A stretch of DNA of 64,000 nt. Origin: Anaerolineae bacterium (GTDB taxonomy: Bacteria; Chloroflexota; Anaerolineae; JAAYZQ01). Numbering within the stretch: position 1 is the first letter of the stretch; the number at the start of each line of letters is the position of its first letter. Below, piece by piece: positions 1-64,000 of the stretch. The stretch is taken from the NCBI GenBank assembly GCA_041300865.1, contig JBFYTF010000036.1:34604-98603 (forward strand), given 5' to 3'. The position numbers and the translations under genes were made by a program. The notes under the pieces were generated by a model that made no database searches, was not told where the DNA came from, and saw nothing but the letters and a program-made list of their open reading frames with translations.

Positions 1-2
1 AC

Positions 3-1079
3 CTTCGCTTTGAGCTGGAAGGCCGCCACGAGACCACGGACATCAGCGTCATACCCCTCTATCAGGCCACCGCCTTGCGCGGCCTGTTCCTGGTCCTGTT
101 CGAAAAACCGCGCCCACCGCGGGAAGTCGAGGCCGCTCCGCCCACCCCTGCAACCAAGGGCGCCGGCCGCCGGCGAGAAGCCGAGTTGGAGAGAGATCTC
201 CAGGACACCTCTGAATCTCTCCAGACGACCGTCGAGGAGCTGCAGAGCGCCAACGAGGAGCTGGTCACGGCCCAGGAAGAAGCCCAGTCGGTCAACGAGG
301 AGCTCGTCACCCTCAACACGGAATTGAACACCAGGGTGGACGAGCTGCGGGTGGCGAACGCCGATCTGACCAACCTCCTCGCCGCGGCGGACGTCGGCAT
401 CCTCTTCCTCGATCGGGAGTTCCACGTGCGCCGCTTCAACCGGGCAGCTGCCGACGTCGTCAACCTCATTGCCTCTGACGTCGGCCGGCCCATCAGCCAT
501 ATTTCGTCCCGGCTGCCGCAGCTGGATTGGCTCACCGCCGCCAAAGGCGTGCTCCAAAACATGCTCCCCTCTACACTCGAGGCGTCAAGAGACGATGGGC
601 GGCACTACTCGATACACATCAAGGCCTATGAAACCGGCGAAGGTGCCGTCAATGGTATCGTTGTCACCTTTACCGATATTACGCTGTTCAAGCGGATGGA
701 ACAGGAACTGCGCCGGTCTCAGATCGGCGAGTTGGTGGAAACCGTACACGAGCCCCTTCTGGTGCTTGAAGCTGACCTACGGGTGTGGCGGGCCAACCGG
801 GCCTTCTACCGAGCGTTCCACGTCACGCCCCAGGAGACGGAACGGCAACTGCTCTACGAGTTGGGCAACCACCAGTGGGACATTCCCCGCCTGCGGGAGC
901 TGCTGGAAACAATCATTCCTCGGGACGCGGCCTTTGAGGGGTTCGAAGTGGACCACGAGTTCGAAGGAATTGGTCGCCGGCACATGGTCTTGAACGCCCG
1001 CCGGCTCGACACCAGGGATAAGGGACCGGACCTCATCCTCCTGGCCATGCAAGAGAGAGCGACAGGCGGAAAGCGATGA
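3..1079 (+). CDS. PAS-domain signalling protein, C-terminal part (CheB/CheR-fusion-type sensor); 5' end lies outside the window
   Basis: The frame is open from the window edge. The coiled segment LQTTVEELQSANEELVTAQEEAQSVNEELVTLNTELNTRVDEL is typical of CheBR-PAS proteins. Two PAS-like repeats follow (GILFLDREFHVRRFNRAA; PLLVLEADLRVWRANRAFYRAF). Confidence 0.7.
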   Translation, partial: LRFELEGRHETTDISVIPLYQATALRGLFLVLFEKPRPPREVEAAPPTPATKGAGRRREAELERDLQDTSESLQTTVEELQSANEELVTAQEEAQSVNEELVTLNTELNTRVDELRVANADLTNLLAAADVGILFLDREFHVRRFNRAAADVVNLIASDVGRPISHISSRLPQLDWLTAAKGVLQNMLPSTLEASRDDGRHYSIHIKAYETGEGAVNGIVVTFTDITLFKRMEQELRRSQIGELVETVHEPLLVLEADLRVWRANRAFYRAFHVTPQETERQLLYELGNHQWDIPRLRELLETIIPRDAAFEGFEVDHEFEGIGRRHMVLNARRLDTRDKGPDLILLAMQERATGGKR

Positions 1080-1111
1080 AACAGGGCACGTCCTCCCAGA
1101 CGTGCCCTGTT
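1080..1111. terminator. Bidirectional intrinsic terminator between convergent genes
   Basis: Perfect 12-bp stem (aacagggcacgt / acgtgccctgtt) with an 8-nt loop. T-runs follow on both strands. It sits between the stop at 1079 (+) and the stop at 1188 (-). Confidence 0.8.
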
Positions 1112-1187
1112 TCCCGAAAGGTGTCTACAGCCCCGGACACATGCTGTCGACCGCGCCGTCGACTCTATCTCCCCAGGCAAGCTTCCG

Positions 1188-2396
1188 TCAACGGGGCACC
1201 AGGGCAATGCACTCCGCGGGGCAGACATCGGGGCACAGGCCGCAGCCGTAGCACTTTTCCGTGTCCACCGTCGGATAGCCGTCCGCGTCCATGACGTAGG
1301 CCCGGTGCCCGCCGTCGTCGCACGAGATCACGCAGCGGCCGCACTTGGTGCAGCGGCCCTTGTCCACCAGGGCCACGGCGTGCTTCACCGGCCTCAGGGC
1401 CGAGTGCGGCACGATGTTGGGCAGCGCCCTGCCCACGAGCTCCGCGGGTGATCTCATACCCTTTGACTCCAGGTAATAGCTCAGTCCCTCCTTGAGGTCC
1501 GCCACAATATCGTAACCATACAGCATGACCGCCGTGCAGAACTGGACAAGCGTCGCACCCGCGGCCATGTACTCGGCGGCATCGTGCCACGTGGTTGCGC
1601 CGCCACTGGCTGCCACCTTCAGATCCTGCCCGGTGCCCAGTTCGGCCAGATTGCGCAGCTCAAAGGGTTTCAGGTGCGCGCCCACCATGCCGGCGAACGT
1701 CCCCTTGCTGTCGATGGTCGGCAGCGGCGCGAACGTGTCAAGGTCGATGCCGATCAGCCCGTGGCGGGAGTCGCAGGCACACAGGGCCATGGCCCCTGCT
1801 TCCTTGACGGCCCTGGCGATGCTGACGATGTGGGTGACGTCGCCTGTCAGTTTCGGGACCACGGGAAAGCCGTCCGCCGCTTCGACGATCCAGCTCACGA
1901 TCCGGTGGGCTTCTTCCGGGATCTGGCCGATCATGAAGTGCAGCCCTTCGACCGGCGAGTCTGTCGGGCACGACATGGACACCTCCAGGTAGTCGGCCCC
2001 CACGTCAATGGACCGGCGCGTCAGGGTCTGCCACGACTCTTTGGTGGTGCCCCAGATGCTGGTGGCCACAATCTTTTCCGGGAACTCGGCCTTGAGGAGC
2101 CGGATGGCCCGCTCCATCTCGTCCATGTGGAACTCGGATATGTTGTCGATGTTGCCCAGGCCCATGAGCTGCCCCGCGGACCGCGTGCCGGCGATGCACG
2201 GGTAGGCAATGTCCACGACATAGTCCTCCATGGACGTCGTCTTGAGCACGGCGCCGGCCCAGCCGGCCCGAAACGCATCGCGCACCATCTCGTACGTGTC
2301 TGAAGGCGGCGCCGAGGCCAGGATGAACGGATTCTCGAACCGCAAACCGCAATATTCGACCGACAGATCAACGTCCGGAACCTGATAAATCGCCAT
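1188..2396 (-). CDS. preA: NAD-dependent dihydropyrimidine dehydrogenase subunit PreA-like (DHOD-type TIM barrel plus 2x[4Fe-4S] ferredoxin domain)
   Basis: N-terminus is MAIYQVPDVDLSVEYCGLRFENPF. C-terminal motifs are CTKCGRCVISC and CYGCGLCPDVCP. AGGAGG lies upstream of the ATG at 2396 (the ORF track starts at 2423). Confidence 0.85.
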   Translation of the reverse strand: MAIYQVPDVDLSVEYCGLRFENPFILASAPPSDTYEMVRDAFRAGWAGAVLKTTSMEDYVVDIAYPCIAGTRSAGQLMGLGNIDNISEFHMDEMERAIRLLKAEFPEKIVATSIWGTTKESWQTLTRRSIDVGADYLEVSMSCPTDSPVEGLHFMIGQIPEEAHRIVSWIVEAADGFPVVPKLTGDVTHIVSIARAVKEAGAMALCACDSRHGLIGIDLDTFAPLPTIDSKGTFAGMVGAHLKPFELRNLAELGTGQDLKVAASGGATTWHDAAEYMAAGATLVQFCTAVMLYGYDIVADLKEGLSYYLESKGMRSPAELVGRALPNIVPHSALRPVKHAVALVDKGRCTKCGRCVISCDDGGHRAYVMDADGYPTVDTEKCYGCGLCPDVCPAECIALVPR

Positions 2397-2413
2397 GTTT
2401 CCTCCTTGCCCTG

Positions 2414-3775
2414 CTACCCGCACAAGTATTTGTGTATCGCCAGGGCTACCTGCTTTCCCTCAGCGATGGATTGCACCGCGGTGCGCTGCTTCTGCCCGGC
2501 CAGGATGTCGCCCGCGGCATAGATGCCCGGCTCCGACGTCCTGCCTGTCTCGGGATCGACCAGGACGCAGCCATTGCGGGCCGTCTCCAGGCCCGCCACA
2601 CAGCGCAAGAATCCCTCGTCCGGCCGCTGGCCGATGGCGATGACGACCGTGTCGGCCGGCATGACCAGCGTGGACCCGGGCACGTCGACGACGTTGCCCC
2701 GCTCCCACGAGCCCGGCACCTTCCACGCGACGCGCACGCCCTCCAGGGCCACGACGTGCCCGTCCTTGCCCAGGATGCGGCTCGGCCGCACCCGCGAGTT
2801 GATCTGCACCCCCTCTTCGAGCGCCTGCCGCTTGTCGTTCTCGAAGGCATCCATCTCGGCGGGTGTTCGCCGGCTGGTGACGTTGACCGTTTCGGCCCCC
2901 AGCCGCAGCGCGCAGCAGGCCGAGTTCAGCGCCGCGCTGCCGCCGCCGACGACGATCACGTTCTTGCCCACTTTTACTTTGCTGGCGGTGTCGAGCCCCC
3001 GGGCAGCGCGCAGGATGTCCAGCGCCGTGTAGACCCCGGCCAGGTCCTCGCCCTCGATGCCCAGCGAGTATGAAGCCTGCAGGCCCACGGTCAGAAGCAC
3101 GGCGCCAAAGCCCTGCTCCAGAAGGTCAGCCGGGATGAGGCTCTCGTTGACCGGCGTGCCGAGCCTGAGCTCGACGCCCAGATCGCGCACGAGCTGCACT
3201 TCGTATTCAACCACCTCGCGCGGCAGCTTGAACGGCGGGATGACGCTGATGAGAGCACCGCCGGCCTGCTCCTCCTGCTCCAGGACCGTAACCGCGTGGC
3301 CCAACTCCCTGAGCTTGACCGCCGCAGCCAGCCCTGCCGGGCCTGCGCCGACAACCGCCACCGGCGGCGCCGTGATGGGCTGCACGGCCAGGGGCCGGGC
3401 GCCGGCTACCATCTCCCAGTCTGTAAGAAAGCGCTGCAGCGCGCCAATGCGGATCGGATCGGTCAGAGCCTGGCTGCGACAGCGCTCCTCGCACAGGAAC
3501 TCGGTCGGGCACACCCGGCCGCACACGCCGGCCAGGATGTTCTCCTCTCGCAGCAGCCGGACCCCGCCGCGGTAATCGCCAAAGCGGATGCGCCGGATAA
3601 AGCCCCGGACGTCGATGCCGGCCGGACAGCCCTTGGTGCACGGCGCTTCGGCGCACATCAGGCACCGGTTCGCCTCGAAGGCGGCCTGAGTCCGGTCATA
3701 GCCTCGATAGACCTCATCGAAACCCTTCACTCGCTCGGACACGTCTACCAGAGTGGCTTTCATCGCTACGCTCAT
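2414..3775 (-). CDS. preT: Dihydropyrimidine dehydrogenase subunit PreT-like (glutamate-synthase small-subunit family, Fe-S/FAD/NAD)
   Basis: Cys clusters CLMCAEAPCTKGCP and CGRVCP. Two Rossmann motifs, VAVVGAGPAGLAAA and VIVVGGGSAALNSA. The start could be 3775 or 3832. Confidence 0.8.
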   Translation of the reverse strand: MSVAMKATLVDVSERVKGFDEVYRGYDRTQAAFEANRCLMCAEAPCTKGCPAGIDVRGFIRRIRFGDYRGGVRLLREENILAGVCGRVCPTEFLCEERCRSQALTDPIRIGALQRFLTDWEMVAGARPLAVQPITAPPVAVVGAGPAGLAAAVKLRELGHAVTVLEQEEQAGGALISVIPPFKLPREVVEYEVQLVRDLGVELRLGTPVNESLIPADLLEQGFGAVLLTVGLQASYSLGIEGEDLAGVYTALDILRAARGLDTASKVKVGKNVIVVGGGSAALNSACCALRLGAETVNVTSRRTPAEMDAFENDKRQALEEGVQINSRVRPSRILGKDGHVVALEGVRVAWKVPGSWERGNVVDVPGSTLVMPADTVVIAIGQRPDEGFLRCVAGLETARNGCVLVDPETGRTSEPGIYAAGDILAGQKQRTAVQSIAEGKQVALAIHKYLCG

Positions 3776-3798
3776 TGCCCTATGCTCCCTTTCTGTCG

Positions 3799-5025
3799 TC
3801 AGTCTCCGTTCGGACTCGCCGGTTCCTGCCACTTCCCCCAGCCGGCCGCGCCCAGGTCGGGGCTGCCGCCGGCAACCACCTCGCGACCTCGCACGAGGGT
3901 GGAAACGATTCTGCCCTTCAGCCGCAGGCCGGCGTACGCGGTCAAGTCGCTGCGCCCGTGGCGCGGCAGGCCGGCAACCTCCTCGTGGTCCGGGTCAAGC
4001 AGGACCAGGTCGGCGTCGCTGCCCACCTGGACCGCTCCCTTGCGCGGGTACAGGCCCAGCACGCGCGCCGGGCCGGAGCTCAGCAGCCGGCACAGGTCCG
4101 CCCAGGAGATTCTGCCCGGCTCCACGCCGTAGGCCACCACCAGGCGCAGCATCGTCTCCAGGCCCGGAAAACCGGGCAGCCCGTGCTCGTCCTTTTCCTG
4201 GCGCGTGTAGGAACAGTGATCGGTGCCGATGGTCTGGATCCGGCCCGCTCTGATCTCGGGCCAGAGGTCGGCCGCTTCGATGGGCGGGTTCACGTTGCAG
4301 CCCGGCCGGCCCCTGGTCAGCTCCCAGAGAAGATACTGGGGGCAGGTCTCCAGCGTCACGCGCCCGGCGCCCAGCCCGGACACCACCTGGCTAAAACGCT
4401 GGTGGGGCACGTGCAAGATGTGCACCTGCCCGGAACCCTGCGTGCAGGCGTGGGCCGCGATGGCGGCGTAATCATCCATCTTTTCCACGTGCACGAGCAC
4501 CTGGTGCCCGCGGGCCATCGCCCGCTTGACCAGGTCCAGGCCGTCGCCCGCCCGGGCACCCAGTCCGGAGGCGGCCATAAAGACCTTGACCGTCCTGGTC
4601 GTGGCTGCCGCCAGCTGCTCGGTGGAGCGCACCACGGTGTGCACCACGAAATCGCACAGCGACTGCTGCTCCAGGGCCGCGACCTTTTCCTCGAGCTCGA
4701 CCTCGAAGCGGGTGCCCGCCGGATAGGCAAAATCGCCCAGGGTGGTGACCCCGCCCGCCACGGCGGCGGCCGACTCGCCCTCGAACAGGCCGGCCGTGCC
4801 CAGCGAGGAGCGCAGGTGGGTGTGCAGGTCGATCGCTCCCGGCAGCACGATGGCATTCCCGGCCTCCAATATGCGCCTGGCTGCCAGCGGCAGATGGTCG
4901 GCCAGGGCCGCGATCCTGCCCGCCTCGACGGCCACGTCCATGGGCAAGAGCGCCCCATCAGGCACCACAACCCGGCCGCCCTTGATCAGCAGATCTACCA
5001 CAGGGTTCATCTCCGCGGCGGTCAC
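3799..5025 (-). CDS. Cyclic amidohydrolase (dihydropyrimidinase / hydantoinase / dihydroorotase family)
   Basis: Motifs DLHTHLRS (HxH), ETCPQYL and GTDHCSY. The GTG start overlaps the upstream stop (GTGA); an alternative ATG lies at 5010. Confidence 0.8.
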   Translation of the reverse strand: MTAAEMNPVVDLLIKGGRVVVPDGALLPMDVAVEAGRIAALADHLPLAARRILEAGNAIVLPGAIDLHTHLRSSLGTAGLFEGESAAAVAGGVTTLGDFAYPAGTRFEVELEEKVAALEQQSLCDFVVHTVVRSTEQLAAATTRTVKVFMAASGLGARAGDGLDLVKRAMARGHQVLVHVEKMDDYAAIAAHACTQGSGQVHILHVPHQRFSQVVSGLGAGRVTLETCPQYLLWELTRGRPGCNVNPPIEAADLWPEIRAGRIQTIGTDHCSYTRQEKDEHGLPGFPGLETMLRLVVAYGVEPGRISWADLCRLLSSGPARVLGLYPRKGAVQVGSDADLVLLDPDHEEVAGLPRHGRSDLTAYAGLRLKGRIVSTLVRGREVVAGGSPDLGAAGWGKWQEPASPNGD

Positions 5026-5957
5026 ACTGCGGGCCGGGCGTGCAGGTCGCAGCTCCGCCCGGCCTTGATCACCTGGCCGGGAAAGTCCATGTTCAGGACC
5101 TTTTCCGCCCGGCGGACGGCCTCCAGCAGCGCCGGCAGGTCGATCCCGGTGTCGATGTCCATCTCGCTCAGCATGTGCACCATGTCTTCAGTGGCCACGT
5201 TGCCGGCAGCGCCGGGCGCAAAGGGGCAGCCGCCAAGCCCACCGAACGAGGCCTCGAAGCGGCCGATGCCTGCCTGCAGCGCGGCCAACAGGTTGGCGGC
5301 ACCAATCCCCCGCGTGTTGTGAAAGTGCATGACGACGTGCTCCGCGCCCAGCGCCTGGCGCGTCTCGCAGGCCACGTACGCCACCTGCCTGGGATTGGCC
5401 ATCCCGGTCGTGTCGCACAGGTTCAGCTCGACACAGCCCATCTCCAAGAGCCGGCGGCCGATCTCCAGGACGCGGGCCACGGGGACGTCCCCTTCGAAAG
5501 GGCAGCCAAAGACGGTCGACATACTGGCCCGGACGTGCACACCCGCCTCGCGGGCCACGGCCAGGACCGGCCCGAAGCCTGCCAGCGAATCGGCGATGGA
5601 CATGCGCACATTGCTCTGGTTGTGCGACTCGCTGGCGGACACAATGAGGTTCAGCATGCCGATGCCGGCCTCGATGGCGCGCTCCGCCCCCCTCAGGTTG
5701 GGCACCATGGCAAAGCAGGCACAGCGATCCTTGTCGACGCCCTGGACCACCTCCGTCGCGTCGCGCATCTGTGGCACCGCTTTAGGGTGCACGAAGGAGG
5801 TCACCTCCATGCGCCGGATACCGGCAGCGATCAGCGAGTTGATGATCTGCACCTTGTCTGCTGTCTCGATCCAGCCCGGGAGGATCTGAAACCCGTCCCG
5901 CGGGCCCACCTCGATGATCTCGACGCTCTGCGGCAGCGTGTCTTCCCAACCGGGCAT
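5022..5957 (-). CDS. HMG-CoA lyase-like (DRE-TIM metallolyase) protein
   Basis: Motifs EVGPRDGFQ and HFHNTRGIGAAN. A GGGGA RBS lies before the ATG at 5957 (the track starts at GTG 5969). Confidence 0.8.
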   Translation of the reverse strand: MPGWEDTLPQSVEIIEVGPRDGFQILPGWIETADKVQIINSLIAAGIRRMEVTSFVHPKAVPQMRDATEVVQGVDKDRCACFAMVPNLRGAERAIEAGIGMLNLIVSASESHNQSNVRMSIADSLAGFGPVLAVAREAGVHVRASMSTVFGCPFEGDVPVARVLEIGRRLLEMGCVELNLCDTTGMANPRQVAYVACETRQALGAEHVVMHFHNTRGIGAANLLAALQAGIGRFEASFGGLGGCPFAPGAAGNVATEDMVHMLSEMDIDTGIDLPALLEAVRRAEKVLNMDFPGQVIKAGRSCDLHARPAV

Positions 5958-5972
5958 GATCGTCCCCACTTC

Positions 5973-6878
5973 TTACAGCCGTGACCGGCCCAGGATCTCG
6001 CAGGCGACCCGGCCGATGTCGCCAAAGTGCTCCACCACCCGCACGCCCGCCTCCCGCAGGGCAGCACGCTTGGCCTGGGCGCTGCCCAGGCCGCGGTAAA
6101 TCATCGCGCCGGCATGTCCAAAGCGGACGTTGGGCCGGGAGTGGACGCCGGCCACGTAGGCGACCATCGGCTTGGTGAAGCCGCCGCCCTTGATAAACTC
6201 CGCGGCCTCCTCCTCCATGGTCGTGCCGATCTCGCCGAAGAAGGCGACCATTTCTGTCTCTGGATCCTTTTCGAACAGGGCCAGAAAATCGCGCAGGGTC
6301 GTGCCGACGAACGTATCGCCGCCCATGCCGACGGCCGTGGTCTGGCCCAGGCCTGCCTCGTTGATATAGTAGGCCAGGGTCGTGGTGTTGCCCCCGCTGC
6401 GGGACAGAACACCCACCGGTCCCGGGCGAAAGAACTCCCGCGCCGACTTCGAGTTGCCGCCGATCATGCCGACGAGGGCCTTGCCGGGGCTGATGAGTCC
6501 AATGGAGTTGGGCCCGATCACGTAGGCGCTGTACCGGCGCGCATAGGCGATCACCTCCAGCATGTCCTGCTGCGGCACGCGCTCGGGGTGCAGGCCGATC
6601 ACCCCGATCCCGGCATCCAGGGCCTCGATGGCTGCCAGCCTGGCTGCCTGCGCCGGCACAAAGATGGCCGAAGTGTTGAGCTCCGGATGCCGGTCTTTGG
6701 CTTCGAGAACGGTGTCATAGATCGGCACACCGTCGACCACCTGCCCGCCTTTGCCCGGCGTGACACCGGCCAGCACGCGGGTGCCATAGCTCGACATCAA
6801 CCGGATGCGCAGGAGGGCCTCGCGACCGGTAGCTCCCTGGACGACGACGCGGGTGTCGCTATCGACAAGTATGGACAC
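5973..6878 (-). CDS. Succinyl-CoA-synthetase alpha-subunit-like (CoA-binding, phosphohistidine) protein
   Basis: [11 protein letters not shown] at the N-terminus and a GHAGAMI phosphohistidine loop. GTG start preceded by GAGGTGA. Confidence 0.85.
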
Positions 6879-6881
6879 GTT

Positions 6882-7205
6882 TCACCTCTCGTAAACCACG
6901 GGGTCGGCCAACAGGTGCAGGTACCGGTCAAGCCCCTCCAGGGGCAGCAGGATCGAAATCGCTTTCTGTCCGAACAGCTCGCAGTCGAGCTCGCAGCCCA
7001 GGCATTCGACACAGCCCCCGCGCTCGATCTCGGCGAGCGACCAGCGCAGGCCTGGCACGAGGCGCGCCTCGTCGAGGACCAACGGGCCGCCCTGCACCTC
7101 GCACACCTGCAGGCAGGGCCTCGATTCGCACCCGGCACAGAAGTCCAGGTCGATGCACACCACGCCACCGGAACGGACTTTGAATTCGAGCTTTTCGCCA
7201 ATCAC
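6882..7205 (-). CDS. Small 2x[4Fe-4S] ferredoxin-like protein inserted between the ligase beta and alpha genes
   Basis: About 107 aa. Cys motifs CAGCESRPCLQVCE and CVECLGCELDCE. The GTG start overlaps the upstream TGA (GTGA). The longer 140-aa form in the ORF track overlaps the upstream gene. Confidence 0.6.
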   Translation of the reverse strand: MIGEKLEFKVRSGGVVCIDLDFCAGCESRPCLQVCEVQGGPLVLDEARLVPGLRWSLAEIERGGCVECLGCELDCELFGQKAISILLPLEGLDRYLHLLADPVVYER

Positions 7206-8476
7206 GACATGCCTCCTACGCTGGCCTGCCATTCTCCGTGCAGCGTGTGAAAGGCGTGGGCCACGTCCCGTTCCGTGGCGTCGCGCCCCAGGACGCGGAC
7301 CCACTTGCCGGCACTGATGCCGTGCTCGCCCAGGAGCCGGATAGCATCGCCGTCCCAGGCGCCGCGGAAGGCGAGCACGGTCGGAATGCTGGGCTGGCCT
7401 CCCGTGCCGGGATACAGCTCCTTCAGAGCCTTGATGATCCCCCGCGCGGTGTTGTCCAGCTGCTGGCTGGAGACGCAGGATTCAAAGACGTAGCCCTGGA
7501 TTCCGGGCTGGGAGAAGATGACCTTGGTGATGCGGTACAGCTTGGACGCCACCGGGTTGCCCGAGCTGTCGCAGAAATTGACGGGGTAGTAGCCCAGCGG
7601 CACCAGCTCGTCCATGAGGGTGAGGCTCACCCCCGCGCCGACGCAGTCAAAGCCGATGGGCACGTAGTGCTGCTCCTGGCAGAAGGAGAGATCGGGATCG
7701 ATCTGCACAAAGTGCACCGTGCCCCGGTGGTCCCCGGCGTCGATCGTGCCCGCAATGCGCTCGAGGAGCGTCGAGCTGCGGTCGCCGGCGTCCTCTGCAA
7801 TCTCGATGCCCAGGCCGGCCTGCCGGCTCAAGGCATCGCCGTCGATGTCCACGCGCGCGTCGAGAGCAACCGCGCCCGTGGGCGTCAGAGCCAGCGGGTT
7901 AATCTCGAGGAGCTTGCAGTCGTAGCGGCGGTAGACCTCGTACATCTGGCACAGAATGCGCGCCACGTCGAGCTTTTGCTTGGAAGTGATCTGGCTCAGC
8001 GAACGCAGCAGGTTCAGGGCGTCGTAGAGCTGGATCCCGCGCAGGATGTCTACGGGCCACTTGTGCAGGGCATCCGGCCGGCTGGCAACAACCTCCTCAA
8101 TGTCCATTCCTCCCGACTCGCAGACCATGATGGCCGGTGCCCTGGCAGCGGGATCGGCTGCTACCCCAACGTAGAGCTCCTGCTCGATCTGCAACCGCTG
8201 TTCCAGGAGCAGAGCGCCCGGCTTGTGACCTTGTATCGAGCGCGAGAACATGTCCGCCGCGACCTGGAGCAGTTCTGCCTCACACTCGGCGGATTGAATG
8301 CCGCCCGCCTTGCCCCGCTTGCCGGCGTAAATCTGCGCTTTGACCATGACCGGATAGCCCAGCTCGGCGGCGGCGGCGCGGGCCTCTTGCAGGTCGTGAA
8401 CCACGCGGCCGGCAGGCGTGGCGATGCCGGCCCTGCGCAAGAGATCCTTGCCATGATGTTCCAGTAGTTTAGCCAC
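7202..8476 (-). CDS. Succinyl-CoA-synthetase beta-subunit-like (ATP-grasp) protein
   Basis: (M)AKLLEHHGKDLLRRAGI and VMVKAQIYAGKRGKAGG resemble the SucC N-terminus. GGGGGAGGGG lies 7 nt before the GTG at 8476. Confidence 0.85.
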   Translation of the reverse strand: MAKLLEHHGKDLLRRAGIATPAGRVVHDLQEARAAAAELGYPVMVKAQIYAGKRGKAGGIQSAECEAELLQVAADMFSRSIQGHKPGALLLEQRLQIEQELYVGVAADPAARAPAIMVCESGGMDIEEVVASRPDALHKWPVDILRGIQLYDALNLLRSLSQITSKQKLDVARILCQMYEVYRRYDCKLLEINPLALTPTGAVALDARVDIDGDALSRQAGLGIEIAEDAGDRSSTLLERIAGTIDAGDHRGTVHFVQIDPDLSFCQEQHYVPIGFDCVGAGVSLTLMDELVPLGYYPVNFCDSSGNPVASKLYRITKVIFSQPGIQGYVFESCVSSQQLDNTARGIIKALKELYPGTGGQPSIPTVLAFRGAWDGDAIRLLGEHGISAGKWVRVLGRDATERDVAHAFHTLHGEWQASVGGMS

Positions 8477-8518
8477 GGACAAACCCCTCCCCCACGAAAG
8501 TTCGAAGCGCGTCACGAT

Positions 8519-9688
8519 CTAGCGGAGAGTACTCCACGGGACAAGGGCGTAGCCCTCCATCAGGCGCCGCGCTGTGCGCCCGAGGGCCGCCTGCGTAAGC
8601 CGGAGCGACCCGTCCTGGGCCTCCACGCAGGCGTCCACTTCGATGACGCCTGCCGGATGCCCAATGCGGACCACCGGCTGGTCGTGCTTCTCGGCCCTGG
8701 AGACCTGGTGCACCAGGGTGCCGGGGATCTTGGCTGCCGCCCCGGTACACACCGTCCCGGTGACGGGATATGCCTTGTGCATGCGCAGCATGAACAGCAG
8801 CCTGGAAACCAGATCCACGCCGTCGGCCTTGATGGTGTTGCCTGTGGTAAAGTCCAGGTAGTCGGCAGGCGGGCTGACCATAGCAAAGAAGGGCAGGTAA
8901 GGGCTCTTCTGGGCGGCATCCTGCCAGTGGTCGACGATACCCACCGCCGCGGCTGCCGTGCCGCGGATACGCTCGATCCGGTCGTTCAGATCGCGGTCGG
9001 CATCGATGGCCGCCGGCACTTCGGTGCCGCCGAGGCCCATATCCGCGGCGAGGACAAAGACGCAGGGAGTGCCGGCGTCGACGATCGAGACCTCAACGCA
9101 GCCCACCCCGGGCACCTCCAGCGCGTCGACGGCATTCCCCGTCGGCAGGAGCTTGCCGGTGATGGCGCCCGCGGTGTCTGCAAAGTCCAGGGCAATCCGG
9201 GCGCCCGTCCCCGGCACGCCGTCGATGTGATAGTCCCCCTCGACCGCGGCCTTGCCGTTCTTGACCGGCACGTCGGCAACGAGGATGCAGCGCGTGTTGG
9301 TCTGGTGGATGCGCACCCTGGTCACCGGCTCCACGGCATCCACCAGCCCCTCGTCGATGGCGTACGGTCCCACGGCCGACGAGATGTTGCCGCAATTGCC
9401 GGCATAGTCGACAAAGGGCTGGGTGATGCTTACCTGGCCGAACGTATAGTCCACGTCCGCGTCGGCCCGCGTCGACCGCCCGATGATCGCCAGCTTGCTG
9501 GTCAGGGCGTCGGCGCCGCCCAGGCCATCGATCTGCCGCACGTCGGGGCTGCCATACAGCTTCAGGATGACGGCGTCGCGCCGCCGCACGTCGGCGGGCA
9601 GCTCACTGCGCATGATGAACAGGGCCCGGCTGGTGCCGCCGCGCATGATCACCGTCCGCACTCGTTTCTGCTCTTCCTGGATCGTCAT
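8519..9688 (-). CDS. PrpF family isomerase (methylaconitate / 3-methylitaconate isomerase-like)
   Basis: Motifs RTVIMRGGTSRALF and YAGNCGNISSAVGPYA. RBS AAGGGGGA. Confidence 0.8.
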   Translation of the reverse strand: MTIQEEQKRVRTVIMRGGTSRALFIMRSELPADVRRRDAVILKLYGSPDVRQIDGLGGADALTSKLAIIGRSTRADADVDYTFGQVSITQPFVDYAGNCGNISSAVGPYAIDEGLVDAVEPVTRVRIHQTNTRCILVADVPVKNGKAAVEGDYHIDGVPGTGARIALDFADTAGAITGKLLPTGNAVDALEVPGVGCVEVSIVDAGTPCVFVLAADMGLGGTEVPAAIDADRDLNDRIERIRGTAAAAVGIVDHWQDAAQKSPYLPFFAMVSPPADYLDFTTGNTIKADGVDLVSRLLFMLRMHKAYPVTGTVCTGAAAKIPGTLVHQVSRAEKHDQPVVRIGHPAGVIEVDACVEAQDGSLRLTQAALGRTARRLMEGYALVPWSTLR

Positions 9689-9690
9689 GA

Positions 9691-10206
9691 TTATCCCCCT
9701 TCGTTCCGAGCCCGGCGGCGCGTTTGCTCTCGCACGTAGGCCGTCATCCCCCCGGCGTCCACGATCTCGACCAGGAAGTCGGGCAGAGGCGAGAAAGCAG
9801 CCTCAAACGGGCGGCTGAGGTCCTGGATCCGGCCACTGGCCAGGTCGACTCGCACCCGGTCCCCATCCTGGATGGCGTCGATGGCCTGCGGGCAAGTGAG
9901 CGCCGGCAATCCGAGGTTGATGGCATTCCGGAAAAAGATGCGCGCGAAGGAATGGGCCACGAGGCACGAGATGCCCAGCGCCTTGAGTGCGAGGGGCGCG
10001 TGTTCTCGCGAGCTGCCGCAGCCCATGTTCTCCCCGGCAACGAGAATGTCCCCCGGTTGGACCTCCTTGCTGAAAGCCGGGCGCACATCTTCGAGGCAAT
10101 GCGCGGCCAACTCGCGAGGATCGGTCAAGCTCAGATAGCGCCCTGGCAACAACTGGTCGGTGTCGACGTTGTCGCCAAGCTTCCAGACGCGTCCTTCAAT
10201 GATCAT
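9691..10206 (-). CDS. Aconitase-family dehydratase small subunit (LeuD-like)
   Basis: MIIEGRVWKLGDNVDTDQLLPG and GENMGCGSSREHA. Confidence 0.85.
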   Translation of the reverse strand: MIIEGRVWKLGDNVDTDQLLPGRYLSLTDPRELAAHCLEDVRPAFSKEVQPGDILVAGENMGCGSSREHAPLALKALGISCLVAHSFARIFFRNAINLGLPALTCPQAIDAIQDGDRVRVDLASGRIQDLSRPFEAAFSPLPDFLVEIVDAGGMTAYVREQTRRRARNEGG

Positions 10207-10215
10207 ACGCTCCAC

Positions 10216-11487
10216 CTAGCCCAGGTCGTCGGGGTGGGCGATACGCCCCACCACGGCCGAAGCCGCGGCCACTGCCGGCGAGGAGAGGTAGACCTCGCTC
10301 TTGGGGTGGCCCATGCGACCCACAAAGTTGCGGTTCGAGGTCGAGATCACCCGCTCACCGGCGGCCAACAGGCCCATGTGGCCACCAAAGCACGGGCCGC
10401 AGGTGGGCGTGCTGACGGCCGCGCCGGCGCGGGCAAGGATCTCCAGCAGGCCCTCGCCCAAGGCCTGCAAAAAGATGTTTTGGGTGGCCGGGATGACGAT
10501 GAGGCGCACGCTGCTGGACACCCGGCGCCCCGCCAGGATCTGGGCCGCCACCCGCAGGTCTTCGATGCGCCCGTTTGTGCAGGAGCCGATAAAGACGGCG
10601 TCCAGGGACGTGCCTGCCACCTCGCAGAGCGGCCGGACGTTGTCCGGGGACGACGGGCAGGCCACCTGGGGCTCCATGCCGCTCACGTCGATGGTGGTCA
10701 CCGAGGCATAGCGCGCCCCGGCATCGCCGGCCAGCGGCAGCCACTCGTCGATCCCCAACGCCTGGAGGTAGCGCCGCGTCTCCTCGTCGGGCGGGATGAT
10801 CGTGTTCTTGGCCCCAGCCTCCACGCCCATGTTGCACAGGGTCAGGCGCTGGTCGGTGCTGAAACCCTCGATCACTGGGCCCGTCAGCTCCATGCAGCGG
10901 TACAGGGCGCCGGCGACCCCGATCCGGCCGATGGTGTGCAGAATCAGGTCCTTGGCCCCGACCCAGGGCTCGAGCCGGCCCTCGTAGATAAAGCGCATCG
11001 TCTCCGGTACCCGCAGCCAGATGGTGCCGAGGGCCATGGCGGCTGCCACGTCGGTGCTGCCAAAGCCGGACGCAAACGCTCCCAGCGCGCCAAACGAGGT
11101 GGTGTGCGAATCGGCGCCCACCACCACGCTGCCGGGCCGGATCAAGCCCTCCTCGGGAAGAAGGGCGTGCTCGATGCCAAAGTTCCCACCCCTGCCTGCC
11201 TCGTAGTAGTGGTCCAGGCCCTGCTCCCGGGCAAAGTCGCGCAGCATCTTTGTTTTTTCGGCGCCCTCGAGCGTGGCGTTGGGGACAAAGTGATCGCACA
11301 CGATGGCCACCTTGTGCTGGTCAAAGACCCGGCCCACTTCCATGCGGCGCAGCTCGAGGACGGCCAGCGGCATCGTCGTGTCCTGGCCAAAGACCAGGTC
11401 CACGCCGGCCTGCACGATGTCACCGGCCCGCACCTGATCCTGGCCCGACGCCCGGGCCAGGATCTTTTCGGTCAGCGTCATTTCCAT
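10216..11487 (-). CDS. Aconitase-family dehydratase large subunit (LeuC / homoaconitase-like)
   Basis: Motifs VVGADSHTTS, IGSCTNGRIEDL and TPTCGPCFGGHMG (Fe-S ligands). Confidence 0.85.
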   Translation of the reverse strand: MEMTLTEKILARASGQDQVRAGDIVQAGVDLVFGQDTTMPLAVLELRRMEVGRVFDQHKVAIVCDHFVPNATLEGAEKTKMLRDFAREQGLDHYYEAGRGGNFGIEHALLPEEGLIRPGSVVVGADSHTTSFGALGAFASGFGSTDVAAAMALGTIWLRVPETMRFIYEGRLEPWVGAKDLILHTIGRIGVAGALYRCMELTGPVIEGFSTDQRLTLCNMGVEAGAKNTIIPPDEETRRYLQALGIDEWLPLAGDAGARYASVTTIDVSGMEPQVACPSSPDNVRPLCEVAGTSLDAVFIGSCTNGRIEDLRVAAQILAGRRVSSSVRLIVIPATQNIFLQALGEGLLEILARAGAAVSTPTCGPCFGGHMGLLAAGERVISTSNRNFVGRMGHPKSEVYLSSPAVAAASAVVGRIAHPDDLG

Positions 11488-11515
11488 GGTCGCTTTACCC
11501 TCCGGCCGGGCCGCG

Positions 11516-12508
11516 TTACAGCAGCAGTGACAGGACGGCCTTCTGCGCGTGCAGCCTGTTCTCGAGCTGGTCGTAGACGATAGCCCGCGGCCCGTCCATG
11601 ACGCTGTCGGTGACCTCCAGGTTGCGGTCGGCGGGCAGCGGGTGCATGAACTTCACGTTGCGGTCGCCCAGGTCGAGGAGCTCGTCGCTGACGATCCACT
11701 GCTTCAGCTCCTCGTCGCGCCGGGCAACTTCCTCGGCAGGCAGGGTCAGGCTGCCCCACGACTTGGCGTAAAAGATGTGCGCGTCGCGTGCTGCCTCTTG
11801 GATGTCGTGGACGACGTTGAACTCGGCCCCGCTCTCCTCGGCAAAGGCGGCGGCCCGGGCCGTGTACTCGGGGTCCATGTCGAACCCTTCGGGATAGGCG
11901 ACGGTCAGGTCGATGCCCAGGGTCGCAGCCGCCAACAGCCAACCCTGCGGCACGCCGGGCGACTTGGCGCGGGGCGAATAGGCCCAGCTGACCACGATCT
12001 TCTTGTCGTCGAACGTGCGCAGCTTCTCGCGAACCGTCATCACGTCGGCCAGCACCTGGCACGGATGCTCGCCGTCGTCCAGCATGTTGATGATCGGGAT
12101 GCGCGCGGCGTCGGCCATGGTGGTCAGGATCCGCCGCGACTCGCCGTAGGGCTCGATGTTGTACATCCGGATGGCGATGCCGTCCAGGTAGCGGTCCATG
12201 GCCCGCGCCGTATCCACCCAGGTCTCCTTGTGTGCCAGCTGCAGGTCGTCGGCGGTGTAGAACTGGGCGTGGCCACCCAGCTGCGTCATGCCCGTTTCGA
12301 AGGAGATGCGCGTGCGCGTCGATGGCTTGCCAAAGAGCATGCCCAGGCTCTTGCCTTCCAGGACGTGGTGCGGCGCCCGCCGTGCCTGGGCGCGTTTCAG
12401 CTCGGCGGCGGTGTCGAGGAGGAAGTAGAGGTCCTCCCGATCATAGTCTCCCAGGGTGATAAAGTCGCGCCCTCGGAAGTTTGCTCGGTTCGCTAGCGAT
12501 AGATCCAT
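11516..12508 (-). CDS. Aspartate/ornithine carbamoyltransferase-family protein with non-canonical second-substrate motifs
   Basis: STRTR and HPCQ are present. The protein has FMHPLP instead of HCLP, and YAKSWGS instead of DxWxSMG. Confidence 0.8.
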   Translation of the reverse strand: MDLSLANRANFRGRDFITLGDYDREDLYFLLDTAAELKRAQARRAPHHVLEGKSLGMLFGKPSTRTRISFETGMTQLGGHAQFYTADDLQLAHKETWVDTARAMDRYLDGIAIRMYNIEPYGESRRILTTMADAARIPIINMLDDGEHPCQVLADVMTVREKLRTFDDKKIVVSWAYSPRAKSPGVPQGWLLAAATLGIDLTVAYPEGFDMDPEYTARAAAFAEESGAEFNVVHDIQEAARDAHIFYAKSWGSLTLPAEEVARRDEELKQWIVSDELLDLGDRNVKFMHPLPADRNLEVTDSVMDGPRAIVYDQLENRLHAQKAVLSLLL

Positions 12509-12535
12509 GTTCGTCCTTCCTCTTCCTGTCTGCTA

Positions 12536-13921
12536 CTAGCCGGTCAGGGCAAAGAGCGCGCTGACGTCGTCTGCCTGTTCGATGTTGGTCACAAAAGCAA
12601 CGATCTTGGCGACGCGGTCCTCGTCCAGTTCCCGCCGCGCCAGCTTCGCGAACTTGGCCTGGATGTCCTCGGGGGTCACCGGGTTGCGGTAGTCGCCTTT
12701 TGGGTCGTCGACGGTGGACACGTACTCGCTGCCGTCCTGCATCGTGACGGTGACCGAGCAGGAATAGTGCTCCGGATAGCGGCGCTCGAACTCCTCGTCG
12801 ACCACCCACTCTACCCTGGTCATCAGCTCGCGCACGTCGGGACGGAAGATGTTCTGTTCCGTGAAGGTGTCGACGTCGATCTTGCCGTCGATGAGCGCGA
12901 TGGCGGCCTGCCAGGGCATGCTGAACTGCGTGTCGACGACGTTCTGCGGGTCGCGCTTGCGCGGCATGGCCAGCAGCCGGATGGTATAGTCGGACGAACG
13001 GATAAAGATGCTCTTGATCTCTTGCCAGTTGGGCCGGTGCCGCTGGACGATGTCCAGGCAGGCATCGAGGTGGCCGGCCGAGTAGCGGCAGCAGGGATAG
13101 ACCTTGATGCTCGAATCGGCAAAGGTCCACTCGGTCCCCAGGCCTTCGGTGATCCACTTGGTGTCGTACTGCAGCTGGTAAGAGTAGGCCTGCATGAAGC
13201 CGTCGCGGCCCTCGATGATCTCGGGTGGCCCGTTGAATCCCTTCTGGGCCATGAGGGCGGACATGATGCCGACCATCGCCGGGTGCCCGGCCTGGAGCCG
13301 CTTGGTGTACGACCCGGACGTGTTCCAGGCCATCAGCCCACCGACCTGGCTGCCGGCGATGCCCTGGGCGTAGACCGTCTGCTGGACGTCGAGCCCCAAC
13401 AGCTTCGCCGCCGAGATCGTCGCCCCAAACGTCCCGCACGTGCTGGACGGGTGGAAGCCCTGGTAGTAGGTCTTGCCCAGGAAGGCCGAGCCCAGGCGGC
13501 AGACGATCTCGTTGCCCAGGGCAACGGCCTCGATGACCTGCTTGCCCGTGGCGTGCAGCTTCTCGCCCAGCGCCAGGCTCACCGGAATGCTGGCCACGCT
13601 GGGGTGCGCGTTCGATTCGTTGTGGTCGTCGGCAAAGTCAAAGGCATAGCCCTGCATGGCGTTGGCAAAGGCCGCATGCGGAGCAGCGACCTTGCGGCCG
13701 TGGCCGATGACCGTGCTCTCCGGGGGCCCGCCCAGCTCCAGGGCCAGCTCGGTCGCGATCCGGCTCGAGTCGAGCCGCTTCGAACCGATCATTGAACCCA
13801 AAAGATCGAGGACCAGGTAGGCCGCGCGCTTGCGTGCCTTCTCGGGCAGATCCTCGTAGCGGAGACTGACTGTCAACTCGGCAATGAGCTCCGCAATGGG
13901 TTTGTTCCTGCTGTCAGTCAT
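12536..13921 (-). CDS. MmgE/PrpD family protein (2-methylcitrate-dehydratase-like)
   Basis: 461 aa. N-terminus IAELIAELTVSLRYEDLPEKARKRAAYLVLDLLG is typical of PrpD-family proteins. RBS GGAGTGAGGAAG. Confidence 0.8.
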   Translation of the reverse strand: MTDSRNKPIAELIAELTVSLRYEDLPEKARKRAAYLVLDLLGSMIGSKRLDSSRIATELALELGGPPESTVIGHGRKVAAPHAAFANAMQGYAFDFADDHNESNAHPSVASIPVSLALGEKLHATGKQVIEAVALGNEIVCRLGSAFLGKTYYQGFHPSSTCGTFGATISAAKLLGLDVQQTVYAQGIAGSQVGGLMAWNTSGSYTKRLQAGHPAMVGIMSALMAQKGFNGPPEIIEGRDGFMQAYSYQLQYDTKWITEGLGTEWTFADSSIKVYPCCRYSAGHLDACLDIVQRHRPNWQEIKSIFIRSSDYTIRLLAMPRKRDPQNVVDTQFSMPWQAAIALIDGKIDVDTFTEQNIFRPDVRELMTRVEWVVDEEFERRYPEHYSCSVTVTMQDGSEYVSTVDDPKGDYRNPVTPEDIQAKFAKLARRELDEDRVAKIVAFVTNIEQADDVSALFALTG

Positions 13922-13954
13922 GATGCTTCCTCACTCCTTGTGTTCTTCCGCACC

Positions 13955-15115
13955 CTAGGCCAGGACCTGGACGCTGATGGAATTCTTCGGGCAATAGTTG
14001 ACGCAGAAGGTGCACTGAATGCACTCCCCCTGCACGATATAGTTGTAGCCCTCGGCCTGGCGGATGGCCTGCACGGGGCAGACGGTCCGGCAGATGTCAC
14101 ATTGGTCGCAGCTTTCAGGGTCGATGGTCACCCGCAGCGCCTGGAGGGCCATCTCGTTCACCTGGCGCATGCCCTCTAGCCCGGTCCCCCGCATCTCGTC
14201 CATGGTGCAACCCTGCTCGTCGAGCCACCTGCCCAGACCTTTCACCAGCTTCGGAAAGATCTTCGGCCCCTCAACCATGGCTGCGGTGCACACACCCACG
14301 CCGGTGGCGCCGCCGATGATCATCTCCGCGGCATCCTCCCAGTTCGTGACACCGCCGATGCCGATGATCGGTAGCTTGGTCCGGCGGTAGATCTCGACCA
14401 CGTAACCGATGGCGTTCTCCTTGATGGCGCGCCCGGAGAGCTCGGGCATCCAGTTGCCGATGGTGCGCGCCACCTTGGGGCGGCGCGTGGTCACGTCGAA
14501 GGAAATCGCCGGGAAAATGGTGTCGCGGGAGGCGATGGCGTCGGCGCCACCCTCTTCGACGGCCCTGACCAGGTCGATCAGGTTCGACGGTTCGGGCAGC
14601 AGCTTGCCAATGACCGGCACCCGGACGGCCTTCTTTGCCGCCTGGATGACCTCGTACGTCCGCTTTGCAGACTGAACGGCACCAATACCCGACCCCTCGA
14701 CGACGTTGGGCGCCGAGCCAAAGGCCGACAGCTCGAGCGCATCGGCGCCCGCTTCAACGGCCATGGGTGCCATGCGCGCAATGTCTTCGATGGGCGTGTG
14801 GGTGACGGCCTGGAGGCTGACAATGACCGGCACGCCCCCCTCTTTGGCGATGGCAATCTCACGTTCGCACCATTCTTCGAAAGAATGAGCCGACCAGGGA
14901 TCGGTTAGCACCAGGCTGAAGCGGTCCTTCTTCTTGTGCGACAGGCTGATCTTCTGGCCCCCCGACGGCACGACGCCAATCGACTTGGTCACGACGGCAC
15001 CGGGACGGCCACTGGCCATCCGCTTCAGGGAGGCACCGGTCACGCCAGGAGGTCCGGCAGCGACGATGAACGGATTCTCCAGTTCCAACTCACCGATCCG
15101 AATGCTCAGGTCCAT
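13955..15115 (-). CDS. Second DHOD/PreA-like flavoprotein with a C-terminal 2x[4Fe-4S] domain
   Basis: MDLSIRIGELELENPFIVAAGPP at the N-terminus; CDQCDICRTVCP and CIQCTFCVNYCP at the C-terminus. The ATG at 15115 lies 4 nt after the upstream stop. The track's N-terminal extension to 15370 was rejected. Confidence 0.8.
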   Translation of the reverse strand: MDLSIRIGELELENPFIVAAGPPGVTGASLKRMASGRPGAVVTKSIGVVPSGGQKISLSHKKKDRFSLVLTDPWSAHSFEEWCEREIAIAKEGGVPVIVSLQAVTHTPIEDIARMAPMAVEAGADALELSAFGSAPNVVEGSGIGAVQSAKRTYEVIQAAKKAVRVPVIGKLLPEPSNLIDLVRAVEEGGADAIASRDTIFPAISFDVTTRRPKVARTIGNWMPELSGRAIKENAIGYVVEIYRRTKLPIIGIGGVTNWEDAAEMIIGGATGVGVCTAAMVEGPKIFPKLVKGLGRWLDEQGCTMDEMRGTGLEGMRQVNEMALQALRVTIDPESCDQCDICRTVCPVQAIRQAEGYNYIVQGECIQCTFCVNYCPKNSISVQVLA

Positions 15116-15119
15116 GAGC

Positions 15120-15953
15120 CTATTTCCTTTCGTACGAATCAGATGCCTGCGGCGCAGGCTGGTAAAGATCTGGGCGATTGTACCGCCAAAGCCCTGGGAT
15201 GGTCTTGTAGAGCTTTGGAAAAGCCAGGCTTTCCTCTTCCTGACGCAGGTAACACAGCCGGTCGAGGTCCAGGTCGGCGACCAGGACCCCCTCCTTGCTG
15301 CTGGCGGCAAGCTCCCCTTCCGGCCCGCAGATGAAGGCAAAGCCGTCTTCCACGCCAAAGAGGTTGACACACGAGGCCGTGTAGATCAGGTTCTCGGTGG
15401 CACGCGCCTGGATGAGGGTGCCCCACACCGCCGCGAGGTGGTAGAGCATGCCGCCTGTGGGAAAGAGAACCAGGTCGGCGCCCTGCATGGCCAGGGTCCG
15501 GCACAGCTCCGGGAACCAGGCCTCCCAGCAGATGAGGAGCCCGACCCTGCCCCACGGCGTCTCGGCCAGGGCAAAGCAGTTGCCGGGCACCGTCTCTTTG
15601 CCCGAGAGCTGGTCGTCGACGGGCGAAGGGATCATCTTGGCGTACGTGGCCGCCACCGATCCATCGGGGCCCAGCAGCTGGTAGACGTTGTGATAGACCT
15701 GAGTGCCGGGCACCGGCTCCATGAAACCGTAGGCCACGTGCATGCCGAACTCCCGGGCCACGGCCTTCAGGGCATCGCCGGCGGCATAGTCCGTGGGCCC
15801 GCTGTAAGGTCCGGGGTAACACTCGGGAAAGGCGACGATCTGCGCGCCGGCCTCGCCGGCCTGCCGGGCATAGGCCACGGCGCGCTCGACGTTCGCGCTC
15901 TCCTCGGGCCGGATGGTGCGGGGCTGAACGACAGCCAGGCGAACCTTACCCAT
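15120..15953 (-). CDS. Carbon-nitrogen hydrolase (nitrilase superfamily; beta-ureidopropionase / N-carbamoyl-amidase-like)
   Basis: Motifs VAFPECYPGPY and LLICWEAWFPE (Glu/Cys of the catalytic triad). GGAGGG lies 6 nt before the ATG at 15953. Confidence 0.8.
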   Translation of the reverse strand: MGKVRLAVVQPRTIRPEESANVERAVAYARQAGEAGAQIVAFPECYPGPYSGPTDYAAGDALKAVAREFGMHVAYGFMEPVPGTQVYHNVYQLLGPDGSVAATYAKMIPSPVDDQLSGKETVPGNCFALAETPWGRVGLLICWEAWFPELCRTLAMQGADLVLFPTGGMLYHLAAVWGTLIQARATENLIYTASCVNLFGVEDGFAFICGPEGELAASSKEGVLVADLDLDRLCYLRQEEESLAFPKLYKTIPGLWRYNRPDLYQPAPQASDSYERK

Positions 15954-15955
15954 GG

Positions 15956-17113
15956 CTAGCCCTCCATCCATTCCTTGAACTTGTCCAGGGACACCCGCCA
16001 ACAGAAGAACATGTCCTGCAGGGTCTCGTCCTCGAGCTCTTGGCTGCCGGCAGCGGTGCAGTCCTTGACGACGATGGGCCGGTAGCGCAGGTTGTAGGCC
16101 GAGACGACGGTGTGGCGCAGGTCGACGTTGGTCGGCCCGCCGGCGATGGCCAGGCGGGTAATGCCCTGCTCGCGGAGCCAGGGGTCGAGGCCGGTCTCGA
16201 AGAAAGCGTCATAGCCCCGCTTGTAGAACACCGCGTCGCCGGGCAGGGGTGCCAGCTCGTCCGCAACCTGGGCCCCTTCCGAACCGGCGATGCCATGAGG
16301 CAGCCGCAGGCGGAACTCCCAGTCACCGGGCACATGCGCATCCATAGCATAGATGACCGGCAATCCCATCTTCCTGGCGGAGCACAGCAAATCGGCGATG
16401 GTTTCCAGCCGGGCGGCCAGGCGCGTGCCGTATTCGGGCACATGGTTGGCCACCAGGTCCTTGTTGACATTCACCACCAATACTGCCGGACGCTCCACCT
16501 TGCTGCCGCCTGCGGCTGCTGGCGAGGGAGGTGGTACGGCCAGGAACTCCCGGGCAGGCATCACCGGGCCGAGCGTGGCGGCGAATTCGGCCATGGCCCG
16601 CTCGTGCATCTCGCCCGTCTTGGAGTAGAGGCAGTCCGAGATGGCGACCACCTCGTAGCGCCGCATGAAGCCATCGGCTGCGGAATAGAGGGCACAGACG
16701 TTGCTAGGCCGGCCGACGATCGCCAGCCGCCGGATGCCCTCCTCGCGCAGGTAAAGGTCCAGATCGGTGCCAAAAAAGGCGCTGAATCGCCGTTTGCCCA
16801 CGGCATAGTCTTTGGCACCCAGGGGTAGGAGCTGTGACACCAACTGCGCCCCTTCGCTCCCCCGGACGGCATGGGGCTGCCCGACAGTGAAGTCGGTGAA
16901 CTCCTTGTCGTCGGGCCGATGCTGGTCCTGGATAAAGACGATGGGATAGCCCGCTTCCCGCGCGGCGTTGATGAACGCCACGGTCCGCGCCAACACCTGG
17001 CCGTATTCCGGTGGCATCGGGAAGGGCTTGCTCCGCTCGATCATGTCCACCAGCAGGTTGATGACCACGATGGCCGTATCTTGTTCCAAGCCAGATCTCG
17101 GTGTGTCTGTCAT
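15956..17113 (-). CDS. Tandem (two-domain) isochorismatase-family cysteine hydrolase
   Basis: 385 aa with two homologous halves (LREEGIRRLAIVGRPSNVCALY / LREQGITRLAIAGGPTNVDLRH). ATG at 17113 with a GGAGTGGAG RBS. The upstream 197 aa of the track ORF overlap the neighbouring gene and were rejected. Confidence 0.8.
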   Translation of the reverse strand: MTDTPRSGLEQDTAIVVINLLVDMIERSKPFPMPPEYGQVLARTVAFINAAREAGYPIVFIQDQHRPDDKEFTDFTVGQPHAVRGSEGAQLVSQLLPLGAKDYAVGKRRFSAFFGTDLDLYLREEGIRRLAIVGRPSNVCALYSAADGFMRRYEVVAISDCLYSKTGEMHERAMAEFAATLGPVMPAREFLAVPPPSPAAAGGSKVERPAVLVVNVNKDLVANHVPEYGTRLAARLETIADLLCSARKMGLPVIYAMDAHVPGDWEFRLRLPHGIAGSEGAQVADELAPLPGDAVFYKRGYDAFFETGLDPWLREQGITRLAIAGGPTNVDLRHTVVSAYNLRYRPIVVKDCTAAGSQELEDETLQDMFFCWRVSLDKFKEWMEG

Positions 17114-17181
17114 GTCTCCACTCCGTGCCACGCACACCAGGTCCATGTGCGCGTGGCACCGATGTCTCTGCCCTCGGACGT

Positions 17182-18408
17182 CTACTGTTGCTTGTCGAGT
17201 GCCTTCAGGGCCTGTCCAAAGATGTCGAGCGCCTGCACTACCTGCTCGCGGCTGATCACCAGCGGCGGTGAGACGCGCACGGTCGTGCCCGAGTTGACGG
17301 TCCAGCACACGACGGCGCCCAGCTCGTTCACCTTGCCGACGAACGTTGGCGTGTCCTCTTCGCGCTGCATCTCCATGGCCGTCAGAAGGCCGCGGCCCCG
17401 CGCCTCTTTCACCAGGTGCGGGTACTGGTCGCGCAGCGCATTCATCCCGGCCAACAGCTCGGCACCCCGGTCGCGGGCGTTTTGCAGCAGGTTTTCCTCT
17501 TCGATGACCTTGATGGTAGCCACCGCGGCGGCACAGCAGACGGGGTTGCCGCCGAAGGTGGTGCAGTGCACCAGGGGTGGATCGGAGAACTCGCACATCA
17601 GATCCCGCGAGGCAACCACGCCTCCCAGGGGCATGCCCGAAGCGATGCCTTTGGCCACGGGCATGATGTCCGGGACGACGCCATAGTACTCCGAGGCGAA
17701 CCACTGGCCGGTGCGCCCAAACCCGGTCTGGATCTCGTCAACGATGAGGAGCGCGCCGAACTCGTGGGCGAGGTCGCGAAGGGCCGGCAAGAAGTCGTCG
17801 GTGCAGGCGCGGATGCCGCCCTCGCCCTGGATGGGCTCGACCAGGATGGCCGCGACGTCGTCGTCCATCGCGGCGCGGGTGGCGTCGATGTCGTTGAAGG
17901 GCACCTCTACCGCCCAGGGATAGAGGGGCTCGAAGGGATCTTTGTACAGGCGCTTGGAGCTCACCGACAGGGTCATGTAGGTCCGGCCGTGAAACGCCCG
18001 CTGGAAAAAGACGAGCTTTTTCCGGCGCGTGGCCTTCATCGCCAGCTTGATGGAGCCTTCCGCGGCCTCGGCGCCGCTGTTGGTAAAGAAGGTGCTCTCC
18101 AGGTTGCCGGGTGCCCGCTCGGCGATGAGCTGCGCCAGTTCCGCCTGGATGGGATAGATAAAGTTGCCAAAGGCGTTGCCGTGGATGATCTGGCTCGCCT
18201 GTTGGCAGATGGCCTCCACGACCTTGGGGTGCGAATGGCCCGTCGCCGTGACGGCGATGCCGCCGATGAGGTCCAGGTACTCCCTGCCCTCGCCCGTCTT
18301 GAGGATGGCGCCTCTGCCTTCGACGGCCAGAATGCTCTTGGCGGTGGGAAAGAGCTGCGCGACGTACTTGCTGTCAATCTCACGTATCTTTTGCAGATCT
18401 TGAGGCAT
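17182..18408 (-). CDS. Class-III PLP aminotransferase (acetylornithine / GABA / beta-alanine type)
   Basis: Motifs LIVDEIQTGFGRTGQWFA and MPVAKGIASGMPLGG. Confidence 0.85.
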   Translation of the reverse strand: MPQDLQKIREIDSKYVAQLFPTAKSILAVEGRGAILKTGEGREYLDLIGGIAVTATGHSHPKVVEAICQQASQIIHGNAFGNFIYPIQAELAQLIAERAPGNLESTFFTNSGAEAAEGSIKLAMKATRRKKLVFFQRAFHGRTYMTLSVSSKRLYKDPFEPLYPWAVEVPFNDIDATRAAMDDDVAAILVEPIQGEGGIRACTDDFLPALRDLAHEFGALLIVDEIQTGFGRTGQWFASEYYGVVPDIMPVAKGIASGMPLGGVVASRDLMCEFSDPPLVHCTTFGGNPVCCAAAVATIKVIEEENLLQNARDRGAELLAGMNALRDQYPHLVKEARGRGLLTAMEMQREEDTPTFVGKVNELGAVVCWTVNSGTTVRVSPPLVISREQVVQALDIFGQALKALDKQQ

Positions 18409-18473
18409 TGCTTCTCTCCTTTTCTATGGTTCCACGGTCCAATGTCGCTTGGAGCGTGCCTTGCTGCCGCTCC

Positions 18474-21400
18474 CTACTGTTTCTTCTGCAACAGCCCGAG
18501 GAGCACTTTGTCTCTCGTCGCCGGCAGCGAAGTGATGCGCACGCCAATGGCGTTGTCGATAGCATTGATCACCGCGGGGGCGGTGGGCATGTAGGCTCCC
18601 TCGCCCACCCCCTTGGCCCCGAATGGGCCGCGGGGATGGGGATCCTGAACGATGATGGCCGTCACCTCCGCCGGGTTGGTGCTGCGCGGGATGGCAAGCT
18701 TGTGCAGGCTGTCGGTGAGGATCCGGCCGTCGACTTGCAGGAATTCCTCGCCGAGGGCATAGCCCAAGCCCATGACCACGCCGCCCTCGATCTGTCCTTC
18801 GACCGACGTCGGGCGGATAGGCGCCCCCGTGTCGTGGGCGGCAATGACCTTCAGCACGTCCACCTGGCCCGTTTTCTCGTCCACTTCGACGACCGCCACC
18901 TGGCAGCCATAGCAGAAGGCGGGATAGTTGGCATAGTCGTCGTCGCTGAGGCCCTTTTCCTGGCGCTGCTGAAGCGACAAGATGCGATAGGTAGGCGCGG
19001 GCACGTAGTGGTGGGCCACCTGGACCTGTTCACCGCGTTCGCGCGCCGCAGCTGCCAGGTCCGCCAGGTCTCCCAGCCGCTCCTCCCGCTCCAGGTCGAT
19101 CAGCTCTCCGTCCGCGGTGAGCTTGATGCGGGCAGCATCGGCGTTGTACACCTGGGCCGCGTACTGGAGCAGCTGGGCGTGGAACATGGTGCTCACCTCA
19201 AACGTGGCCTGGCCCGTAATGTGGGTCTGGCGCGACGCCGCGGTGATACCGCCATCCCTTCCTTCGCGCGTATCGCCGGTCACAAAATGCACCCGGTCGT
19301 AGTGGATGCCCATCACCCGGGCCGCGATCTCGCACATGGCCGAGTTGGATCCCTGGCCCAGGTCTATGGCTCCGTGGCGCAGCATGAGGCTGCCGTCCTC
19401 TTGCAGCTCCAGGGAGACGTGGACGCTGTCGTCGTTGCCGATGCCCAGGCCCACGTTCTTCATGCCGGCCGCCACGCCGATGCCCAGGCGTTTGCCGGGT
19501 TTCTGCTCGGGCAGCCGCCAGCGCCGGAGCTCTGCCTCTGCCGCTTCCAGCACCAGCTTGGCACCGACGCTTTGCTTCAGGGTCTGTCCCGTAACGAGCG
19601 TCGAGCCCTCCTGGTACATGTTCATGCGCCGCACGTCAAAGGGATCCAAGCCCAGCACCTGGGCGAGGCGGTCGACCTGCGACTCCATGGCGAACGTGAT
19701 CTGCTGCGCGCCAAAGCCACGCATCGCCCCGCAGGGCACGTTGTTGGTCCGCACCGAGACGCCGGTCACCCGGACGTTGGGGATCTCGTAGGGACCTGAG
19801 GAAAAGACCGTGGCCTGCTCGAGCACGTCGTCGGAGGTGGACCGGTAGGCACCACCATCGGCCACTAGCTGGGCCTGCAGGGCAACGATCTTGCCCTGGC
19901 GCGTCGCGCCGAGCTTGTAGTGCATCCAGAAGGGGTGCCGCTTGACGTGCATGCGGATCGATTCCGTCCGGTCCAGGACCAGTTTCACAGGCCGGCCCGT
20001 CAGGTAGGTGCCCAGGGCCAGGAACGGCTGGACCGTCAGGTCCATCTTGCCGCCAAAGGCGCCGCCCACGGGCGTCTGGACCATGCGCACCCTTTCTATT
20101 GGCAGGCCAAGGATATCGGCCAGCTGCATCCGGTCGCCCGGCGGCCATTGGGTCGCTTGATAGACGGTGACACAGTCGCCGTCCATGACGCCGATGCCGC
20201 CCTCGGTCTCGAGGAATGCGTGCTCGATGGCTTGCGTGCGATAGTCATCCTCGATGACGATCTCGGCCTGGGCAAAGCCGGCCTCGACGTCGCCCTTTTC
20301 CACCAGGGTGCGGTGAAACACGTTGTTTTCGCCCTTGAGCACCGGCGCCCCGGGCTCCAGGGACCGCTGCGGGGTGAACAGGCCAGGCAGGGGATGATAA
20401 TCTACCTTGACCCGGGCGGCCGCCGCTGCCGCCGCCTCTTCCGTCTCGGCGTACACCGCAGCCACCGGCTCGCCGACGAACAGCACCCTGTTTTCGGCCA
20501 GGACGGGCTGGTCGTAGCCCATGGAGCCAAAGATGTTCTGGCCGGGAACGTCCTTGTGGGTGATGACCTTGACCACGCCCGGCACGGCCTCGGCCGCGGT
20601 GGTGTCGATGCCCAGGATCTGGGCATGGGGGTGCTCGCTCCACACGATCTTGCCGTAGAGCATGCCCTCCAGCTGCATGTCGCCGGCGTACACCTCGCGC
20701 CCCGTCACCTGAGCAAGGGCGTCCTTGCGCGGCAGGGCTCGCCGGGTCAGCTCTTTTTTGTCGCCGCGCATCACGGCCGCGGCGTCCTGGATGGCCTCGA
20801 TGATTTTGACATAACCCGTACAGCGGCAGTAGTTGTTGCCCAACCCTTCCTTGATCTCTTGCTCGGTCGGGTCGGGGATATCGCGCAGCAGGGTAAGGGC
20901 GGCGAGGACCATGCCCGGGGTGCAATAGCCGCATTGGACGGCATCGTGGACCATGAACGCCTGCTGCACGGGGTGCAGGTTGTCCGGGTTTGCCACACCC
21001 TCGATGGTCAACACCTCGCGACCGTGGGCCTTGGCAGCGGGAAAGAGGCAGGAGACCACCGGCTGGCCATCGACCAGGACGGTGCAGGCGCCGCACTCTC
21101 CCTCGTCGCAGCCGATCTTGGTGCCGGTGAGGCCCAGGTCTTCGCGGAGGAGATGTCCCAGCGTGGCACTCGCCCCTCCTTCGACCGTGCGGATCTCACC
21201 GTTGAGACGGAACGTGATGGTGCCGCCCGCGGCGGGCTCGCTTGCCGCGCCCGACCAGGCCCGGTCCCAGGCAAAACGGCCGGCGATGGTCTGCTGCTCG
21301 CCCGACCTGGCAGCCTGGACGGCGCGCTGGATGGCACGCTGGATGAGGACCTGCAGCACCACCTCGCGGTACTCGGCGGTGGCACGCAGCGCACTGGTGC

Positions 21401-22172
21401 GCACCGTGCACACCAGGGCCGCTTCGTCGGCGGCGATGGCATAGTTCTCGTCGGTGCACGCTTCGCCTGCCAGCCAGTCCTCGGCGCACGTAGCGCGGAA
21501 GGGAGTGTCGGCCACGGGTCCCAGCGAAATGCGGATCCAGGCCAAGTGGTCGAGGTCCTCCGTCAGCTCCAGGTCCACCGCGCAGCAGGCAATGGGCAGC
21601 GACATGACCTCCCGCTTGGCCAACCGCTCGTAGGCCGAGGCCTGCCGGGGCTTGCGCCTGCGCCAGCGAAAGCGGGTGATCATCTCCCGGCTGGCATCGA
21701 GGTGCGAGCGCCCAGGCCCGGCAAAGAGGCTCGAAACGGGCAGCCACTGCCGGCCACCTTTGCCCGCCACCTCGGCCTCGGCGTCCAGCGCCAGGAGGGC
21801 GATGCTGCCGTCACCCGCCGGCTGGGCGGTCACGACGTTTCCGGCCAACGTGCCGACGTTCTGGACTGACCAGGCACCGACGTGGTGCGCCGCCTCGGCC
21901 AGGACGTACGCCTCGCAATTGACCAGGGGCGAGGTCCACAGCTGGTGATACGTGGCGTTCGCCCCCACGACGACATAGTCCCCCTCGTAGCCGATGGCAT
22001 CGATGCCGGGGATGCGCGTCGTGTCGACCAGGCACTGGGGCGCGAACTTGCCCTGTCGCACATCGAGAACCAGGTCGGTGCCGCCGGCAATGAGCCGCGC
22101 CTTGCCCTGCCACTGCTCCAACGCCGACAGCGCGTCGTCTACGGAAGTGGCCAGGTAATATTTCTCCCACAT
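18474..22172 (-). CDS. Single-polypeptide xanthine-dehydrogenase-family molybdoenzyme (FAD, 2Fe-2S and Moco domains fused)
   Basis: 1232 aa. A CoxM-like FAD domain (about aa 1-288; [12 protein letters not shown]) is followed by a 2Fe-2S domain (about aa 318-468; [24 protein letters not shown]), then a Moco domain from about aa 480. Confidence 0.85.
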
Positions 22173-22192
22173 GCTGCCTCGTGCCTCCTAAT

Positions 22193-23488
22193 CTAGTGCT
22201 GGCGCCCGTTTCGCGCGCCTTGCCACAGCCGGGCAATGGTCGCCATTGCCTGCTCTCGTAGCTCCTCTTCGTCTGCGGTCTGGACCTGGCCATCGGCCAC
22301 CACCACCCGGCCATCGACGATCACGTGGCTCACGTCGCCTCCCGCCGCGCCCACCACCAAGTGATAGACGGCGTTTTCGGGCAGCAGCGGCGACGGTGCC
22401 GAGTTGCGCAGCAGGACCATGTCGGCCAGGGCGCCGGGCCTCAAGGCGCCGGCATCGAGGTGGAGCGCGCGCGCCGCCCGCGTGGTGTGCAGGCTCAGGA
22501 CGTCCTCTGCCGAGACCTCGCCGGGAGTCTGCAGCGAGTGCAGCAGCAACGTCGTGCTGAGGTTGACAAAGGGGTCAAAGGCCCGCACAAAACCATCGTC
22601 ACCCAGGCTGGCATTGACCCCGGCTTTGAGCATCTTGCTCAACGGAGCGGCTCCGGTGCCAATCTCCATGTTCGACACCGGGTTGTGGGACACCTGCGTG
22701 CCCGTCTCGGCCAGCACGCCGATCTCCTCGTCGTCGAGGTGAACGCACTGCGATGCGATCGTATCCTGGTCGAGAACTCCGAGCTCGTGCAGGTAGTGCA
22801 CCGGTCGCTTGCCAAATCGCTGCAGCGTATCCTGCACGTGGTAGGTGCCCTCGGAGACGTGGAGCTGGAAGAGGGCGTTGTGACGGCAGGCGATCTCTTT
22901 TGCCTGGCGAATGTAGGGACCACTGCACGAGAACGTGGTGTGCACGCTCATCACGCCGCGCACGCGCCCCCGCAGCGACAAGATCCGCTCGTTTTCCTCG
23001 AGCAGTTTCTGGGCGATCTCTTCTCCTGCACGTTGGGTGGCCTCGTTGGAGACAAAGGCCCGGGCGCCGGTTTTCGCTACGGCTTCCGCCTCGGCGAGCA
23101 TGAAGCCCGGTGCCGCGTAAGGGGACTCCATGACGTCGCAAAAGCAGGTAAAGCCGCTCTTGAGGTGCAGCAGCGAGGCATAAGCGGCGAGGCTGGCCAC
23201 GTCCTCGGCGCTAAGCATGTCTTCGACAAAGGGCCACCAGTACTCTTTCAGGAAGGGCCAGAACCCCGCCGGTGCCGGTACCGGGTGGCCGTAGGCCACC
23301 AGGCCGTGCAAATGGGTGTGGGTGCTGATCAGCCCCGGCATCAAGATGCCGTCGACGTACAGATCGGTCTCCTGGTCTCTCGCGCCGGCCAGGACACTAA
23401 CGATCTTGTCGCCCTCGATCTCGACCACAGGATCGCGGATCACGCCCTGTTCGGTCATCGTCACCGCCAGCCGCGCACCAACCTTCAT
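22193..23488 (-). CDS. Metal-dependent amidohydrolase (SsnA / chlorohydrolase / aminohydrolase family)
   Basis: Motifs LISTHTHLHG and QLHVSEG. AGGAGG lies 6 nt before the ATG at 23488. Confidence 0.8.
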   Translation of the reverse strand: MKVGARLAVTMTEQGVIRDPVVEIEGDKIVSVLAGARDQETDLYVDGILMPGLISTHTHLHGLVAYGHPVPAPAGFWPFLKEYWWPFVEDMLSAEDVASLAAYASLLHLKSGFTCFCDVMESPYAAPGFMLAEAEAVAKTGARAFVSNEATQRAGEEIAQKLLEENERILSLRGRVRGVMSVHTTFSCSGPYIRQAKEIACRHNALFQLHVSEGTYHVQDTLQRFGKRPVHYLHELGVLDQDTIASQCVHLDDEEIGVLAETGTQVSHNPVSNMEIGTGAAPLSKMLKAGVNASLGDDGFVRAFDPFVNLSTTLLLHSLQTPGEVSAEDVLSLHTTRAARALHLDAGALRPGALADMVLLRNSAPSPLLPENAVYHLVVGAAGGDVSHVIVDGRVVVADGQVQTADEEELREQAMATIARLWQGARNGRQH

Positions 23489-23525
23489 AGTTTCCCTCCT
23501 TTCTCTCCCTGTGCCCGCTCTCGGC

Positions 23526-25235
23526 TCACGCCGGCTGGAACAGGCGAGCCAGGTCCAGCTGGGCGAGTTTTTCTGAGCAGGGACGGCCCTGCTCATCCCA
23601 GCCCCGGATGCGGTAATAGGCGGCCATCCCCTCGCGGTAGACGTCCGGCTTGAGCATGCCGTCCATGATGCGACGGGGCAGGGTGTCGTGCGAGGCGTCG
23701 ACGCCGCGCTTGACGTTGAGCAGGCGCTCCAGGTTGTAGATCCGCTCGCCGGCTACATCAAGCTCCTCGTCACTGAACTCGGTGCCCAGGACGGCGCTCA
23801 GCGCGGAGGCGTAGAACGGGCGCAGCGTTCCGGCGAGGAACGTGCAGACGATGAGCGAGTCGCGGACGCAGCCGGCATCGTGGTAGTTCGCGACCATTTG
23901 GGCCAACTCTACCCCGGAGAACTCGGTCCCCGACAGCTCGTCGGCGACCGTCCAGGCCCGGCTGTGACAGCCGCCGCGGTTGGCCGTGCTGTAGGAGATG
24001 GCCATGCCCGTGAGCTTGCGCGGGTCGTAGGCGGCCAGCTCCAGCCCCTTCACCTGCATGGCGTAATCCACTCCCAGGCTGCGGGCCGCAGCCCGAGTGC
24101 CCTGGCCCAGGAGGTCGCCCTCAGCCTGCCGGTAGCCGATCTTGTGCACCAGGTCCAGGATGTTGGAAGGATCGTCCAGGGTGCCGGTGTATTCCCGGTA
24201 GAAGGCCACCGCGTTGCCGGTAGAGATGGTGTCGACACCCAGATCGTTGCAGAGGTTGTTCGCCCGGGCGATGAGGGCATAGTCGTCGACGCGGTTGTCA
24301 CCGCCAAAGGCCCACACCGTTTCGTATTCGGCCGCTTCCAGCTCCAGGCCATCGACCCGGACGTGGAGACGACAGCGGACGGGACAGGAGGGGCAGGTCG
24401 TGCGCTTGTAGACAAACTCCTCGACGATGCGCTCGCCGTAGAGGTTCGCAGCCCCGGCGAAATAGCGCTCCCGGTGATTCCCCGTGGGGAAGGCGTGGAA
24501 CTCGTTGACGGGCGCCACCAGGTTCGGGGTGCTGATGGGGCCTTGCACCTCCATCAAGAAGCTCGACTCGCGGATGGCGCGCAGTGCATCACGGCTGACG
24601 ACCTTCAGGCGGTCCGGATCGGCGACAGGGATCTCGCTGTTGCCTCGCGCGACGATGGCCTTGACGTTCTTGCTGCCCAGGATGGCGCCCATCCCGCACC
24701 GGCCGGCTGAATGGCTCTCGTCGCCGCGCACGTTGGCCATGGCCACCAGCCTCTCGCCGGCCGGGCCGATGACCACTGCTCGCAGGTTGCCCTTTTCCTC
24801 CCGCTCAAGGATGGTCCGTGCCTGGGAGACCGTCAGGCCCCACAGGTCAGGACGCGGAAGGACCTCGACCTTGTTCTCGTCGATATAGACAACCGAGGGC
24901 TGCGGGGCCTGTCCTTGGAGCACGAGAGCGAGGGTATCGGTGCGGGCCAGGGCCGGGCCAAAGTCACCGCCAAGCCAGCTGCCGGCGCACAGCCCCGTGA
25001 GGGGAGATACGCCAAAGAAGCACGCGCGGTTGGCTCCGGGGAAGCCGGTGGCGGTGAGGCCGCCGGTGGCGATGATCAGCGGCAGATCCGGGTCCAGGGC
25101 CGGCAGGGCCAGGTCGGCGCCGGCCATGAGGCGTGCTCCCAGGCCGAGGCCGCCCAGGTACTGCCCTTGCATGGTTGGATCCACGGCTTGGCTCTGAGGC
25201 GACCCAGAACAGAGATCCAGACAGCGAATGTGCAT
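23526..25235 (-). CDS. Aldehyde:ferredoxin oxidoreductase (AOR) family tungsto/molybdopterin enzyme
   Basis: AOR N-domain (LGGLGLGARLM, IIATGGLTATGFPGANR) and a CPSCPVRC cluster motif. AGGGGGA lies before the ATG at 25235. Confidence 0.8.
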   Translation of the reverse strand: MHIRCLDLCSGSPQSQAVDPTMQGQYLGGLGLGARLMAGADLALPALDPDLPLIIATGGLTATGFPGANRACFFGVSPLTGLCAGSWLGGDFGPALARTDTLALVLQGQAPQPSVVYIDENKVEVLPRPDLWGLTVSQARTILEREEKGNLRAVVIGPAGERLVAMANVRGDESHSAGRCGMGAILGSKNVKAIVARGNSEIPVADPDRLKVVSRDALRAIRESSFLMEVQGPISTPNLVAPVNEFHAFPTGNHRERYFAGAANLYGERIVEEFVYKRTTCPSCPVRCRLHVRVDGLELEAAEYETVWAFGGDNRVDDYALIARANNLCNDLGVDTISTGNAVAFYREYTGTLDDPSNILDLVHKIGYRQAEGDLLGQGTRAAARSLGVDYAMQVKGLELAAYDPRKLTGMAISYSTANRGGCHSRAWTVADELSGTEFSGVELAQMVANYHDAGCVRDSLIVCTFLAGTLRPFYASALSAVLGTEFSDEELDVAGERIYNLERLLNVKRGVDASHDTLPRRIMDGMLKPDVYREGMAAYYRIRGWDEQGRPCSEKLAQLDLARLFQPA

Positions 25236-25376
25236 AACCGTTCCCCCTTGATCTACGCTACTCATCTTCGAGCTTGAGCACGGACTGGGAAAGACGCTTG
25301 CGGGCCGGGAACAGACCTATGGGCCAAAGAGCGTTGCACGCATGGCTGACAAGCCGGCACCGGGCAGACATTGTAT

Positions 25377-25405
25377 ATTCTACAATATATACTGGCTGCT
25401 GTCAA
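25377..25405 (-). promoter_or_regulatory. Near-consensus sigma-70-type promoter (TTGACA-17-TAGAAT) with an overlapping palindrome
   Basis: On the minus strand, TTGACA is at 25405-25400 and TAGAAT at 25382-25377. ATTGTA-N5-TACAAT lies at 25370-25386. This is an AT-rich island in GC-rich DNA, about 140 nt upstream of the AOR start. Confidence 0.7.
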
Positions 25406-25460
25406 AGTCTGTCCTGCTCCTGGGATAAGGTAGAGCCGTGTAATCCTCCTGCTCCTCCGA

Positions 25461-26408
25461 TCAACGTTTGCCTTTGTTATACGGGAAGCCCAGTGCTGCT
25501 GGCGGCCGTGTGCGGCCGGTCAAACCGACGAACGTCAGGAAGGTCAACAAGTACGGAATCATCAGAACCAACTCGTACGGTATCTGGACGTCCAGCGCCT
25601 GCAGCCGGAGTGTAGAGGCATCCGCCGCACCAAAAAAGGCACACGCTAGCGCGACGCGCCAGGGATCCCATCTACCAAAGATGACAGCAGCGAGTGCAAT
25701 AAATCCGCGCCCGGCGCTCATGCCCTCCAAAAACATGTTTGACTGTCCCAAAGACAGGAAAGCCCCTCCAGCTGCCGCCAGTGCGCCGCACAGGATTGTG
25801 AATGCATAGCGCCAAAAAGCGACGTTGACACCCACCGTGTCGGCTGCCAGAGGCTGCTCGCCTACTGCCCGAATTTTCAAGCCCCACGTGGTCTTGTATA
25901 GGATGAACGCGCTGACAGGAACCAGGACATATGCAACATAGACGAGGGGCACGTGCTGGAAAAAGATCTCGCCGACGACCGGGATACTGCTGAGATAAGG
26001 TACCTCCCACACCTCGAAGGACTCGACGGTGACCCGCTGACCGAGCTCGAAAAAGCTGCGAGACAAGAAGGTCGTCAAGCCTGCAACGGCTATGTTGATG
26101 GCCGCCCCACTGACCACCTGGTCCCCCCTCACCGTCACAGCGACAAAGGCGTGAACAAGGGCCACCAGGCCACCACAAACCATCGCCACCAGCAGACCCA
26201 GCCAGGCATTGCCGAACAAGTAGGCACCCAAGACTCCGCCGAAAGCACCGCTCAACATCATGCCTTCAAGGCCGATATTGAGAATTCCGGTGCGTTCGCT
26301 GAAAACCTCACCGACGGCGGCAAAGATCAGAGGTACTGCAAACCGTACAGCCGCGGCCCAGAAGGCGACTGCGAACAAATTGCTCAGCAGGCCCACAGCT
26401 TCAGTCAC
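25461..26408 (-). CDS. ABC transporter permease (BMP/nucleoside-type system, second permease)
   Basis: Multi-TM protein with ERTGILNIGLEGMM. The GTG at 26408 overlaps the upstream stop. Paralog of 36731-37666. Confidence 0.8.
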   Translation of the reverse strand: MTEAVGLLSNLFAVAFWAAAVRFAVPLIFAAVGEVFSERTGILNIGLEGMMLSGAFGGVLGAYLFGNAWLGLLVAMVCGGLVALVHAFVAVTVRGDQVVSGAAINIAVAGLTTFLSRSFFELGQRVTVESFEVWEVPYLSSIPVVGEIFFQHVPLVYVAYVLVPVSAFILYKTTWGLKIRAVGEQPLAADTVGVNVAFWRYAFTILCGALAAAGGAFLSLGQSNMFLEGMSAGRGFIALAAVIFGRWDPWRVALACAFFGAADASTLRLQALDVQIPYELVLMIPYLLTFLTFVGLTGRTRPPAALGFPYNKGKR

Positions 26409-27504
26409 ATTTCCTCGCTTCTTCGCGCCAAAGCATGCCAAGCTGTATTGCCCCGGCTATCGCCACAAAGAGTATAGCGACTCCCTGGATGAAGGCCGCG
26501 ACTGAAGAAGGGACCCCCATCGTTCGCTGCATCATATTCGAGCCGGCCCGCAACGCGCCAAAGAAAATCGCGGCCGCAACAACGCCAAATGGGTGTCCTC
26601 GGGCCAGAAGGGCAATTGCGATAGCATCGTACCCATAACCGGGTGAGAAAAAGTCACTGAGCCGGTGCTGGACTCCTAGCACCTCCATGATGCCCGCCAT
26701 GCCAGCCAGACCGCCACTGACCAGCATGGAAACCGTGATGCTGCGAGTAGGCGAGATGCCGGCGTGCCGAGCAGCGCGCGAACCAAAACCCACGGCACGT
26801 ATCCGGAAGCCCAACGTCGTATGATATAGCACGACATACATAATGACGGCAGCCGCCAACGCAATCGGCAACCCGACGTGAAGGCGTCCTGCTTTCCAGA
26901 TAATGGGCAGTTGCGATGTGACGGGGACGATCTCTGTCTGTGGGTAGTAAGCACCCGGTTCCTGGATTGGGCCATGCACCATGTAGCTCACGAACCAGAA
27001 AGCAACATAGTTCAGCATGATGGTCATAATGATCTCGCTGAGCCCACGTTTCGCCCGCAAATAACCGGGGATGCCTCCCCAAATGGCGCCGCCAACAAAG
27101 CTGCCCAGTACGCAGAGCGGGATGTGCAACCAGGCGGGCAGACCCACCGCAAAGAGGGCAACAAGCGTTCCCACCAGAGCCCCAACATACAGCTGCCCCT
27201 CGGCCCCGATATTAAACAGAGAGCAGTGCAGGGCAAACGCCACTCCAAGGCCTGCCAGGATGAGCGGTACCGACTTTTGGAGAGTGAGGCCTACCTCCTG
27301 CCAACCGCCCATCGTGCCCTTGAGCATAGCCCCGTAAGCCGCTAACGGATCAACCCCAGCAACCAGGAGAGCCGCCGCCCCAACTAACAGGGCCAAGAGC
27401 ACTGCCCAGATCGGACCAAACGTTCGCAAGGACCAAAGTGCTCCCCTCAAGAGCTGGTCCGCTAAGGACCGGTGAGTACCCAATCGTTCTGCTTCTGCTG
27501 CCAT
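26401..27504 (-). CDS. ABC transporter permease (BMP/nucleoside-type system, first permease)
   Basis: Multi-TM protein with SLFNIGAEGQLYVGAL. Paralog of 37629-38873. Confidence 0.8.
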   Translation of the reverse strand: MAAEAERLGTHRSLADQLLRGALWSLRTFGPIWAVLLALLVGAAALLVAGVDPLAAYGAMLKGTMGGWQEVGLTLQKSVPLILAGLGVAFALHCSLFNIGAEGQLYVGALVGTLVALFAVGLPAWLHIPLCVLGSFVGGAIWGGIPGYLRAKRGLSEIIMTIMLNYVAFWFVSYMVHGPIQEPGAYYPQTEIVPVTSQLPIIWKAGRLHVGLPIALAAAVIMYVVLYHTTLGFRIRAVGFGSRAARHAGISPTRSITVSMLVSGGLAGMAGIMEVLGVQHRLSDFFSPGYGYDAIAIALLARGHPFGVVAAAIFFGALRAGSNMMQRTMGVPSSVAAFIQGVAILFVAIAGAIQLGMLWREEARKCD

Positions 27505-27530
27505 AGCTCTCTGTCTCTGGCTCCAGCTCT

Positions 27531-29060
27531 TTACAGAGCTGTCGATAGTCCCAGCGATGTGCCGGCCATCATCAGCCCAAGCTGTTCTATATCTGCATCC
27601 TTGTTCTCGATGATGCCCATGATCCTCCCCTCGTAGATGACCGCAATTCGATCGGCGAGCATCAGAATCTCTTCCAGCTCAGTGGAGATGAGCAGGATTG
27701 CGGCTCCCCGATCACGCTGCTCCAACAGACAGCGATAAACGTACTCGGTTGCGCCCACATCAAGACCACGCGTGGGCTGAAACGCCAGAACGAAGGAAGG
27801 GGTGCGGCTCAGTTCTCGAGCCAAAACGATCTTTTGCTGGTTCCCGCCGGACAGCGACCGGGTGACCATCTCCGGTCGATTGGGACGGATGTCGTACTCT
27901 TCTCCGAGAGCGAGCGCCTGCTTGCGCACGGCCCTTCGATTCAGAAACGAAAACCGCGAGTTGGGTCTTCGGTCAACGGAATCGAGGATCAAATTCTCTC
28001 CGATGGTAAAGTCCATGATCAGGCCAAGTTCGTGACGATCTTCAGGAATACGCGCAACGCCCAGCGATACGAGCTGCTTGGGTCCCAAGTGGGTCACATC
28101 TTGTCCCTTGACCTTCACGCTTCCCGTCGAAGCCTTTTGCAGGCCTGACACAATGGCCGCCAGTTCCTGTTGACCATTGCCGTCCACACCCGCTACGGCA
28201 AGGATCTCACCCTCACACACCTGAAACGATACGCCGGAGAGCAGCGGCTTGTCTCCGTGGTTGTGCAGTGTCAGGTCGCCCACCTCCAGGACAGGGTGAC
28301 GCGACCCGTGAACGCTGTTTCTTGAGACCTGAAACACAACTTCGCGCCCGACCATCATACGGGCCAGTTGAGCCTTGTCCGTCTTGTCGCGCTCAACGGT
28401 GTCGACCACCCGGCCGTCTCTCAGCACCGTGATCCGGTCACTGATCTCCATGACCTCGTTTAGCTTATGAGAGATAAAGATCACCGATTTTCCCTGTGCC
28501 GTGAAACTCCGCAAGATATCGAACAAGTCTCGGACTTCACCGGGCGTGAGTACAGCCGTTGGTTCGTCCAGAATCAGTAGCTTGGCATCGCGGTAGAGTG
28601 CCTTCATGATTTCGACTCGCTGGCGCACGCCCACCGGCAGGTCGCCAATGACTGCGCACGGGTCCACCGAGAGCCCATACCGCTCCGAGAGTTCCCGGAC
28701 CGCTGTCTCAACCTTGTTCAGATCAAGGAGAGGCTCCTTGGGCAGGCGCGTTCCCAGTACAATGTTTTCCGCCACTGTGAAGGCCGGGATGAGCATGAAG
28801 TGCTGGTGCACCATGCCGATTCCGCAGGCGATTGCAGCGCTAGGCGACGATATACTGACGCGCTTGCCATGCATGTACACCGAACCGCTGTCTGCCTCAT
28901 AGAGTCCATAAAGGACATTCATGAGTGTCGTTTTGCCTGCCCCATTTTCACCGAGCAAAGCGTGCACTTCGCCACTCTCAACCTCAAGGGAAACGCAGTC
29001 GTTGGCGTTGACACCGGGAAATCGTTTGGTTATTCTCTCCATGGACAGCAGAGCAGGCAT
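27531..29060 (-). CDS. ABC transporter ATP-binding protein with two ATPase domains
   Basis: Walker A GENGAGKTT, signatures LPVGVRQRVEI and LSGGNQQK. ATG at 29060 (MPALLSMERITKRF). Confidence 0.85.
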   Translation of the reverse strand: MPALLSMERITKRFPGVNANDCVSLEVESGEVHALLGENGAGKTTLMNVLYGLYEADSGSVYMHGKRVSISSPSAAIACGIGMVHQHFMLIPAFTVAENIVLGTRLPKEPLLDLNKVETAVRELSERYGLSVDPCAVIGDLPVGVRQRVEIMKALYRDAKLLILDEPTAVLTPGEVRDLFDILRSFTAQGKSVIFISHKLNEVMEISDRITVLRDGRVVDTVERDKTDKAQLARMMVGREVVFQVSRNSVHGSRHPVLEVGDLTLHNHGDKPLLSGVSFQVCEGEILAVAGVDGNGQQELAAIVSGLQKASTGSVKVKGQDVTHLGPKQLVSLGVARIPEDRHELGLIMDFTIGENLILDSVDRRPNSRFSFLNRRAVRKQALALGEEYDIRPNRPEMVTRSLSGGNQQKIVLARELSRTPSFVLAFQPTRGLDVGATEYVYRCLLEQRDRGAAILLISTELEEILMLADRIAVIYEGRIMGIIENKDADIEQLGLMMAGTSLGLSTAL

Positions 29061-29094
29061 CCGTTCTCCCGAGCTTGATGACTTTGGAGAGCGA

Positions 29095-29123
29095 TTGACC
29101 AGGCGAGCGTTCAGCCTGGTCAA
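29095..29123 (-). promoter_or_regulatory. Intercistronic hairpin between the binding-protein and ATPase genes
   Basis: Perfect 9-bp inverted repeat ttgaccagg / cctggtcaa with an 11-nt loop and no U-tract. Confidence 0.5.
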
Positions 29124-29141
29124 CCGCATCTCAGTTCATAT

Positions 29142-30182
29142 CTAATCCTGGGGCGGGACGTCGATCCGTGGCACTTCTGCCTTGCCGGAAATGATGTCCT
29201 GCCGGACCTGTTCTACTTGAGCGGCGACGTCGTCAGGCACGGTACCGTGATAGGGCGCGATGTCAACAGCGCCAACTTCCAGGCCGTACATCTGAATCTC
29301 TCCAGCAAAGTCACCCGCCAAGATACGCTTGACGCCCTCAACCATGAGCGTGCCATAGTCCACAATGAAGCTAGTAAGAACAGTCTCGGGTGCGAGCGAG
29401 TTCTGATCGAAGCCAAAACCGATGGCATACACCCCCTTTTCCTGGCAGCCATCGATGACGCCGACTCCAGCTTCGTTGGCGATGTGAAAAATGACGTCTA
29501 CGTCAGTGCTGATCTGGGCCAAAGCGGCTTCCTTTGCCCTGGCTACATCATCCAAGGTGCCAATATAGGCAGTAGTTGCTTCTGCGTCCGAATTGACGTA
29601 TTGGGCGCCAGCTCCAAAAGCCTCAATGCCGCGGACGATGATCGGGAACTCCATGCCGCCCACAGCACCGACCCTGTTCGTCTTGGTCATCAGGCCGGCC
29701 ACAGCACCGACAAGGAACCCGGCTTCCTCAAAGACCGGCTCAAGGGACGCGACATTCGGTCCGGAAACGTTGCCGTTGTTGACGAGGTAGTAGATGTCGG
29801 GGTATTCTGGTGCAATCTTGGCTGCTGGTTCTCCGAACTCGAAGCCATGGCCAATAATGATGTCATAGCCCTCGTCGCTGAAGCTGCGATAGGTTTCGTC
29901 GAACTCTGCCGGAGGAACCGATTCGGCAAAGGCGACTTCGAGACCCAACTCGCTCTCGATTCTCTTCAAGCCCTCATAGGCCATCGCATTGAAGCTTTGA
30001 TCGCTGATGGGGCCGATAAGTACCAATGCCACTCGGGGCTTTTCCTCGGTAGCCTCCGCTGCTGTTGGCGCGGCTGCCGGAGCTACTGTTGGCTCCGGCT
30101 CCGGCGTGGAACCGCAAGCAGCGATCATTGCCAGCAGCATTGCCAGAACAAGTACAAGACTAGCACCCTTGGTCCGTTTCAC
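29142..30182 (-). CDS. BMP-family ABC substrate-binding lipoprotein (nucleoside/purine-type)
   Basis: Lipobox LLAMIAAC. Motifs IGPISDQSFNAMAYEGL and IIIGHGFEFGEPA. GTG at 30182 preceded by AAAGGAGAGAG. Confidence 0.8.
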   Translation of the reverse strand: MKRTKGASLVLVLAMLLAMIAACGSTPEPEPTVAPAAAPTAAEATEEKPRVALVLIGPISDQSFNAMAYEGLKRIESELGLEVAFAESVPPAEFDETYRSFSDEGYDIIIGHGFEFGEPAAKIAPEYPDIYYLVNNGNVSGPNVASLEPVFEEAGFLVGAVAGLMTKTNRVGAVGGMEFPIIVRGIEAFGAGAQYVNSDAEATTAYIGTLDDVARAKEAALAQISTDVDVIFHIANEAGVGVIDGCQEKGVYAIGFGFDQNSLAPETVLTSFIVDYGTLMVEGVKRILAGDFAGEIQMYGLEVGAVDIAPYHGTVPDDVAAQVEQVRQDIISGKAEVPRIDVPPQD

Positions 30183-30396
30183 TTTCTCTCTCCTTTTTGT
30201 TTCAAGCGTTCTTTTCGAACCAGCGGACGGCTGCGAAAAACGCACATGGACTTTTGCGCCGACCCCCATGGATGTGTCGGGCACAGCGTCTCATCCCGCA
30301 ATCCCCTTATCAGACTCTTGTTGGGCTACGCCTCCTTCTCTGGTGCTAAGCAAAGACCCGCACCCCACTTTGCGTCCGAGCCTCGCTCCAGCCGCC

Positions 30397-32616
30397 TTAC
30401 TGGCCCCGCATTTCCCGCCATACCCGTTCCGGCGTGGCTGGCAGGTTCGGGATACGGACGCCTACTGCGTCGTAGATGGCATTGAGAACAGCCGGGGCAG
30501 TGGTCACGAGAGTGATCTCACCCAATCCTTTAGCCCCAAAGGGCCCGGTTGGATCAGGCACCTCAACAATGCGGCTGTCCAGCTCCAGGGGCATGTCGCG
30601 AACAGTCGGAACATAGTACTCACTCAGCCGGCCTGTGCGAACCTGGCCGTCCTCCTGGATGAACTCCTCCATGAGGGCATATCCAACTCCCATGTGAACG
30701 CCGCCGGCAACCTGTCCAAAGGTGGTTTGCGGGTTGAAGACATGTCCGGCATCCGTGGCTGCCCACACCTTCAGGATCTGCACCTCACCTGTCTCGCTAT
30801 CCACTTCCAGGAGAACGACCTGCGTACCGAAGGAGTAGCTATAATAGGGGTTACACTGGCCCGTCTCGGGATCGAAACTTGTTGTAGGCCGCTCTCTGAG
30901 GGGATGATGCGTGTAGGTGGCAGTGATAACGTCTTGCCCAGTTTCTTGGCGTAGAACGTCCTCCCACTGTTGTTGTGCTTGGGCACAGGCCCGAAGAAGA
31001 GCATTGCCGGCGATGTAGGTCAGACGAGAGGCTGATGCCGAACCCCCGTCGGGAACGTGGGCGGTGTCGACCACGCTGATCTGTACCTGATCCAGTTGCA
31101 GGTGCAAGGCCCCGGCGGCGATTTGCTGCAGGATCGTGTGTACGCCCTGGCCCATCTCCACTGCGCCCACACTGACTTGTGCCTTGAAGATGTGACCCGA
31201 CTCGTCAAGGCGCAGTTCGACATCCACCGTGCACTTGTCGTCGAACCCAAAGGGAAACCCTACGTTCTTTTGCGCACTGGCAACGCCGATACCGCGCCGC
31301 CGGTTCGGGGCTGAGGGCGTTCCAATGTCCGGGCGGACCCAACGGTCGCCGTCTCGCGGTGACCACCCGGCGGCGAGAGCAGCCTCCCGCAAGGTCTGTT
31401 TTATCCCCGTTCCGGCCGGCATCGGATGCCCCAACACGGTCTCGCTGCCGGCTTCGACCATGTTCTTCAGGCGGAACTCGACGACATCCATGCCCAACGC
31501 TTCAGCCAGCCGATCCATGTGCTGCTCGCAGGCAACGGGTGCTTGGGCCGTGCCGAACCCGCGCATCGCCATCGCCACCGCGTTGTTTGTGTGGACGGTA
31601 TAGGCGTCGATCTTGACGTTTGGCGTGACATAGGGGCCGGCCAACGCACAGACAGCACAGCCCAGCACCAAGCCGCTGGTGGACGCATACGCTCCCGCAT
31701 CAGAAATCGCCTCAATGTCCATGGCAAGGAGCCGGCCATCGCGCGCGGCACCGACCTTATAGCGGAAGAAGAAGCGATGGCGCTTACCTGTGCAGCGCAT
31801 CGTCTCTTCTCGCGAGAAGGTCATCTTTACCGGCATCCGCAGAACGTAGGCGCAGAGGGCCAGGAGGTGCTGGATATACATGTCCTCGCGTCCACCGAAT
31901 GCCCCACCAATGGCGGGAACGATCTCGCGCAACTGATCCTTGTCGAGATGGAGCATGTGCGAGATTTGACCCAGATCGTCGTGAGGCCACTGAGCAGCAG
32001 CGATCACCGCGATCCGACCTTCGTTGTCAACATACCCTATCCCGGCCTCTGGCTGAAGATATCCGTGCTCGATTGCTTGTGTGCTGTACGTACTCTCGAT
32101 GACCACGTCGCACTCGGCAAACGCCGCTTCGACGTTGCCCTTCCGCACCGGAATGTGAGCAAAGACATTCGTGCCCATTGCTTCGTGCACCAAGGGAGCG
32201 CCTGGCTGCATTGCGTCTCGTGGGTCAGTGAGAACTGGGAGCACTTCATAGTCCACCCGGACCAAGTCCGCGGCTTGACGGGCAATTCGTTCTGTTGTGG
32301 CGACGACAATTGCGATGCGATCCCCGAGCCACCGTACCTTGTCGCCTTCGGCGATGAGGACGGGTTGATCCTTCACAAATATCCCGTAGACGTTGACGGG
32401 AACGTCACAGTAGGTGATGACTCGGGCTACGCCAGGCACAGATTCCGCGGCGCTGGTATCGATCTTGAGGACCTTTGCATGGGGATGCCTGCTCCACACG
32501 ACCGCTCCATACAGCTGGCCGGGCATGTTATGGTCTTGGGGATACTTGTTCGCTCCTTGAACTTTGCCACGGGCGTCAACGCGTTCAACCGATTTACCGA
32601 GGACAGAGCTGCTCAT
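30397..32616 (-). CDS. Xanthine-dehydrogenase-family molybdopterin-binding large subunit (CoxL-like)
   Basis: MSSSVLGKSVERVDARGKVQGANKY at the N-terminus; GFGTAQ and GGGFGGRED-like motifs. AAAGGAGG lies before the ATG at 32616. Confidence 0.85.
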   Translation of the reverse strand: MSSSVLGKSVERVDARGKVQGANKYPQDHNMPGQLYGAVVWSRHPHAKVLKIDTSAAESVPGVARVITYCDVPVNVYGIFVKDQPVLIAEGDKVRWLGDRIAIVVATTERIARQAADLVRVDYEVLPVLTDPRDAMQPGAPLVHEAMGTNVFAHIPVRKGNVEAAFAECDVVIESTYSTQAIEHGYLQPEAGIGYVDNEGRIAVIAAAQWPHDDLGQISHMLHLDKDQLREIVPAIGGAFGGREDMYIQHLLALCAYVLRMPVKMTFSREETMRCTGKRHRFFFRYKVGAARDGRLLAMDIEAISDAGAYASTSGLVLGCAVCALAGPYVTPNVKIDAYTVHTNNAVAMAMRGFGTAQAPVACEQHMDRLAEALGMDVVEFRLKNMVEAGSETVLGHPMPAGTGIKQTLREAALAAGWSPRDGDRWVRPDIGTPSAPNRRRGIGVASAQKNVGFPFGFDDKCTVDVELRLDESGHIFKAQVSVGAVEMGQGVHTILQQIAAGALHLQLDQVQISVVDTAHVPDGGSASASRLTYIAGNALLRACAQAQQQWEDVLRQETGQDVITATYTHHPLRERPTTSFDPETGQCNPYYSYSFGTQVVLLEVDSETGEVQILKVWAATDAGHVFNPQTTFGQVAGGVHMGVGYALMEEFIQEDGQVRTGRLSEYYVPTVRDMPLELDSRIVEVPDPTGPFGAKGLGEITLVTTAPAVLNAIYDAVGVRIPNLPATPERVWREMRGQ

Positions 32617-32664
32617 GCGGCCTCCTTTGCCCTGACTTCTCAAGACGACAACGTTCCGGGTGCC

Positions 32665-33144
32665 TTAGGACCCCGCATGGTCTGCCAACTCGGTCGCCGC
32701 AGCCTTCACCGCATCGATGATCTGATAGTATCCGGTGCACCGGCAGAGATTGCCGGACAACCCGTCCATGATCTCCTGATGGCTTGGCCTTGGCTTTTCT
32801 GCTAACAGCGCCACCGTTGACATTACGAAGCCGGGCGTGCAGTAGCCACACTGAATTGCAGAGTGCTCCACAAAGGCTTTTTGCACAGGATGAAGCTGCC
32901 CTTCCGGAGCAAGCCCTTCAACGGTGCTAACCGAACGCCCGTGGGCCTTGAGTGCGGGATAGATACAACTCAGGACGGGTTCGCCATCTACCAACACAGT
33001 ACAGGCTCCGCACTCGCCCTCCTCGCATCCAACCTTGGTGCCTGTTAGGCCAAGCCTATCACGCAAGACCTGAGCCAGCATCTCTCCCGGATCGATCTCG
33101 ACGGCTGCAACCCTGTTGTTGATATTCATCTCGAGAAGGGTCAT
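32665..33144 (-). CDS. (2Fe-2S)-binding small subunit (CoxS-like)
   Basis: Motifs [18 protein letters not shown] and CRCTGY. Confidence 0.9.
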   Translation of the reverse strand: MTLLEMNINNRVAAVEIDPGEMLAQVLRDRLGLTGTKVGCEEGECGACTVLVDGEPVLSCIYPALKAHGRSVSTVEGLAPEGQLHPVQKAFVEHSAIQCGYCTPGFVMSTVALLAEKPRPSHQEIMDGLSGNLCRCTGYYQIIDAVKAAATELADHAGS

Positions 33145-33260
33145 GGCTTACTCCTCCGTCGTTCTTGTCCGCGGCCACTGCGCGGAGCAACTAACCTTCA
33201 GTCAGACATCGAGATGGCTGAGACCATATCGCAATCCGATGGCTTCCGTAATACCGGATC

Positions 33261-34172
33261 TCAGGCGCTGGGTGTCGCATCGGCCAGGGCTTGGCTCAAG
33301 GCACGGCGCACCAAGACTTCGACCATCTGCTTGCGATAATCGGCAGACCCGCGCAAGAGACTGTCTCGAGGTGCGGCGGTTTCAAATGCCTTCTTCGCAG
33401 CTGCAGCGATAACCTGCTCGCTTACCGGAGCATTCAGCAGCACATCCTCGGCCTCGCGGGCCCGAAATGGAACCGGCGCCACAGGCCCAACCGAGATCCT
33501 GGCGTCCGCGAAATGACTATCCTCGACCCTCACGACAACGGCGACGCATACGCTGGGCAGGATCAGGGCCTGACGGCGCGCCAGCCGCTGGAAGGACCAG
33601 CTCGTGGACCCTGGCAGAGGCCGGAAGCGGAGGGCCGTTACTATTTCCTGGCAAGGATCCACGGTACACTTACCGACACCGGTGTAAAAGCTACTGATTG
33701 GCACCCATCGCCGGCCACACCGGTCTAGTATCTCTACATCTGCGTCAAGGGCAAAAAGCGCTACGGCTCCATCGGCAGCGGGCAGAGCGTTTACTACGTT
33801 GCCGACTAGGGTAGCCACGCGTCGAATTTGAGGACCGCCAATGGCCGCACACGCGCGGGCTAATATGCCCGCCTTGGCCTGAATGAGAGAGGAAGCCGCC
33901 ACTTGGGCATGTGTTACCTGTGGACCTATCAGGATCCAGCCGTCTTGTTCTTCAAGGAAGCCCAAACCTGGAACACGTGTGATGTCGACCATCACCTGGC
34001 TGTCGCACTGGCCGCGCTGAGCCTGGAGCACAAGATCCGTGCCGCCAGCGATGATGCGAGCTCGGCCATTATGGTGCTGTAACATTTCCAGGGTTTCGCT
34101 CAGGGTTGCGGGGAAGAGGTACTCGGTCCAGAATGCAGGTTTCCGGTTCTCATTCTCTATCACAGGACTCAT
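33261..34172 (-). CDS. FAD-binding medium subunit of a molybdopterin dehydrogenase (CoxM-like)
   Basis: Motifs [11 protein letters not shown] and VGNVVNALPAADG. Confidence 0.85.
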   Translation of the reverse strand: MSPVIENENRKPAFWTEYLFPATLSETLEMLQHHNGRARIIAGGTDLVLQAQRGQCDSQVMVDITRVPGLGFLEEQDGWILIGPQVTHAQVAASSLIQAKAGILARACAAIGGPQIRRVATLVGNVVNALPAADGAVALFALDADVEILDRCGRRWVPISSFYTGVGKCTVDPCQEIVTALRFRPLPGSTSWSFQRLARRQALILPSVCVAVVVRVEDSHFADARISVGPVAPVPFRAREAEDVLLNAPVSEQVIAAAAKKAFETAAPRDSLLRGSADYRKQMVEVLVRRALSQALADATPSA

Positions 34173-34304
34173 TGTGCACTCCCTCGTACAGAAGTGGCCC
34201 TCGGAAACAGAGCGATGCTGCTGTTCGGCCCAACCTGCTTGGCCGATCCGCTTGCCGTTCCAATTACGAACGGCTCTAGCGAACGGTGGTTTTGTATATA
34301 ATAT

Positions 34305-34333
34305 AGTATATCATATGTCGCACAAGTTGTCAA
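34305..34333 (-). promoter_or_regulatory. Near-consensus promoter (TTGACA-17-TATACT, with TG at the extended -10 position)
   Basis: On the minus strand, TTGACA is at 34333-34328 and TATACT at 34310-34305. TTGTATAT lies on the plus strand at 34292-34299. The site is about 125 nt upstream of the CoxM-like start. Confidence 0.7.
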
Positions 34334-34365
34334 GATCTCGGTAGTCGCCATGAACAAAGACCTTC

Positions 34366-35718
34366 TCAGAGCACTCCAGCGCGCCGCACCAGCTTGAAGG
34401 CCGAATTTCGAGCCTGGCGTAGCACCTCCTCGTAGTCTGGGATGGTCAGCATCTGGCCATCCTCCATGACAAGTCTCCCGTCGATCATCACCGTGCGCAC
34501 GCACTCACTGGAAGCGGCGTAGACTAGCGTAGCCACGGGGTCGTAACTCGGGACCCCCGAGATATGGTGCTCAAAATCGCACACGAAGAGGTCTGCCCGC
34601 TTCCCAACTTCCAGGGATCCGAGTTCATCTGCCTTGCCGATGGCCGCGGCGGCTTGAATGGTCGCCATATCCAGAACCTGATAGGCGTTGATGATCCTTG
34701 GATTCTCAGTATGCGCTTTGTGAAGCAGGGACGCGAATTTTAGGTCCTTGATATAATCGACGCTATTGTTGCTGGCAGCGCCGTCAGTCGCCAAGCCGAC
34801 GGTAAGCCCGGCGGCCATCATCTGCGGAATGGGCGCTACCCCGTGAGCCAGGTACATATTGGACACTGGATTGTGGGAAACATTGACCCCGTGCCGGGCC
34901 ATGATCTCGATATCGTCTTCCGTGACCTTGATGCAGTGCACGGCCAAAACGTCAGGCCCGAGGAAACCAGTGGTCGCGAGATACGCCATTTCAGAACAAG
35001 AGAAGTGCGTGTGCGCCCAATCGACTTCGTAGGGGACCTCCGACAGATGAACCGTGATCCGGGCCCCGTGCTTGTCCGCCAGTTCCCGCACGCCACGGAA
35101 CGCCTCTGGAGTGGCCAGGGTAATGGTGCAGGGGGCCATCCAGATATCGAGGAGATCGACACCCCGATACTCGCGTATTAGTCGCTCACAATCTTCGAGG
35201 GCGACCTTTGTGGGTTGGACCCAGCTCCGCTGGAACGCAGCCTCCGGCGCATTGTCGGTGATCCCCCGCGCCATAATTCCCCGCACCCCCACCTGTTGAA
35301 AGCCACGGATCACAGCATCTGCGAGGTGCGGCCGCGGGTGCGCATACATAAAGTCGACAAAGGTCGTAGTCCCAGATTTGATTCCTTCCAGGCACCCGAG
35401 CAGGGTTCCTTGATAGCAGTCGTCTTCTGTCAGTTCGTCGGCACTCGGCGCGATCATGGAACTAAGCCAGTCATACAGCTGGCGATCTGCGCCGAGTCCT
35501 TTGAGCAGGCTCTGGAACAGGTGCATGTGGGTGTTGATCAAGCCGGGGAACACCACTTTCCCATGTCCTTCGATGACCTTCTCGTCGGAGCCTGGAGTAA
35601 TCTTGCCTTTGCCTACCTCACAGATTCTGCCGCCAGCAATCCGAAGATAACCATCATCGACGACACGGCCCAAAGGCCCGGCAGACACCAGAGTCGCGTT
35701 TCTGACTAGAACCTTCAT
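34366..35718 (-). CDS. Metal-dependent amidohydrolase (SsnA / chlorohydrolase family)
   Basis: Motifs LINTHMHLFQ and TVHLSE. The ATG at 35718 overlaps the upstream TGA (ATGA). Confidence 0.8.
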   Translation of the reverse strand: MKVLVRNATLVSAGPLGRVVDDGYLRIAGGRICEVGKGKITPGSDEKVIEGHGKVVFPGLINTHMHLFQSLLKGLGADRQLYDWLSSMIAPSADELTEDDCYQGTLLGCLEGIKSGTTTFVDFMYAHPRPHLADAVIRGFQQVGVRGIMARGITDNAPEAAFQRSWVQPTKVALEDCERLIREYRGVDLLDIWMAPCTITLATPEAFRGVRELADKHGARITVHLSEVPYEVDWAHTHFSCSEMAYLATTGFLGPDVLAVHCIKVTEDDIEIMARHGVNVSHNPVSNMYLAHGVAPIPQMMAAGLTVGLATDGAASNNSVDYIKDLKFASLLHKAHTENPRIINAYQVLDMATIQAAAAIGKADELGSLEVGKRADLFVCDFEHHISGVPSYDPVATLVYAASSECVRTVMIDGRLVMEDGQMLTIPDYEEVLRQARNSAFKLVRRAGVL

Positions 35719-36722
35719 CGTTGATCCTCCTGTTCGAGATACGACGGCCGGTTCGCCTTCTCGCCCCACCGGCCCCTCCTGATTAGGTAGGCCAGCGCCC
35801 CCTGAAGCTCCCGTTGCCACGCCTCCGCCGCCTCGGCAGTCCAGTCGTAGAACCCCTTGCCCGTCTTGACCCCTAGCTCCCGCCTGTCAACCTTGTCCAC
35901 GAGCAGGGGCGACGGCGACGCATTCGCGGCCAGGTGGGGCAGGAGGTGTTTCTGGATCTGGAGCTCCAGGTCCCAGCCGATCGGCTCGGCGATCTCGAAC
36001 GGCCCGGCAAAGGCCAGGCGCCGCCCGAAGCCGTCTTTCACCGCAATGTCCACGTCCTCGGCGCTGGCGATCCCTTGCTCCACCAGGTACAACGCCTCCC
36101 GCTGCAGAGCAAATTGGAGCCGGTTGGCGACAAAACCAAAGCACTCCTTCCGCACCACGATCGGCTGCTTGCCCATGCCGCGCAGCAGCCCGCAGGCCGT
36201 GTTGACGGTCGCGCCGGACGTAGCCGGGCCGGCAACGATCTCGACCAGGGGCAGGAGCGACGGTGGGTAGAAAAAGTGCATCCCCACGACCCGGTCCGGC
36301 CGGCCTGTCGCCGCGGCCAGCAGGCTGGGCATAAAGGTCGAGGTGTTGCTGGCCAGAATGGTCCGCGCGGGGCAGAGCCGGTCCAGCTCGCCAAAGACCT
36401 CCCTCTTGAGCGCCAAGTCTTCGTACACGGCCTCCACGACCAGGTCCACCTCTTGCGCCGCCTCGGGCAGCACGGTGGTCGTGCTTATCCTCGCCATGGC
36501 TGCCGCCGGGGCATCGGCCGGGACAATCCCCCACCCGGCGAGCTGGGCCAGGTTCGCACCAATCCGCTGCACCGCGTGCTCCAAGGCCAGCTGGCCTACG
36601 TCGTGAAGCACGACCTCATGTCCGGCCAGGGCGAACTCCTGGCCGATGCCGTGCCCCATGAAGCCTGCGCCTACGACGGCGACGCGCTGGATGCTCCCGG
36701 TGCTCATGGCCGTCTGTTCCAT
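35715..36722 (-). CDS. 3-hydroxyacyl-CoA dehydrogenase family NAD-binding protein
   Basis: Motifs VAVVGAGFMGHGIG, SNTS and GFVANR. Start taken at MEQTAMST (36722). The long N-terminal extension in the track overlaps the permease gene. Confidence 0.8.
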   Translation of the reverse strand: MEQTAMSTGSIQRVAVVGAGFMGHGIGQEFALAGHEVVLHDVGQLALEHAVQRIGANLAQLAGWGIVPADAPAAAMARISTTTVLPEAAQEVDLVVEAVYEDLALKREVFGELDRLCPARTILASNTSTFMPSLLAAATGRPDRVVGMHFFYPPSLLPLVEIVAGPATSGATVNTACGLLRGMGKQPIVVRKECFGFVANRLQFALQREALYLVEQGIASAEDVDIAVKDGFGRRLAFAGPFEIAEPIGWDLELQIQKHLLPHLAANASPSPLLVDKVDRRELGVKTGKGFYDWTAEAAEAWQRELQGALAYLIRRGRWGEKANRPSYLEQEDQR

Positions 36723-36730
36723 GCCTGCAC

Positions 36731-37666
36731 CTACTCCCGAATGTAGGGCTGGGCGAGCGCTGCCGGCGGCCGGGCCTGGCCCACCAGCCCGGCATAAACC
36801 AACAGGGTCACCAGGTAGGGCAGGGCCAGTAGCAGATGGTAGGGCAAGCCGATGTTGAGTGCCTGCGCTCGCAGGGCGACGGCGTCGAGCATGCCGAACA
36901 AGAGCGACACGAGGGCCAGTCGCCAGGGTTGCCACTTGCCCACGATGACCACCGCCAGGGCAATAAAGCCACGCCCGCCGGTCATGCCCTCGACGAACTG
37001 GTTCAGCTGGACCAGGGAAAAGAAACAGCCCGCCAAGCCGGCAAAGGCACCGCACAGCAGCACCCCGCTGTAGCGCATGCGCACCACCGAAATCCCCAGG
37101 CTGTCTGCCGCTTCAGGGTGCTCGCCGACGGCTCTCAAGTTCAGTCCCCACTTGGTCCGGGTGATGACCAGGGCCACCACTGGGATCAATAGGTAGGTCA
37201 GGTAGACCAGGGCGCTATGGTTGAACAGGGCATCGCCCACCAACGGAATCTGGCCGAGGATCGGCAGCCGCACAGGGGTGAAGCCGCTCACCTGGTTGCT
37301 TTCTGTCAGCGAGAACACCGAGCGAGAGATGAAGGTCGTGACGCCCAGGCTAAAGATGTTGAGGGCGATGCCCACGACGACCTGGTTAACTGCCAGGGTG
37401 ATGCTGAAAAAGCCCTGGAGCGTGGCAACCAGGACGCCCGCCAAAATGCCGGACACGACACCGAGCCAGGGGTTGCCCGTATAATACACGCCCAGGGCGC
37501 CACCCAGTGCTCCACACAACATCATGCCTTCCAGGCTGACATTCACCATGCCGCCCCGTTCCGACAGGGCTTCGCCCATCGAGGCGCCAAGCAACGGCGT
37601 CGAAAACCGGATCGTGGCCTGCAAAAAGTCAATCGACAAGAACAGCCGGACTAAGGTCTCCAGCAT
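36731..37666 (-). CDS. ABC transporter permease (second BMP-type system)
   Basis: Motif ERGGMVNVSLEGMM. Paralog of 25461-26408. Confidence 0.8.
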   Translation of the reverse strand: MLETLVRLFLSIDFLQATIRFSTPLLGASMGEALSERGGMVNVSLEGMMLCGALGGALGVYYTGNPWLGVVSGILAGVLVATLQGFFSITLAVNQVVVGIALNIFSLGVTTFISRSVFSLTESNQVSGFTPVRLPILGQIPLVGDALFNHSALVYLTYLLIPVVALVITRTKWGLNLRAVGEHPEAADSLGISVVRMRYSGVLLCGAFAGLAGCFFSLVQLNQFVEGMTGGRGFIALAVVIVGKWQPWRLALVSLLFGMLDAVALRAQALNIGLPYHLLLALPYLVTLLVYAGLVGQARPPAALAQPYIRE

Positions 37667-38873
37667 GTGTTCGTCTCCTTCTCCTCAGCTTGCGGCGGAG
37701 AACCACCGAGTTGCTGCCGATGATCAAAAGCAGGGTCAGTGACTGGATGATGAGCGAGATGGACGATTGCATGTCTGTCGAGCGCGCAGCGCTCTCGGCC
37801 CCATTGCGCAGGGCCCCGAAAAAGAGCCCCATGATCACCACGCCAAAGGGGTTAGCCTGCCCGGCCATAGCCACCACAATGGCGTCCCAGCCATAACCTG
37901 GCGAAAAGAAATCGCTCAGGCGGAATTGGACGCCCATGATCTCGACCAGGCCGCCCAGCCCTGCCAGCGCACCACCAATGGCAAAGGTCAAGATCGTCGT
38001 TCGCTTGGGGTTGATCCCGGCCAGGCGGGCGGCCTGGGCTCCCGCTCCCACGGCCCGCATTTCAAAGCCGAAGGCGGTCTTCCACAAGAGCACGTGGGAG
38101 GCCACGGCCGCCACCAGGGCAATGACAATCCCCAGGTTGATGCGGAACTTGGGCAGGATGATGGGCAGCCTGGCAGAGCCGGGAACCTGCACACTCCACG
38201 GATAGCCTCCGCCGGCCGGGTCCTTCATCGGCTCGTGGACCAGGTAACTGACGATCCAGAAGGCAATGTAGCCCAGCATGATCGTCGTGATCAGCTCGTT
38301 GAGCTGCAGGCGGGCCTTCAGCCAGCCGGGAATGGCGCCCCACAGCGCACCGCCCGCCGCACCGCCCAGAAGCACCAGGGGCAGGTGCACGTAGAGCGGC
38401 AGGCCTTGAAAGCCGAGGGCAGCCAGCGTGGCGAACAGTGCGCCAATATAGACCTGTCCCTCGCCGCCGAGATTGATCAGGCCACAGCGCAAAGGGAGCG
38501 CAACGCCGAGGCCGGCCAGGATCAGAGGCGTCGCCTTGGTCACCGTGACGCCGATGCGCGCCGGTCCGCCGAACGCTCCTCGCCACAGGGCGCGATAGCC
38601 CTCAATGGGGCTGACGCCGCTCAACGCCATGACGACTCCCCCCAGGGCTATGGCCACGACGATGGCCAGCAGGGGCATGACGAACGCTTGGCCGGCCGTC
38701 AGCCCTGGGACGAGCAGTCGACGAAGAAGCTCCTCGGCTTGAGCTCGGCGGGCAGATCTTCCAGCCTTGTGCCGGCCATCATCAGCCCGAGCTGCGTCTC
38801 CTGGGCCTCCTCCGTCGGTATCACGCCCATGATCTCGCCCTTGTGGATTACTGCGATCCGATCGCTGAGACAA
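37629..38873 (-). CDS. ABC transporter permease (second BMP-type system); start uncertain
   Basis: Motif GLINLGGEGQVYIGAL. Paralog of 26401-27504. The track start at 38873 overlaps the ATPase gene by about 175 nt, so the true start is probably internal (for example ATG 38678) or an unrecognised codon. Confidence 0.7.
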   Translation of the reverse strand: MSQRSDRSNPQGRDHGRDTDGGGPGDAARADDGRHKAGRSARRAQAEELLRRLLVPGLTAGQAFVMPLLAIVVAIALGGVVMALSGVSPIEGYRALWRGAFGGPARIGVTVTKATPLILAGLGVALPLRCGLINLGGEGQVYIGALFATLAALGFQGLPLYVHLPLVLLGGAAGGALWGAIPGWLKARLQLNELITTIMLGYIAFWIVSYLVHEPMKDPAGGGYPWSVQVPGSARLPIILPKFRINLGIVIALVAAVASHVLLWKTAFGFEMRAVGAGAQAARLAGINPKRTTILTFAIGGALAGLGGLVEIMGVQFRLSDFFSPGYGWDAIVVAMAGQANPFGVVIMGLFFGALRNGAESAARSTDMQSSISLIIQSLTLLLIIGSNSVVLRRKLRRRRRTHAGDLSPAVLVD

Positions 38874-40273
38874 AGTACCTCCTCCAGATCCGTGGAAAAC
38901 AAGAGAACGGCAACGCCTCGATCGCGGGCAGCCAGGAGCTGCCCGTAGACGAACTCTGTGGCGCCAACGTCCAGGCCGCGGGTGGGATCAGCGGCGACCA
39001 CGGCCAACGGCAGGCGGTGCATCACCCGCGCCAGGATGACCTTCTGCTGGTTGCCCCCCGATAGGGTGCTCGCCGGCACCTGAGCCGAGGGCATGCGGAT
39101 GTCGTACTCGCTCCCCAGGCGCTTGGCCAATTGCGTAATCGAATTCTGCTTCAAGAAGCCTGCCCGGCAGTATTGCTCGTCATGAAAGACCTCGAGGGCA
39201 AGGTTCTCGCGCACGGAAAGGGGCATGGCCAGGCCCATCGTCTGCCGGTCCTCGGGAATCCGCGCCAGGTTCATGCGCACCAGGTCCCTGGGCCCGCAGT
39301 CCCGGACGTCCCGGCCCAAGACCGAGATCTGCCCCGAAGTCACACCACGCAGCCCAAAGAGAGCTTCGATCAACGAGCGCTGCCCGTTGCCTGCCACGCC
39401 GGTCAGGGCCACGATCTCGCCGGCCCTCACCGACAAGGACACGTCGTGGACCTGGTGGCGATTGTCTGCGGTCGTGACGTTGACGCGGTCCAGGTTGATG
39501 ACGCTGTCGCCCGGTTCGTGCGGCCGGCGTTCGACGCGCAACACCACAGGTCGCCCGACCATCAAGGTCGCGAGCTTTTCCTTGGTCGTGTCGCACGTCG
39601 GTACCGTGGCGACGACGCATCCCCGGCGCAGCACGGTCACCCGGTTGCTGATGCGCATCACCTCGTCCAGCTTGTGCGAGATAAAGATCACCGCGTGGCC
39701 TTGGGCTCTTAGCGTATCGAGGACGGCAAAGAGATCGTCCGCCTCACCCGGCGTCAACACCGCGGTGGGTTCGTCGAGAATGAACAGGTGCGCGCCCCGG
39801 TAGAGGGCTTTGACGATTTCGACCCGCTGGCGCTCGCCTGTGGAGAGATCTTTGACCATGGCCCAGGGCTCAACGTGTAAGCCATAGCGGGTGGACAGCT
39901 CCTCCAGCTGCCGGGCTGCGCCCTGCAGGTCCAGCAGCGGGGAGCGACCGGTGCGCAAGCCGAGCACGACGTTTTCGATGACACTGAACTCCGGGATCAG
40001 CATGAAGTGCTGGTGGACCATGCCGATGCCGAGCTCAATGGCTGTGTGGCTCGACGAGATGTGAACGGGCCGTCCACGCCAGTAGAGAGTGCCGGTGTCG
40101 GGTGTCGACATGCCATACAGGATGCGCATCAGGGTCGTCTTGCCGGCACCGTTTTCGCCCAGCAGAGCATGGATTTCGCCTTCCACGACCTCGAAGGAGA
40201 TGCAATCGTTGGCGAGGACGCCCGGGTAGGTCTTCGTGATGCTCTCCATCCTCAAAAGCGTATTCGCGGCCAT
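38699..40273 (-). CDS. ABC transporter ATP-binding protein with two ATPase domains (second system)
   Basis: Walker A GENGAGKTT, signatures LSTGERQRVEI and LSGGNQQK. Confidence 0.85.
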   Translation of the reverse strand: MAANTLLRMESITKTYPGVLANDCISFEVVEGEIHALLGENGAGKTTLMRILYGMSTPDTGTLYWRGRPVHISSSHTAIELGIGMVHQHFMLIPEFSVIENVVLGLRTGRSPLLDLQGAARQLEELSTRYGLHVEPWAMVKDLSTGERQRVEIVKALYRGAHLFILDEPTAVLTPGEADDLFAVLDTLRAQGHAVIFISHKLDEVMRISNRVTVLRRGCVVATVPTCDTTKEKLATLMVGRPVVLRVERRPHEPGDSVINLDRVNVTTADNRHQVHDVSLSVRAGEIVALTGVAGNGQRSLIEALFGLRGVTSGQISVLGRDVRDCGPRDLVRMNLARIPEDRQTMGLAMPLSVRENLALEVFHDEQYCRAGFLKQNSITQLAKRLGSEYDIRMPSAQVPASTLSGGNQQKVILARVMHRLPLAVVAADPTRGLDVGATEFVYGQLLAARDRGVAVLLFSTDLEEVLCLSDRIAVIHKGEIMGVIPTEEAQETQLGLMMAGTRLEDLPAELKPRSFFVDCSSQG

Positions 40274-40321
40274 TGCCTGCCTTTCCTGCTACTTTTCCAG
40301 GTCTCCGAACAAGAGCGCCTT

Positions 40322-40353
40322 GCCTGGGCGCAGCGCACGCGCTGCGCCCAGGC
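40322..40353 (-). promoter_or_regulatory. Strong intercistronic hairpin between the binding-protein and ATPase genes
   Basis: Perfect 15-nt inverted repeat gcctgggcgcagcgc / gcgctgcgcccaggc separated by 2 nt. No clear U-tract. Confidence 0.6.
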
Positions 40354-40369
40354 GATCACAGGTCGACTG

Positions 40370-42385
40370 CTAGTCGGTTGACTCCTCGATGTAAGGGACC
40401 TCCAGCGTTCCGTCGATGATCTGCTGCCGAGCCTCGGCGACAATCGCCGCGACATCCTCAGGCACGAGCCCGTGATAGTCCGCGATGTCCACGATGCCGG
40501 TGTCGATCCCGTACACCCGCACCCCTCCCGTCCAGGTGCCGTCTGCGACCAGCTCGACGTCCTTGATCAGGAGTCCGCCGCTGTTGGTCAGCGAGCTCGA
40601 GAGTACATTCTCCGGCGCCAGGTGGTTCTGGTCGGCGCCCCAGCCGATCACCCAGATGTCCGACTCCACGGCCCCGTCGATGACGCCGATCCCGGCCGCG
40701 TCCGCGATGTGAAAGATCACGTCCACGCCGGCACTCGCCTGGGCCAACGCGGCTTCCTTGCCCTTGGCAACGTCCTCCATTGTCCCAATGTAGACGATGG
40801 TGGTCTCGATATCCGGGTTCACGGCCTTGGCACCCAGCTTGTAGGCTTCCATCTGGGAGACGATGTTGGGAAAGTCATAGCCGGCGATGCCGCCGATTTT
40901 GCCGGTCTCGCTCATCTGCGCCGCCAGCATCCCCAGAAGGTAGGCAGGCTGCCACGCAGCGGCGGCAATCCCGGCGACGTTCTCAGCCTGGACTATAGAG
41001 TTGTTGGTAACGATGAACTTGACTTCCGGATAGTCGGGGGCGACCTCCAGGGCAACGTCGCCGAACTGGAAGCCATGCCCCACGATGACGTTGTAGCCGT
41101 CCTCGGCAAAGTCGCGAAAGACCTGCACAAAGTCGGCGACAGGGGTTTTCTCCGAGTAAGCGATCTCGGCCCCCATCTCTTCTTCGATCTGGAGCAGGCC
41201 CTCGTAGACAACCTGGTTAAAGCCCTGGTCGTTGATCGAGCCCGGGAAGACGACCGCCACGCGCAGGTCTTCGGCGGCTGCCGGTTCCTCGCCCTCCGGC
41301 AGCTCCGTTCCCTCGCCCCCGACCGTGGTGATGTACGGCACCTCGATCTCGCCGGAGATGATCTGTTGCCTGGCCTCTTCGACCTGGTCGGCGACGTCCT
41401 GGGGTACCAGGCCGTGATAGTCGGCGATGCCCACCACACCGGTGTCCAGTCCATAGAGGCGGACCTCTCCCGTCCAGGTGCCATCGACCACCTTCTGGAC
41501 GTCCTGTACCAGCAGCTGGTCGCCGCTGAACAACAGGCTGGAGATCACGTTTTCGGGTGCCAGGTGGTTCTGGTCCAAGCCCCAGCCGATGCCCCAGATG
41601 CCCGTTTCCTCGACGGCCTGGAGGATACCGACGCCGGCCGCGTCGGCGATGTGAAAGACCACGTCCGCCCCGGCACTGGCCTGGGCCAGGGTGGCCTCCT
41701 TGGCCTTGGCCACGTCCTCAAAAGAGCCGATGTAGACCGTGTTCACCTCTACGTCGGGCCGCACCGACTCCGCGCCCAGCCGGTAGGCCTCCATCTGGGA
41801 CACGAGGATGGGAAAGTCAAAGCCGGCGATGCCGCCGATTTTGCCCGTCTCGGTCATCAAACCGGCCAGGACACCCAGCAGGTAGGCGGCTTCCCAGGAC
41901 TTGCCCGTGATGCCGGCTACGTTCTCGGCCGACACGTCGGGGTTGCTGTCGACGATGAACTTGATGTCGGGATAGTCGGGCGCGACCTGCAGCGCAATGT
42001 CGCCGAACTCAAAGCCGTGGCCGATGATGACGTTGTAGCCCTGGTCGGCAAAGTCGCGGTAGGTGTTGACAAAGTCGGCGACGGGCGTGAGCTCCGAAAA
42101 GGCCACTTCAGCGCCAAACTTCTCCTCGATCTCCATCAATCCCTGGTAGCCGGCCTGGTTAAAGCCCTCGTCGTTGATAGACCCGGGAAAGACGGCCGCG
42201 ACGCGCAGCTGCTCCGGCGCCGGTTCCGCAGCCGGCTCTGTGGCCTCGACCTGTTCCTCGACCGGTGCCTGCGTGGGAGCTTCCGGTTCCGCTTCCGGGG
42301 TGGACGCGCAACCCAGGACCAGGGTCAGCAGCATCATGCCGACCACCAGCACGGACAGTGTACGACGAATCTTTTCTACGACCAT
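40370..42385 (-). CDS. Tandem-duplicated BMP-family substrate-binding lipoprotein (two BMP domains in one chain)
   Basis: 671 aa with lipobox LVLGCAS. Two about 295-aa repeats (QLRVAAVFPGSINDEGFNQ...EVPYI and DLRVAVVFPGSINDQGFNQ...EVPYI) are joined by an acidic linker. Confidence 0.85.
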   Translation of the reverse strand: MVVEKIRRTLSVLVVGMMLLTLVLGCASTPEAEPEAPTQAPVEEQVEATEPAAEPAPEQLRVAAVFPGSINDEGFNQAGYQGLMEIEEKFGAEVAFSELTPVADFVNTYRDFADQGYNVIIGHGFEFGDIALQVAPDYPDIKFIVDSNPDVSAENVAGITGKSWEAAYLLGVLAGLMTETGKIGGIAGFDFPILVSQMEAYRLGAESVRPDVEVNTVYIGSFEDVAKAKEATLAQASAGADVVFHIADAAGVGILQAVEETGIWGIGWGLDQNHLAPENVISSLLFSGDQLLVQDVQKVVDGTWTGEVRLYGLDTGVVGIADYHGLVPQDVADQVEEARQQIISGEIEVPYITTVGGEGTELPEGEEPAAAEDLRVAVVFPGSINDQGFNQVVYEGLLQIEEEMGAEIAYSEKTPVADFVQVFRDFAEDGYNVIVGHGFQFGDVALEVAPDYPEVKFIVTNNSIVQAENVAGIAAAAWQPAYLLGMLAAQMSETGKIGGIAGYDFPNIVSQMEAYKLGAKAVNPDIETTIVYIGTMEDVAKGKEAALAQASAGVDVIFHIADAAGIGVIDGAVESDIWVIGWGADQNHLAPENVLSSSLTNSGGLLIKDVELVADGTWTGGVRVYGIDTGIVDIADYHGLVPEDVAAIVAEARQQIIDGTLEVPYIEESTD

Positions 42386-42535
42386 TTGGATCCCCTCCTT
42401 GGATTCTCTTTGTTCCCAAACTGAGCCACTGGCTCGCTAATGTACGCAGTGCTGCCTGCTTGTGCTCTCATTCGCTTGCCTGACCTTTTCGCCCTCCTTC
42501 CTGTCCCTGGCGCCGCGCACGCGAGATGCTGATGG

Positions 42536-43633
42536 TCATCCGTGCTTGATCGTGTACGGGACCTGTACTTCCTGATCGAAATAGGACTCACCAGTGGGCG
42601 GTTCCATCAGCCCAAAAAAGCTCTTCAGTTGGGCCACGATGCCGTCTACAGCGGCAACGGGCGGGTCAGGGCAGGGCCCGAGGGGGTCTGGGCGCGGGGG
42701 TTCGCCCCGCAGAGCACGCAGGGCACCCGCGGCAGACGCCGTCAGCGAGCGCAGATTGTAGCCCCCTTCCAGGACAAGGACGAGCCGGCCCTGGCAAAGA
42801 CGGCCGGCCAACTCCTGAATCCCGTGCACCAGATCGGAATAACCCCGGGCACTCAGCCCAAGTACGGACGAGTGATCTAGCCAGTGGGCATCAAAGCCGG
42901 CCGAGACGAGTATGAGCTGTGGCCGGTATTGTTCAGCCAGCGGGGTCACCAGCTCGCGCAGGACGCGCAGGTACGCTTCGTCGCCGCTCCACTGGGGGAG
43001 CTCGACGTTATAGTTGTAGCCCAGGCCGGCCTCGGCGCCGTTCCGGTACCAATGGCCCGTCCCCGGGAACCAGGGCTGTTGGTGATACGACACAAAGAGC
43101 ACGTCTCGGCTGCCGTAAAAGATCTCTTCGGTGCCGTTGCCGTGGTGCGCGTCGATGTCCACGATCATCACCCGCTCCAGGTGATGCTCTCGCAGGGCAT
43201 AGAGGGCGGCAATGGCCACGTTGTTAAAGATGCAGTAACCCATGGCCCGGGTGGGCAGGGCGTGGTGGCCGACGGGGCGCATCAGCGAGAAGGCGTTGCG
43301 CACCACACCGTCTAGAACGGCCCGCGTAGCACACACGGCACTCGACGCGCTCAGCCGGGCGGCTTCGGCAGCCGCCGGGGTGAGATAGGTGTCAAAGCTG
43401 ATCCTTTTCTTGCCCGCCTGCGACAGGCGGCGCACGGCATCCACGTGGGACTGGACGTGGGCAGCTTGCACCCACTCCCATGGGATCGTCTCGACCTCAA
43501 TCCGCCGGCAGAGGTCCAGCTCACCCTCGGCCCGCAAGGTGGCTATCAGTGCCTCCAGCCGTTCCGCCGACTCGGGTGCCGCCGGATGGCTGTGGTCTCG
43601 ATGGCGCTCGTCGTAACAGAAGCCCGTCGTCAT
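42536..43633 (-). CDS. Histone-deacetylase-family Zn amidohydrolase (AcuC / acetylpolyamine-amidohydrolase-like)
   Basis: Motifs DIDAHHGNGTEEIFY and SAGFDAH. Confidence 0.8.
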   Translation of the reverse strand: MTTGFCYDERHRDHSHPAAPESAERLEALIATLRAEGELDLCRRIEVETIPWEWVQAAHVQSHVDAVRRLSQAGKKRISFDTYLTPAAAEAARLSASSAVCATRAVLDGVVRNAFSLMRPVGHHALPTRAMGYCIFNNVAIAALYALREHHLERVMIVDIDAHHGNGTEEIFYGSRDVLFVSYHQQPWFPGTGHWYRNGAEAGLGYNYNVELPQWSGDEAYLRVLRELVTPLAEQYRPQLILVSAGFDAHWLDHSSVLGLSARGYSDLVHGIQELAGRLCQGRLVLVLEGGYNLRSLTASAAGALRALRGEPPRPDPLGPCPDPPVAAVDGIVAQLKSFFGLMEPPTGESYFDQEVQVPYTIKHG

Positions 43634-43657
43634 CGTCTCTCCTTCCCGTTGCCGGCC

Positions 43658-45136
43658 CTAGTAGCGGTCCACGGCAAAAGGCTCGGCCAGGACCCGCTGC
43701 TGAAACCGTTCCTGGGCCTCCAAGAACTTTTTTCCGGCGGGACCCACGGGTGGAATGTCCCGCTTCCGCCTGGCCCACATCTCGCGGGCCTCGGCCAGCA
43801 GCTGGGCCTCGTCGACTGTCTGCAACACGCCATTGTCCACCACGACCCGGCCGTTGACGATCACGGTCCGCACCGAGGAGCCGTTTTCGGCATAGACGAG
43901 GTGCTGGAACGGATCGTTGAGCGGCGTGAACGCCGGGGTACGCAGGTCCAGCATCGTCAGGTCGGCCAGGGCGCCGGGTGCCAGCACGCCCAACCCGCCC
44001 GGTGCCCTGAACAGGCGCGCGCCGCCGGCGGTGGCCATGCCCAGGATCTGGCGGGCTTTGAGCCAGGCGTGGTGGCTGGGATCGCGCACGGTGTGCATCA
44101 GCCCGGTGACCTTCATCACGTCAAACATCACCTGGTTGTCGTTGCTGGCCGCCCCATCACAGGCAAGGGCCACGTGGGCGCCACGCTGGACCATGCGCAG
44201 GACCGGCGCAAAACCGCTGCCGAGCTTGAGGTTGCATACCGAGTTGTGCACGACGGTCGCTCCCGCCTGGGCAATAAGCTCGACGTCGTAGTCGTCGACC
44301 CAGACGCAGTGGGCCAGGGACGTCCTGTCGGTCAGCAGGCCGAGCTCGGCCAATTGGGCGACGGCCGAGCGGCCAAAGAACTGGCGGCAGCTCATCGCCT
44401 GCAGCTTGGTCTCTTCGGCGTGCATGTGGAAGCCGCCATCGTAGCAGCGCGCGATGTCCATGGCGCCGACCATGAGCTCCGTGGAGCACCACTGTGCTCC
44501 GGAAGGGCCGGCCAGGCACTGCAGCCGGCCATCCTCGGCAAGGTGCCACTTGCGGAAGAAGGCATCGAGCACGCGCAGGTACTCCGGGGCCGTAATCGGC
44601 GGCGAAGAGCCATAGACCCCGCCCTCCAGCTCGGGATTCTGCCTCAGGATCATGTCGTTGATCTTGTGATCGTCCTCTACGAGGGGAGCGACGCCCGCCC
44701 GGATCCCGACGTCACGGTAGGCACTCATGACGGCATCCAGGGCGCTTTCTGACATGGAGCCGTTGACCCAGAAGTGGTCGACGACACCGGTGGTGCCGGT
44801 GTGCAGCATCTCGACAGCGCCGACGACGGCCGCCAAATAGATCTCGCGCTCGGTGAAAGCGAACGACGAGCCAAAGAGGTCGCACAGCCAGAACTCGAGA
44901 GGCACGGCCTCGATCCGGCCCTTGAGCATGTTTTCCGGCGAGTGCGCGTGAGCGCTGATGAGGCCCGGTATCAGCAGGTGGTCGCGCCCGTCGATGCGCC
45001 GGGTGCCGGCAGCGGGCTGCAAGGGCTCGGGGGTAATGGCGGCGATGCGGCTACCCTCGATGGCCACGTTCTGCCGCTCCAGCATCCCCTCCCGTTCGGG
45101 GCTCAGAACCGCTACGTTTTCAATAAGGACATCCAT
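43658..45136 (-). CDS. Metal-dependent amidohydrolase (chlorohydrolase / deaminase family)
   Basis: Motifs LISAHAHSPE and HMHAEE. ATG at 45136 (MDVLIENV). Confidence 0.8.
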   Translation of the reverse strand: MDVLIENVAVLSPEREGMLERQNVAIEGSRIAAITPEPLQPAAGTRRIDGRDHLLIPGLISAHAHSPENMLKGRIEAVPLEFWLCDLFGSSFAFTEREIYLAAVVGAVEMLHTGTTGVVDHFWVNGSMSESALDAVMSAYRDVGIRAGVAPLVEDDHKINDMILRQNPELEGGVYGSSPPITAPEYLRVLDAFFRKWHLAEDGRLQCLAGPSGAQWCSTELMVGAMDIARCYDGGFHMHAEETKLQAMSCRQFFGRSAVAQLAELGLLTDRTSLAHCVWVDDYDVELIAQAGATVVHNSVCNLKLGSGFAPVLRMVQRGAHVALACDGAASNDNQVMFDVMKVTGLMHTVRDPSHHAWLKARQILGMATAGGARLFRAPGGLGVLAPGALADLTMLDLRTPAFTPLNDPFQHLVYAENGSSVRTVIVNGRVVVDNGVLQTVDEAQLLAEAREMWARRKRDIPPVGPAGKKFLEAQERFQQRVLAEPFAVDRY

Positions 45137-45164
45137 GTCTGCCTCATTTCGAGAGATGACGACA

Positions 45165-46808
45165 CTATAGATACCGGCGCAGCTTGCGGTAGACCTGCAA
45201 CAGGCTGGCCAGTTTCTTGGCACGCTCCACCAACCCCTTGCGGCCCGGTGGCGGGAGCAATCCCAGATCCTGCAGGATTGCCTGGGCGGTGTTGTAGCCT
45301 GGATTGCCGCTCATGCCGCCGCCGGGGTGCGTGCCGCTGCCGGTAAGATAGAGCCCGCCGACCGGTGTGTGATAGTCTTTCAGCTCCGGCAGGGGGCGAT
45401 AGCCCAGGATCTGGTCCAGCGTCATATCCAGGTGGTTGGGGTTACCGCGCAGGCTCCCGGTCCGCCGGTGCCAGTCCAGGGGCGACGTTAGCTCGCCGGC
45501 GATGAGCACGTCGCGGACGTTGGGCGTGTAGCAGCTCAGCACGTCCAGCATCCGGTCGGCAAACTCTTGCTTGGTTTCGTCCCACGACCGCCCGTCGCGG
45601 CGGCGGTAGGGAGCAAAGGACGACAGCCACAGCGTATGCCCGCCGTTGGGCGCCAGGGAGGGGTCGAGGACAGAGGCCGTGCCGACCATCATCGCCGGTT
45701 CCTCGGGAGGCACGCCGCGCTCGATGTCGGCAAAGACATAGTCCAGGTATTCCATGGAGGGGCATAGAAGCTGCATGCCGCCGCTGAACTCCTGCCCGTG
45801 CGGAAAGCGACTCCAGTCCAGGGGGCCGCTGAGGGCGGCGTCGATCTTGAACTCGGAGATGTTGGTGCCCCCGGCACGGAGCCTTTGCAGCTTGCGCCGT
45901 AGATCGGCGGGCACCAGCGAGGCGTCGAGGAGCTGCGTGAAGACGCGCAAGGCGTCGATGGACGACACGACCCCCTTGCCGGCCGTGAGGCGCTCCCCGC
46001 CTGCCAGCTCGACTGCGGCGGCCCGGCCGTTCTGCACGAGGATCTGGCACACCGGGGCGGCGGTACGCACCGAGCCGCCGTGGGCCTCGATAAAGCCCTG
46101 CAATGCGTCGTTGAGCTTGCCCGAGCCGCCGCGGGGGCGGGCGACGCCCGCGTGGGCGCCGACCATGATGCACGGTGCATAGCCGGCCCCCACGCGCGAC
46201 GGTGCCGTCTGCGTGTGCGCGCCGTAGTAGGCCAGGGCCGACTTGACCTGGGGATGGTCGAACCAGGTATCGAGCACGGAGCGAGGGCAGGTCAGCAAGG
46301 TCCAGAGCACCTGGTCCGTGTCCAGGCCAAGCTCCGCGTCCATGAGCGCCGCCAGCTCGCCAAAAGTCGGCGGCGGGCCGTAGCTGACGGCCCCCAAGAT
46401 GCCGAGAAAGGCATCGGAGAACTGCATGAAGTCCTTGTAGGCCTGCGCGTCGTGGGCCGACAGCTTGCCGATCTCGTCGGCAGTCCGGTCCACGTCCTGG
46501 TAGATGGGAATGTCGCAACCGTCGAGGAAGGGAAACAGGTAGAGCTGGTCCCTCAGGATATAGTCCAGGCCATGCCGCTCAAGCTCCAGGTCCTTCACAA
46601 AGGGCATGTCGAGGATGGAGATGTGCTCCAGGGCGCCGATGTTCAGCCTGTAACCAGGCGCCCCGGGGATCTCTTCCGTGGTGTTGTAGCCACCCAGGAT
46701 GTCGTGTTTCTCGAGGACGCACACCCTCTGCCCCGCCCGGGCCAGATACCCGGCGCACACGAGGCCGTTGTGCCCCCCGCCGATGACGATGTAATCGCAG
46801 TCTGCCAC
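45165..46808 (-). CDS. FAD-dependent oxidoreductase (phytoene-desaturase / amine-oxidase fold)
   Basis: Motif DYIVIGGGHNGLVCAGYLARAG. GTG at 46808 preceded by GGGAGA. The upstream extension of the track ORF was rejected. Confidence 0.75.
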   Translation of the reverse strand: MADCDYIVIGGGHNGLVCAGYLARAGQRVCVLEKHDILGGYNTTEEIPGAPGYRLNIGALEHISILDMPFVKDLELERHGLDYILRDQLYLFPFLDGCDIPIYQDVDRTADEIGKLSAHDAQAYKDFMQFSDAFLGILGAVSYGPPPTFGELAALMDAELGLDTDQVLWTLLTCPRSVLDTWFDHPQVKSALAYYGAHTQTAPSRVGAGYAPCIMVGAHAGVARPRGGSGKLNDALQGFIEAHGGSVRTAAPVCQILVQNGRAAAVELAGGERLTAGKGVVSSIDALRVFTQLLDASLVPADLRRKLQRLRAGGTNISEFKIDAALSGPLDWSRFPHGQEFSGGMQLLCPSMEYLDYVFADIERGVPPEEPAMMVGTASVLDPSLAPNGGHTLWLSSFAPYRRRDGRSWDETKQEFADRMLDVLSCYTPNVRDVLIAGELTSPLDWHRRTGSLRGNPNHLDMTLDQILGYRPLPELKDYHTPVGGLYLTGSGTHPGGGMSGNPGYNTAQAILQDLGLLPPPGRKGLVERAKKLASLLQVYRKLRRYL

Positions 46809-46824
46809 GATGCGTCTCCCTGTG

Positions 46825-47832
46825 CTATAGCGCGAGCTTGCCCTTGTCGTATACCAGCTTGCCGTCAAGGTACACGCTGGCCTCGCGCAGAATGGCGTCG
46901 ATATGGCAAGGTGCCTTGACCTTGCCGCCGATGGCATAGTTGCTCCCGATGCCGATGTGGGCATGATCGGCCTTGCCCAGGTCTTCGAGGTTGGTCGCTG
47001 CCTCCCTGGCCTGGGGATTGAGACCAATGCCGAACTCGGCGACGTTGTAGGCGGTTGCGTCGTCGAATCCTGCCAGGATGCGCGCCAGGTCGTCGGCCAT
47101 GGCGCCACCTTCGATCCCGGCGATGAAGCCATCTTTGAGGGTCAGGGTGATCGGCTCGCGGCGTGTCACTCCGACGCTCATGACGCGGACGTCGACAATG
47201 GCCACGCCCTGGGCCGTGCCCTCGATGGGCGAGATGTTGATCTCGCTGTTGGGCAGCGCGGCAAACTGGCCCGGCTCGCGGAATAGGCCCGTTTCATATT
47301 GGGTCGGCCGCCCCTTGACAATGCCGCAAAAATCGGTGCCCCCTGGTGTGGTGATCCGCATCTCGGTTGCCCCGTCGAGCATGGCGCCCAGGGTCCGCCC
47401 CAGGCGGTCGCACTCTACAAAATCGGCCAGGATCCCACCCGTGCACAGGGCATCCTCTGTCACCTCGCACATCGTCGCGCCCCGCGCCCCGTTTTGGATG
47501 GCCTGGATGCGCGCGTCGGTGTGGGTCTGGGAAAAGGTCGAGGGCAGGAAGAAGATGTCCGCTTCGCGGCAAGCCGCCACGGCGGGAGCAGGTAGCTGCG
47601 CACCATGGGCGCCCGTGGGCGTAATGACGACGATGGTCGGCACCGCCCCCACGGCATAGGCGGCGGCTGCCAGAGCCTCGGCAATGCGCATCTTGTTCGT
47701 GTCGGTGGAGATGACGACGTTCTCCCCGGGCCTGGCGCCGGCGCAGTCCATGGCCCGCATGGCGCCGCGCATCATCTCAATCCAGCTCGACGAGCCGGGC
47801 ACGTAGTGTAGATAAGAGATCGGCCATTCCAT
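46825..47832 (-). CDS. M29 (AmpS/AmpT) aminopeptidase-fold protein
   Basis: C-terminal HIGIGSNYAIGGKVKAPCHIDAIL resembles the M29 metal-binding region. GGAGAGGA lies before the ATG at 47832. Confidence 0.6.
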   Translation of the reverse strand: MEWPISYLHYVPGSSSWIEMMRGAMRAMDCAGARPGENVVISTDTNKMRIAEALAAAAYAVGAVPTIVVITPTGAHGAQLPAPAVAACREADIFFLPSTFSQTHTDARIQAIQNGARGATMCEVTEDALCTGGILADFVECDRLGRTLGAMLDGATEMRITTPGGTDFCGIVKGRPTQYETGLFREPGQFAALPNSEINISPIEGTAQGVAIVDVRVMSVGVTRREPITLTLKDGFIAGIEGGAMADDLARILAGFDDATAYNVAEFGIGLNPQAREAATNLEDLGKADHAHIGIGSNYAIGGKVKAPCHIDAILREASVYLDGKLVYDKGKLAL

Positions 47833-47872
47833 CGCTGATTCCTCTCCAGCCTGTTTGCTTGGCGCTGCGCGC

Positions 47873-48874
47873 CTACCGGTACCCACTGACAATGCCCATC
47901 GGACTGGGCTCCGGCAGCCGCTGCACGGAAGGCCGGCCGAAGCCGGCGGCGGCCAGCCAGCCGAGAATGTCGTCGGCGGTGTAGACGTTGCCCCCCTGGT
48001 TCTCCACGAGCATCATCACGGCAAAGACGGCGCTGGTCGCCGGGGTTACCCGGTCGGCATCGAGCAAGAACTCGTAGACGACGACGCGACCCCCGGGCTC
48101 CAGCGCCTGATAGGCTGCGGTTAGCAGCCCCTGGTTGACGGCCGGTGGCAGGTCGTGCAAGATGTTGGACAGGAGCACCACGTCGTAGCCGCGCGGCAAC
48201 GGATCGTGCAGAAAGTCAAAGGGCTCGACGACAACCCGTTCCGCAGCGCCGGCCTGGGCGACGAACTCTCGGGCCCAGGGAACCACCGCCGGCAGATCCA
48301 GGATGGTGACCTCTAACTGCGGATAGCGCTCCAACAGCGCCAGGGAGTAGCTGCCCACGCCGCCACCCACATCCAGCAGCCGCCGGCAGCCCTCCAGGGT
48401 CAACTGCCGGCCAAAGTCGCTGCCAAAGAGCGCCGCCACGTCGTCCAGGGCCAACAGGAAGTTGCGCGCAGTCTGTGGATCCTCTTGCGCCCGCACCGGG
48501 AAGGGGGCCAGGGCCGCACGGTCGGTCCGCACACAGTCCGCCAGCCCTGACCAGGCGCGGTAGAAGAACGCCTCCTTGTCGATGAGGCGACCGAGGTAGC
48601 CCGGGCTGCCGGGCACCAGGGTGGCCGTGGCCATGGGACTGCACGCGTACCGGTCACCCTCCTGCACCACCAGGTCCAGGGCGACACAGGCGCGCAGCAG
48701 GATGCCCAGGGAACGCCGCGGCACTCCCAGCCGCCCGGCCAGGTCATCCAGCGTGGTAGGGTCCACGCCCAGCTCGGCAAAGACGCCCACCTCGTGGGCC
48801 GCCATCAGGATCGCCGGAGCCTGGTAGCGGGTCAGGAGGTCGAGCACCTGGTAGGAGAATTCGCTGACTTGCAT
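47873..48874 (-). CDS. SAM-dependent O-methyltransferase (family 2, with N-terminal dimerisation/wHTH domain)
   Basis: SAM motif LLDVGGGVGSYSLAL. ATG at 48874, 1 nt after the upstream stop. Confidence 0.75.
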   Translation of the reverse strand: MQVSEFSYQVLDLLTRYQAPAILMAAHEVGVFAELGVDPTTLDDLAGRLGVPRRSLGILLRACVALDLVVQEGDRYACSPMATATLVPGSPGYLGRLIDKEAFFYRAWSGLADCVRTDRAALAPFPVRAQEDPQTARNFLLALDDVAALFGSDFGRQLTLEGCRRLLDVGGGVGSYSLALLERYPQLEVTILDLPAVVPWAREFVAQAGAAERVVVEPFDFLHDPLPRGYDVVLLSNILHDLPPAVNQGLLTAAYQALEPGGRVVVYEFLLDADRVTPATSAVFAVMMLVENQGGNVYTADDILGWLAAAGFGRPSVQRLPEPSPMGIVSGYR

Positions 48875-48875
48875 C

Positions 48876-50579
48876 TCACTCCACCCATTCCGCCGGCCGG
48901 TCCTGCCTGGCGGCCAAAATGCAGCCCTCGTGACTGGAGCCAACCTCGGCCGCGTAGCGGGCCAGGTAACCGGACAGGCGCTGCTCCCGCGGCTTCCAGG
49001 CGCCGCGCCGTTCCGCCAATGCCTTGGCAGAGACCAGGAGATCCAGGCGCCGGGCGGGAAGGTCAACCACGATCTCGTCGCCGTCCTGCACCAGGGCGAT
49101 GGGGCCGCCGGCCGCCGCCTCGGGGGCAACGTGCCCCACACAGGCGCCACGGGAGCCGCCCGAAAAGCGGCCATCGGTCACGAGCGACACCGTCCTGCCC
49201 AGTTCCTGCCCGGCGAGCAACGTGGCCGGGACATGCATCTCGGGCATCCCGGGCCCCCCTCGCGGGCCCTCGTAGCGGATGACCATGATGTCGCCGGGCT
49301 GCACCGCGTGCCGGCGCAGTGCCTCCACGGCCGCATCTTCGCCTTCGAACACGCGAGCAGGCCCGCGGTGGCAGCGCATCTCGGGCGCCACGGCACTTTG
49401 CTTCACGACCGCGCCCAGGGGCGCCAGGCTGCCGGTGAGGACCGCCAGGCTGCCCTCCGCAGACAGGGGATCTCCTGTCGAGCGCACAACAGACCGCGCC
49501 TCACCGGCGGCGGCCGGCACGTGGTCGGCCAGGGTGCCCCCGGCCGCTGTGGGCAGGTCAAGGTCGAGCCGGTCGCGCAGCTCGGCCATGACGGCCGGGA
49601 TACCCCCGGCCTGGTCCAGGGCCAGCAAGGAGTGCCGCCCGCTGGGCTTGACGTCGCACAGGAACGGCGTCTGGCGGTTGATGGCGTCGAATGCGGACAG
49701 ATCCAGCGGCACACCGGCTTCCCGGGCCAGGGCCAGCAGGTGTAGCACGGTGTTGGTCGAGGCGCCGATGGCGGCCCCGACGGTGATGGCATTGCGCAGC
49801 GATCCTGTGCCGATGATCGCACGGGGACGCAGATTCTCGTGCAGCAGGGCCACTGCCCGGGCGCCACTGCGGTGTGCCTCGCCGCACTTGGCGCCCGACG
49901 TCGCGTGCGTCGTCGCGCTGCGGGGTAGGGCCATGCCCAGGGCCTCGGTCAGGCAGGCCATGCTGTTGGCCGTGCCCATCATCGAGCAGGCACCGGGCCC
50001 GGGGCAGATGTGGCGCTCGATCTCTGCGAGCTGCTCGGCCGAGATGCGCCCCTCCAGGTATCGGCCCGTCGCTTCCCGGGCCTGGTAGACAGCCCACTCG
50101 CGGCCCATGTACCGCCCCGGCTCCATGGGGCCGCCGGGGACGATGATAGCCGGCAAGTTGAGGCGCGACGCGACCAGGAGCGCAGCCGGCAGGCTCTTGT
50201 CGCAGGAGGTGAGGATGACCAGGGCGTCAAAGGCGTGAGCCACGGCCATCACCTCTATCGAGTCGGCGATTAGCTCCCGGCTGGGAAGCGACATGCGCAT
50301 GCCGGCGTGGCCCATGGCCAGCCCGTCGCAGACGCCGATGGTGTTCACCTCGAAGGGCGTGCCGCCGGCTTCCGAGACCCCTTCGGCGGCCGCCCGGGCC
50401 AGCTCGCGCAGATGCGCGTGGCCCGGGTGTCCGCTGCTCCAGGTGCTCACCACGCCGACAAAGGGCCGGTCGAGATCGTCCCGGCCGAGCCCCAGGGAGT
50501 AGAGCAAGCCCCTCTGGCCCGCACGCTCCGGGCCGTCGGTCAGCCTGCGGCTCGGCCAGGTACTCGTCTGGTTGCTCAC
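48876..50579 (-). CDS. IlvD/Edd family dehydratase (dihydroxy-acid / sugar-acid dehydratase)
   Basis: Motifs GVCDGLAMGH, LTSCDKSLPA and PGGPGMPEM. Confidence 0.85.
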   Translation of the reverse strand: MSNQTSTWPSRRLTDGPERAGQRGLLYSLGLGRDDLDRPFVGVVSTWSSGHPGHAHLRELARAAAEGVSEAGGTPFEVNTIGVCDGLAMGHAGMRMSLPSRELIADSIEVMAVAHAFDALVILTSCDKSLPAALLVASRLNLPAIIVPGGPMEPGRYMGREWAVYQAREATGRYLEGRISAEQLAEIERHICPGPGACSMMGTANSMACLTEALGMALPRSATTHATSGAKCGEAHRSGARAVALLHENLRPRAIIGTGSLRNAITVGAAIGASTNTVLHLLALAREAGVPLDLSAFDAINRQTPFLCDVKPSGRHSLLALDQAGGIPAVMAELRDRLDLDLPTAAGGTLADHVPAAAGEARSVVRSTGDPLSAEGSLAVLTGSLAPLGAVVKQSAVAPEMRCHRGPARVFEGEDAAVEALRRHAVQPGDIMVIRYEGPRGGPGMPEMHVPATLLAGQELGRTVSLVTDGRFSGGSRGACVGHVAPEAAAGGPIALVQDGDEIVVDLPARRLDLLVSAKALAERRGAWKPREQRLSGYLARYAAEVGSSHEGCILAARQDRPAEWVE

Positions 50580-50586
50580 AGCTCGC

Positions 50587-51942
50587 CTACTGCACCATGC
50601 CCAGGTCTCGCTCCGCCTGGAAGATGGCGCGGTCGGTGATCTGGATCATCTCGTCGACCTCGGCCTTGGTGATGATCAGCGGCGGGCAGAACTCGATGAT
50701 GTTCTCCACGCGCCTCAGGATCAGGCCCGCCTGCAGGGCAGAGGCCATGATGCGCTCACAGAAGCTGTTCTGCTCGTCAAAGCGCGCCTTGGTCTTCTTG
50801 TCGCTGACAAATTCCACGGCGCACATCAGCCCCAGGCCGCGCACGTCGCCGACGGTGGGATGGCCGGCCAACGAGCGCAGGCCGTCCAGCATGTAGGCCC
50901 CGACCTCAGCCGAGTTCTCGACGAGCCCCTCGCGCTCGATGATCTCGAGATTCTTCAGGCCTGTGGCCGTGGATACCGGATGGTTGTTGTAGGTGTGGAC
51001 GTGCATGAACGTGGGCATGTCCTCCACGATGTACCTCTTGGCCGCCGTGGCGCCGAGGGGCATGTACCCCGAGGAGATGCCTTTGGCCATGACCAGCAGG
51101 TCGGGCTCGACGCCAAAGTGCGTGATGGCAAACATCTTGCCCGTCCGCCCAAAGCCGCACACCACCTCGTCGTCGATGAGCAGCACGCCGTGCTGGTCAC
51201 AGATCTCGCGCAGGCGCGGCCAGTACTCGGGCGGCGGCACCATGCAGCCACCCGCACCCAACACGACTTCGCCGATGACGGCCGCCACCGAGTCGGGCTG
51301 CTCGAACTCGATGATCTGGGCGATCGACTCGGCACACTGCAGGCTGCAATTCGGATACTCGAGGCCAAAGGGGCAGCGGTAGCAATACTGCTCGGGGGCA
51401 AAGTAGTAGCCGGGCGGCAGTGGCTCCATGATCTGGCGCATGGGCGATAACGTGCCTGTGGCAGCCAGGGCGCCCATGGTCGAGCCATGATAGGCGCGGC
51501 GCCGGGAGATGATCTTGTACTTGCGGCGATAGCCTTTGTGATATGCCCATTGCTTGGCCAGCTTGAAGGCCGACTCGACGGCCTCACTGCCATCCTGGGT
51601 AAAAAACACGTAGGGCATGTCGCCGGGCAGGATCTGGCTCAGCTTCGAGGCAAAGTCGATGGCGGGCTGCGCGACAAAGCCGTACGGGCAAAAGTAGTGC
51701 ATCTTGCAGGCCTGGTCGTACATGGTCCGGGCCATCTCTTCGCGCCCGTAGCCGATGAGCACCGCGTACACCCCGCTCGACATGGAGTCCATGTAGCGCC
51801 TGCCCTCTGTGTCCCAGAGATAGATCCCCTCGCCGCGCTCAAAGACCAGGGGGCCCAGCTGGCTTACCTCGGAAGGCGACACGACGGGGAAAATGATGTG
51901 GTCGGTCGCTTGCTGCCGTAGGTTCTTGGTCTGCTCACTCAT
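50587..51942 (-). CDS. Class-III PLP aminotransferase (omega-transaminase type)
   Basis: Motifs LIDDEVVCGFGRTGKMFA and VMAKGISSGYMPLG. Confidence 0.85.
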   Translation of the reverse strand: MSEQTKNLRQQATDHIIFPVVSPSEVSQLGPLVFERGEGIYLWDTEGRRYMDSMSSGVYAVLIGYGREEMARTMYDQACKMHYFCPYGFVAQPAIDFASKLSQILPGDMPYVFFTQDGSEAVESAFKLAKQWAYHKGYRRKYKIISRRRAYHGSTMGALAATGTLSPMRQIMEPLPPGYYFAPEQYCYRCPFGLEYPNCSLQCAESIAQIIEFEQPDSVAAVIGEVVLGAGGCMVPPPEYWPRLREICDQHGVLLIDDEVVCGFGRTGKMFAITHFGVEPDLLVMAKGISSGYMPLGATAAKRYIVEDMPTFMHVHTYNNHPVSTATGLKNLEIIEREGLVENSAEVGAYMLDGLRSLAGHPTVGDVRGLGLMCAVEFVSDKKTKARFDEQNSFCERIMASALQAGLILRRVENIIEFCPPLIITKAEVDEMIQITDRAIFQAERDLGMVQ

Positions 51943-51979
51943 CTGGCGTCTCCTTTGAATGTCGTCGCTGCGGCCAAGG

Positions 51980-53917
51980 TTACAGGCTCAGAACGGCCCG
52001 GGAAGCCGAGTGGATCGCATGGCGGATGGTCCTTGGCTCGGCGCAATCGCCGACTGCGAGGACCTGCGGTGCCACACCCTGCCAATGGCCCGGCAGCCCT
52101 GGGTCCGTCGTGCGTCCCCAGGCTACCAGCACACTGTCCGCCGGGTAGGTGGTTGCCGTCCCGCCTACGTCCGCGGCCACACCGTCGCCGCCGATGGCCG
52201 TGGCGCGGGCATTCGTGACGACCGTCACCCCGGCCTCGTCCAGCATCTTTTTCAGCAACAGCTGCCGGCCCACGTATTGCAGATAGGACGCATCGGCATA
52301 GCTCGCGCTGGGCTCGAGGACGGTGACCTCGTGGTTTCTCCGTCGCAGGGAGAGCGCGGCCTCGATGCCCTCGTTGCCGCCCAGCACGACGACCCGCTCG
52401 CCCAGCTGGGCCGTCCCCTGAAGGTAGGCCAGCAGATCGACCGTGGCCGGCCCGCCGTCCACAGGCAAGCCCGCCGGCAGCGTCTGGGCTCCCACGGCCA
52501 GGATGACGACGTCGGCACCGCCGGCCCGCACCAGCTCGGGGGTCGCTTCCACGCCGACATGGACCTCGACGTGCAGTTTCTCCAGTTCCCGCTGCTGCCA
52601 CTGGATGATGTTCGCCAGCTCGGCCATGTAGACCCGCGGCATGTTCGAGACCAGGCATACCAGCCCGCCGAGGCTGGCCTTTTCGTACAGGGTGACGCTG
52701 TGGCCCTTCAACGCGGCCAGGCGCGCCGCCTCCATGCCGGCCGGCCCACCGCCTACGACGACGACCTTCTTGGGGCGGACGGGCCGCTCCATCCTGGCGC
52801 GGACCTCCTCCTCACGCATGACTTCAAAGTTGATCGAGCAGTCGGCGACCCACTGCACGATATGCCGGTAGGAGCAGCCGATGTCGCAGGCGATGCACTT
52901 GCGCACGTCGTCGTAGCGGCCCTCCTCCATCTTGCGGGGCAGCTCGGGGTCCGCCAGGCTCTGGCGGGCCATGGCCACCATGTCGACCTTGCCCTGGCTC
53001 AGGATCCGCTCCACGAGCTTCGGGTCGTTGATGCGGCCCACGCCGATGACGGGGATGTTCACCTTCTCCTTCACCCGCTCGGCCAGGTAGAGGATCGGCG
53101 CCTTGGGGGAGTAGAGGGGCTGGATGTTGTAATAGACCCGCTCCTGGATGCCCCCCGACACGTCGATGCAGTCGATGCCCAGCTCCTCCAAGAGCGGGGC
53201 ATAGACGTTCGCCGTCTCGTCGATGGTCAACCCCGCGTCGCCCAGGAAGTCGTCGGCGCTGACGCGGTAAAAGAGGGGGTAGTCGGGTCCCACGGCCTCG
53301 CGCACGGCCCGCACGACCTGTTTGACGATGAGGTAGCGGTCCCGGCCGTACTCGTCGGTGCGGCGGTTGCAGTAGGGCGAGACAAACTGGGAGAGCAGGA
53401 AGCCGTGGGCGCCGTGGATCATCACGCCGTCGAACCCGGCCGCCTTGGAGCGCAGCGCGGCGCGCACCCAGGACTGCACGAGCTCCTCAATCTCGGCGAC
53501 GGTCAGCCCCCGCGGCCTTTCGCTCAGAGGCGGTGTCTCGTCCGACGGAGCCAGGGGCTGCCGGCCGGTGAACGCCCGGGGGGCGCAGCGCCCGCCGTGC
53601 ACGAGCTGGATGGTGCATTTGGCGCCGTTGTCATGGATGCCGCACACCAGCTCGCTCAAACCCGGAATCTGGCGGTCGTCGTAGACCCCCAGCATCCGCC
53701 CGAACATGTTGCCGTCGGGCCGGATGTAGGAAGCCTCGACGTGCACCAGCCCCCAACCCCCGGCTGCCTTGGCGGCGTAATAGGGCAGCATCCTGGGCGT
53801 CACGTGCCCGTCCTCCGTCGCATGGTTCATGACCATGGGTGCCGCGACCAACCTGTTCTTCAGGGCCAGCTTGCCGACGTTGATGGGATTAAAAACGGCC
53901 GCACGAGCTTCGCTCAC
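51980..53917 (-). CDS. Old-Yellow-Enzyme-type NADH:flavin oxidoreductase fused to an FAD/NAD(P) reductase domain (2,4-dienoyl-CoA / enoate reductase family)
   Basis: OYE N-terminus (FNPINVGKLALKNRLVAAPM), a CIACDIGC cluster motif and a Rossmann motif VVVVGGGPAGMEAA. GTG start with GGAGGAG. Confidence 0.85.
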   Translation of the reverse strand: MSEARAAVFNPINVGKLALKNRLVAAPMVMNHATEDGHVTPRMLPYYAAKAAGGWGLVHVEASYIRPDGNMFGRMLGVYDDRQIPGLSELVCGIHDNGAKCTIQLVHGGRCAPRAFTGRQPLAPSDETPPLSERPRGLTVAEIEELVQSWVRAALRSKAAGFDGVMIHGAHGFLLSQFVSPYCNRRTDEYGRDRYLIVKQVVRAVREAVGPDYPLFYRVSADDFLGDAGLTIDETANVYAPLLEELGIDCIDVSGGIQERVYYNIQPLYSPKAPILYLAERVKEKVNIPVIGVGRINDPKLVERILSQGKVDMVAMARQSLADPELPRKMEEGRYDDVRKCIACDIGCSYRHIVQWVADCSINFEVMREEEVRARMERPVRPKKVVVVGGGPAGMEAARLAALKGHSVTLYEKASLGGLVCLVSNMPRVYMAELANIIQWQQRELEKLHVEVHVGVEATPELVRAGGADVVILAVGAQTLPAGLPVDGGPATVDLLAYLQGTAQLGERVVVLGGNEGIEAALSLRRRNHEVTVLEPSASYADASYLQYVGRQLLLKKMLDEAGVTVVTNARATAIGGDGVAADVGGTATTYPADSVLVAWGRTTDPGLPGHWQGVAPQVLAVGDCAEPRTIRHAIHSASRAVLSL

Positions 53918-53944
53918 AGTGTCTCCTCCATTCTTCTTCCGGTC

Positions 53945-55177
53945 TCAGGCCACGCTCTGGGCAGCTGCCCGGCAGGCCACGTCAAGACGAGACAGCGCAT
54001 CCTCGACTTCGGCTGGGGTAATGGTCAGCGGTGGTTCGAGGCGTGCCGTGACGTCGTCGTTGATGGAATCGCCGATGATCACGTGCTGCCGGTGGACCTC
54101 GTCGACGTAGGCAGCCATGATTTCCTTGCTCTGCAGCTCGACGCCGATCATCAGCCCCAACCCCCGCACCTCCTTGATGACCGAGGGGTAGCGGACTTGC
54201 TGATCGCGGAGCCCGGCCATAAACTGCTCCCCCCGCTCGGCGGCTTTGGCCGGCAGGTTCTCCTGCCGCGTGAACTCCATGGCCGCCTTGGCCGCGGCAC
54301 AGCACACAGGGTGCCCACCGAACGTCGTCAGGTGCGAAAGCATGGGGTTGCACAGGGTGTCCATGACCTCGGGCCGCCCGATGAAGGCGCCGAGGGGCAT
54401 GCCACCGCCCAACGCCTTGGCCAGCACCATGATGTCGGGCACCACGTTCCAGTGCTCGCAGGCGAACCAGCGGCCCGTGCGGCCAAAGCCCGTCTGCACC
54501 TCGTCAAAGATCATGAGCGCGCCCGTGCGGTCGCACAGCTCGCGGATGCCGGGCAGGTAGTCGTCGTCGGGGATGCGCACGCCGCCCTCGCCCTGGATGG
54601 GCTCGATGATGATGGCCGCCGTGCGCTCGTCGATGGCCTGGCGTGCCGCCGGCAGGTCGTTGAAGGGGACAAAGTGCACATCGGGTACCAGGGGCTCGAA
54701 GGGCTTGCGATAGTGCTCGCGCCAGGTCACCGACAGCGCGCCGAAGGTGCGCCCGTGAAACGCGCGCTGGCAGGAGATGATGCGGCTGCGACCGGTGTAC
54801 TTGCGAGCCGTTTTCAGTGCGCCCTCGATGCCTTCACAGCCGCTGTTGGTGAAGAACGTCGTCTGCAGCTCCGGCGGCGTGACCTCGGCCAGCAGCCTGG
54901 CGGCCTCCACCTGGATGGGGATGACGTACTTGCCAAAAACCATGGTGTGCATTGACTTGTCCAGCTGGGCCTTGACCGCTGCCACGACTGCGTCGTTGCG
55001 ATGGCCAACGTTACACACGGCAATGCCGGCCAGCAGGTCGAGGTATTCTTCCCCGTCGACGGTGATGATACTGCACCCCTTGGATTCCGCCACGACCATG
55101 TCCTTGGCAAAGGGCGTGGTGCGGCAGATGTACTTCCTGTCGGCTGCGATGTATTCGGCTTTGGTTGCTGCGTCCAT
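53945..55177 (-). CDS. Class-III PLP aminotransferase
   Basis: Motifs MIFDEVQTGFGRTGRWFA and VLAKALGGGMPLG. ATG at 55177 (the track starts at GTG 55186). Confidence 0.85.
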   Translation of the reverse strand: MDAATKAEYIAADRKYICRTTPFAKDMVVAESKGCSIITVDGEEYLDLLAGIAVCNVGHRNDAVVAAVKAQLDKSMHTMVFGKYVIPIQVEAARLLAEVTPPELQTTFFTNSGCEGIEGALKTARKYTGRSRIISCQRAFHGRTFGALSVTWREHYRKPFEPLVPDVHFVPFNDLPAARQAIDERTAAIIIEPIQGEGGVRIPDDDYLPGIRELCDRTGALMIFDEVQTGFGRTGRWFACEHWNVVPDIMVLAKALGGGMPLGAFIGRPEVMDTLCNPMLSHLTTFGGHPVCCAAAKAAMEFTRQENLPAKAAERGEQFMAGLRDQQVRYPSVIKEVRGLGLMIGVELQSKEIMAAYVDEVHRQHVIIGDSINDDVTARLEPPLTITPAEVEDALSRLDVACRAAAQSVA

Positions 55178-55279
55178 AAAACTCACCCTCTGCGATCGTC
55201 TTGGTCCTGCAACTGCTGTTGGGCGTCACGCTGCCCTGCGGACCTGGCCGGACAGCACCGGACCGGGCCGCACCACCTG

Positions 55280-56431
55280 TCACCGGTAGTGCCCAACCTC
55301 CAGGGCAGTATCAAAGGCGGCGACAATGTTCTCCGGTGGCACCATCGCCTGGATGTTGTGCACAGCGGCAAACACATACTCACCCCCGGGGGCCAGGTCG
55401 TCGATGCGGCGCTTCACCTCGTCGGCAACCTCCCGGGGCGTGCCAAACGGCAGGACGTGCTGCGTGTCGACACCGCCGCCCCAGAAGACGATGTGCCGCC
55501 CGTAGCTCTCTTTCAGCTTCCTTGTATCCATCCCGCCGGCCGAGACCTGCACCGGGTTGACGATGTCCACCCCGACGTCGATCAGGTCCGCAATCTGCTC
55601 CGAGACGGCGCCACAGCCGTGGTAGAACAGCCTGGCGCCGGTTTTGTTCTTGATGGCGTCAAAGAGGCGCCTTTGCCTGGGCTTGATCGACCGTCGATAC
55701 AGGTCGGGCGAAATCAGCCAGCCGTGCTGGCCACAAATGTCATCCCAGTAGACAAAGACGTCCAGGAACTCGCCCACCTGGTCGAGATAGTTGTTGCAGG
55801 AGTCGATATAGAGCTCGGTGAGCTGGTCCAGGAGGCGGTTGGCAAAGGCCGGTTCCCGCAGCAGGGCGACGAGAAAACTCTCAAAGCCCATCATCGTCGC
55901 CGGCTGCTCAAAGATGCCACCGCCGATGATGGCGCTGCCCGTCAAAGCGCAGCCCGAGGTCTGGGAGAGGTGCACCGCCTGCTCGCGCAGGCGGCCCAGG
56001 TGGCCGGGCGGATCAAGGGGCGGCCAGGCGTAGGCGTCCAGCGCCTGCGACGTGGCCTCCCGGACGGGGAACTCGACCCAATCGTAGTACAGCCCGCCGT
56101 CTTTGGGCATGTGGAGTTTGGCGCCCCATCGGTCGACGTAGGCATAGTAGGGACCCTCTTCAAAGACCTCGACGGGCTGCATGTCCACCGCCGGCAGCTC
56201 GAGCATGCGCAGGTCCGCCCCGAGGCGAACTTGGAGCTGCTCATCCACGTAGGGCAGCTGCTGGATAGGGTCGACGATGGTCAGCTCTTCGACGTCCATG
56301 CCGAGATATCTCTTTAGCTGGATGTAGGCCTCGCGGTGGATGGACGAGCAGGCGGTGCCGCCAAAGTCGATGGGCACCCGATCCGGCTCCTGGTGATTCA
56401 GCGCGCACGCTACTCGCTGCCGAGAGTCCAC
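55280..56431 (-). CDS. Uroporphyrinogen-decarboxylase (URO-D) family protein (MtaA/CmuA-like fold)
   Basis: N-terminus (V)DSRQRVACALNHQEPDRVPIDFGG. GTG at 56431 preceded by AGGCGAGGA, just after the upstream stop. The track's 73-aa N-terminal extension was rejected. Confidence 0.65.
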   Translation of the reverse strand: MDSRQRVACALNHQEPDRVPIDFGGTACSSIHREAYIQLKRYLGMDVEELTIVDPIQQLPYVDEQLQVRLGADLRMLELPAVDMQPVEVFEEGPYYAYVDRWGAKLHMPKDGGLYYDWVEFPVREATSQALDAYAWPPLDPPGHLGRLREQAVHLSQTSGCALTGSAIIGGGIFEQPATMMGFESFLVALLREPAFANRLLDQLTELYIDSCNNYLDQVGEFLDVFVYWDDICGQHGWLISPDLYRRSIKPRQRRLFDAIKNKTGARLFYHGCGAVSEQIADLIDVGVDIVNPVQVSAGGMDTRKLKESYGRHIVFWGGGVDTQHVLPFGTPREVADEVKRRIDDLAPGGEYVFAAVHNIQAMVPPENIVAAFDTALEVGHYR

Positions 56432-56450
56432 TTTGTCCTCGCCTGGTGAC

Positions 56451-57443
56451 CTAGAGGCTGGCCAGGTGTTGCCCCAGAACGGCCAGCGTCTCTGGCAGCA
56501 CGAGCGGCGTGGCACCTGCTCCCCCTGTGGCGAACGTCCCCTGGACCTGGCGCGGCGTACGCCCCGGCGATCGCTCGGCCAGCCTGTCGAGGATGGCGTC
56601 GATCTCGGCCTCGTCGGGGATGCAGCGCACCCAACCGGGGCGAGAGTCATTCACGCCTACCAGGCGCAGCATGCCCTGGCTGGTCTGCCGGCCGAGTGCC
56701 AGTCCGGCGCGGCGCTTTTCCTCGACACTGGTCATGAAGCTGCGGTGCGTCAGCTTGGGGCTGACGAAAGCCAAACGGGCCACGTAGGCATCACCAAACC
56801 GCTCCAACATGGCGACAATCAGCTTGACGAGACGGTTGTGCATCTCGACAAAGGCGGCCTTCTCGTTGTCGCCCCAGCGATAACCGTTCGCGGCCGGTTT
56901 CGCCGTGCAGTCTGGGCGCCAGGGGCAGACCGCAGTGCCCCGGTGCTCGAACAGGCCGGGGTCGTCGTAGCGGGCCACCGGCGACGGCCTGTCGCGAAAG
57001 CGATAGAGCAGCTCGTAAGGGACGAGGGCCATGGGCTCGGAGACGACAAAGCGGTGAAGGTGCAGATCGCCCCGGCACCAGACCCGGTTGTTCAGCGTGC
57101 GGGCATCGGCGCCTGGCGGCAGCGCGGCCAGCAGCTCCGGCGGCTCGTCGCCGGCCTCGACCGGCTGGAAGCCCACCGCGAGCAGGTAGCGGTTAATCGC
57201 CTGGTGCTCATCGCTCAGGCTGTAGGGTTTGACCTTGGTGCAGGGGAGGAGGAGCATGACTGCCTTCCTGCCGGTCACCGGCGGCCGGTACTCGGTCAGC
57301 ATGTAGTGGTGCAGGTCGCGCACCGCGGGGTGGTCCAGCCCCTCGACGTTCTCCTGCGGGCAGAAGAACGTGAGCGTTTCGTCCAGCGTGAACGGTGCGG
57401 CGATCTTGGCATAGGCGGCGCGAACTCGGTCTGCTCTGTCCAT
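56451..57443 (-). CDS. Stand-alone ArcS-C1/DUF5591-like protein
   Basis: 330 aa. LLLPCTKVKPYSLSDEH matches PC-X3-KPY-X2-S-X2-H exactly (P67..H80, nt 57204-57245). ATG at 57443 after AAGGAGGA. The upstream 236 aa of the track ORF overlap the S-component genes and were rejected. Confidence 0.65.
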   Translation of the reverse strand: MDRADRVRAAYAKIAAPFTLDETLTFFCPQENVEGLDHPAVRDLHHYMLTEYRPPVTGRKAVMLLLPCTKVKPYSLSDEHQAINRYLLAVGFQPVEAGDEPPELLAALPPGADARTLNNRVWCRGDLHLHRFVVSEPMALVPYELLYRFRDRPSPVARYDDPGLFEHRGTAVCPWRPDCTAKPAANGYRWGDNEKAAFVEMHNRLVKLIVAMLERFGDAYVARLAFVSPKLTHRSFMTSVEEKRRAGLALGRQTSQGMLRLVGVNDSRPGWVRCIPDEAEIDAILDRLAERSPGRTPRQVQGTFATGGAGATPLVLPETLAVLGQHLASL

Positions 57444-57475
57444 GATGATCCTCGTCCTCCTTGACGGCAATAGCG

Positions 57476-57525
57476 GGTCCCCCCGGCGGTCCCTGGCTGC
57501 TCGCTTCGGGTGAGCCGGGGGGACC
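57476..57525 (-). promoter_or_regulatory. Long-stem intercistronic RNA structure
   Basis: Perfect 12-bp arms ggtccccccggc / gccggggggacc enclose 26 nt that contain a ttcg-looped inner hairpin. No U-tract. Confidence 0.5.
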
Positions 57526-57547
57526 GAGTGCGCGGGATTGCGGTAGA

Positions 57548-58228
57548 TCAGGTAATGATCCCGCGAGTCGCCAGCCCGTAGCGCTCGATGACCGGGGTCA
57601 GCACGCGCAGGAGGATCGGAGCAATGATGATCGTGACGATCATATTCCCGATCCACCAGGCGGTGATCGCCGGCCAGTAGGCGTCGGGAGGCACCAGGCC
57701 ACCCCAGCGCAGGATGGTTACCCCGTAGAGTGCACCGAGACCGTTGGGCACGAGCACGGCAAAGACGAGGAAGAAGAGGATCCCTTTCAGGGAGTAGACG
57801 TCCTTGCCGAGGGGATCCAGACCGAACCGGTGGGCCAGGGTGCGGTAGGCGATCAGCGGGATGCCAAATTGGATCAAGTCCACCAGGGCGAAGGGGATGG
57901 TCAAGAGCACGGGTGTCCCGGCCAGAATTCCGGCGCCGATGAATGAACCGATGTAGCCAATGAGCAGGCCCCAGCCACCAAACCACATGGCAAAGGGGAT
58001 GCCAAAGCCGATGGCCACAAACAGCGCCGAGACGCTGACAATACCGACGGGCAGGGCAATGACCCCCAGCCAGGAGAGGATGGTATAGACGCCTGCGGCC
58101 ACGGCATAGGTTACCAGGCTCACCACCGTCACCGGTGGGTTGGGGTTCCACTTCAGCCCGTAGGGAATGCGTGGGGCGCCGCCCCTCAGCGGGGCAGCAG
58201 CCTGTGTGGGCTGAGTTGCTTCTGACAT
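57548..58228 (-). CDS. ECF-transporter substrate-specific (S) component, paralog 2
   Basis: 226 aa with about 6 hydrophobic segments. YGLKWNPNPPVTV motif shared with the neighbour. AAGGAGG RBS. Confidence 0.65.
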   Translation of the reverse strand: MSEATQPTQAAAPLRGGAPRIPYGLKWNPNPPVTVVSLVTYAVAAGVYTILSWLGVIALPVGIVSVSALFVAIGFGIPFAMWFGGWGLLIGYIGSFIGAGILAGTPVLLTIPFALVDLIQFGIPLIAYRTLAHRFGLDPLGKDVYSLKGILFFLVFAVLVPNGLGALYGVTILRWGGLVPPDAYWPAITAWWIGNMIVTIIIAPILLRVLTPVIERYGLATRGIIT

Positions 58229-58259
58229 CGCGTACGCCTCCTTTCTGGAGCTCAGACTG

Positions 58260-58928
58260 TCACGTCAGCCAGCCAAAGTTGGTCAAGCCCATGCGCTCGA
58301 CCACAGGGCCCAGCAGGCGCAGCAGGACGGGTCCGACGACGATCACGACGATAAAGTTGCCCGCTATCATGCCCAAAAAGCTCACCAAGAGCATGTTCTG
58401 CGGGACAAAGCCTGCCACGTAGAGCAGCGGTACTCCGTACAATGCCCCGAGGACATGGGGGATCAAGGCACCAAAGATCGCGAAGTAGACAAAGCCCCTG
58501 GCGGTAAAGACGTCTTTGCCGATGGGATCGACTTTGAAACGTTTCGCGAATCCTCGGTAGAGCAGCACGAGGCTTCCGAACAGGATGATGTCCCCAACGC
58601 CGAAAGCCAGGGAGAGAGGTAATGGCAGGCCGGCCAGAATGCCGGCGCCGATGCTCGTGCCGATAAAGCCCATGACCAATCCCCAGAAACCGAACCACAT
58701 GGCGAACGGAACGCCAAAGCCCATGGCGATAAAGAGGCCGCCAATGCCCGGAATCTGGATCGGGCCGGAGACAACACTGATCCACGCCAGGACGGTATAG
58801 ACGCCCGTCGCCAGGGCATACGCCACCAACTGAGGTACCGTGACGGGTGGGTTCGGGTTCCACTTCAGACCGTACTCCATACGCGGTCTGGCGGACACCG
58901 GACCGGACTGTGCAGCCTTGGTAGTCAT
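58260..58928 (-). CDS. ECF-transporter substrate-specific (S) component, paralog 1
   Basis: 222 aa. Clear paralog of 57548-58228 (YGLKWNPNPPVTV, GFGVPFAMWFG, IGAGILAG). AAGGAGA RBS. Confidence 0.65.
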   Translation of the reverse strand: MTTKAAQSGPVSARPRMEYGLKWNPNPPVTVPQLVAYALATGVYTVLAWISVVSGPIQIPGIGGLFIAMGFGVPFAMWFGFWGLVMGFIGTSIGAGILAGLPLPLSLAFGVGDIILFGSLVLLYRGFAKRFKVDPIGKDVFTARGFVYFAIFGALIPHVLGALYGVPLLYVAGFVPQNMLLVSFLGMIAGNFIVVIVVGPVLLRLLGPVVERMGLTNFGWLT

Positions 58929-59052
58929 CGATCGCTTCTCCTTTTCCTGTCTTTTTCCTAGCAGACTCCACTTCGACGTCAGCCGGGATGCCGTTCAGTC
59001 GTTGATTGGTTTGTACCCTCCTTTCGGAACCCTCTGGCACGGGCGCTGCCGG

Positions 59053-60843
59053 CTAGCCCCGGCTGTAGCCCTCCAGCGCCCTGACCCACTCCACAGTGTT
59101 GAGCAGCAGAGGATAGCCCTCATTCTGCTCTCGGAGCGCAACGCTCAGGGAGATGGCCTGGGGCGCGCACAGCTGCGTGGCCTGGATGTGCTCAGGGTTC
59201 GAGAACAGCTCTCGCGGGCTGCCGGTAAAGATATCGTGCCCGTTGAGCAATACCACTACCCGCTGGCAGTAGTTGGCCACAAGCGTCATGTCGTGGGTAA
59301 TGATCAGCACGGTGTTGCCCTGTTTGTGCAGATCCTCCAGCAGGTTCATGATCCCGCACACCATGTCATAATCCTGGCCGGTGGTTGGTTCATCGACAAT
59401 GATCATCTCGGGGCGCATGGCAAGAATCGAGGCCACCGCCAGGCGCTGTCGTTGCCCTTTGCCCAGGAAGAGCGGATCCTCATGGGCCTGGTCTGCCAGG
59501 CCGACCGCCTCCAGGGCCTGCATGATACGGTCTTCCTTCTCGGCTTCGGGCACCTCCAGGTTCTTGAGACCGTAGGCAACCTCGGCATGGACCTGCCGCG
59601 AAAAGATCTGGTGGTCCGGGTTCTGGAACACGTAGCCCACGTAGCGGGGGAGCTGCCGCCGCAGCGAGCGCTTGGTCACGTCCATGCCCAGGACGCGGAC
59701 GGTGCCGGCGGAGGGCTTGTAGATACCATTCAGGATCTTGGCGACGGTCGTCTTGCCGCTGCCGTTGGTGCCGAGCAGGGCCAGTACCTCGCCCTTGTGC
59801 AGCTCGAAATTGACGCCGTGGAGGGCCTTGGTCCCATCGTCATAGACATATTCCAGATCCTTGACCTCGAGCAGTACCTCCCCATCGGGCTGATAGTCGG
59901 CCGGCTGGCAGGCGCAGTCCAGGTCCTTGGGGAAACACCCCAGGCATTCCTCGACGGAAATCGGTACCGCATCCTGGTCGCCGATACCAGCCTCGGAGGC
60001 GATTTGAGAGACCTCAAAGCGGTAGATGCCAGACTCTGCCAGGACGTCGACGTGCCGGTAGAAATTGGCCGCGGTGTCTACCAGCTTGACCTCACCGTCG
60101 TCGATGAGATAAATCCGGTCACAGAACCGGTGCAGGATCGCCGGGTCCTGCTCCACGAGGATCACGGTCATGTCATGCTCGTCGTGCAGCATCCGCACGG
60201 TCTCGATCACCTCGCTCTTGCCCCGCGGATCGAGGTCGCTGGTGGGCTCGTCGAGGATGAGCAGGTCAGGGCGCATGGCGAGGAAGGAGGCAATCGCAAC
60301 CCGCTGCTTCTGCCCTCCTGACAGATCGTTCGGATGGATATACTCCGCATCCGCGATGAGAAAGCCCAGCCCGACCATCTCCAGGGCTTCGCGCACGCGC
60401 ACTTCGATCTCTTCTTTGGGCAGCTTGAGCATCTGGAGGCCAAACGAGACTTCGTGCAACAGGCTCATTTTGAGGAACTGGTTCTCCGGATCCTGGAGGA
60501 CCATCCCCGCCTTGGCAGCGTTGATGCCGCGCCCCAGGAGCTTGCCCAGGGGCTGATCGTCCATGACGTTGCCTTCGGGGTCGACATCGGTCACCAGCTC
60601 ACCGTCGACCCAGACACTTCCCTGCCAGTGATAGTTGTAGGCCTGGAACGGGACCTTGAGGCCATGGGGGATGATGCCCACAATCGCCTTGCAGGTCGTC
60701 GTCTTGCCGACCCCGCTGGGACCGGTGATGCCGATGAACTCGCCGCGCTGGATCTCCAGGTTGATGCCTTTGAGCGTCCAGGGGTTTTCCTCCAAGCCGC
60801 TGAAACTCGGATACCGCCAGTGCAGGTTTTCGACCTTGACCAT
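59053..60843 (-). CDS. Fused double ECF/cobalt-type ABC ATPase (EcfA-EcfA')
   Basis: Walker A GPSGVGKTT and GTNGSGKTT; signatures LSGGQKQRVAIA and LGKGQRQRLAVA. ATG at 60843, 5 nt after the ecfT stop. Confidence 0.85.
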   Translation of the reverse strand: MVKVENLHWRYPSFSGLEENPWTLKGINLEIQRGEFIGITGPSGVGKTTTCKAIVGIIPHGLKVPFQAYNYHWQGSVWVDGELVTDVDPEGNVMDDQPLGKLLGRGINAAKAGMVLQDPENQFLKMSLLHEVSFGLQMLKLPKEEIEVRVREALEMVGLGFLIADAEYIHPNDLSGGQKQRVAIASFLAMRPDLLILDEPTSDLDPRGKSEVIETVRMLHDEHDMTVILVEQDPAILHRFCDRIYLIDDGEVKLVDTAANFYRHVDVLAESGIYRFEVSQIASEAGIGDQDAVPISVEECLGCFPKDLDCACQPADYQPDGEVLLEVKDLEYVYDDGTKALHGVNFELHKGEVLALLGTNGSGKTTVAKILNGIYKPSAGTVRVLGMDVTKRSLRRQLPRYVGYVFQNPDHQIFSRQVHAEVAYGLKNLEVPEAEKEDRIMQALEAVGLADQAHEDPLFLGKGQRQRLAVASILAMRPEMIIVDEPTTGQDYDMVCGIMNLLEDLHKQGNTVLIITHDMTLVANYCQRVVVLLNGHDIFTGSPRELFSNPEHIQATQLCAPQAISLSVALREQNEGYPLLLNTVEWVRALEGYSRG

Positions 60844-60848
60844 TGTGC

Positions 60849-61919
60849 TCACAGGGCTTCTCCCAAGAGTTCTGTAAAATTGATGCCGAAGCCGACCACG
60901 ACAACCAGGAGCAGGGCGCAAATACCCATCACGATCCAGTCGGCAAGGGTGAAGGGACGGACTTCGTGAAACTCGGTCGGGTCCTTCAGTTGCATCGAAA
61001 AGCCACGGGTGAGAGCGGCATCGCCGACTTCGCTCGAGCGGCGCAGCATCGTGGCCGTCAGTGGGACCGCAATGTACGCCAGATCGGCAATGATGCGCAA
61101 GAGGTTCTTCTGCTTGAGCGAGACACCGCGCGCCACCTGGGCCTGACGGATGGTGCTGTAGTCAAAGAGGGCCATGCTCAGACTGCGCAGCATGGTCGAC
61201 ACAAAAAAGGCCGAGATATAAGGAGCGCGGAACTGGCGCATGGTGCCAATGATCTCGATGTCCCGGCTGGTCATGACCAGCATCAGCGAAACCAACATCA
61301 TCGCCCCGTAGCCCAATGCTTTGGTCACCGCTACCACCAGGTTCTGCGACGATATCGTGATTACCATCGGGCGGAGAAAGTTGAACTCGGTGATCGTGAT
61401 CGACGGGTTGCCAAACACGTAGGTCACCAGCCCGCTCAGGACGAGGCCGCCCACAATCCCCCAGAAGATTCCCTTGCGCACAACGTACCAGGCCACCGCG
61501 AATGCTACAAAGACAACCAACCTGAGAGAGATGCCCAGCGAGATGACCCCCGCATATACAGGAATTCGCGCCACAACAGTTCCGCCGAGGCTTGGGTTAA
61601 AGACCACCCAGGCGAAAGCCATGCCGAACAGGGCGGGGAACATGACAATTGCATAAGACCTGAACACCCAGCGGAGCACGCCGCTGAGATAGAGGCCAAG
61701 AAAAGCGAGTAGGATCATGAGGATTGTACCCACGGGATCCGGATCGTCGGTTTTGATGAACCGGACGACGACGAAGGACAAGATGAGGATCGCGAACAGC
61801 TTGGTCAAGACATGCAGCCGGGCGAGGGGAGAGTCGATTTTGACCGCGAAGAGAAAACTGCGTACCCATTCCTTGCCGTGTACCTGTTCCTGGGTGACCG
61901 GTACGGCGACTTCTGCCAT
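60849..61919 (-). CDS. ecfT: ECF transporter transmembrane (T) component, CbiQ/EcfT family
   Basis: Multi-TM protein with QAQVARGVS (the Ala-Arg-Gly coupling motif). AAGGAG lies 6 nt before the ATG. Confidence 0.75.
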   Translation of the reverse strand: MAEVAVPVTQEQVHGKEWVRSFLFAVKIDSPLARLHVLTKLFAILILSFVVVRFIKTDDPDPVGTILMILLAFLGLYLSGVLRWVFRSYAIVMFPALFGMAFAWVVFNPSLGGTVVARIPVYAGVISLGISLRLVVFVAFAVAWYVVRKGIFWGIVGGLVLSGLVTYVFGNPSITITEFNFLRPMVITISSQNLVVAVTKALGYGAMMLVSLMLVMTSRDIEIIGTMRQFRAPYISAFFVSTMLRSLSMALFDYSTIRQAQVARGVSLKQKNLLRIIADLAYIAVPLTATMLRRSSEVGDAALTRGFSMQLKDPTEFHEVRPFTLADWIVMGICALLLVVVVGFGINFTELLGEAL

Positions 61920-61949
61920 GCTTCACTCCTTCTTGTCGGTTGTCTGTTC

Positions 61950-61973
61950 ACAAAAGGAGCCCGCGCTGGCTCC
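61950..61973 (-). promoter_or_regulatory. Terminator-like hairpin (possible attenuator) about 30 nt upstream of the ecfT start
   Basis: Minus strand GGAGCC-agcgcg-GGCTCC followed by TTTTGT. It lies inside the 361-nt gntR-ecfT spacer. Confidence 0.45.
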
Positions 61974-62280
61974 TCATCCTGCCAGGGCCGTTGAAAGCAC
62001 GAACACGAGAGACCCAACAGGGACCCATATCCAGACATCAAGGGCGTTTCGGGTCTAGGCAGTCAAATCACTACCTTCTGCTTTGCGCAAGCGTGTCTGA
62101 TAACGGCTGACCATAGCCCCTATTTCGCAATTTGATTCGCAAAGACCGAAGCGGCCGACGCATCGCCGGCCCGCCCACCCGATCCTCCGGCCGGCCTGCA
62201 ACCCTGTCCAACCCCATGGTTGCGCGCCAGCCGAACAGGGAGTGGCCATGCCGCCGGCGGCAAGTTGGCGTTGGCGCGTC

Positions 62281-62979
62281 CTAGGTTGCGCTTTGCCGCT
62301 TGACAAACTCGACAATACGATTGCCGGCCGTGGTGATATGATCGGCCAGATGTTCTGCCGCCAGGTCTGCATCCCGGGCACGCAACGCCTCGACGATGGC
62401 CCGGTGCTGGGTGATGGACTGCTCGGTGCGGCCGGGAATCATCCACAGCAGATCGGTGGCAAAGCGCGGCCACAGGCGTTCGATGAGGCCGCGCAACGTC
62501 TCGGAGCCCGCGCCCTGGTAGATGGTGGAATGAAACTGGTAATTGACACGGCGGACCTTGACGAGATCCATCTCCTCCCAAGCCTGTTCCATCTCGGTCA
62601 CGAGCCTGTCCAGGGTTTCCAGGTCGGCATCCTGCAGGCGGGCGGCAAACATGCGGACGGCAAGGCACTCCAATGCCACGCGGATGGGTGTGATCTCTCG
62701 AGTGTCTTGGGGGGAGACTTCGGCGACGTAGACGCCCTTGTGGGAAACGTGTTCCAGGAGACCTTCCGTTTCGAGAATGCGCAACACTTCACGCACGGGG
62801 GTGGCGCTCATGCCCAGCCATTCGGCCAGCTCCTGTTGTTTCAGTTTCTGCCCGGGCTTCAGGTCGCCGCGCAGAATGGCCTCGCGCAAAATCCTGGCCC
62901 CGCGTCCTAACTTGGTGCCCAGCCCGTCATCGACGATCACCGGCTGCGCTCCCAGATCGGTCAAACCATTGGTCTCCAT
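62281..62979 (-). CDS. GntR-family transcriptional regulator, FadR/FCD subfamily
   Basis: wHTH segment QQELAEWLGMSATPVREVLRILETEGLL plus a helical FCD-type C-terminus. GGAGGAGGA lies before the ATG at 62979. Confidence 0.85.
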   Translation of the reverse strand: METNGLTDLGAQPVIVDDGLGTKLGRGARILREAILRGDLKPGQKLKQQELAEWLGMSATPVREVLRILETEGLLEHVSHKGVYVAEVSPQDTREITPIRVALECLAVRMFAARLQDADLETLDRLVTEMEQAWEEMDLVKVRRVNYQFHSTIYQGAGSETLRGLIERLWPRFATDLLWMIPGRTEQSITQHRAIVEALRARDADLAAEHLADHITTAGNRIVEFVKRQSAT

Positions 62980-63025
62980 GTTGCCAGGTCCTCCTCCACG
63001 CCGAGTCCGAAGCCATCCGAAATAT

Positions 63026-63054
63026 AATATACAATATACTCGCGCATTTGTCAA
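63026..63054 (-). promoter_or_regulatory. Near-consensus promoter (TTGACA-17-TATATT) in front of the GntR gene
   Basis: On the minus strand, TTGACA is at 63054-63049 and TATATT at 63031-63026. GTATAT-T-GTATAT and TTGTATAT (63034-63027) overlap the -10. Confidence 0.7.
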
Positions 63055-63174
63055 GTGCGCGACTGCGTGGCTAAGGGGGAGAACGCCGTAAGGCGATATC
63101 ACGGGGATTGCCTTTTGAGGAGCCACCCTGGGTGGGGGGTAGCAGATTTGACAGAACCCTGCGCGTTGACGGCG

Positions 63175-64000
63175 CTACCCCCGACCGGCCGGCGAGAACC
63201 GCTGCCGCATGGTGGCCTCTGCTTCGGCCAGGACCCGGCGCTCGTCCCAGACGAGCAGTTGGCCGTTCTGGACGAGCAGTCGCCCGTCGACGATGACCGT
63301 CTCCACATCGCGCGCGGCGCTGGCGCAGTAGACCAGGTTGTTTACGACGTTGTTGATCGGCCGCATGTGGATCCCTGCCAGGTCCACGATGATGATGTCG
63401 GCCCGTTTGCCCGCCTCCAACGAGCCAATTCTGTCGGCCATGCCCAAGGCCCTGGCTCCGGCCGTAGTGGCCATGCGCAGAGCGCTGTAAGCGGGCAGCG
63501 CGGCAGGATCCATCGTCGAGTGCTTTTGCAGAAAGGCACCGACGCGCATGGCTTCGAACAGGTCCATGTTATCGTTCACAGCGCAGGTGTCGGTCCCCAG
63601 CGACACTGTCACGCCGGCGTCCAGCATCTTGGTCACCGGTGCAGTGCCCAACGACAGCTTCATGTGGCACTCGGGATTGTACGATACGGCTGTTCTGCTC
63701 TCCTGCAAAAGCCGTATGTCGGCGTCCGAGACCCAGATGCAGTGTGCCCCCAGGACGTCAGGGCCCAACACCCCCAGCTCGTGAAGGTAATGCACCGGCG
63801 TCTGGCCGTGCAGGCTGTGGATGTTGTCCCAACCGAACTTGCTCTCCGCGATATGGAGATGGATTCCGACCTGGTGTTCATCGGCCAGCCGGCGCACCAG
63901 CCGCAAGAGGTCGGGACTGGCCGAGTTTTCGCATGCCGGACCGTAGCGAAAGGTGACCCGGCCGCCCTTTGACGCCCGGCAGCGATGGATCAACTGCTCG
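63175..64000 (-). CDS. Metal-dependent amidohydrolase (chlorohydrolase / deaminase family), C-terminal part; N-terminus lies outside the window
   Basis: Motifs HLHIAES, LGTDTCAVN and GSLEAGKRADIIIVD. The frame stays open to the window edge. Confidence 0.8.
   Translation of the reverse strand, partial: EQLIHRCRASKGGRVTFRYGPACENSASPDLLRLVRRLADEHQVGIHLHIAESKFGWDNIHSLHGQTPVHYLHELGVLGPDVLGAHCIWVSDADIRLLQESRTAVSYNPECHMKLSLGTAPVTKMLDAGVTVSLGTDTCAVNDNMDLFEAMRVGAFLQKHSTMDPAALPAYSALRMATTAGARALGMADRIGSLEAGKRADIIIVDLAGIHMRPINNVVNNLVYCASAARDVETVIVDGRLLVQNGQLLVWDERRVLAEAEATMRQRFSPAGRG

Follow-up and report, generated by a model that had tools for sequence, protein, structure and literature searches.

A predicted tripartite operator shared by three sigma-70-type promoters, very probably the site of a local GntR/FCD repressor, in a large catabolic cluster of an uncultured Anaerolineae bacterium

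The operators recognized by the FadR subfamily of GntR regulators are A/T-rich and contain TKGT and ACMA boxes, often with an extra half-site at 7-12 nt from the centre; the spacing from GT to AC is typically of 3 nt, with exceptions recorded within the subfamily (PMC4494728). Operators of the GTATAC type are known for DipR (PMC11472048), and an operator made of a repeated box, (GGTATA)3, is known for NanR (PMC8012715). Binding of several dimers has precedents, both with extra half-sites (PMC4494728) and in the three dimers that occupy the repeats of NanR (PMC8012715). Occlusion is the usual mode of action in the subfamily, whose members are commonly autoregulated (PMC4494728, PMC11472048).

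The locus analyzed here is a window of 64,000 nucleotides from an uncultured Anaerolineae bacterium. To judge from its sequence, it encodes a regulatory system that would work like the FCD repressors of catabolic clusters of the DipR, VanR or Atu1419 type. DipR of Alcaligenes faecalis (PMC11472048) and Atu1419 of Agrobacterium fabrum (PDB 6z74) share with the protein of the window the winged helix-turn-helix and FCD architecture and the conserved histidines. As in these systems, a single regulator is predicted to serve several promoters of the catabolic cluster, including its own, and the operators are likewise A/T-rich, contain GTATA/TATAC and overlap the region from -35 to +1. In DipR, repression is relieved by the pathway substrate (PMC11472048), as would be expected here. 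In contrast, the sequence relation is remote (best PDB E-value of 1e-22 with 7xp0, 3e-14 with Atu1419), the operator is longer (~23 bp, three boxes, TTGT-N7-ACAA, against 6-10 bp for GTATAC or ATGTATACAT) and the host belongs to the uncultured Anaerolineae. The literature searched yielded no description of the cluster or of the regulon.

Essentially all the genes of the window are on the minus strand, apart from a gene encoding a PAS-domain protein (75-1079, plus strand). Three promoters were identified by direct reading of the sequence and by a promoter scan:

25405-25377, minus strand: site A promoter, TTGACA-GCAGCCAGTATATATTG-TAGAAT (-35 hexamer TTGACA at 25400-25405; 17-nt spacer; -10 hexamer TAGAAT at 25377-25382, embedded in the predicted operator)
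34333-34305, minus strand: site B promoter, TTGACA-ACTTGTGCGACATATGA-TATACT (-35 hexamer TTGACA at 34328-34333; 17-nt spacer; -10 hexamer TATACT at 34305-34310, with a TG upstream)
63054-63026, minus strand: site C promoter, TTGACA-AATGCGCGAGTATATTG-TATATT (-35 hexamer TTGACA at 63049-63054; 17-nt spacer; -10 hexamer TATATT at 63026-63031)

Each displays the features of a sigma-70-type promoter, namely TTGACA, a 17-nt spacer, a -10 hexamer with at least five of the six bases of TATAAT and a downstream gene on the same strand, which starts at 40-135 nt. They are the only 11-of-12 promoter matches in the regions scanned (20001-40000 and 44001-64000). In the whole window, where 0.06 matches to the pattern TTGACA-N17-TAnnnT would be expected, there are 4: sites A, B and C and an additional one (29008-29036, plus strand), which is antisense within an ABC ATPase gene and carries no AT-rich element. 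Exactly three AT-rich islands (at least 70% A+T in 30-nt windows) exist in the window, at 25362-25400, 34280-34330 and 63008-63054. A first-pass annotation of the sequence had described three TTGACA-N17 promoters with their -10 hexamers on the minus strand, in the only AT-rich islands of the window, and the regions read directly agree with it in all coordinates and sequences.

That annotation had also drawn attention to a shared octamer and to paired GTATAT/ATATAC hexamers. The octamer TTGTATAT is indeed found solely at the three sites (3 occurrences against 0.07 expected in 64 kb), but its orientation and its position relative to the -10 hexamer in A and B differ from those in C, and it was dropped as a functional unit. 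GTATAT occurs 10 times in the window against 2.9 expected, and 6 of these occurrences are paired at sites A, B and C; the pairs are present at all three sites but are inverted in A and direct in B and C. The number of candidate intrinsic terminators in 20001-40000 and 44001-64000 equals the shuffle expectation. No Rfam match was obtained in the window at gathering thresholds, and thus the 125-135-nt leaders of sites A and B and the 362-nt spacer between the GntR and ECF genes are not known riboswitches.

A consensus for the predicted operator, tgTATATTGTAtAaTATAcAATa, was derived from nine sites outside the window. It spans ~23 bp and contains three boxes resembling TGTATA, of which two are direct and the third is inverted, although this box model is not unique because AT-rich DNA allows several palindromic registers (two at this operator). 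The inner pair of boxes forms a core palindrome of 17 bp, ATTGTATA-A-TATACAAT, with an 8-1-8 organization and the -10 hexamer in the middle; the extra direct TGTATA box lies 7 bp upstream of this core. The element begins ~10 nt past the -35 hexamer, includes the -10 hexamer and extends to the predicted transcription start. A matrix of 23 positions was built from five foreign GntR promoters, the window being left out of the training, and scored over the 64 kb. The three sites detected are the following:

25369-25391, minus strand: site A predicted operator TATATATTGTAGAATATACAATG, with the core palindrome ATTGTAGA-A-TATACAAT at 25370-25386; 37.6 bits; footprint kept in loci L180 and L181
34290-34319, unstranded: site B operator-like element, a degenerate palindrome covering the -10 hexamer and the start region; best match TGTATATAATATAGTATATCATA at 34293-34315 (plus strand), 24.9 bits
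63018-63040, minus strand: site C predicted operator AGTATATTGTATATTATATTTCG; 25.2 bits; degenerate in its right arm, with both left-hand boxes intact

At site A, the palindrome ATTGTA-N5-TACAAT at 25370-25386, already noticed in the first pass, is correct and is part of the longer 8-1-8 palindrome, ATTGTAgA-A-TATACAAT, which corresponds to the consensus core with one mismatch. The earlier proposal that this pattern fits the T.GT...AC.A operators of the FadR subfamily was abandoned, the gap between GT and AC being of 7 nt and not of 3. Compared with the canonical FadR-type operator, TNGTNNNACNA or TKGT-N3-ACMA (Rigali consensus cited in PMC11472048; PMC4494728), the element is also palindromic and A/T-rich, with terminal TTGT/ACAA boxes and a flanking half-site at ~7-12 nt from the centre. 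However, the palindrome TNGT-N3-ACNA is not present, since 7 nt separate the TTGT box from the ACAA box, and the palindrome is centred on the -10 hexamer. Escherichia coli NanR (PMC8012715), also of the FadR subfamily, offers another comparison, with three closely spaced (G/T)GTATA hexamers within a promoter. In NanR the three GGTATA boxes are all direct, with a phasing of 8-9 bp, and bind three dimers, whereas here two boxes are direct with a phasing of 7 bp and the third is inverted. NanR also has an N-terminal extension before its winged helix-turn-helix; the protein of the window has ~28 residues before the domain.

Sites A, B and C are the sole locations of the 64 kb scoring at least 19 bits; the next unrelated match reaches 10.7 bits and the best of 30 local shuffles attains 18.3 bits. 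When each AT island was shuffled with its composition preserved, the observed score was reached in 0/2000 cases at A, at B and at C. In 1.28 Mb of unrelated loci, 16 clusters of at least 18 bits were detected and none of at least 32 bits, so that at the 18-bit threshold the matrix gives about one match per 80 kb in unrelated DNA. Site A, as strong as the training sites, is by this measure an unambiguous match to the predicted operator. Sites B and C are moderate matches, clearly weaker than A, and their scores of about 25 bits, set against this background, mean that their assignment derives partly from their position in consensus promoters and, for C, from orthology. Unbiased k-mer counting in 12 upstream regions outside the window recovered, besides the promoter hexamers, TGTATA/TATACA in 9 of the 12 and ATTGTATA/TATACAAT in 6 of them.

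The candidate for reading this element is encoded directly downstream of site C:

[quoted passage not shown]

The gene has GGAGGAGG ahead of its ATG and a 5' leader, counted from site C, of ~40 nt. The protein contains the GntR winged helix-turn-helix domain PF00392 (57.9 bits for a Pfam cut-off of 27) and the FCD domain PF07729 (99.8 bits for a cut-off of 24.3). Its recognition region, LGMSATPVREVLRILE, is conserved among the orthologues. The histidines that we take, from the family literature, to be the metal triad of the FCD domain are H150 and H192, invariant in 41 orthologues, and H214, conserved in at least 90% of them. All three align with histidines in PDB 7xp0, the nearest solved structure, and the DipR equivalents H196 and H218 are functionally required for the response to the effector (PMC11472048). 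The PDB relatives are all FCD proteins: 7xp0 (best, E = 1e-22), McbR (4p9f), TM0439 (3sxy/3fms) and Atu1419 (6z74, 3e-14); NanR was not recovered from the PDB by sequence at E <= 1e-5. The orthologue family is sharply bounded, with identities from 50 to 91%, after which the E-value rises abruptly from 1e-53 to 1e-31. Identical GntR loci are present in several MAG assemblies (GCA_0413006xx-0413008xx) and the orthologues are labelled Anaerolineae or Anaerolineales. The GntR protein had been presented as the only regulator of the window. It is the only DNA-binding regulator found by Pfam in ~50 ORFs, but the PAS-domain protein has to be considered beside it and a GntR of the HutC type is encoded ~6 kb past the window end.

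Orthologous loci were fetched from genome and metagenome collections and via exact-protein look-ups. In the closer GntR orthologues, the regulator's own promoter is TTGACA-N16/17-TAnnnT with the element in the same register (identity of the GntR protein to that of the window in brackets):

L172 (91%): AATATATTCTATACTATATAATA
L171 (76%): TGTATATTGTAGAATATACAATA
L089 (76%): TGTATATTGTATAATATACAATT
L176 (72%): AGTATACTGTATAATATACAATG
L174 (72%): TATATATTGTATACTCTAGAATA
L182 (68%): TGTATATTATATAATCTATTATA

The position of the site C operator is orthologous to that of the operators of these six loci and, with L008, where the match is weaker, the element is found at the promoter of a GntR orthologue in seven other genomes or contigs. 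The orthologues of L168 and L178 (78% identity) have a more degenerate version, rich in TATAA repeats, and the spacers between GntR and PrpD in these two loci contain no operator match. In the orthologues at 52-57% identity the recognition region is changed (SPTPIREALR vs SATPVREVLR, PQKDLTE vs KQQELAE), and a different palindrome, ATATATGA-N2-TCATATAT, occupies the same promoter position; a related element is also found there in the divergent promoter driving an AFOR paralogue. Recognition helix and operator thus appear to change together, as expected if the FCD-GntR protein reads the element, and the motif is lineage-specific because the more distant orthologues use another palindrome. Within 10 kb on either side of the GntR orthologues, the search for further operators recovered, besides the autoregulatory site, just one weak internal site (L174, 16207-16229). 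The GntR orthologues always adjoin modules of the cluster, either ECF/DUF5591/aminotransferase or PrpD-aconitase-PrpF-SCS-HMGL.

The genes located downstream of the three sites were annotated with Pfam:

23526-25235, minus strand: protein of the aldehyde:ferredoxin oxidoreductase (AFOR) family, 569 aa, first gene after site A, with a 5' leader of ~135 nt
22193-23596, minus strand: amidohydrolase, following AFOR
18474-22172, minus strand: fused FAD-FeS-Moco XDH of 1232 aa, site A operon
25461-34172, minus strand: predicted operon downstream of site B, composed of the next six entries
33261-34172, minus strand: XDH-like FAD subunit
32665-33144, minus strand: 2Fe-2S subunit
30397-32643, minus strand: Moco subunit
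29142-30284, minus strand: Bmp substrate-binding protein
27531-29129, minus strand: ABC ATPase
26401-27504 and 25461-26441, minus strand: two permeases
56451-61919, minus strand: ECF-type transporter module and DUF5591-like gene, directly downstream of the GntR gene, composed of the next four entries
60849-61919, minus strand: ECF T component
59053-60852, minus strand: ECF double ATPase
58260-58928 and 57548-58228, minus strand: two small membrane proteins of the ECF module
56451-57443, minus strand: DUF5591-like gene, following the ECF module

The predicted site A operon continues with an aminotransferase, an isochorismatase, a CN-hydrolase, a DHO_dh-like protein, a PrpD-OTCase-aconitase-PrpF-SCS-HMGL series and PreT/PreA-like proteins, down to position 1188 on the minus strand. 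The ECF module and the DUF5591-like gene are probably co-transcribed with GntR from site C; the same ECF/DUF5591 order follows the GntR orthologues in L008, L092, L171, L174 and L176. In the window, many catabolic genes follow the DUF5591-like gene.

In several genomes, the AFOR orthologues share contigs with the GntR orthologues. The AFOR gene of L181 (83% identity) is preceded by TTGACA-GCCCGAAGAATATATTG-TAGAAT-ATATAAT (41.5 bits) and that of L180 (76% identity, same contig as L171) by TTGACA-CTCTGGATTGTATATAG-TAGAAT-ATACACT (30.7 bits). L180 contains a second operator-promoter, of 38.5 bits, before an amidohydrolase-Bmp-ABC operon. When the regions upstream of AFOR were aligned for the three genomes, conservation was limited to a block running from TTGACA to about +10, the flanking intergenic DNA being unalignable and the site A leader showing no conservation beyond the promoter; by this alignment the block has the form of a classical phylogenetic footprint. 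The order AFOR-amidohydrolase-fused XDH-aminotransferase-isochorismatase-CN-hydrolase is kept in L180 and L181. After the CN-hydrolase, L181 has an intact DHO_dh and then PrpD, and L180 a short DHO_dh-like ORF and then PrpD. A conserved motif is therefore present across several genomes upstream of the regulator and of co-localized operons, as expected of an autoregulated catabolic regulon. The shared operator and the autoregulated GntR regulon that had been suggested at the outset are supported by the promoters of the GntR orthologues, by the AFOR promoters of L180 and L181 and by the foreign-trained matrix, which finds exactly sites A, B and C.

Other readings of the AT-rich sequences were considered. 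They could represent a generic promoter architecture of the lineage, with the AT-rich spacer and discriminator of strong sigma-A promoters, and no site for a specific regulator. The element overlaps the -10 hexamer, so that part of its conservation is promoter conservation, and the paralogous GntR loci L013, L071 and L083 of other Chloroflexota also have AT-rich spacers; yet these cases adjoin paralogous FCD regulators, which suggests that they are operators too. Moreover, scores below 5 bits were obtained for at least 12 TTGACA-N16-18-TAnnnT promoters located on the same contigs or on related ones (for example L171 303, L172 3087, L182 2911 and L008 4610), in which the spacer and the downstream region are of ordinary, G+C-rich composition. 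As negative controls, the XDH FAD-subunit homologues P0250 and P0254 (67-70% identity), which belong to unrelated LarA operons, lack both the promoter and the motif. Conservation across genomes extends beyond the hexamers, to GTATATTG within the spacer and to ATACAAT following the -10, and the island shuffles never attain the observed scores. A purely generic architecture is for these reasons highly improbable. It is also improbable, if slightly less so, that the element is the operator of another transcription factor, whether the HutC/UTRA-type GntR past the window end or a regulator encoded elsewhere in the genome. Operators of the HutC type also have GT-A/T-rich-AC cores (PMC4494728), and the co-localization with FCD-GntR is circumstantial. 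Against this, the motif is found at the promoter of FCD-GntR itself in at least seven genomes or contigs with no neighbour of the HutC type within 10 kb, and in the distant FCD orthologues the palindrome is altered in step with the recognition helix. In the promoter region of the HutC-type gene (L001), a consensus promoter is accompanied by TGATAT-type repeats, and no match reaches 12 bits; without the motif at its own promoter, and absent from the other motif-bearing loci, this gene was ruled out as the source of the cognate factor.

A narrower regulon, in which only A and C are true operators and B is a consensus promoter that resembles them through its AT-richness, would leave the XDH/Bmp cassette outside the regulon. 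The best match at site B, of 24.9 bits, is in the opposite orientation, and the operon lies within a segment of low GC3 that is absent from L181 and was perhaps recently acquired; the XDH homologues retrieved for footprinting of this site are non-syntenic paralogues. The orientation is nevertheless largely irrelevant for a palindromic operator, no shuffle of the B island reaches its score, and in L180 the slot upstream of AFOR is occupied by the amidohydrolase-Bmp-ABC operon with its 38.5-bit operator-promoter. We regard this restriction to A and C as doubtful, though it deserves more weight than the two preceding readings. In the reading retained, it is the local GntR/FCD repressor that very probably uses the ~23-bp element as its operator. 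In its full form, which we consider likely, the three islands are sigma-70-type promoters fused to an FCD-GntR operator, and the three units are controlled by occlusion that a pathway metabolite releases.

The position of the operator and the behaviour of the family suggest repression with relief by a metabolite. Since the operator extends from the last part of the spacer across the entire -10 hexamer and the start site, repression would proceed by occlusion: with no effector, FCD-GntR, as a dimer or a higher-order assembly, would occupy the operator and block the formation of the open complex. The inner palindrome may accommodate a single dimer; alternatively, at least two dimers may bind, with use of the flanking box as well. 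The units repressed would be the regulator's own gene with the ECF-transporter module (site C), the XDH-like and Bmp-ABC operon (site B) and the long catabolic operon led by AFOR (site A). Binding of a pathway metabolite to the metal-containing FCD domain would then cause the regulator to leave the DNA. Site A is much stronger than B and C; its near-perfect operator predicts tight control of the AFOR operon, while the weaker sites B and C would give a leakier control and, for the unit of the regulator, a basal synthesis of repressor.

This regulon logic, that of a standard autoregulated GntR repressor, is sound but ordinary in kind. The cluster itself encodes an AFOR of the tungsten type, two XDH-like enzymes and six amidohydrolases, one of them truncated at the end of the window, as well as enzymes resembling those of reductive pyrimidine degradation, the PrpD/aconitase/PrpF/SCS/HMGL module, and ECF and Bmp transporters. 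Among ten proteins of the site A operon compared with NCBIfam, only the OTCase model marginally reaches its cut-off; as no scanned protein clearly reaches an equivalog cut-off, the cluster may correspond to an undescribed pathway for N-heterocycles or nucleobases. Tentatively, one FCD regulator may switch on, from only three promoters, a conserved Anaerolineae supercluster of ~60 kb and ~48 genes on one strand, perhaps dedicated to an undescribed anaerobic degradation of N-heterocycles or nucleobases, through a non-canonical tripartite operator with the -10 at the centre of the palindrome and more than one dimer bound.

To our knowledge, almost no transcription factor has been experimentally characterized in the Anaerolineae. 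The system described here gives a regulatory handle on a large and conserved catabolic cluster of unassigned function in uncultured members of this class. Because the promoters are similar to those of E. coli, the predicted repressor-operator pair can be tested heterologously, and it could serve as a biosensor for the inducing metabolite and thereby for the pathway substrate. The unusual spacing of the operator and the layout of its boxes are also a data point on the way DNA is read by the winged helix-turn-helix dimers of the FadR type.

The minus strand carries, from 1188 to 63999 of the window, about 48 genes in succession on a single strand, with only three consensus promoters (sites A, B and C, each overlapping a predicted GntR operator) and no convincing terminator across the run. 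Modules of this cluster reappear beside orthologues of the FCD-type GntR regulator on other Anaerolineae contigs:

Module 1: ECF, DUF5591, aminotransferase, OYE
Module 2: AFOR, XDH, amidohydrolase
Module 3: PrpD, OTCase, aconitase, PrpF, SCS, HMGL
Module 4: PreT/PreA-like

The pathway may be an anaerobic catabolism of nucleobases or N-heterocycles. Among the ten scanned proteins of the site A operon, none clearly reached an NCBIfam equivalog cut-off. Two proteins of the window combine several domains in one chain:

18474-22172, minus strand: single-chain XDH-family protein (1232 aa)
40370-42385, minus strand: protein of 671 aa with two tandem Bmp (PnrA-like) substrate-binding domains

The former displays the order FAD-binding, 2Fe-2S, Moco, whereas the eukaryotic XDH order is FeS-FAD-Moco. 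Its fused counterparts are kept in contigs L180 and L181 (about 1243-1247 aa), and the tandem-Bmp protein is kept in L181 (668 aa).

A segment of 10.6 kb around site B (25160-35815) is missing in L181; on either side of it, L181 and the window run colinear at 83% identity:

L181 3-9745: colinear with window 45551-35815
L181 10079-21713: colinear with window 25160-13558

Site B lies in this segment together with the XDH trio, a Bmp-ABC transporter and an amidohydrolase of 484 aa, and the GC3 of the segment is about 0.65 versus about 0.85 for the adjoining genes. From this comparison of sequences, the segment appears to be a cassette that entered between the gene for 3HCDH and promoter A, and it seems to have carried in its own operator-promoter, the operator being a predicted one.

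In orthologues of the regulator with 52-57% identity (L010 9700-10000, and equivalent positions in L011, L012, L093, L094 and L096), the recognition helix is altered and the spacer palindrome is different, ATATATGA-N2-TCATATAT. Divergent to these genes lies a paralogue of AFOR that shares 30% identity with the AFOR of the window, and its promoter bears a related element. Here regulator and predicted operator change in concert.

The regulator gene is separated from the ECF T-component gene by a spacer:

61920-62280: non-coding spacer of 362 nt

It is well conserved in L172 (locus of the 91% orthologue) and far shorter in L171 (143 nt) and L174 (21 nt). Neither an Rfam match nor an AT-rich promoter was detected within it.

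Other operator-like sites and promoters were found outside the window:

L174 16180-16240: internal operator-like site GGTATACAATATAATATAC
L001 2436-2909: HutC/UTRA-type GntR gene, about 6-7 kb past the right end of the window
L013 ~9847, L071 ~9874 and L083 ~8462: promoters of paralogous FCD-type GntR genes, with AT-rich spacer

The L174 site lies inside a weak promoter (TTGGAA-N17-TAATAT) between a DUF5591-like gene and the aminotransferase gene; the equivalent window position holds a URO-D-like gene and no operator-like site. In L001, MttB/MtmB-like methyltransferase genes are divergent to the HutC-type gene, and the intergenic region includes two consensus promoters. Repeats of the TGATAT type accompany them (GATGATATAAT, ATATGATATGATATC), and this arrangement probably represents an operator system of its own. 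The paralogous FCD-type genes, from other Chloroflexota MAGs, also display consensus TTGACA-N17 promoters with AT-rich spacers. Judging from these promoter sequences, operators fused to promoters may be a common design in Chloroflexota.

Follow-up and report, generated by a model that had tools for sequence, protein, structure and literature searches.

An ECF importer and DUF5591L, a stand-alone homologue of the catalytic C1 (DUF5591) domain of ArcS, would together make up the first part of a catabolic operon induced by its substrate, an N-heterocycle, a reading built on analogy to which we assign a probability of about 0.5. Both are encoded in what we call the window, the whole stretch of 64,000 nt that we analyzed from an Anaerolineae bacterium (Chloroflexota; contig JBFYTF010000036.1, assembly GCA_041300865.1), for which we established which genes are present, their homologies, the synteny and how it recurs, and predicted folds. 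Since the surrounding large island would serve the degradation of nitrogen-rich ring compounds, the operon resembles a catabolic step not yet described, and not vitamin or queuosine salvage.

A predicted operon with an ECF importer

The minus strand carries, in this order, ecfT, a fused ecfA-A', two S-component genes (S1 and S2), DUF5591L, a URO-D-like gene, a class-III aminotransferase gene, an OYE reductase gene, and another class-III aminotransferase gene; the first six lie where the initial annotation had placed them. Gaps range from a 4-bp overlap up to 124 bp, a Shine-Dalgarno-like AAGGAG or GGAGG precedes most of the genes, and terminator-like sites are not enriched (8 found versus 4.6 ± 2.5 expected). 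We infer that the operon genes are co-transcribed. They are real genes and not chance open reading frames, since each has many conserved homologues and since the order GntR-ecfT-ecfAA'-S(1-2)-DUF5591L recurs in other contigs (L007, L008, and L011-L013, with the identical order lacking a detected GntR in L005/6).

EcfT (60849..61919, minus strand; 356 aa) matches Pfam CbiQ (PF02361, 45.8 bits) over residues 129-309, preceded by roughly 100-130 additional aa at the N terminus, and shows 55-84% identity in L005, L007, L008, and L011-L013. The adjoining gene (59053..60852, minus strand) encodes a fused EcfA-EcfA' ATPase of about 597-599 aa with two ABC_tran domains, which passes both NCBIfam ECF ATPase models (TIGR04520, 415.8 bits, cut-off 315; TIGR04521, 410.6 bits, cut-off 330). 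It starts at GTG 60852 or ATG 60843 and stops at 59053, and its start codon overlaps the ecfT stop (GTGA).

The two putative S components are paralogues with 52% identity (E = 2e-74). The sole Pfam match of S1 (58260..58928, minus strand; 222 aa) is a weak one to MASE1, and its helix 1 contains A-Y-A-L-A, an AxxxA motif. For S2 (57548..58228, minus strand; 226 aa), the AlphaFold2 model predicts a fold of six TM helices (pLDDT 87.2, pTM 0.81), whose top Foldseek match in the PDB was the ECF biotin S component BioY (4dve; prob 0.98, TM 0.47/0.55), at a nonsignificant E of 0.25; a sequence search of S2 against the PDB found nothing. Neither protein matched QueT, QrtT, BioY, RibU, or other Pfam S families even at E ≤ 1, which speaks against the QueT/QrtT-type identity that the initial annotation had proposed to check. 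This S family adjoins ecfT-ecfAA' in 9/9 loci where it was found, and L009 and L010 also carry an ECF/S module. Position, predicted fold, and this constant association with the ECF module thus point to S components of an unclassified family.

Upstream of ecfT stands a GntR/FCD-family transcription regulator gene (62281..63126, minus strand; Pfam GntR 57.9 bits, FCD 99.8 bits), whose true start probably lies inside the listed reading frame because its homologues measure about 222 aa. A GntR homologue is found directly upstream of ecfT in L007, L008, L011, L012, and L013, and no GntR match was detected in L005/L006. In the intervening 361-bp leader (61920..62280, minus strand), no Rfam family reached its gathering score and no meaningful match appeared at E ≤ 1, so that no riboswitch was found; positions 62142-62124 carry the direct repeat TTGCGAA-N5-TTGCGAA, and no operator conserved across related loci was found. 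The operon is therefore probably regulated by the upstream GntR/FCD protein and not by a riboswitch.

A stand-alone ArcS core next to transporter genes

DUF5591L (56451..57443, minus strand; 330 aa) is, as judged from its sequence, homologous to the ArcS C1 core. It carries the full ArcS motif PC-X3-KPY-X2-S-X2-H (P67-C68-TKV-K72-P73-Y74-SL-S77-DE-H80) and keeps all ArcS C1 invariants (Y52, P67, C68, K72, P73, Y74, S77, H80, H130, P137, P142, Y159, and D160). While the Pfam match alone is marginal (PF17884, 26.6 bits, gathering score 26, only residues 48-86), the profile-profile test makes the relationship secure: hhalign aligned DUF5591L with ArcS at 99.4% probability (E = 1.7e-21) over 132 columns (query residues 32-239). 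A search of the family profile against a library of 1.84 billion representative proteins likewise recovered true ArcS architectures, namely TGT+DUF5591+PUA proteins (P0368, E = 4.3e-06; P0351, E = 2.5e-07; P0365, E = 2.3e-06), in agreement with the ArcS link drawn by the initial annotation. The NCBIfam ArcS models reached 23-26 bits, against cut-offs of 440-600. In the AlphaFold2 model (pLDDT 94.1), the best viral fold match was ArcS2 of Vibrio phage nt-1 (R9TEI9; E = 5.2e-3, prob 1.00, TM 0.39/0.54). Foldseek with the full model gave no PDB match, 2q07 being absent among the best 50 matches listed; by sequence, 2q07 (AF0587) was matched at E = 7.8e-4.

Pfam found neither a TGT nor a PUA domain, so the absence of a tRNA-guanine transglycosylase domain holds as first noted. 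Where ArcS has C2 and PUA, DUF5591L has a C-terminal extension (about 240-330), and the family has insertions of its own at about 93-126 and 161-191, of which residues 161-191 are nearly invariant; these suggest that the binding site differs from the one in ArcS. The tight linkage to transporter genes argues for a free small-molecule substrate, as had been proposed. ArcS itself adds lysine to the free preQ0 nucleoside (PMC11298593), which places small-molecule substrates within reach of the fold. ArcS refuses the free preQ0 base, however, and its reaction is not reversible (PMC11298593), both of which count against our reading. The searchable literature gave no description of the bacterial DUF5591L family, just as the initial annotation had known of no described bacterial pathway.

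Recurrence, and an accessory URO-D-like protein

An ECF module adjoins DUF5591L in at least six other Chloroflexota contigs (L005/6, L007, L008, L011, L012, and L013), in which DUF5591L is 66-84% identical. Neither of the outcomes that had been named as speaking against the proposed system arose: The ArcS relationship is supported, and the combination recurs. The recurrence holds for ECF plus DUF5591L, whereas the URO-D-like member joins them only in L005/6, L007, and L008, which with the window are the only loci where URO-D stands beside DUF5591L.

The URO-D-like protein (55280..56431, minus strand; 383 aa from a GTG start) belongs to the URO-D/MtaA superfamily (PF01208, 76.5 bits) and scores 52 bits against the NCBIfam MtaA/CmuA model, far under the cut-off of 235. 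Its H271, C273, and H358 align with H246, C248, and C325 of MtaA (4ay7); 28 homologues keep H271 and H358 without exception and C273 in at least 90%, suggesting a putative metal site. These conserved residues match the MtaA Zn ligands and do not resemble HemE. Neither L011-L013 nor any of the 80 species-level loci has URO-D, relatives with 65-67% identity to it stand in URO-D triplets beside sugar-type ABC transporters, and its family is very large in Anaerolineae (at least 7390 matches with E ≤ 1e-10 among 8000 candidates scored). Given this restriction to a subset of loci, the large paralogue family, and the MtaA-like His/Cys/His site, it is an accessory, lineage-specific member of the operon, and not the core partner that the initial annotation had made of it.

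We surveyed the neighbors of DUF5591L in 81 non-redundant loci from Chloroflexota, Alphaproteobacteria, Acidobacteriota, Actinomycetota, and one Lachnospiraceae MAG. Aminohydrolases of COG0402, class-III transaminases, and further C-N hydrolases were the most frequent neighbors. Within 5 kb, the enzymes were COG0402 (49 loci), PhtD-like decarboxylase (39), flavin monooxygenase (33), class-III aminotransferase (28), and aldehyde dehydrogenase (22); the full 10-kb flanks held aldolase II (20), DUF1989 (17), isochorismatase (15), and CN_hydrolase (10). The DUF5591L gene stays constant while the transporter family beside it changes, from Bmp-ABC and NMT1-ABC (18 each) to ECF, the rarest (6). Among the recurrent neighbors is a PhtD-like or URO-D-like protein, encoded directly downstream. 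The Chloroflexota loci have a COG0402 gene that overlaps the start of DUF5591L (e.g., 8545-10008 versus 10001-11005 in L003), and the alphaproteobacterial genes immediately beside DUF5591L encode a flavin monooxygenase and a PhtD-like decarboxylase. Neighbor sets differ markedly between phyla, and the family may not share a single substrate. The ECF/S module does not adjoin DUF5591L in L009 and L010, and in a related genome it stands about 4 kb away, beside an IlvD/NicX/OMT module. With ECF a minority partner (6/81) and its module apart in that genome, the substrates of ECF and DUF5591L need not be identical.

A probable catabolic island and its proposed chemistry

Downstream of the URO-D-like gene follow, all on the minus strand, a class-III (omega-amine) aminotransferase (AT1, 53945..55186; Aminotran_3, 376 bits), a 645-aa fusion of an OYE-type FMN domain with Pyr_redox_2 (51980..53917; FadH/BaiCD-type reductase; Oxidored_FMN 255.7 bits, Pyr_redox_2 93.9 bits), and a second class-III aminotransferase (AT2, 50587..51942; Aminotran_3, 346.6 bits). 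The best NCBIfam models for AT1 (putrescine and acetylornithine aminotransferases) all stayed under cut-off; AT1 directly follows DUF5591L in L011-L013. Positions 42536..50579 of that strand continue the cluster and encode an IlvD/Edd dehydratase, a SAM O-methyltransferase, a NicX-like dioxygenase, a CrtI/amine-oxidase-type flavoprotein, a COG0402 aminohydrolase, and an HDAC-type amidohydrolase, which also follow in L005, L007, L008, L011, and L012; in L013, DUF5591L-AT1 runs straight into COG0402, HDAC, and ABC transporter genes. Next stands a Bmp/PnrA-family ABC importer (36731..42385, minus strand; ATPase, two permeases, and a tandem-duplicated binding protein of 671 aa), the transporter type found beside DUF5591L in most other Chloroflexota and directly downstream of it in L001, L003, L016, L017, L022, L024, L032, and L049. 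The window as a whole contains two Mo-hydroxylases, a NicX-like protein, an isochorismatase pair, a PreA-like protein, and five amidohydrolase-family genes (two were tested, both COG0402-type), with transaminases also among the genes of this 64-kb island. The SAM O-methyltransferase is atypical for catabolism and counts against a catabolic reading.

The context indicates catabolism and not micronutrient salvage, where the initial annotation had proposed a salvage or processing system: A GntR/FCD regulator is present with no riboswitch, the surroundings are an island of Mo-hydroxylase, amidohydrolase, transaminase, and NicX-like genes, and across the family COG0402 is the commonest neighbor. 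In the catabolic reading, whose every chemical step is proposed by analogy, the operon would probably continue on one strand into an island of >35 kb that degrades nitrogen-rich ring compounds. A dedicated, group-I style importer of EcfT, the fused EcfA-A', and two old paralogues of a six-helix S component would take up an N-heterocycle of nucleobase, nucleoside, or pyridine type. In the cytoplasm, DUF5591L, with all ArcS motif residues including the cysteine kept, would act on the imported compound and most likely attack an electrophilic carbon-nitrogen group, either in the manner of ArcS, whereby a nitrile plus an amine or ammonia yields an amidine, or by equivalent chemistry on an amidine. 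Nitrogen removal and ring processing would follow through COG0402 aminohydrolases/deiminases, the HDAC-type amidohydrolase, omega-transaminases, and the OYE/FadH-type reductase, with a NicX-like dioxygenase in the window's clade; the URO-D/MtaA-like protein would be a lineage-specific add-on, and the GntR/FCD protein would probably regulate the whole. Known ECF transporters are low-capacity micronutrient importers, and feeding catabolism through one would be unusual.

Natural nitriles are rare, and DUF5591L could instead use the ArcS fold and motif for another reaction, e.g., as a hydrolase, lyase, or isomerase whose target is an amide, a ureide, or a C-N bond of the ring; island, importer, and neighbors would then be as above, with only the nitrile/amidine chemistry wrong. 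We regard this as possible, at well below even odds. Only about 130 of the 330 residues align with ArcS, both insertions are conserved and the C-terminal domain is new, the neighbors are mostly hydrolases of amide, ureide, and amidine bonds, and the alphaproteobacterial partners point to aromatic-acid chemistry; yet the motif is fully kept across five phyla, including the invariant Cys68, Lys72, Tyr74, Ser77, and His80, which argues for conserved catalytic chemistry.

A 7-deazapurine substrate, the idea of the initial annotation, appears unlikely. Here, ECF would import preQ0, a preQ0/toyocamycin-type nucleoside, queuine, or archaeosine, DUF5591L would convert the 7-nitrile as ArcS does, and deaminases, an amidohydrolase, and a decarboxylase-type protein would finish the route, for salvage or catabolism. 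The only characterized DUF5591 enzymes do act on the preQ0 nitrile, in tRNA, DNA, or the free nucleoside (PMC11298593, PMC10516641), all ArcS motif residues are kept, the transporter partners include the nucleoside-type Bmp/PnrA as well as ECF, and the neighbors would fit a series from nitrile through amidine, amide, and acid to a decarboxylated and then a deaminated base: The nearest named COG0402 relatives include 8-oxoguanine, guanine, MTA, and 5'-deoxyadenosine deaminases, and an amidase or HDAC-type amidohydrolase with the downstream PhtD-like/URO-D-like protein would supply other steps. Against it, no queuosine, archaeosine, or preQ0 genes were found in the window or among annotated neighbors (no queC/D/E/F, tgt, folE, dpdA, or RaSEA-type gene among the annotated genes of the window and of the related loci that were annotated), and neither a QueT/QrtT match nor a preQ1 or other riboswitch was seen. 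The URO-D-like protein resembles the Zn-type MtaA branch more than a decarboxylase, the 161-191 insertion suggests a site unlike that of ArcS, and salvage leaves transaminases, aldehyde dehydrogenases, the NicX-like dioxygenase, and Mo-hydroxylases unexplained.

Likewise unlikely is that ECF supplies a cofactor or vitamin, e.g., provides the MtaA-like protein with a corrinoid or the three transaminases with a B6 vitamer, and adjoins DUF5591L through co-regulation only. In favor of this view, all ECF systems characterized so far import micronutrients (PMC4820897, PMC7755397). In addition, methylcobamide:CoM methyltransferase can be aligned with the URO-D-like protein, in which the metal-ligand positions are kept, the ECF/S module lies apart from DUF5591L in L009 and L010, and a putative B6 transporter is the NCBIfam model nearest to the Bmp binding protein (well under cut-off). 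Against it, the window has no corrinoid-binding protein, half of the ECF-linked loci lack URO-D, regulation is apparently by GntR/FCD with no vitamin riboswitch, the S family matches none of the known vitamin S-component families, and relatives such as L007 and L008 encode, a few kb upstream, another ECF module of ordinary type whose S component is RibU-like, so that the second module is specialized.

Comparison with known systems

The importer resembles the group-I (dedicated) ECF transporters BioMNY, CbiMNQO, and QrtTUVW in combining a CbiQ-family EcfT, ECF-type ATPases, and small six-helix S-type proteins in one operon. It differs in its fused A and A', the N-terminal extension of EcfT, and two paralogous S genes outside described S families with weak MASE1 matches; its context is catabolic and GntR-linked, whereas those systems serve vitamin salvage. 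The URO-D-like protein has its best PDB and NCBIfam relatives among the Zn methyltransferases MtaA/MtbA/CmuA (4ay7), with H271 and C273 at the H-x-C zinc ligands and H358 at the third, which is His rather than Cys; unlike for MtaA, no corrinoid protein is encoded nearby.

The solved structure found by sequence, AF0587 of Archaeoglobus fulgidus (2q07, DUF5591-type), was the only one, and the match covers the motif region over about 50 residues only; AF0587 is itself uncharacterized. ArcS2 of phages and archaeal viruses is, like DUF5591L, a stand-alone DUF5591 core with no TGT or PUA domain, but at about 226 aa it is shorter than the 330 aa of DUF5591L, and the structural alignment shows only about 10% identity. 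ArcS2 is encoded with dpdA and preQ0-synthesis genes and acts on dPreQ0 in DNA (PMC10516641), from which the phage nt-1 enzyme makes dG+ (PMC10516641). With ArcS of Euryarchaeota, a cofactor-independent enzyme (PMC11298593) built of a TGT-like N domain, C1/DUF5591, C2, and PUA, DUF5591L shares the homologous C1 catalytic core, the full motif, and the downstream H...S/T-x-P-x-G-x-VP...YD elements. Unlike ArcS, it lacks the TGT-like, C2, and PUA domains and the RaSEA partner, carries the two conserved insertions together with a C-terminal domain that is new, and is a bacterial protein encoded in transporter/catabolic operons and not with tRNA-modification genes.

Results

Six genes lie in a row on the minus strand of the window: ecfT (61919-60849; Pfam CbiQ PF02361, 45.8 bits, cut-off 25), a fused ecfA-A' encoding 597 aa with two ABC_tran domains (about 60852-59053), two genes for small membrane proteins, S1 (58928-58260) and S2 (58228-57548), a gene for a 330-aa protein with DUF5591 as its sole Pfam match, here called DUF5591L (57443-56451), and a gene for a URO-D-superfamily protein (PF01208; 56431-55280). 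All six had been listed in the initial annotation, and each was recovered in its place. The intergenic spacing ranges from a 4-bp overlap to 124 bp, most of the genes are preceded by a Shine-Dalgarno-like sequence, and the strand continues 3' of the URO-D gene with a class-III aminotransferase, an OYE plus Pyr_redox_2 reductase, and a second class-III aminotransferase. A promoter/terminator scan gave no enrichment of terminator-like sites. A gene for a GntR/FCD regulator lies 361 bp upstream of ecfT, and the leader between the two contains a direct repeat, TTGCGAA-N5-TTGCGAA (62124-62142), which could be a regulator binding site. The repeat was not conserved among the related loci examined, the regions upstream of ecfT in six related loci had no conserved GntR operator in common, and neither the whole window nor the ecfT leader taken by itself gave a riboswitch in Rfam scans, nor did the window match any other Rfam family.

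The transporter contains a T component of the CbiQ/EcfT family and two ECF-type ATPase domains, and the fused EcfA-A' exceeds both NCBIfam ECF-ATPase equivalogs (TIGR04520, 415.8 bits, cut-off 315; TIGR04521, 410.6 bits, cut-off 330). S1 and S2 are 52% identical to each other. The S-component model has six transmembrane helices (pLDDT 87.2), and its best PDB fold match is BioY, the S component for biotin (4dve), at a probability of 0.98 and a TM-score of ~0.5, with a nonsignificant E value of 0.25. Read against the AxxxA motif of helix 1, a criterion for S components (PMC11109136), S1 has AYALA and S2 has AVAAG. In 9 of 9 loci where the family was found, it adjoins ecfT-ecfAA'. None of the Pfam S-component families matched it even at E <= 1, a PDB sequence search likewise gave no match, and QueT/QrtT (PF06177) matched 0 of 38 family members at E <= 1, such that the comparison with QueT, QrtT, and other S families proposed at the outset led to no known family. 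We assign S1 and S2, with moderate confidence, to an unclassified family of S components. Members of this family (29 of 38) do weakly match MASE1, with a best E value of 1e-9 and at profile positions of about 5-175, and homologues (P0121-P0240) are labeled "integral membrane sensor domain MASE1" by JGI. Judged by sequence, this ECF-linked six-helix family may connect the S components of ECF systems to a membrane sensor domain, a similarity that resembles the S-component/5TMR link described in PMC11109136, where MASE1 is not mentioned. Two of the related loci also carry an ordinary ECF module, with a RibU-type S component, separate EcfA and EcfA', and a short EcfT (L007, 655-3836; L008, 1033-4211), a few kb upstream of the specialized one, and two distinct ECF modules therefore stand side by side there.

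The kinship of DUF5591L with ArcS, which had been claimed from the sequence, was borne out by its motif, by profile comparison, and by retrieval of true ArcS proteins. DUF5591L carries the complete ArcS C1 signature PC-X3-KPY-X2-S-X2-H as P67-C68-T-K-V-K72-P73-Y74-S-L-S77-D-E-H80, of which P67, C68, K72, P73, Y74, S77, and H80 are invariant across 55 aligned family members, and it also keeps the second conserved ArcS block, H...S/T-x-P-x-G-x-VP...YD. The Pfam match to DUF5591 (PF17884) is by itself marginal, at 26.6 bits versus a gathering score of 26 over 39 residues (48-86). An hhalign comparison of the family profile with an alignment of genuine ArcS proteins, however, gave a probability of 99.4% and an E value of 1.7e-21 over 132 columns (residues 32-239). 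Searched against 1.84 billion representative proteins, the profile recovered only about five clusters of full-length relatives from its own family and, beyond these, proteins with the Pfam architecture TGT + DUF5591 + PUA (E about 1e-6 to 1e-7). AlphaFold2 modeled DUF5591L with high confidence (pLDDT 94.1, pTM 0.92). No significant match came from Foldseek against the PDB (best E 0.4; 2q07 absent among the matches listed), so that the fold evidence consists of a match in the viral library, where the top hit was the DUF5591 protein ArcS2 of Vibrio phage nt-1 (E 5e-3, TM 0.39/0.54), an enzyme experimentally shown to produce dG+ from dPreQ0 (PMC10516641). The sole PDB sequence match was the uncharacterized AF0587 (2q07).

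DUF5591L differs from canonical ArcS in its architecture. Canonical ArcS has TGT-like N-terminal, C2, and PUA domains, whereas DUF5591L lacks all three and bears two conserved insertions as well as a new C-terminal domain (~90 residues). By homology, then, DUF5591L belongs to the DUF5591 superfamily and is really ArcS-like, yet it is not an ArcS orthologue. The NCBIfam ArcS models scored low (NF053620, 26.3 bits versus 600; NF040592, 23.2 versus 440). Two database entries stood out: P0253 (730 aa) joins a LacI-type regulator to the N-terminal portion of a DUF5591-like protein, through either a fusion or a mis-join, and P0039, a 64%-identical homologue, is assigned to a Micrarchaeaceae archaeon MAG, probably through an artefact of binning.

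Homologues of ~330 aa number >370, all unnamed, and relatives occur in 101 species when one genome per GTDB species is counted (185,579 species representatives). Carriers belong to Chloroflexota, Alphaproteobacteria, Acidobacteriota, and Actinomycetota and include one Lachnospiraceae MAG; cultured alphaproteobacterial carriers include Bradyrhizobium, Kaistia, Mesorhizobium, Parvibaculum, and Maritimibacter. The window matches a MAG contig at NCBI (GCA_041300625.1, JBFYTJ010000096.1), and its relatives are Anaerolineae-type Chloroflexota. In a plasmid collection, one annotated homologue was present, in Rhizobium sp. ACO-34A, where it and most of its neighbors are annotated "hypothetical."

We annotated the flanks of related loci both by similarity to the window proteins and by de novo clustering of neighboring ORFs. 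The order GntR-ecfT-ecfAA'-S (1 or 2)-DUF5591L is confined to the closest clade (66-84% identity; L007, L008, L011, L012, and L013), and L005/6 keeps ecfT-ecfAA'-S-DUF5591L with no GntR gene detected. Within 5 kb of DUF5591L, 81 nonredundant loci contained a COG0402 aminohydrolase (49 loci), a 4,5-dihydroxyphthalate-decarboxylase-like protein (39, directly downstream of DUF5591L in 22; match to PDB 9jp7, E 3e-57), a flavin monooxygenase (33), a class-III aminotransferase (28), or an aldehyde dehydrogenase (22), and when the flanks were taken at full length, proteins of the class-II aldolase, DUF1989, isochorismatase, PF06684, and CN_hydrolase families also recurred in 10-20 loci. The nearest relatives of the COG0402 enzymes are uncharacterized structures, MTA/SAH deaminase, 8-oxoguanine deaminase, and triazine hydrolases, while an HDAC-like neighbor resembles HDAC6, bacterial HDAH, polyamine deacetylase, and aryl-amide hydrolases. 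In Alphaproteobacteria, a flavin monooxygenase gene lies directly upstream of the DUF5591-like gene and a 4,5-dihydroxyphthalate-decarboxylase-family gene directly downstream (L034, L037, L041, L045, L054, L057, L061, L088 at about 11000-12000, and L095 at 17048-18022), and thus a decarboxylase-type gene occupies the slot of URO-D in the window.

The adjoining transporter varied across the 81 loci: Bmp-ABC in 18, NMT1/THI5-type ABC in 18, and ECF in 6. The core in Chloroflexota other than the ECF clade was COG0402-DUF5591L-(HDAC-like)-Bmp-ABC, with the COG0402 gene overlapping the start of DUF5591L. L013 bridges the two arrangements, with ECF-DUF5591L-AT1 (a class-III aminotransferase)-COG0402-HDAC followed by an ABC ATPase and permease. 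DUF5591L thus stays constant while the transporter at its side is exchanged, a pattern consistent with an enzyme whose substrate is an imported small molecule.

It was the link to URO-D that had made the gene set striking, and this part of the proposed combination did not hold up: The ECF-DUF5591L order recurs in the closest clade, but the window, L005/6, L007, and L008 are the only loci with URO-D next after DUF5591L. It is missing from L011-L013, where a transaminase takes that position, and from all 80 species-level loci, and we rejected it as a core partner. The URO-D-like protein is the product of an accessory gene and is not HemE. PF01208 covers residues 174-379 only, and its NCBIfam matches were all of MtaA/CmuA type, with the hemE equivalog not among them. 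The HemE active site is metal-free, whereas the URO-D-like protein has conserved residues, H271 and H358 (invariant in homologues) and C273 (nearly invariant), that align with the zinc-ligand positions of MtaA. MtaA and CmuA are its nearest named relatives, but TIGR01463 scored 52.1 bits against a cut-off of 235.4, and of their zinc site H-x-C...C the protein keeps H-x-C and has His at the third ligand position. We found no corrinoid/B12-binding partner protein in the window. The protein belongs to a very large Chloroflexota paralogue family (7390 matches at E <= 1e-10 among 8000 candidates scored). Relatives of 65-67% identity in other Chloroflexota occur as three tandem paralogues (L091, 5788-9283; L093, 7001-10259) adjoining sugar-type, ribose-type (Peripla_BP_4) ABC transporters, and these triplets represent an extensive, unexplained expansion of paralogues that have a His/Cys/His site like that of MtaA. 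The public record gives the protein 365 aa; a GTG start lies 18 codons further upstream, at 56431 (56378-56431), and is favored by the homologue alignment, with its consensus start MNxRERVxLALNHQEPDR.

The window as a whole is a catabolic island. It encodes two xanthine-dehydrogenase-family Mo-hydroxylases, a NicX-like protein, a double isochorismatase, three class-III transaminases, a PreA-like Fe-S flavoprotein, an aldehyde:ferredoxin oxidoreductase, two Bmp-type ABC systems, and five amidohydrolase-family proteins, both of those tested being of COG0402 type. PrpF-family, aconitase-family, MmgE/PrpD, OTCase-like, and ATP-grasp (succinyl-CoA-synthetase-beta-like) genes stand in a row at 7202-13921, where the pair of PrpF-type isomerase and aconitase-type hydratase presumably resembles the lower nicotinate fermentation pathway of Eubacterium barkeri. 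One Mo-hydroxylase is a 1232-aa fusion of FAD, 2Fe-2S, and Mo parts and the other has split Mo and FAD subunits (18474-22172 and 30397-34172). A Bmp/PnrA-family binding protein of 671 aa (40370-42385) has two Bmp domains, a tandem duplication, and its nearest NCBIfam model is the binding protein of a "putative B6 ABC transporter" (210 bits, cut-off 400). Another complete Bmp-type ABC system (25461-30284) falls with the split Mo-hydroxylase in a region, 26000-36000, that may have been acquired separately, because its G+C content drops to 0.57-0.60 from about 0.65 elsewhere. Neither the window nor the related loci that were annotated showed any queuosine, archaeosine, or preQ0 gene.

Discussion

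From gene content, homology, synteny, and predicted folds, we infer a chemistry, a pathway direction, and a class of substrate. The best-supported reading, to which we give a probability of about 0.5, is that the ECF-DUF5591L locus is an inducible catabolic uptake-and-processing module for a nitrogen-rich heterocycle. By analogy with ArcS, DUF5591L would act on a nitrile- or amidine-type carbon, and the neighboring C-N hydrolases and transaminases would then strip nitrogen. As substrate contexts, we rejected vitamin B6, nicotinate, s-triazine/guanylurea, and pyrimidine-reductive pathways, each of which explains some of the neighbors and none the whole set or the role of DUF5591L.

A tentative alternative is that the ArcS fold of DUF5591L was recruited to a different C-N chemistry. 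More doubtful is the initial proposal of a 7-deazapurine substrate: A course from nitrile through amidine, amide, and acid to a decarboxylated base would fit neighbors that comprise two COG0402 paralogues, an HDAC-type amidohydrolase or amidase, and, directly downstream, a decarboxylase-type protein, and ArcS accepts the free preQ0 nucleoside (PMC11298593), but nothing specific points to such a substrate, and the tests by S family, riboswitch, and que genes were all negative. In its most explicit form, which we consider a long shot, DUF5591L would catalyze the first step of an "amine-relay" route, independent of nitrilase, for nitrile-bearing heterocycles, most plausibly 7-deazapurines (preQ0 or toyocamycin-type nucleosides), fed by the twin-S ECF importer. 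Its cysteine would activate the nitrile for addition of lysine, another omega-amine, or ammonia, yielding an amidine as in ArcS; a COG0402 deiminase would convert the amidine to an amide, from which the HDAC-type amidohydrolase (or amidase) would free the acid and regenerate the amine; and the acid would be decarboxylated by the URO-D-like or PhtD-like (4,5-dihydroxyphthalate-decarboxylase-like) protein before ring deamination and, lastly, ring opening. That the ECF system supplies a cofactor and not the pathway substrate, as the separation of the ECF module from DUF5591L in one related genome might suggest, is improbable.

As a catabolic uptake-and-processing module, the locus may exemplify an ECF importer serving catabolism; were the amine-relay route real, its twin S components of a new family would form the first ECF importer dedicated to such a pathway. 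All parts of the locus come from known superfamilies, and it provides an S-component family that no profile recognizes and current pipelines label a MASE1 sensor domain. In the searchable literature, we found no description of the bacterial DUF5591 branch or of the S family, and the literature on DUF5591, on ArcS-like proteins from bacteria, and on URO-D expansion in Anaerolineae likewise contained no account of the present system. To our knowledge, the modification of tRNA in archaea and of DNA in viruses are the only settings in which the ArcS catalytic domain is known. DUF5591L represents a tightly conserved, uncharacterized bacterial branch in five phyla, embedded in operons for transporters and C-N hydrolases. 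Should its chemistry resemble that of ArcS, it would open a new cofactor-free bacterial route for nitrile- or amidine-bearing heterocycles, which could include the widespread 7-deazapurines; we know of no catabolism of these compounds. The question is directly testable because cultured carriers exist.

The comparison with the known systems sets this branch apart in its partners. Canonical ArcS works with RaSEA, a radical-SAM enzyme, and arcTGT, whereas no radical-SAM or TGT family occurs among the annotated genes of the window or the related loci. Viral ArcS2 is, like DUF5591L, a stand-alone core; it is encoded with dpdA and preQ0-synthesis genes, whereas DUF5591L, with no dpdA or que genes seen nearby in the window, is a stand-alone core in the company of an ECF importer.

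Follow-up and report, generated by a model that had tools for sequence, protein, structure and literature searches.

The locus described here raises the question of whether a stand-alone bacterial protein that carries the exact C1 motif of the archaeosine synthase ArcS is a genuine relative of that enzyme, and upon what it would act. To our knowledge, the C1 domain (DUF5591) is known only from the last archaeosine-forming steps, in archaeal tRNA and in viral DNA. The window (the whole 64-kb stretch of DNA that was analyzed) holds the gene in question, termed the target, together with the following features:

56451..57443, minus strand: target gene, translated as a stand-alone, divergent protein of 330 aa with homology to ArcS C1/DUF5591
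57204..57245, minus strand: motif PCTKVKPYSLSDEH, residues P67-H80, an exact PC-X3-KPY-X2-S-X2-H (translation and regex scan)
57470..57525, minus strand: GC-rich hairpin with a 12-bp perfect stem, GGUCCCCCCGGC / GCCGGGGGGACC (from the sequence)

Minus-strand translation of 56451-57443 yields 330 aa and a stop codon, and the longest mechanical ORF at this site extends upstream to a GTG at 58151 (566 aa). The ATG at 57443 is the likely start, because AAGGAGGA is positioned about 10 nt upstream, homologs begin at the same place (32 of 32 aligned sequences start at most a few residues away), and the extended ORF overlaps the gene at 57548-58228. The hairpin lies between that gene, the second of two encoding proteins that resemble ECF S components, and the target, and is followed by the ribosome-binding site AAGGAGGA. 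RNA folding of 57435-57550 gave -52.6 kcal/mol (z = -3.3); the hairpin has no U-tail and was not reported by terminator calling.

The motif and homology beyond it

The initial annotation had claimed that residues P67-H80 match the ArcS motif exactly, and this was confirmed by translation and by a regex scan of the six-frame translation of the window, in which the only match is at the target, whereas the amino-acid composition of the window predicts 2.1e-5 chance matches. P67, C68, K72, P73, Y74, S77 and H80 are invariant in a 32-sequence family alignment. The motif is present in 82 of 85 homolog ORFs from genomes and in 113 of 114 full-length database homologs, so that its loss in close homologs, which had been named as a finding that would overturn the claim, did not occur; close and distant homologs alike have kept it. 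It belongs to a set of 58 invariant columns among sequences of 47-84% identity, and these columns, with the retention of the motif, are signs at the sequence level of an enzyme rather than a relic.

Pfam and NCBIfam matches of the target are confined to the motif region (about 40 residues). The sole Pfam match, DUF5591 (PF17884), is marginal at 26.6 bits against a cutoff of 26.0 (residues 48-86, profile positions 8-43 of 150), and no TGT, TGT_C2 or PUA domain was found in the Pfam scan, which bears out the earlier statement that the protein is without TGT-like or PUA domains. Of the NCBIfam ArcS models, NF040592 gave 26.3 bits (cutoff 600) and NF053620 gave 23.2 bits (cutoff 440). In tblastn against phages, ArcS2 genes were matched only across residues 36-87, and profile methods were therefore needed to reach further. 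Using hhalign, the family alignment matched 20 stand-alone archaeal and viral DUF5591 proteins (ArcS2-type) with 99.25% probability (E = 5.8e-20) over 148 columns, target residues 28-250 against positions 22-167 of 185; the failure to align with ArcS C1 past the motif that had been foreseen as the other refutation was not seen. STSV2 ArcS2 was matched with 97.7% probability (E = 2.5e-12, residues 33-162). An exhaustive HMM search of 1.84e9 representatives with the family profile retrieved the ArcS architectures P0298 (TGT+DUF5591+PUA), P0281 and P0275, with alignment to the P0298 and P0281 proteins across residues 34-147. Homologs of the target number 370, full-length and conserved. By these profile comparisons, the target is a genuine, strongly diverged stand-alone member of the ArcS C1/DUF5591 superfamily. 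Two apparent fusions, P0176 (LacI plus target) and P0230 (706 aa), were set aside as merged or frameshifted high-GC ORF calls and are not real architectures.

A PDB sequence search with the single target protein found nothing; with the family profile it found 2q07 only (E = 0.002, residues 39-86, the motif), an entry that STSV2 ArcS2 matches at E = 3.6e-8. This is AF0587 of Archaeoglobus fulgidus (DUF5591 plus PUA), the only solved structure with the domain, and differs from the target in having a PUA. The AF2 model of the target has a pLDDT of 92.9, and its top BFVD match is the predicted DUF5591/ArcS2 of Vibrio phage nt-1 (probability 1.00, E = 4e-3; TM 0.55 on the target, 0.40 on the query). 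In the PDB, Foldseek found nothing significant, and 2q07 is not among the best 50 matches listed. A UDG-like fold had been expected; just two insignificant UDG-like BFVD rows (ranks 8 and 45) were seen, and no claim is made.

The core elements of C1 are kept, namely the strand ending in PC-X3-KPY-X2-S-X2-H, the HR-VVSEPM-LVPYE strand, YDDP, the EK helix, and the VSP-LTHRSF segment. To these are added two highly conserved family-specific insertions (about residues 92-126 and 163-187) and a C-terminal extension, helical and about 80 aa long, at the place of the C2 and PUA RNA-binding modules in ArcS. The target is not ArcS. It shares with ArcS (Euryarchaeota, alpha subunit) the exact motif and the relationship retrieved by the family profile, but it is bacterial, has the insertions and extension, and is without the RaSEA partner and without the TGT-like N domain, C2 and PUA, domains that P0298 and P0281 possess.

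Stand-alone C1 proteins were already known as ArcS2 of phages and archaeal viruses and as the 'short' ArcS of Sulfolobales, and the ArcS2 encoded by Vibrio phage nt-1 gave rise to dG+ in E. coli (PMC10516641). Like these proteins (nt-1, STSV2, PhiF1, and Sulfolobales 'short' ArcS), the target is a stand-alone C1 that aligns over nearly the whole 185-aa domain. ArcS2 proteins, however, have about 180-230 aa, are encoded with DpdA/TGT and preQ0 genes alongside, and modify DNA (PMC10516641), whereas the target has 330 aa with insertions and is encoded beside importers and amidohydrolases. QueF and QueF-L (T-fold) are functional analogues and not homologs, having an unrelated fold and no sequence similarity to the target. 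The catabolic context is what sets the bacterial family apart, and no description of this family was found in literature on DUF5591, 7-deazaguanine catabolism, AF0587 or 2q07.

The catabolic island and its counterparts

The genes around the target, in the order in which the minus strand is read, followed by others of the window, are:

63175..64000, minus strand: TRZ/ATZ (COG0402, SsnA-like) amidohydrolase, C-terminal part, running off the window (NCBIfam PRK06038, PRK07228, model positions 166-432)
63026..63054, minus strand: sigma-70-like promoter candidate TTGACA-17-TATATT (11/12 matches, consensus match only), ahead of the GntR-ECF-target string
62281..63126, minus strand: GntR/FCD transcription regulator (PF00392, PF07729)
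60849..61919, minus strand: ECF T (CbiQ-type) transmembrane component (PF02361 CbiQ, 45.8 bits)
59053..60921, minus strand: fused ECF A-A' ATPase with two ABC_tran domains (TIGR04520 415 bits, TIGR04521 410 bits, both above cutoff)
58260..58928, minus strand: paralogous membrane protein, 222 aa, putative ECF S component
57548..58228, minus strand: small polytopic membrane protein, 226 aa, putative novel ECF S component, adjoining the ECF T and A-A' genes; paralog of 58260-58928
55280..56377, minus strand: URO-D/MtaA-like protein directly downstream of the target, 73-nt gap (PF01208, 75.6 bits)
53945..55186, minus strand: class-III aminotransferase (PF00202, 376 bits)
51980..53917, minus strand: OYE/FadH-type flavin oxidoreductase, candidate ring reductase (PF00724, PF07992)
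50587-51942, minus strand: second class-III aminotransferase, syntenic in close homolog loci
48876-50579, minus strand: ILVD/EDD-family dehydratase, syntenic in close homolog loci
30397-34172 and 18474-22172: XDH-type Mo enzymes
1188-3832 and 13955-15370: PreA/PreT-like reductases

The target appears to be co-transcribed with the GntR/FCD regulator, the dedicated ECF importer and its two S-like components, the URO-D-like protein, the aminotransferases and the OYE-type reductase. These genes form part of a 64-kb island for the degradation of N-heterocycles. The promoter-like site falls within the mechanical ORF of the GntR/FCD gene, the start of which is probably near 62980. The two S-like genes are kept as a pair in close homolog loci (neighbor cluster c40). 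For the 57548..58228 gene Pfam gives nothing but a sub-threshold MASE1 match, and comparison of both proteins with known ECF S families and the PDB likewise gave sub-threshold MASE1 only and no PDB relative; the S-like components and the binding proteins matched no family of known specificity. The URO-D/MtaA-like gene has 365 aa in a 99%-identical contig and occupies the same position in one homolog locus (L001). For the OYE/FadH-type protein the nearest NCBIfam models, BaiCD, mycofactocin OYE_2 and bilirubin reductase, all fall short of their cutoffs.

Only catabolic and uptake genes are found among the scanned ORFs of the window. There are at least four Amidohydro_1 genes in addition to the truncated TRZ/ATZ gene at the window end, and further genes encode an AFOR, isochorismatases, an HDAC-like protein, a YgeW-like carbamoyltransferase and two Bmp-type ABC systems. 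Among about 48 scanned window ORFs (the scan covered the long called ORFs, of which a few intervals, such as 47.1-48.9 kb, hold none) there is no Radical_SAM, QueC/D/E/F or TGT, in agreement with the earlier remark that no radical-SAM gene is adjacent. Nor did queC/D/E/F, tgt, DpdA, QueT, YhhQ-type or radical-SAM genes turn up among these window ORFs or in the homolog loci annotated with Pfam. An Rfam riboswitch search of the window and seven loci found none, including no preQ1 riboswitch.

Relatives of the target occur in 192 GTDB species of Chloroflexota, Actinomycetota, Alphaproteobacteria and others, the carriers including cultured Bradyrhizobium, Microbacterium and roseobacter-group strains, and are always located within clusters for N-heterocycle uptake plus degradation. 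Bradyrhizobium elkanii WSM2783, Microbacterium aquimaris KCTC 19124 and Maritimibacter alkaliphilus are among the cultured carriers. In 85 loci representing four or more phyla (mostly MAG contigs, with neighbors called by a home-made ORF caller that required GC3 > GC1 and always retained the target ORF), four gene orders and three importer types (ECF, Bmp-ABC, and NMT1/THI5-ABC) were seen. The most constant partner, in 58 of these loci, is a TRZ/ATZ (SsnA-like) amidohydrolase, the family to which the gene at 63175..64000 also belongs; the remaining 27 have none within 10 kb. Other recurrent partners are DUF1989 (25 of 85, adjacent in 19), AT-III (25), isochorismatase (23), ALDH (20) and CN_hydrolase (18). 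In the Anaerolineae loci the stop of the amidohydrolase gene and the start of the target gene overlap by up to 8 nt or lie up to 9 nt apart. Neighbor sets vary considerably between phyla, and the family may therefore act on more than one substrate.

One described counterpart to these loci is the reductive uricolytic cluster. As there, the window and the loci of one gene order (type B) hold XDH-type Mo enzymes, PF01180/PreT-like reductases, SsnA-superfamily amidohydrolases, a dihydropyrimidinase-like hydrolase and a YgeW-like carbamoyltransferase (PMC12507026), and type-B loci follow the same order logic of XdhD, YgfK/UacX and SsnA (PMC12507026). However, the neighboring amidohydrolases score 134-158 bits against SsnA cutoffs of 444-455, with other TRZ/ATZ models scoring better, and no DUF5591 component is described for the reductive uricolytic pathway. 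The substrate probably differs from the one of that pathway.

A proposed small-molecule reaction and its alternatives

Importers and ring-degrading neighbors, without genes for tRNA or DNA modification, point to a small-molecule reaction. This context, seen in four gene orders, fits the earlier suggestion that both the substrate and the amine donor may differ. We tentatively favor a reading, itself still open to considerable doubt, in which the target is a small-molecule C1-type enzyme that takes an imported purine-like heterocycle, not tRNA or DNA, and makes or breaks a C-N bond at one of its carbons of the nitrile or amidine type. Use of the free preQ0 nucleoside and its 5'-monophosphate by T. 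kodakarensis ArcS (PMC11298593) makes a small-molecule substrate plausible. The imported heterocycle, as base or nucleoside, would be bound by the target, whose Cys68/Lys72/Tyr74/Ser77/His80 site would make or break the C-N bond at the exocyclic carbon, by analogy with ArcS, in whose reaction the nitrile carbon of a 7-deazaguanine nucleoside receives an amine. The co-conserved TRZ/ATZ (SsnA-like) amidohydrolase would next deaminate the product or open its ring, and the reductase, decarboxylase-type and aminotransferase neighbors would process it further. Homology, architecture, conservation and gene context were established by the analysis; the substrate class, a nucleophilic Cys68 and the direction of the reaction are what we infer in this scheme. 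The role suggested for Cys68 is an analogy, with QueF and QueF-L as mechanistic template, because attack of a conserved Cys on the preQ0 nitrile, giving a thioimide that is resolved by hydride or ammonia, is documented for QueF/QueF-L (PMC5485725) and not for ArcS C1.

As to the substrate itself, thiamine-pyrimidine, riboflavin/lumichrome, vitamin B6, creatinine/hydantoin and guanidino compounds were considered from the transporter and enzyme types, and the evidence spoke neither for nor against any of them. We know of no nitrile-bearing heterocycle abundant enough to justify ABC-type uptake.

A rather less probable alternative is that the C1 scaffold and pocket have been kept for unrelated chemistry (for example hydrolysis, isomerization, or capture of an unstable intermediate of the reduced-ring or ureido kind), or that the target is a binding or accessory subunit of the TRZ/ATZ amidohydrolase. 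The insertions and extension contain invariants that have no C1 counterpart (YDDPGLFE-R, W175-R176-D178, W190-G191, THRSF and LPE), and the target and amidohydrolase genes are closely juxtaposed in Anaerolineae. In the reductive urate pathway, moreover, the reductase product is visible only when coupled to SsnA (PMC12507026), so that such pathways hold unstable intermediates requiring coupled partners. Against this alternative, all ArcS motif residues are invariant at about 40-84% identity in four phyla, which speaks for continued use of the ancestral catalytic site, and the 27 loci noted above have no TRZ/ATZ amidohydrolase within 10 kb.

It is also conceivable, though we regard it as unlikely, that the target is a dedicated 7-deazapurine enzyme acting on free preQ0, archaeosine base, a queuine-derived compound or a toyocamycin-type nucleoside, either at a catabolic entry step or in salvage. 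The only substrates known for the superfamily are 7-cyano-7-deazaguanine nucleosides and nucleotides, whether within RNA or DNA or as free molecules (PMC11298593, PMC10516641), and an ECF importer suits a trace metabolite. Several neighbors would fit a route from nitrile or amidine to amide, carboxylate, and then decarboxylation and deamination (CN_hydrolase/amidase, the directly downstream URO-D or class-II-aldolase-type proteins, and guanine-deaminase-family amidohydrolases), with aminotransferase or amine oxidase plus ALDH for an aminomethyl side chain. Extended to the family as a whole, this would make it the signature enzyme of a new bacterial pathway that imports, degrades or recycles free 7-deazapurines, an extension that is equally doubtful. 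ArcS-type chemistry would take place at the C7 nitrile or amidine of the free metabolite (preQ0, archaeosine base, queuine/preQ1 derivatives, or toyocamycin-type nucleosides), and the deaminase, amidase/nitrilase, decarboxylase-type and ring-reducing neighbors would complete the route. However, neither queC/D/E/F, tgt, QueT and YhhQ-type genes nor a preQ1 riboswitch accompany the family within the loci searched for each, the high-capacity Bmp/NMT1-type ABC importers and the great size of the islands point to a substrate of higher abundance, and our literature search found no 7-deazapurine catabolic route described.

Modification of nucleic acid in the manner of ArcS or ArcS2, giving archaeosine-like bases in bacterial tRNA or DNA, is suggested by the exact C1 motif and by homology to the dG+-forming ArcS2, but is very improbable given the lack of PUA, C2 and TGT domains in the target, the lack of DpdA/TGT, preQ0-synthesis and radical-SAM genes in the window and in Pfam-annotated loci, scores of 23-26 bits against NCBIfam ArcS cutoffs of 440-600, and an operon-like arrangement with importer and catabolic genes that is conserved in four gene orders. 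That the short motif arose by chance in an ORF that is unrelated or non-coding, as the marginal Pfam and NCBIfam matches of some 40 residues might have suggested, is refuted by the expectation of 2e-5, the 370 conserved full-length homologs, the 148-column hhalign match and the confident AF2 model.

In summary, the target represents a compact, well-conserved bacterial branch of C1 proteins, without nucleic-acid-binding modules, that is embedded in islands for N-heterocycle uptake and degradation. The family would be a useful marker gene for such islands, and it offers a tractable system, free of other domains, in which to study how C1 catalyzes its reaction. If the activity of the small-molecule reading is confirmed, C-N chemistry of the ArcS type would be extended to small-molecule metabolism, where it would supply a step in N-heterocycle catabolism, and it could reveal how bacteria dispose of or recycle 7-deazapurines.

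The ArcS motif and homology beyond it

The initial annotation had described a stand-alone protein carrying an exact match to PC-X3-KPY-X2-S-X2-H, the motif of archaeosine synthase (ArcS), and this was borne out with the same coordinates and numbering: the target gene (56451-57443, minus strand) translates to 330 aa, of which residues 67-80 (57204-57245, minus strand) read PCTKVKPYSLSDEH. A six-frame regular-expression search gave this as the single match in the window, with 2e-5 chance matches expected from the window's residue composition. The mechanical ORF containing the target extends upstream to 58151; the 330-aa product is fixed because a AAGGAGGA site precedes the ATG at 57443 by ~10 nt, the starts of aligned homologs all coincide with this ATG, and the stretch upstream is taken by a different gene (57548-58228).

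Pfam DUF5591, the ArcS catalytic C1 domain, matched the target at 26.6 bits (cutoff 26) over residues 48-86 only, two NCBIfam ArcS models gave 23-26 bits (cutoffs 440-600), and phmmer of the target against PDB sequences gave no match. Database homologs number 370, nearly all of ~330 aa and all unnamed, and an alignment of 32 homologs (47-84% identity) has 58 invariant columns that include every motif residue. This alignment matched the stand-alone C1 proteins (ArcS2) of STSV2 (97.7% probability, E = 2.5e-12, residues 33-162) and of Methanobacterium virus PhiF1 (97.3% probability). In a family-versus-family comparison with stand-alone DUF5591 proteins from Sulfolobales and viruses, the bacterial family aligned with 99.25% probability (E = 5.8e-20, 148 columns), spanning target residues 28-250 and template positions 22-167 of 185 aa. 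The likeness to ArcS C1 thus extends beyond the motif, and the motif is retained among homologs, the two points on which the initial annotation had staked its reading; a chance occurrence of the motif is exceedingly improbable. Besides the motif, both families have HR-V-SEPM-LVP-E, Y-D-P, an E-K helix and a (V/L)-P-x-x-H segment. Features of the bacterial family are insertions at ~92-126 and at ~163-187, the second of which holds an invariant YDDPGLFE-R...W-R-D, and ~80 extra residues at the C terminus.

Searched exhaustively with the family HMM, 1.84 billion cluster representatives yielded only 227 proteins at E <= 1e-3, of which 37 reached E <= 1e-30; the weak tail includes canonical ArcS architectures, namely TGT+DUF5591+PUA (P0298), DUF5591+TGT_C2+PUA (P0281) and DUF5591+PUA (P0275). 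Two apparent long fusions with the target domain were rejected as artefacts of ORF calling (merging or frameshifts) where contigs are GC-rich: P0176 joins a LacI regulator to the target gene, and P0230 is an Arg-rich out-of-frame translation.

The AlphaFold model of the target is confident (pLDDT 92.9, pTM 0.91), and among viral predicted structures it came closest to DUF5591 from Vibrio phage nt-1 (prob 1.00, TM 0.55 on the target), an ArcS2 that has been shown to produce dG+ when tested in E. coli (PMC10516641). Because Foldseek of the model against solved structures gave nothing significant, with 2q07, the sole PDB entry with a DUF5591 domain, absent among the matches listed, structural membership depends on the viral prediction and on profile alignments.

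Gene context in the window

Nearly all window genes lie on the minus strand. In transcription order the features are:

From 63175, cut by the window end (minus): TRZ/ATZ (COG0402, SsnA-like) amidohydrolase, first in order
63054-63026 (minus): promoter-like site, near-consensus sigma-70-like TTGACA-17-TATATT, inside the mechanical GntR ORF
Next, in order (minus): GntR/FCD regulator, ECF T component, fused ECF A-A' ATPase
58260-58928 and 57548-58228 (minus): two paralogous ~220-aa membrane proteins, after the ECF A-A' ATPase gene and before the target
57470-57525 (minus): perfect 12-bp GC-rich hairpin GGUCCCCCCGGC...GCCGGGGGGACC, inside the 104-nt spacer that precedes the ribosome-binding site of the target
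3' of the target, in order (minus): URO-D/MtaA-like protein, class-III aminotransferase, OYE/FadH-type flavoprotein, second aminotransferase, ILVD/EDD dehydratase
Further downstream: amine-oxidase-like flavoprotein, three more Amidohydro_1 genes, HDAC-like amidohydrolase, two Bmp-type ABC importers
Also further downstream: two xanthine-dehydrogenase-type Mo enzymes, AFOR, double isochorismatase, PreA/PreT-like reductases
Last of the downstream genes: YgeW-like carbamoyltransferase, PrpD, PrpF, aconitase-like protein, HMGL-like lyase, CoA ligase
3799-5025: further Amidohydro_1 gene, last of the set

A transcription unit may begin at the promoter candidate, whose position inside the GntR ORF implies that the true regulator start is downstream, probably near 62980. 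The two membrane proteins have no Pfam family (MASE1 similarity is only sub-threshold), are kept as a pair in four homolog loci (L001 and L009-L011), and are probably a new, putative ECF S-component family. The hairpin folds strongly (z = -3.3) and has no U-tail; it might serve differential expression or mRNA stability of transporter versus enzyme genes. In total the window has five Amidohydro_1 genes plus the partial TRZ/ATZ amidohydrolase, two PreA-like and one PreT-like reductase, and one ECF system; almost without a break on the minus strand, it forms a single island for taking up and degrading N-heterocycles. A MAG contig of GCA_041300835.1 carries a target copy of 99% identity, with the same genes downstream.

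A single 1232-aa polypeptide (18474-22172, minus strand) fuses FAD, 2Fe-2S and molybdopterin modules of xanthine-dehydrogenase type; the usual XDH-type arrangement in three subunits is found at 30397-34172. Also on the minus strand, a Bmp/PnrA-like binding protein at 40370-42385 is tandem-duplicated (671 aa, two Bmp stretches), and the double isochorismatase (15956-17704) has two domains in 582 aa.

Distribution and gene orders in other bacteria

With one genome scanned per GTDB species, target relatives were found in 192 species, with no archaea among the best 80 of these. They include Chloroflexota, Acidimicrobiia (sponge symbionts among them), other Actinomycetota (Microbacterium, Actinocorallia, Conexibacter), Alphaproteobacteria (Bradyrhizobium, Maritimibacter, Pseudooceanicola, Parvibaculum, Methylobacterium) and single MAGs of Lachnospiraceae, Vicinamibacteria and Elusimicrobia; the closest relatives with a name are MAGs of Chloroflexia and Anaerolineales. 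For neighbour counts, ORFs were called in 85 loci and clustered, and cluster representatives were annotated; these statistics are limited by the simple ORF caller used and by loci drawn mainly from MAG contigs. Four gene orders follow taxonomy:

Type A (the window's): ECF importer, two S-like proteins, target, URO-D, AT-III, OYE
Type B: PreT/PreA/XDH, CN-hydrolase, TRZ-amidohydrolase, target, HDAC-like, Bmp-ABC, AT-III, AFOR
Type C: dihydropyrimidinase-like, isochorismatase, AA_synth, amidohydrolase, DUF1989, target, class-II aldolase (closest to PhtC decarboxylase), AT-III, TRZ-amidohydrolase, amine oxidase, O-methyltransferase
Type D: HpaB, amidase, PuuE-type deacetylase, TRZ-amidohydrolase, flavin monooxygenase, target, 325-aa protein without Pfam family, NMT1/THI5-type ABC importer

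The most constant partner is the TRZ/ATZ amidohydrolase (58/85 loci, adjacent in 16), of the same family as the window-edge gene (63175); in Anaerolineae its stop and the target start overlap by 8 nt or lie 7-9 nt apart.

Other families recur beside the target homologs. A ~325-aa protein without Pfam or NCBIfam family ('unk325'; L067:3790-4767, also L058, L063, L065 and others) directly adjoins the homolog in Alphaproteobacteria (20 loci, adjacent in 15) and adds a second uncharacterised family to the target's system. Two further neighbour families have no Pfam match: c22 (L038:11244-12761, ~505 aa, 10 loci) and c28 (L055:5843-7000, ~385 aa, 8 loci). In 19 Actinomycetota loci of type C (L031, L036, L050, L069 and others), DUF1989 (urea-amidolyase-associated/carboxyguanidine-deiminase-like) lies directly upstream of the homolog, with AA_synth (PF06684), a hint that the pathway includes guanidine- or ureido-type chemistry.

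Proposed substrate and chemistry

The occurrence of three unrelated importer types with one enzyme set argues for an imported substrate, and the enzymes themselves point to a nitrogen-rich ring being broken down by hydrolysis and by reduction (or, in aerobes, oxygenolysis). Type B and the window follow the XdhD to YgfK/UacX to SsnA logic of the reductive uric-acid pathway (PMC12507026); however, their amidohydrolases are not SsnA orthologs, and the window layout is similar but much larger. No riboswitch naming a ligand was found in the window and seven homolog loci, and transporter components had no match among families of known specificity.

In the ArcS reaction, lysine is joined through its epsilon-amine to the preQ0 nitrile carbon. 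Free preQ0 nucleoside is a substrate and its 5'-monophosphate an efficient one, whereas the free base is not accepted (PMC11298593); a C1 domain therefore does not need RNA. In the target's family the C1 site is strictly conserved, the RNA-binding modules are lost and conserved insertions have been gained, a combination that suggests a small-molecule C-N reaction. The ligand would be a purine-like heterocycle or nucleoside taken up by the cell, and the target would make or break a C-N bond at an exocyclic carbon of nitrile or amidine type, with Cys68 the likely nucleophile by analogy to thioimide chemistry, which has been demonstrated for QueF and QueF-L, not for ArcS (PMC5485725); the product would pass to the TRZ/ATZ amidohydrolase. 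This mechanism is put forward tentatively, as a reading with close to an even chance. The main rival keeps the scaffold and gives it different chemistry, or a role accessory to the amidohydrolase that so often accompanies it; set beside the strict conservation of the C1 site, it is unlikely but of real weight.

The absence of partner genes bears on the remaining readings. Pfam finds no TGT-like, C2 or PUA domain in the target, in agreement with its description as stand-alone, and no adjacent radical-SAM gene had been noticed; indeed, radical-SAM, QueC/D/E/F and TGT/DpdA genes were found neither among ~48 ORFs scanned with Pfam or NCBIfam, which account for almost the whole 64 kb, nor in the Pfam-annotated neighbourhoods of six homologs. 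Because these domains and partner genes are absent, the target is neither ArcS nor a phage-type ArcS2 module, and both assignments were rejected. A pathway directed specifically at 7-deazapurines, the substrate class of ArcS itself, is accordingly rather improbable. Nucleic-acid modification, as by the nt-1 protein, is very unlikely.

Together, the target is a real, conserved bacterial offshoot of the ArcS C1/DUF5591 superfamily, and its gene context suggests that this offshoot was recruited to small-molecule N-heterocycle metabolism. The offshoot is uncharacterised, and its carriers include cultured strains.
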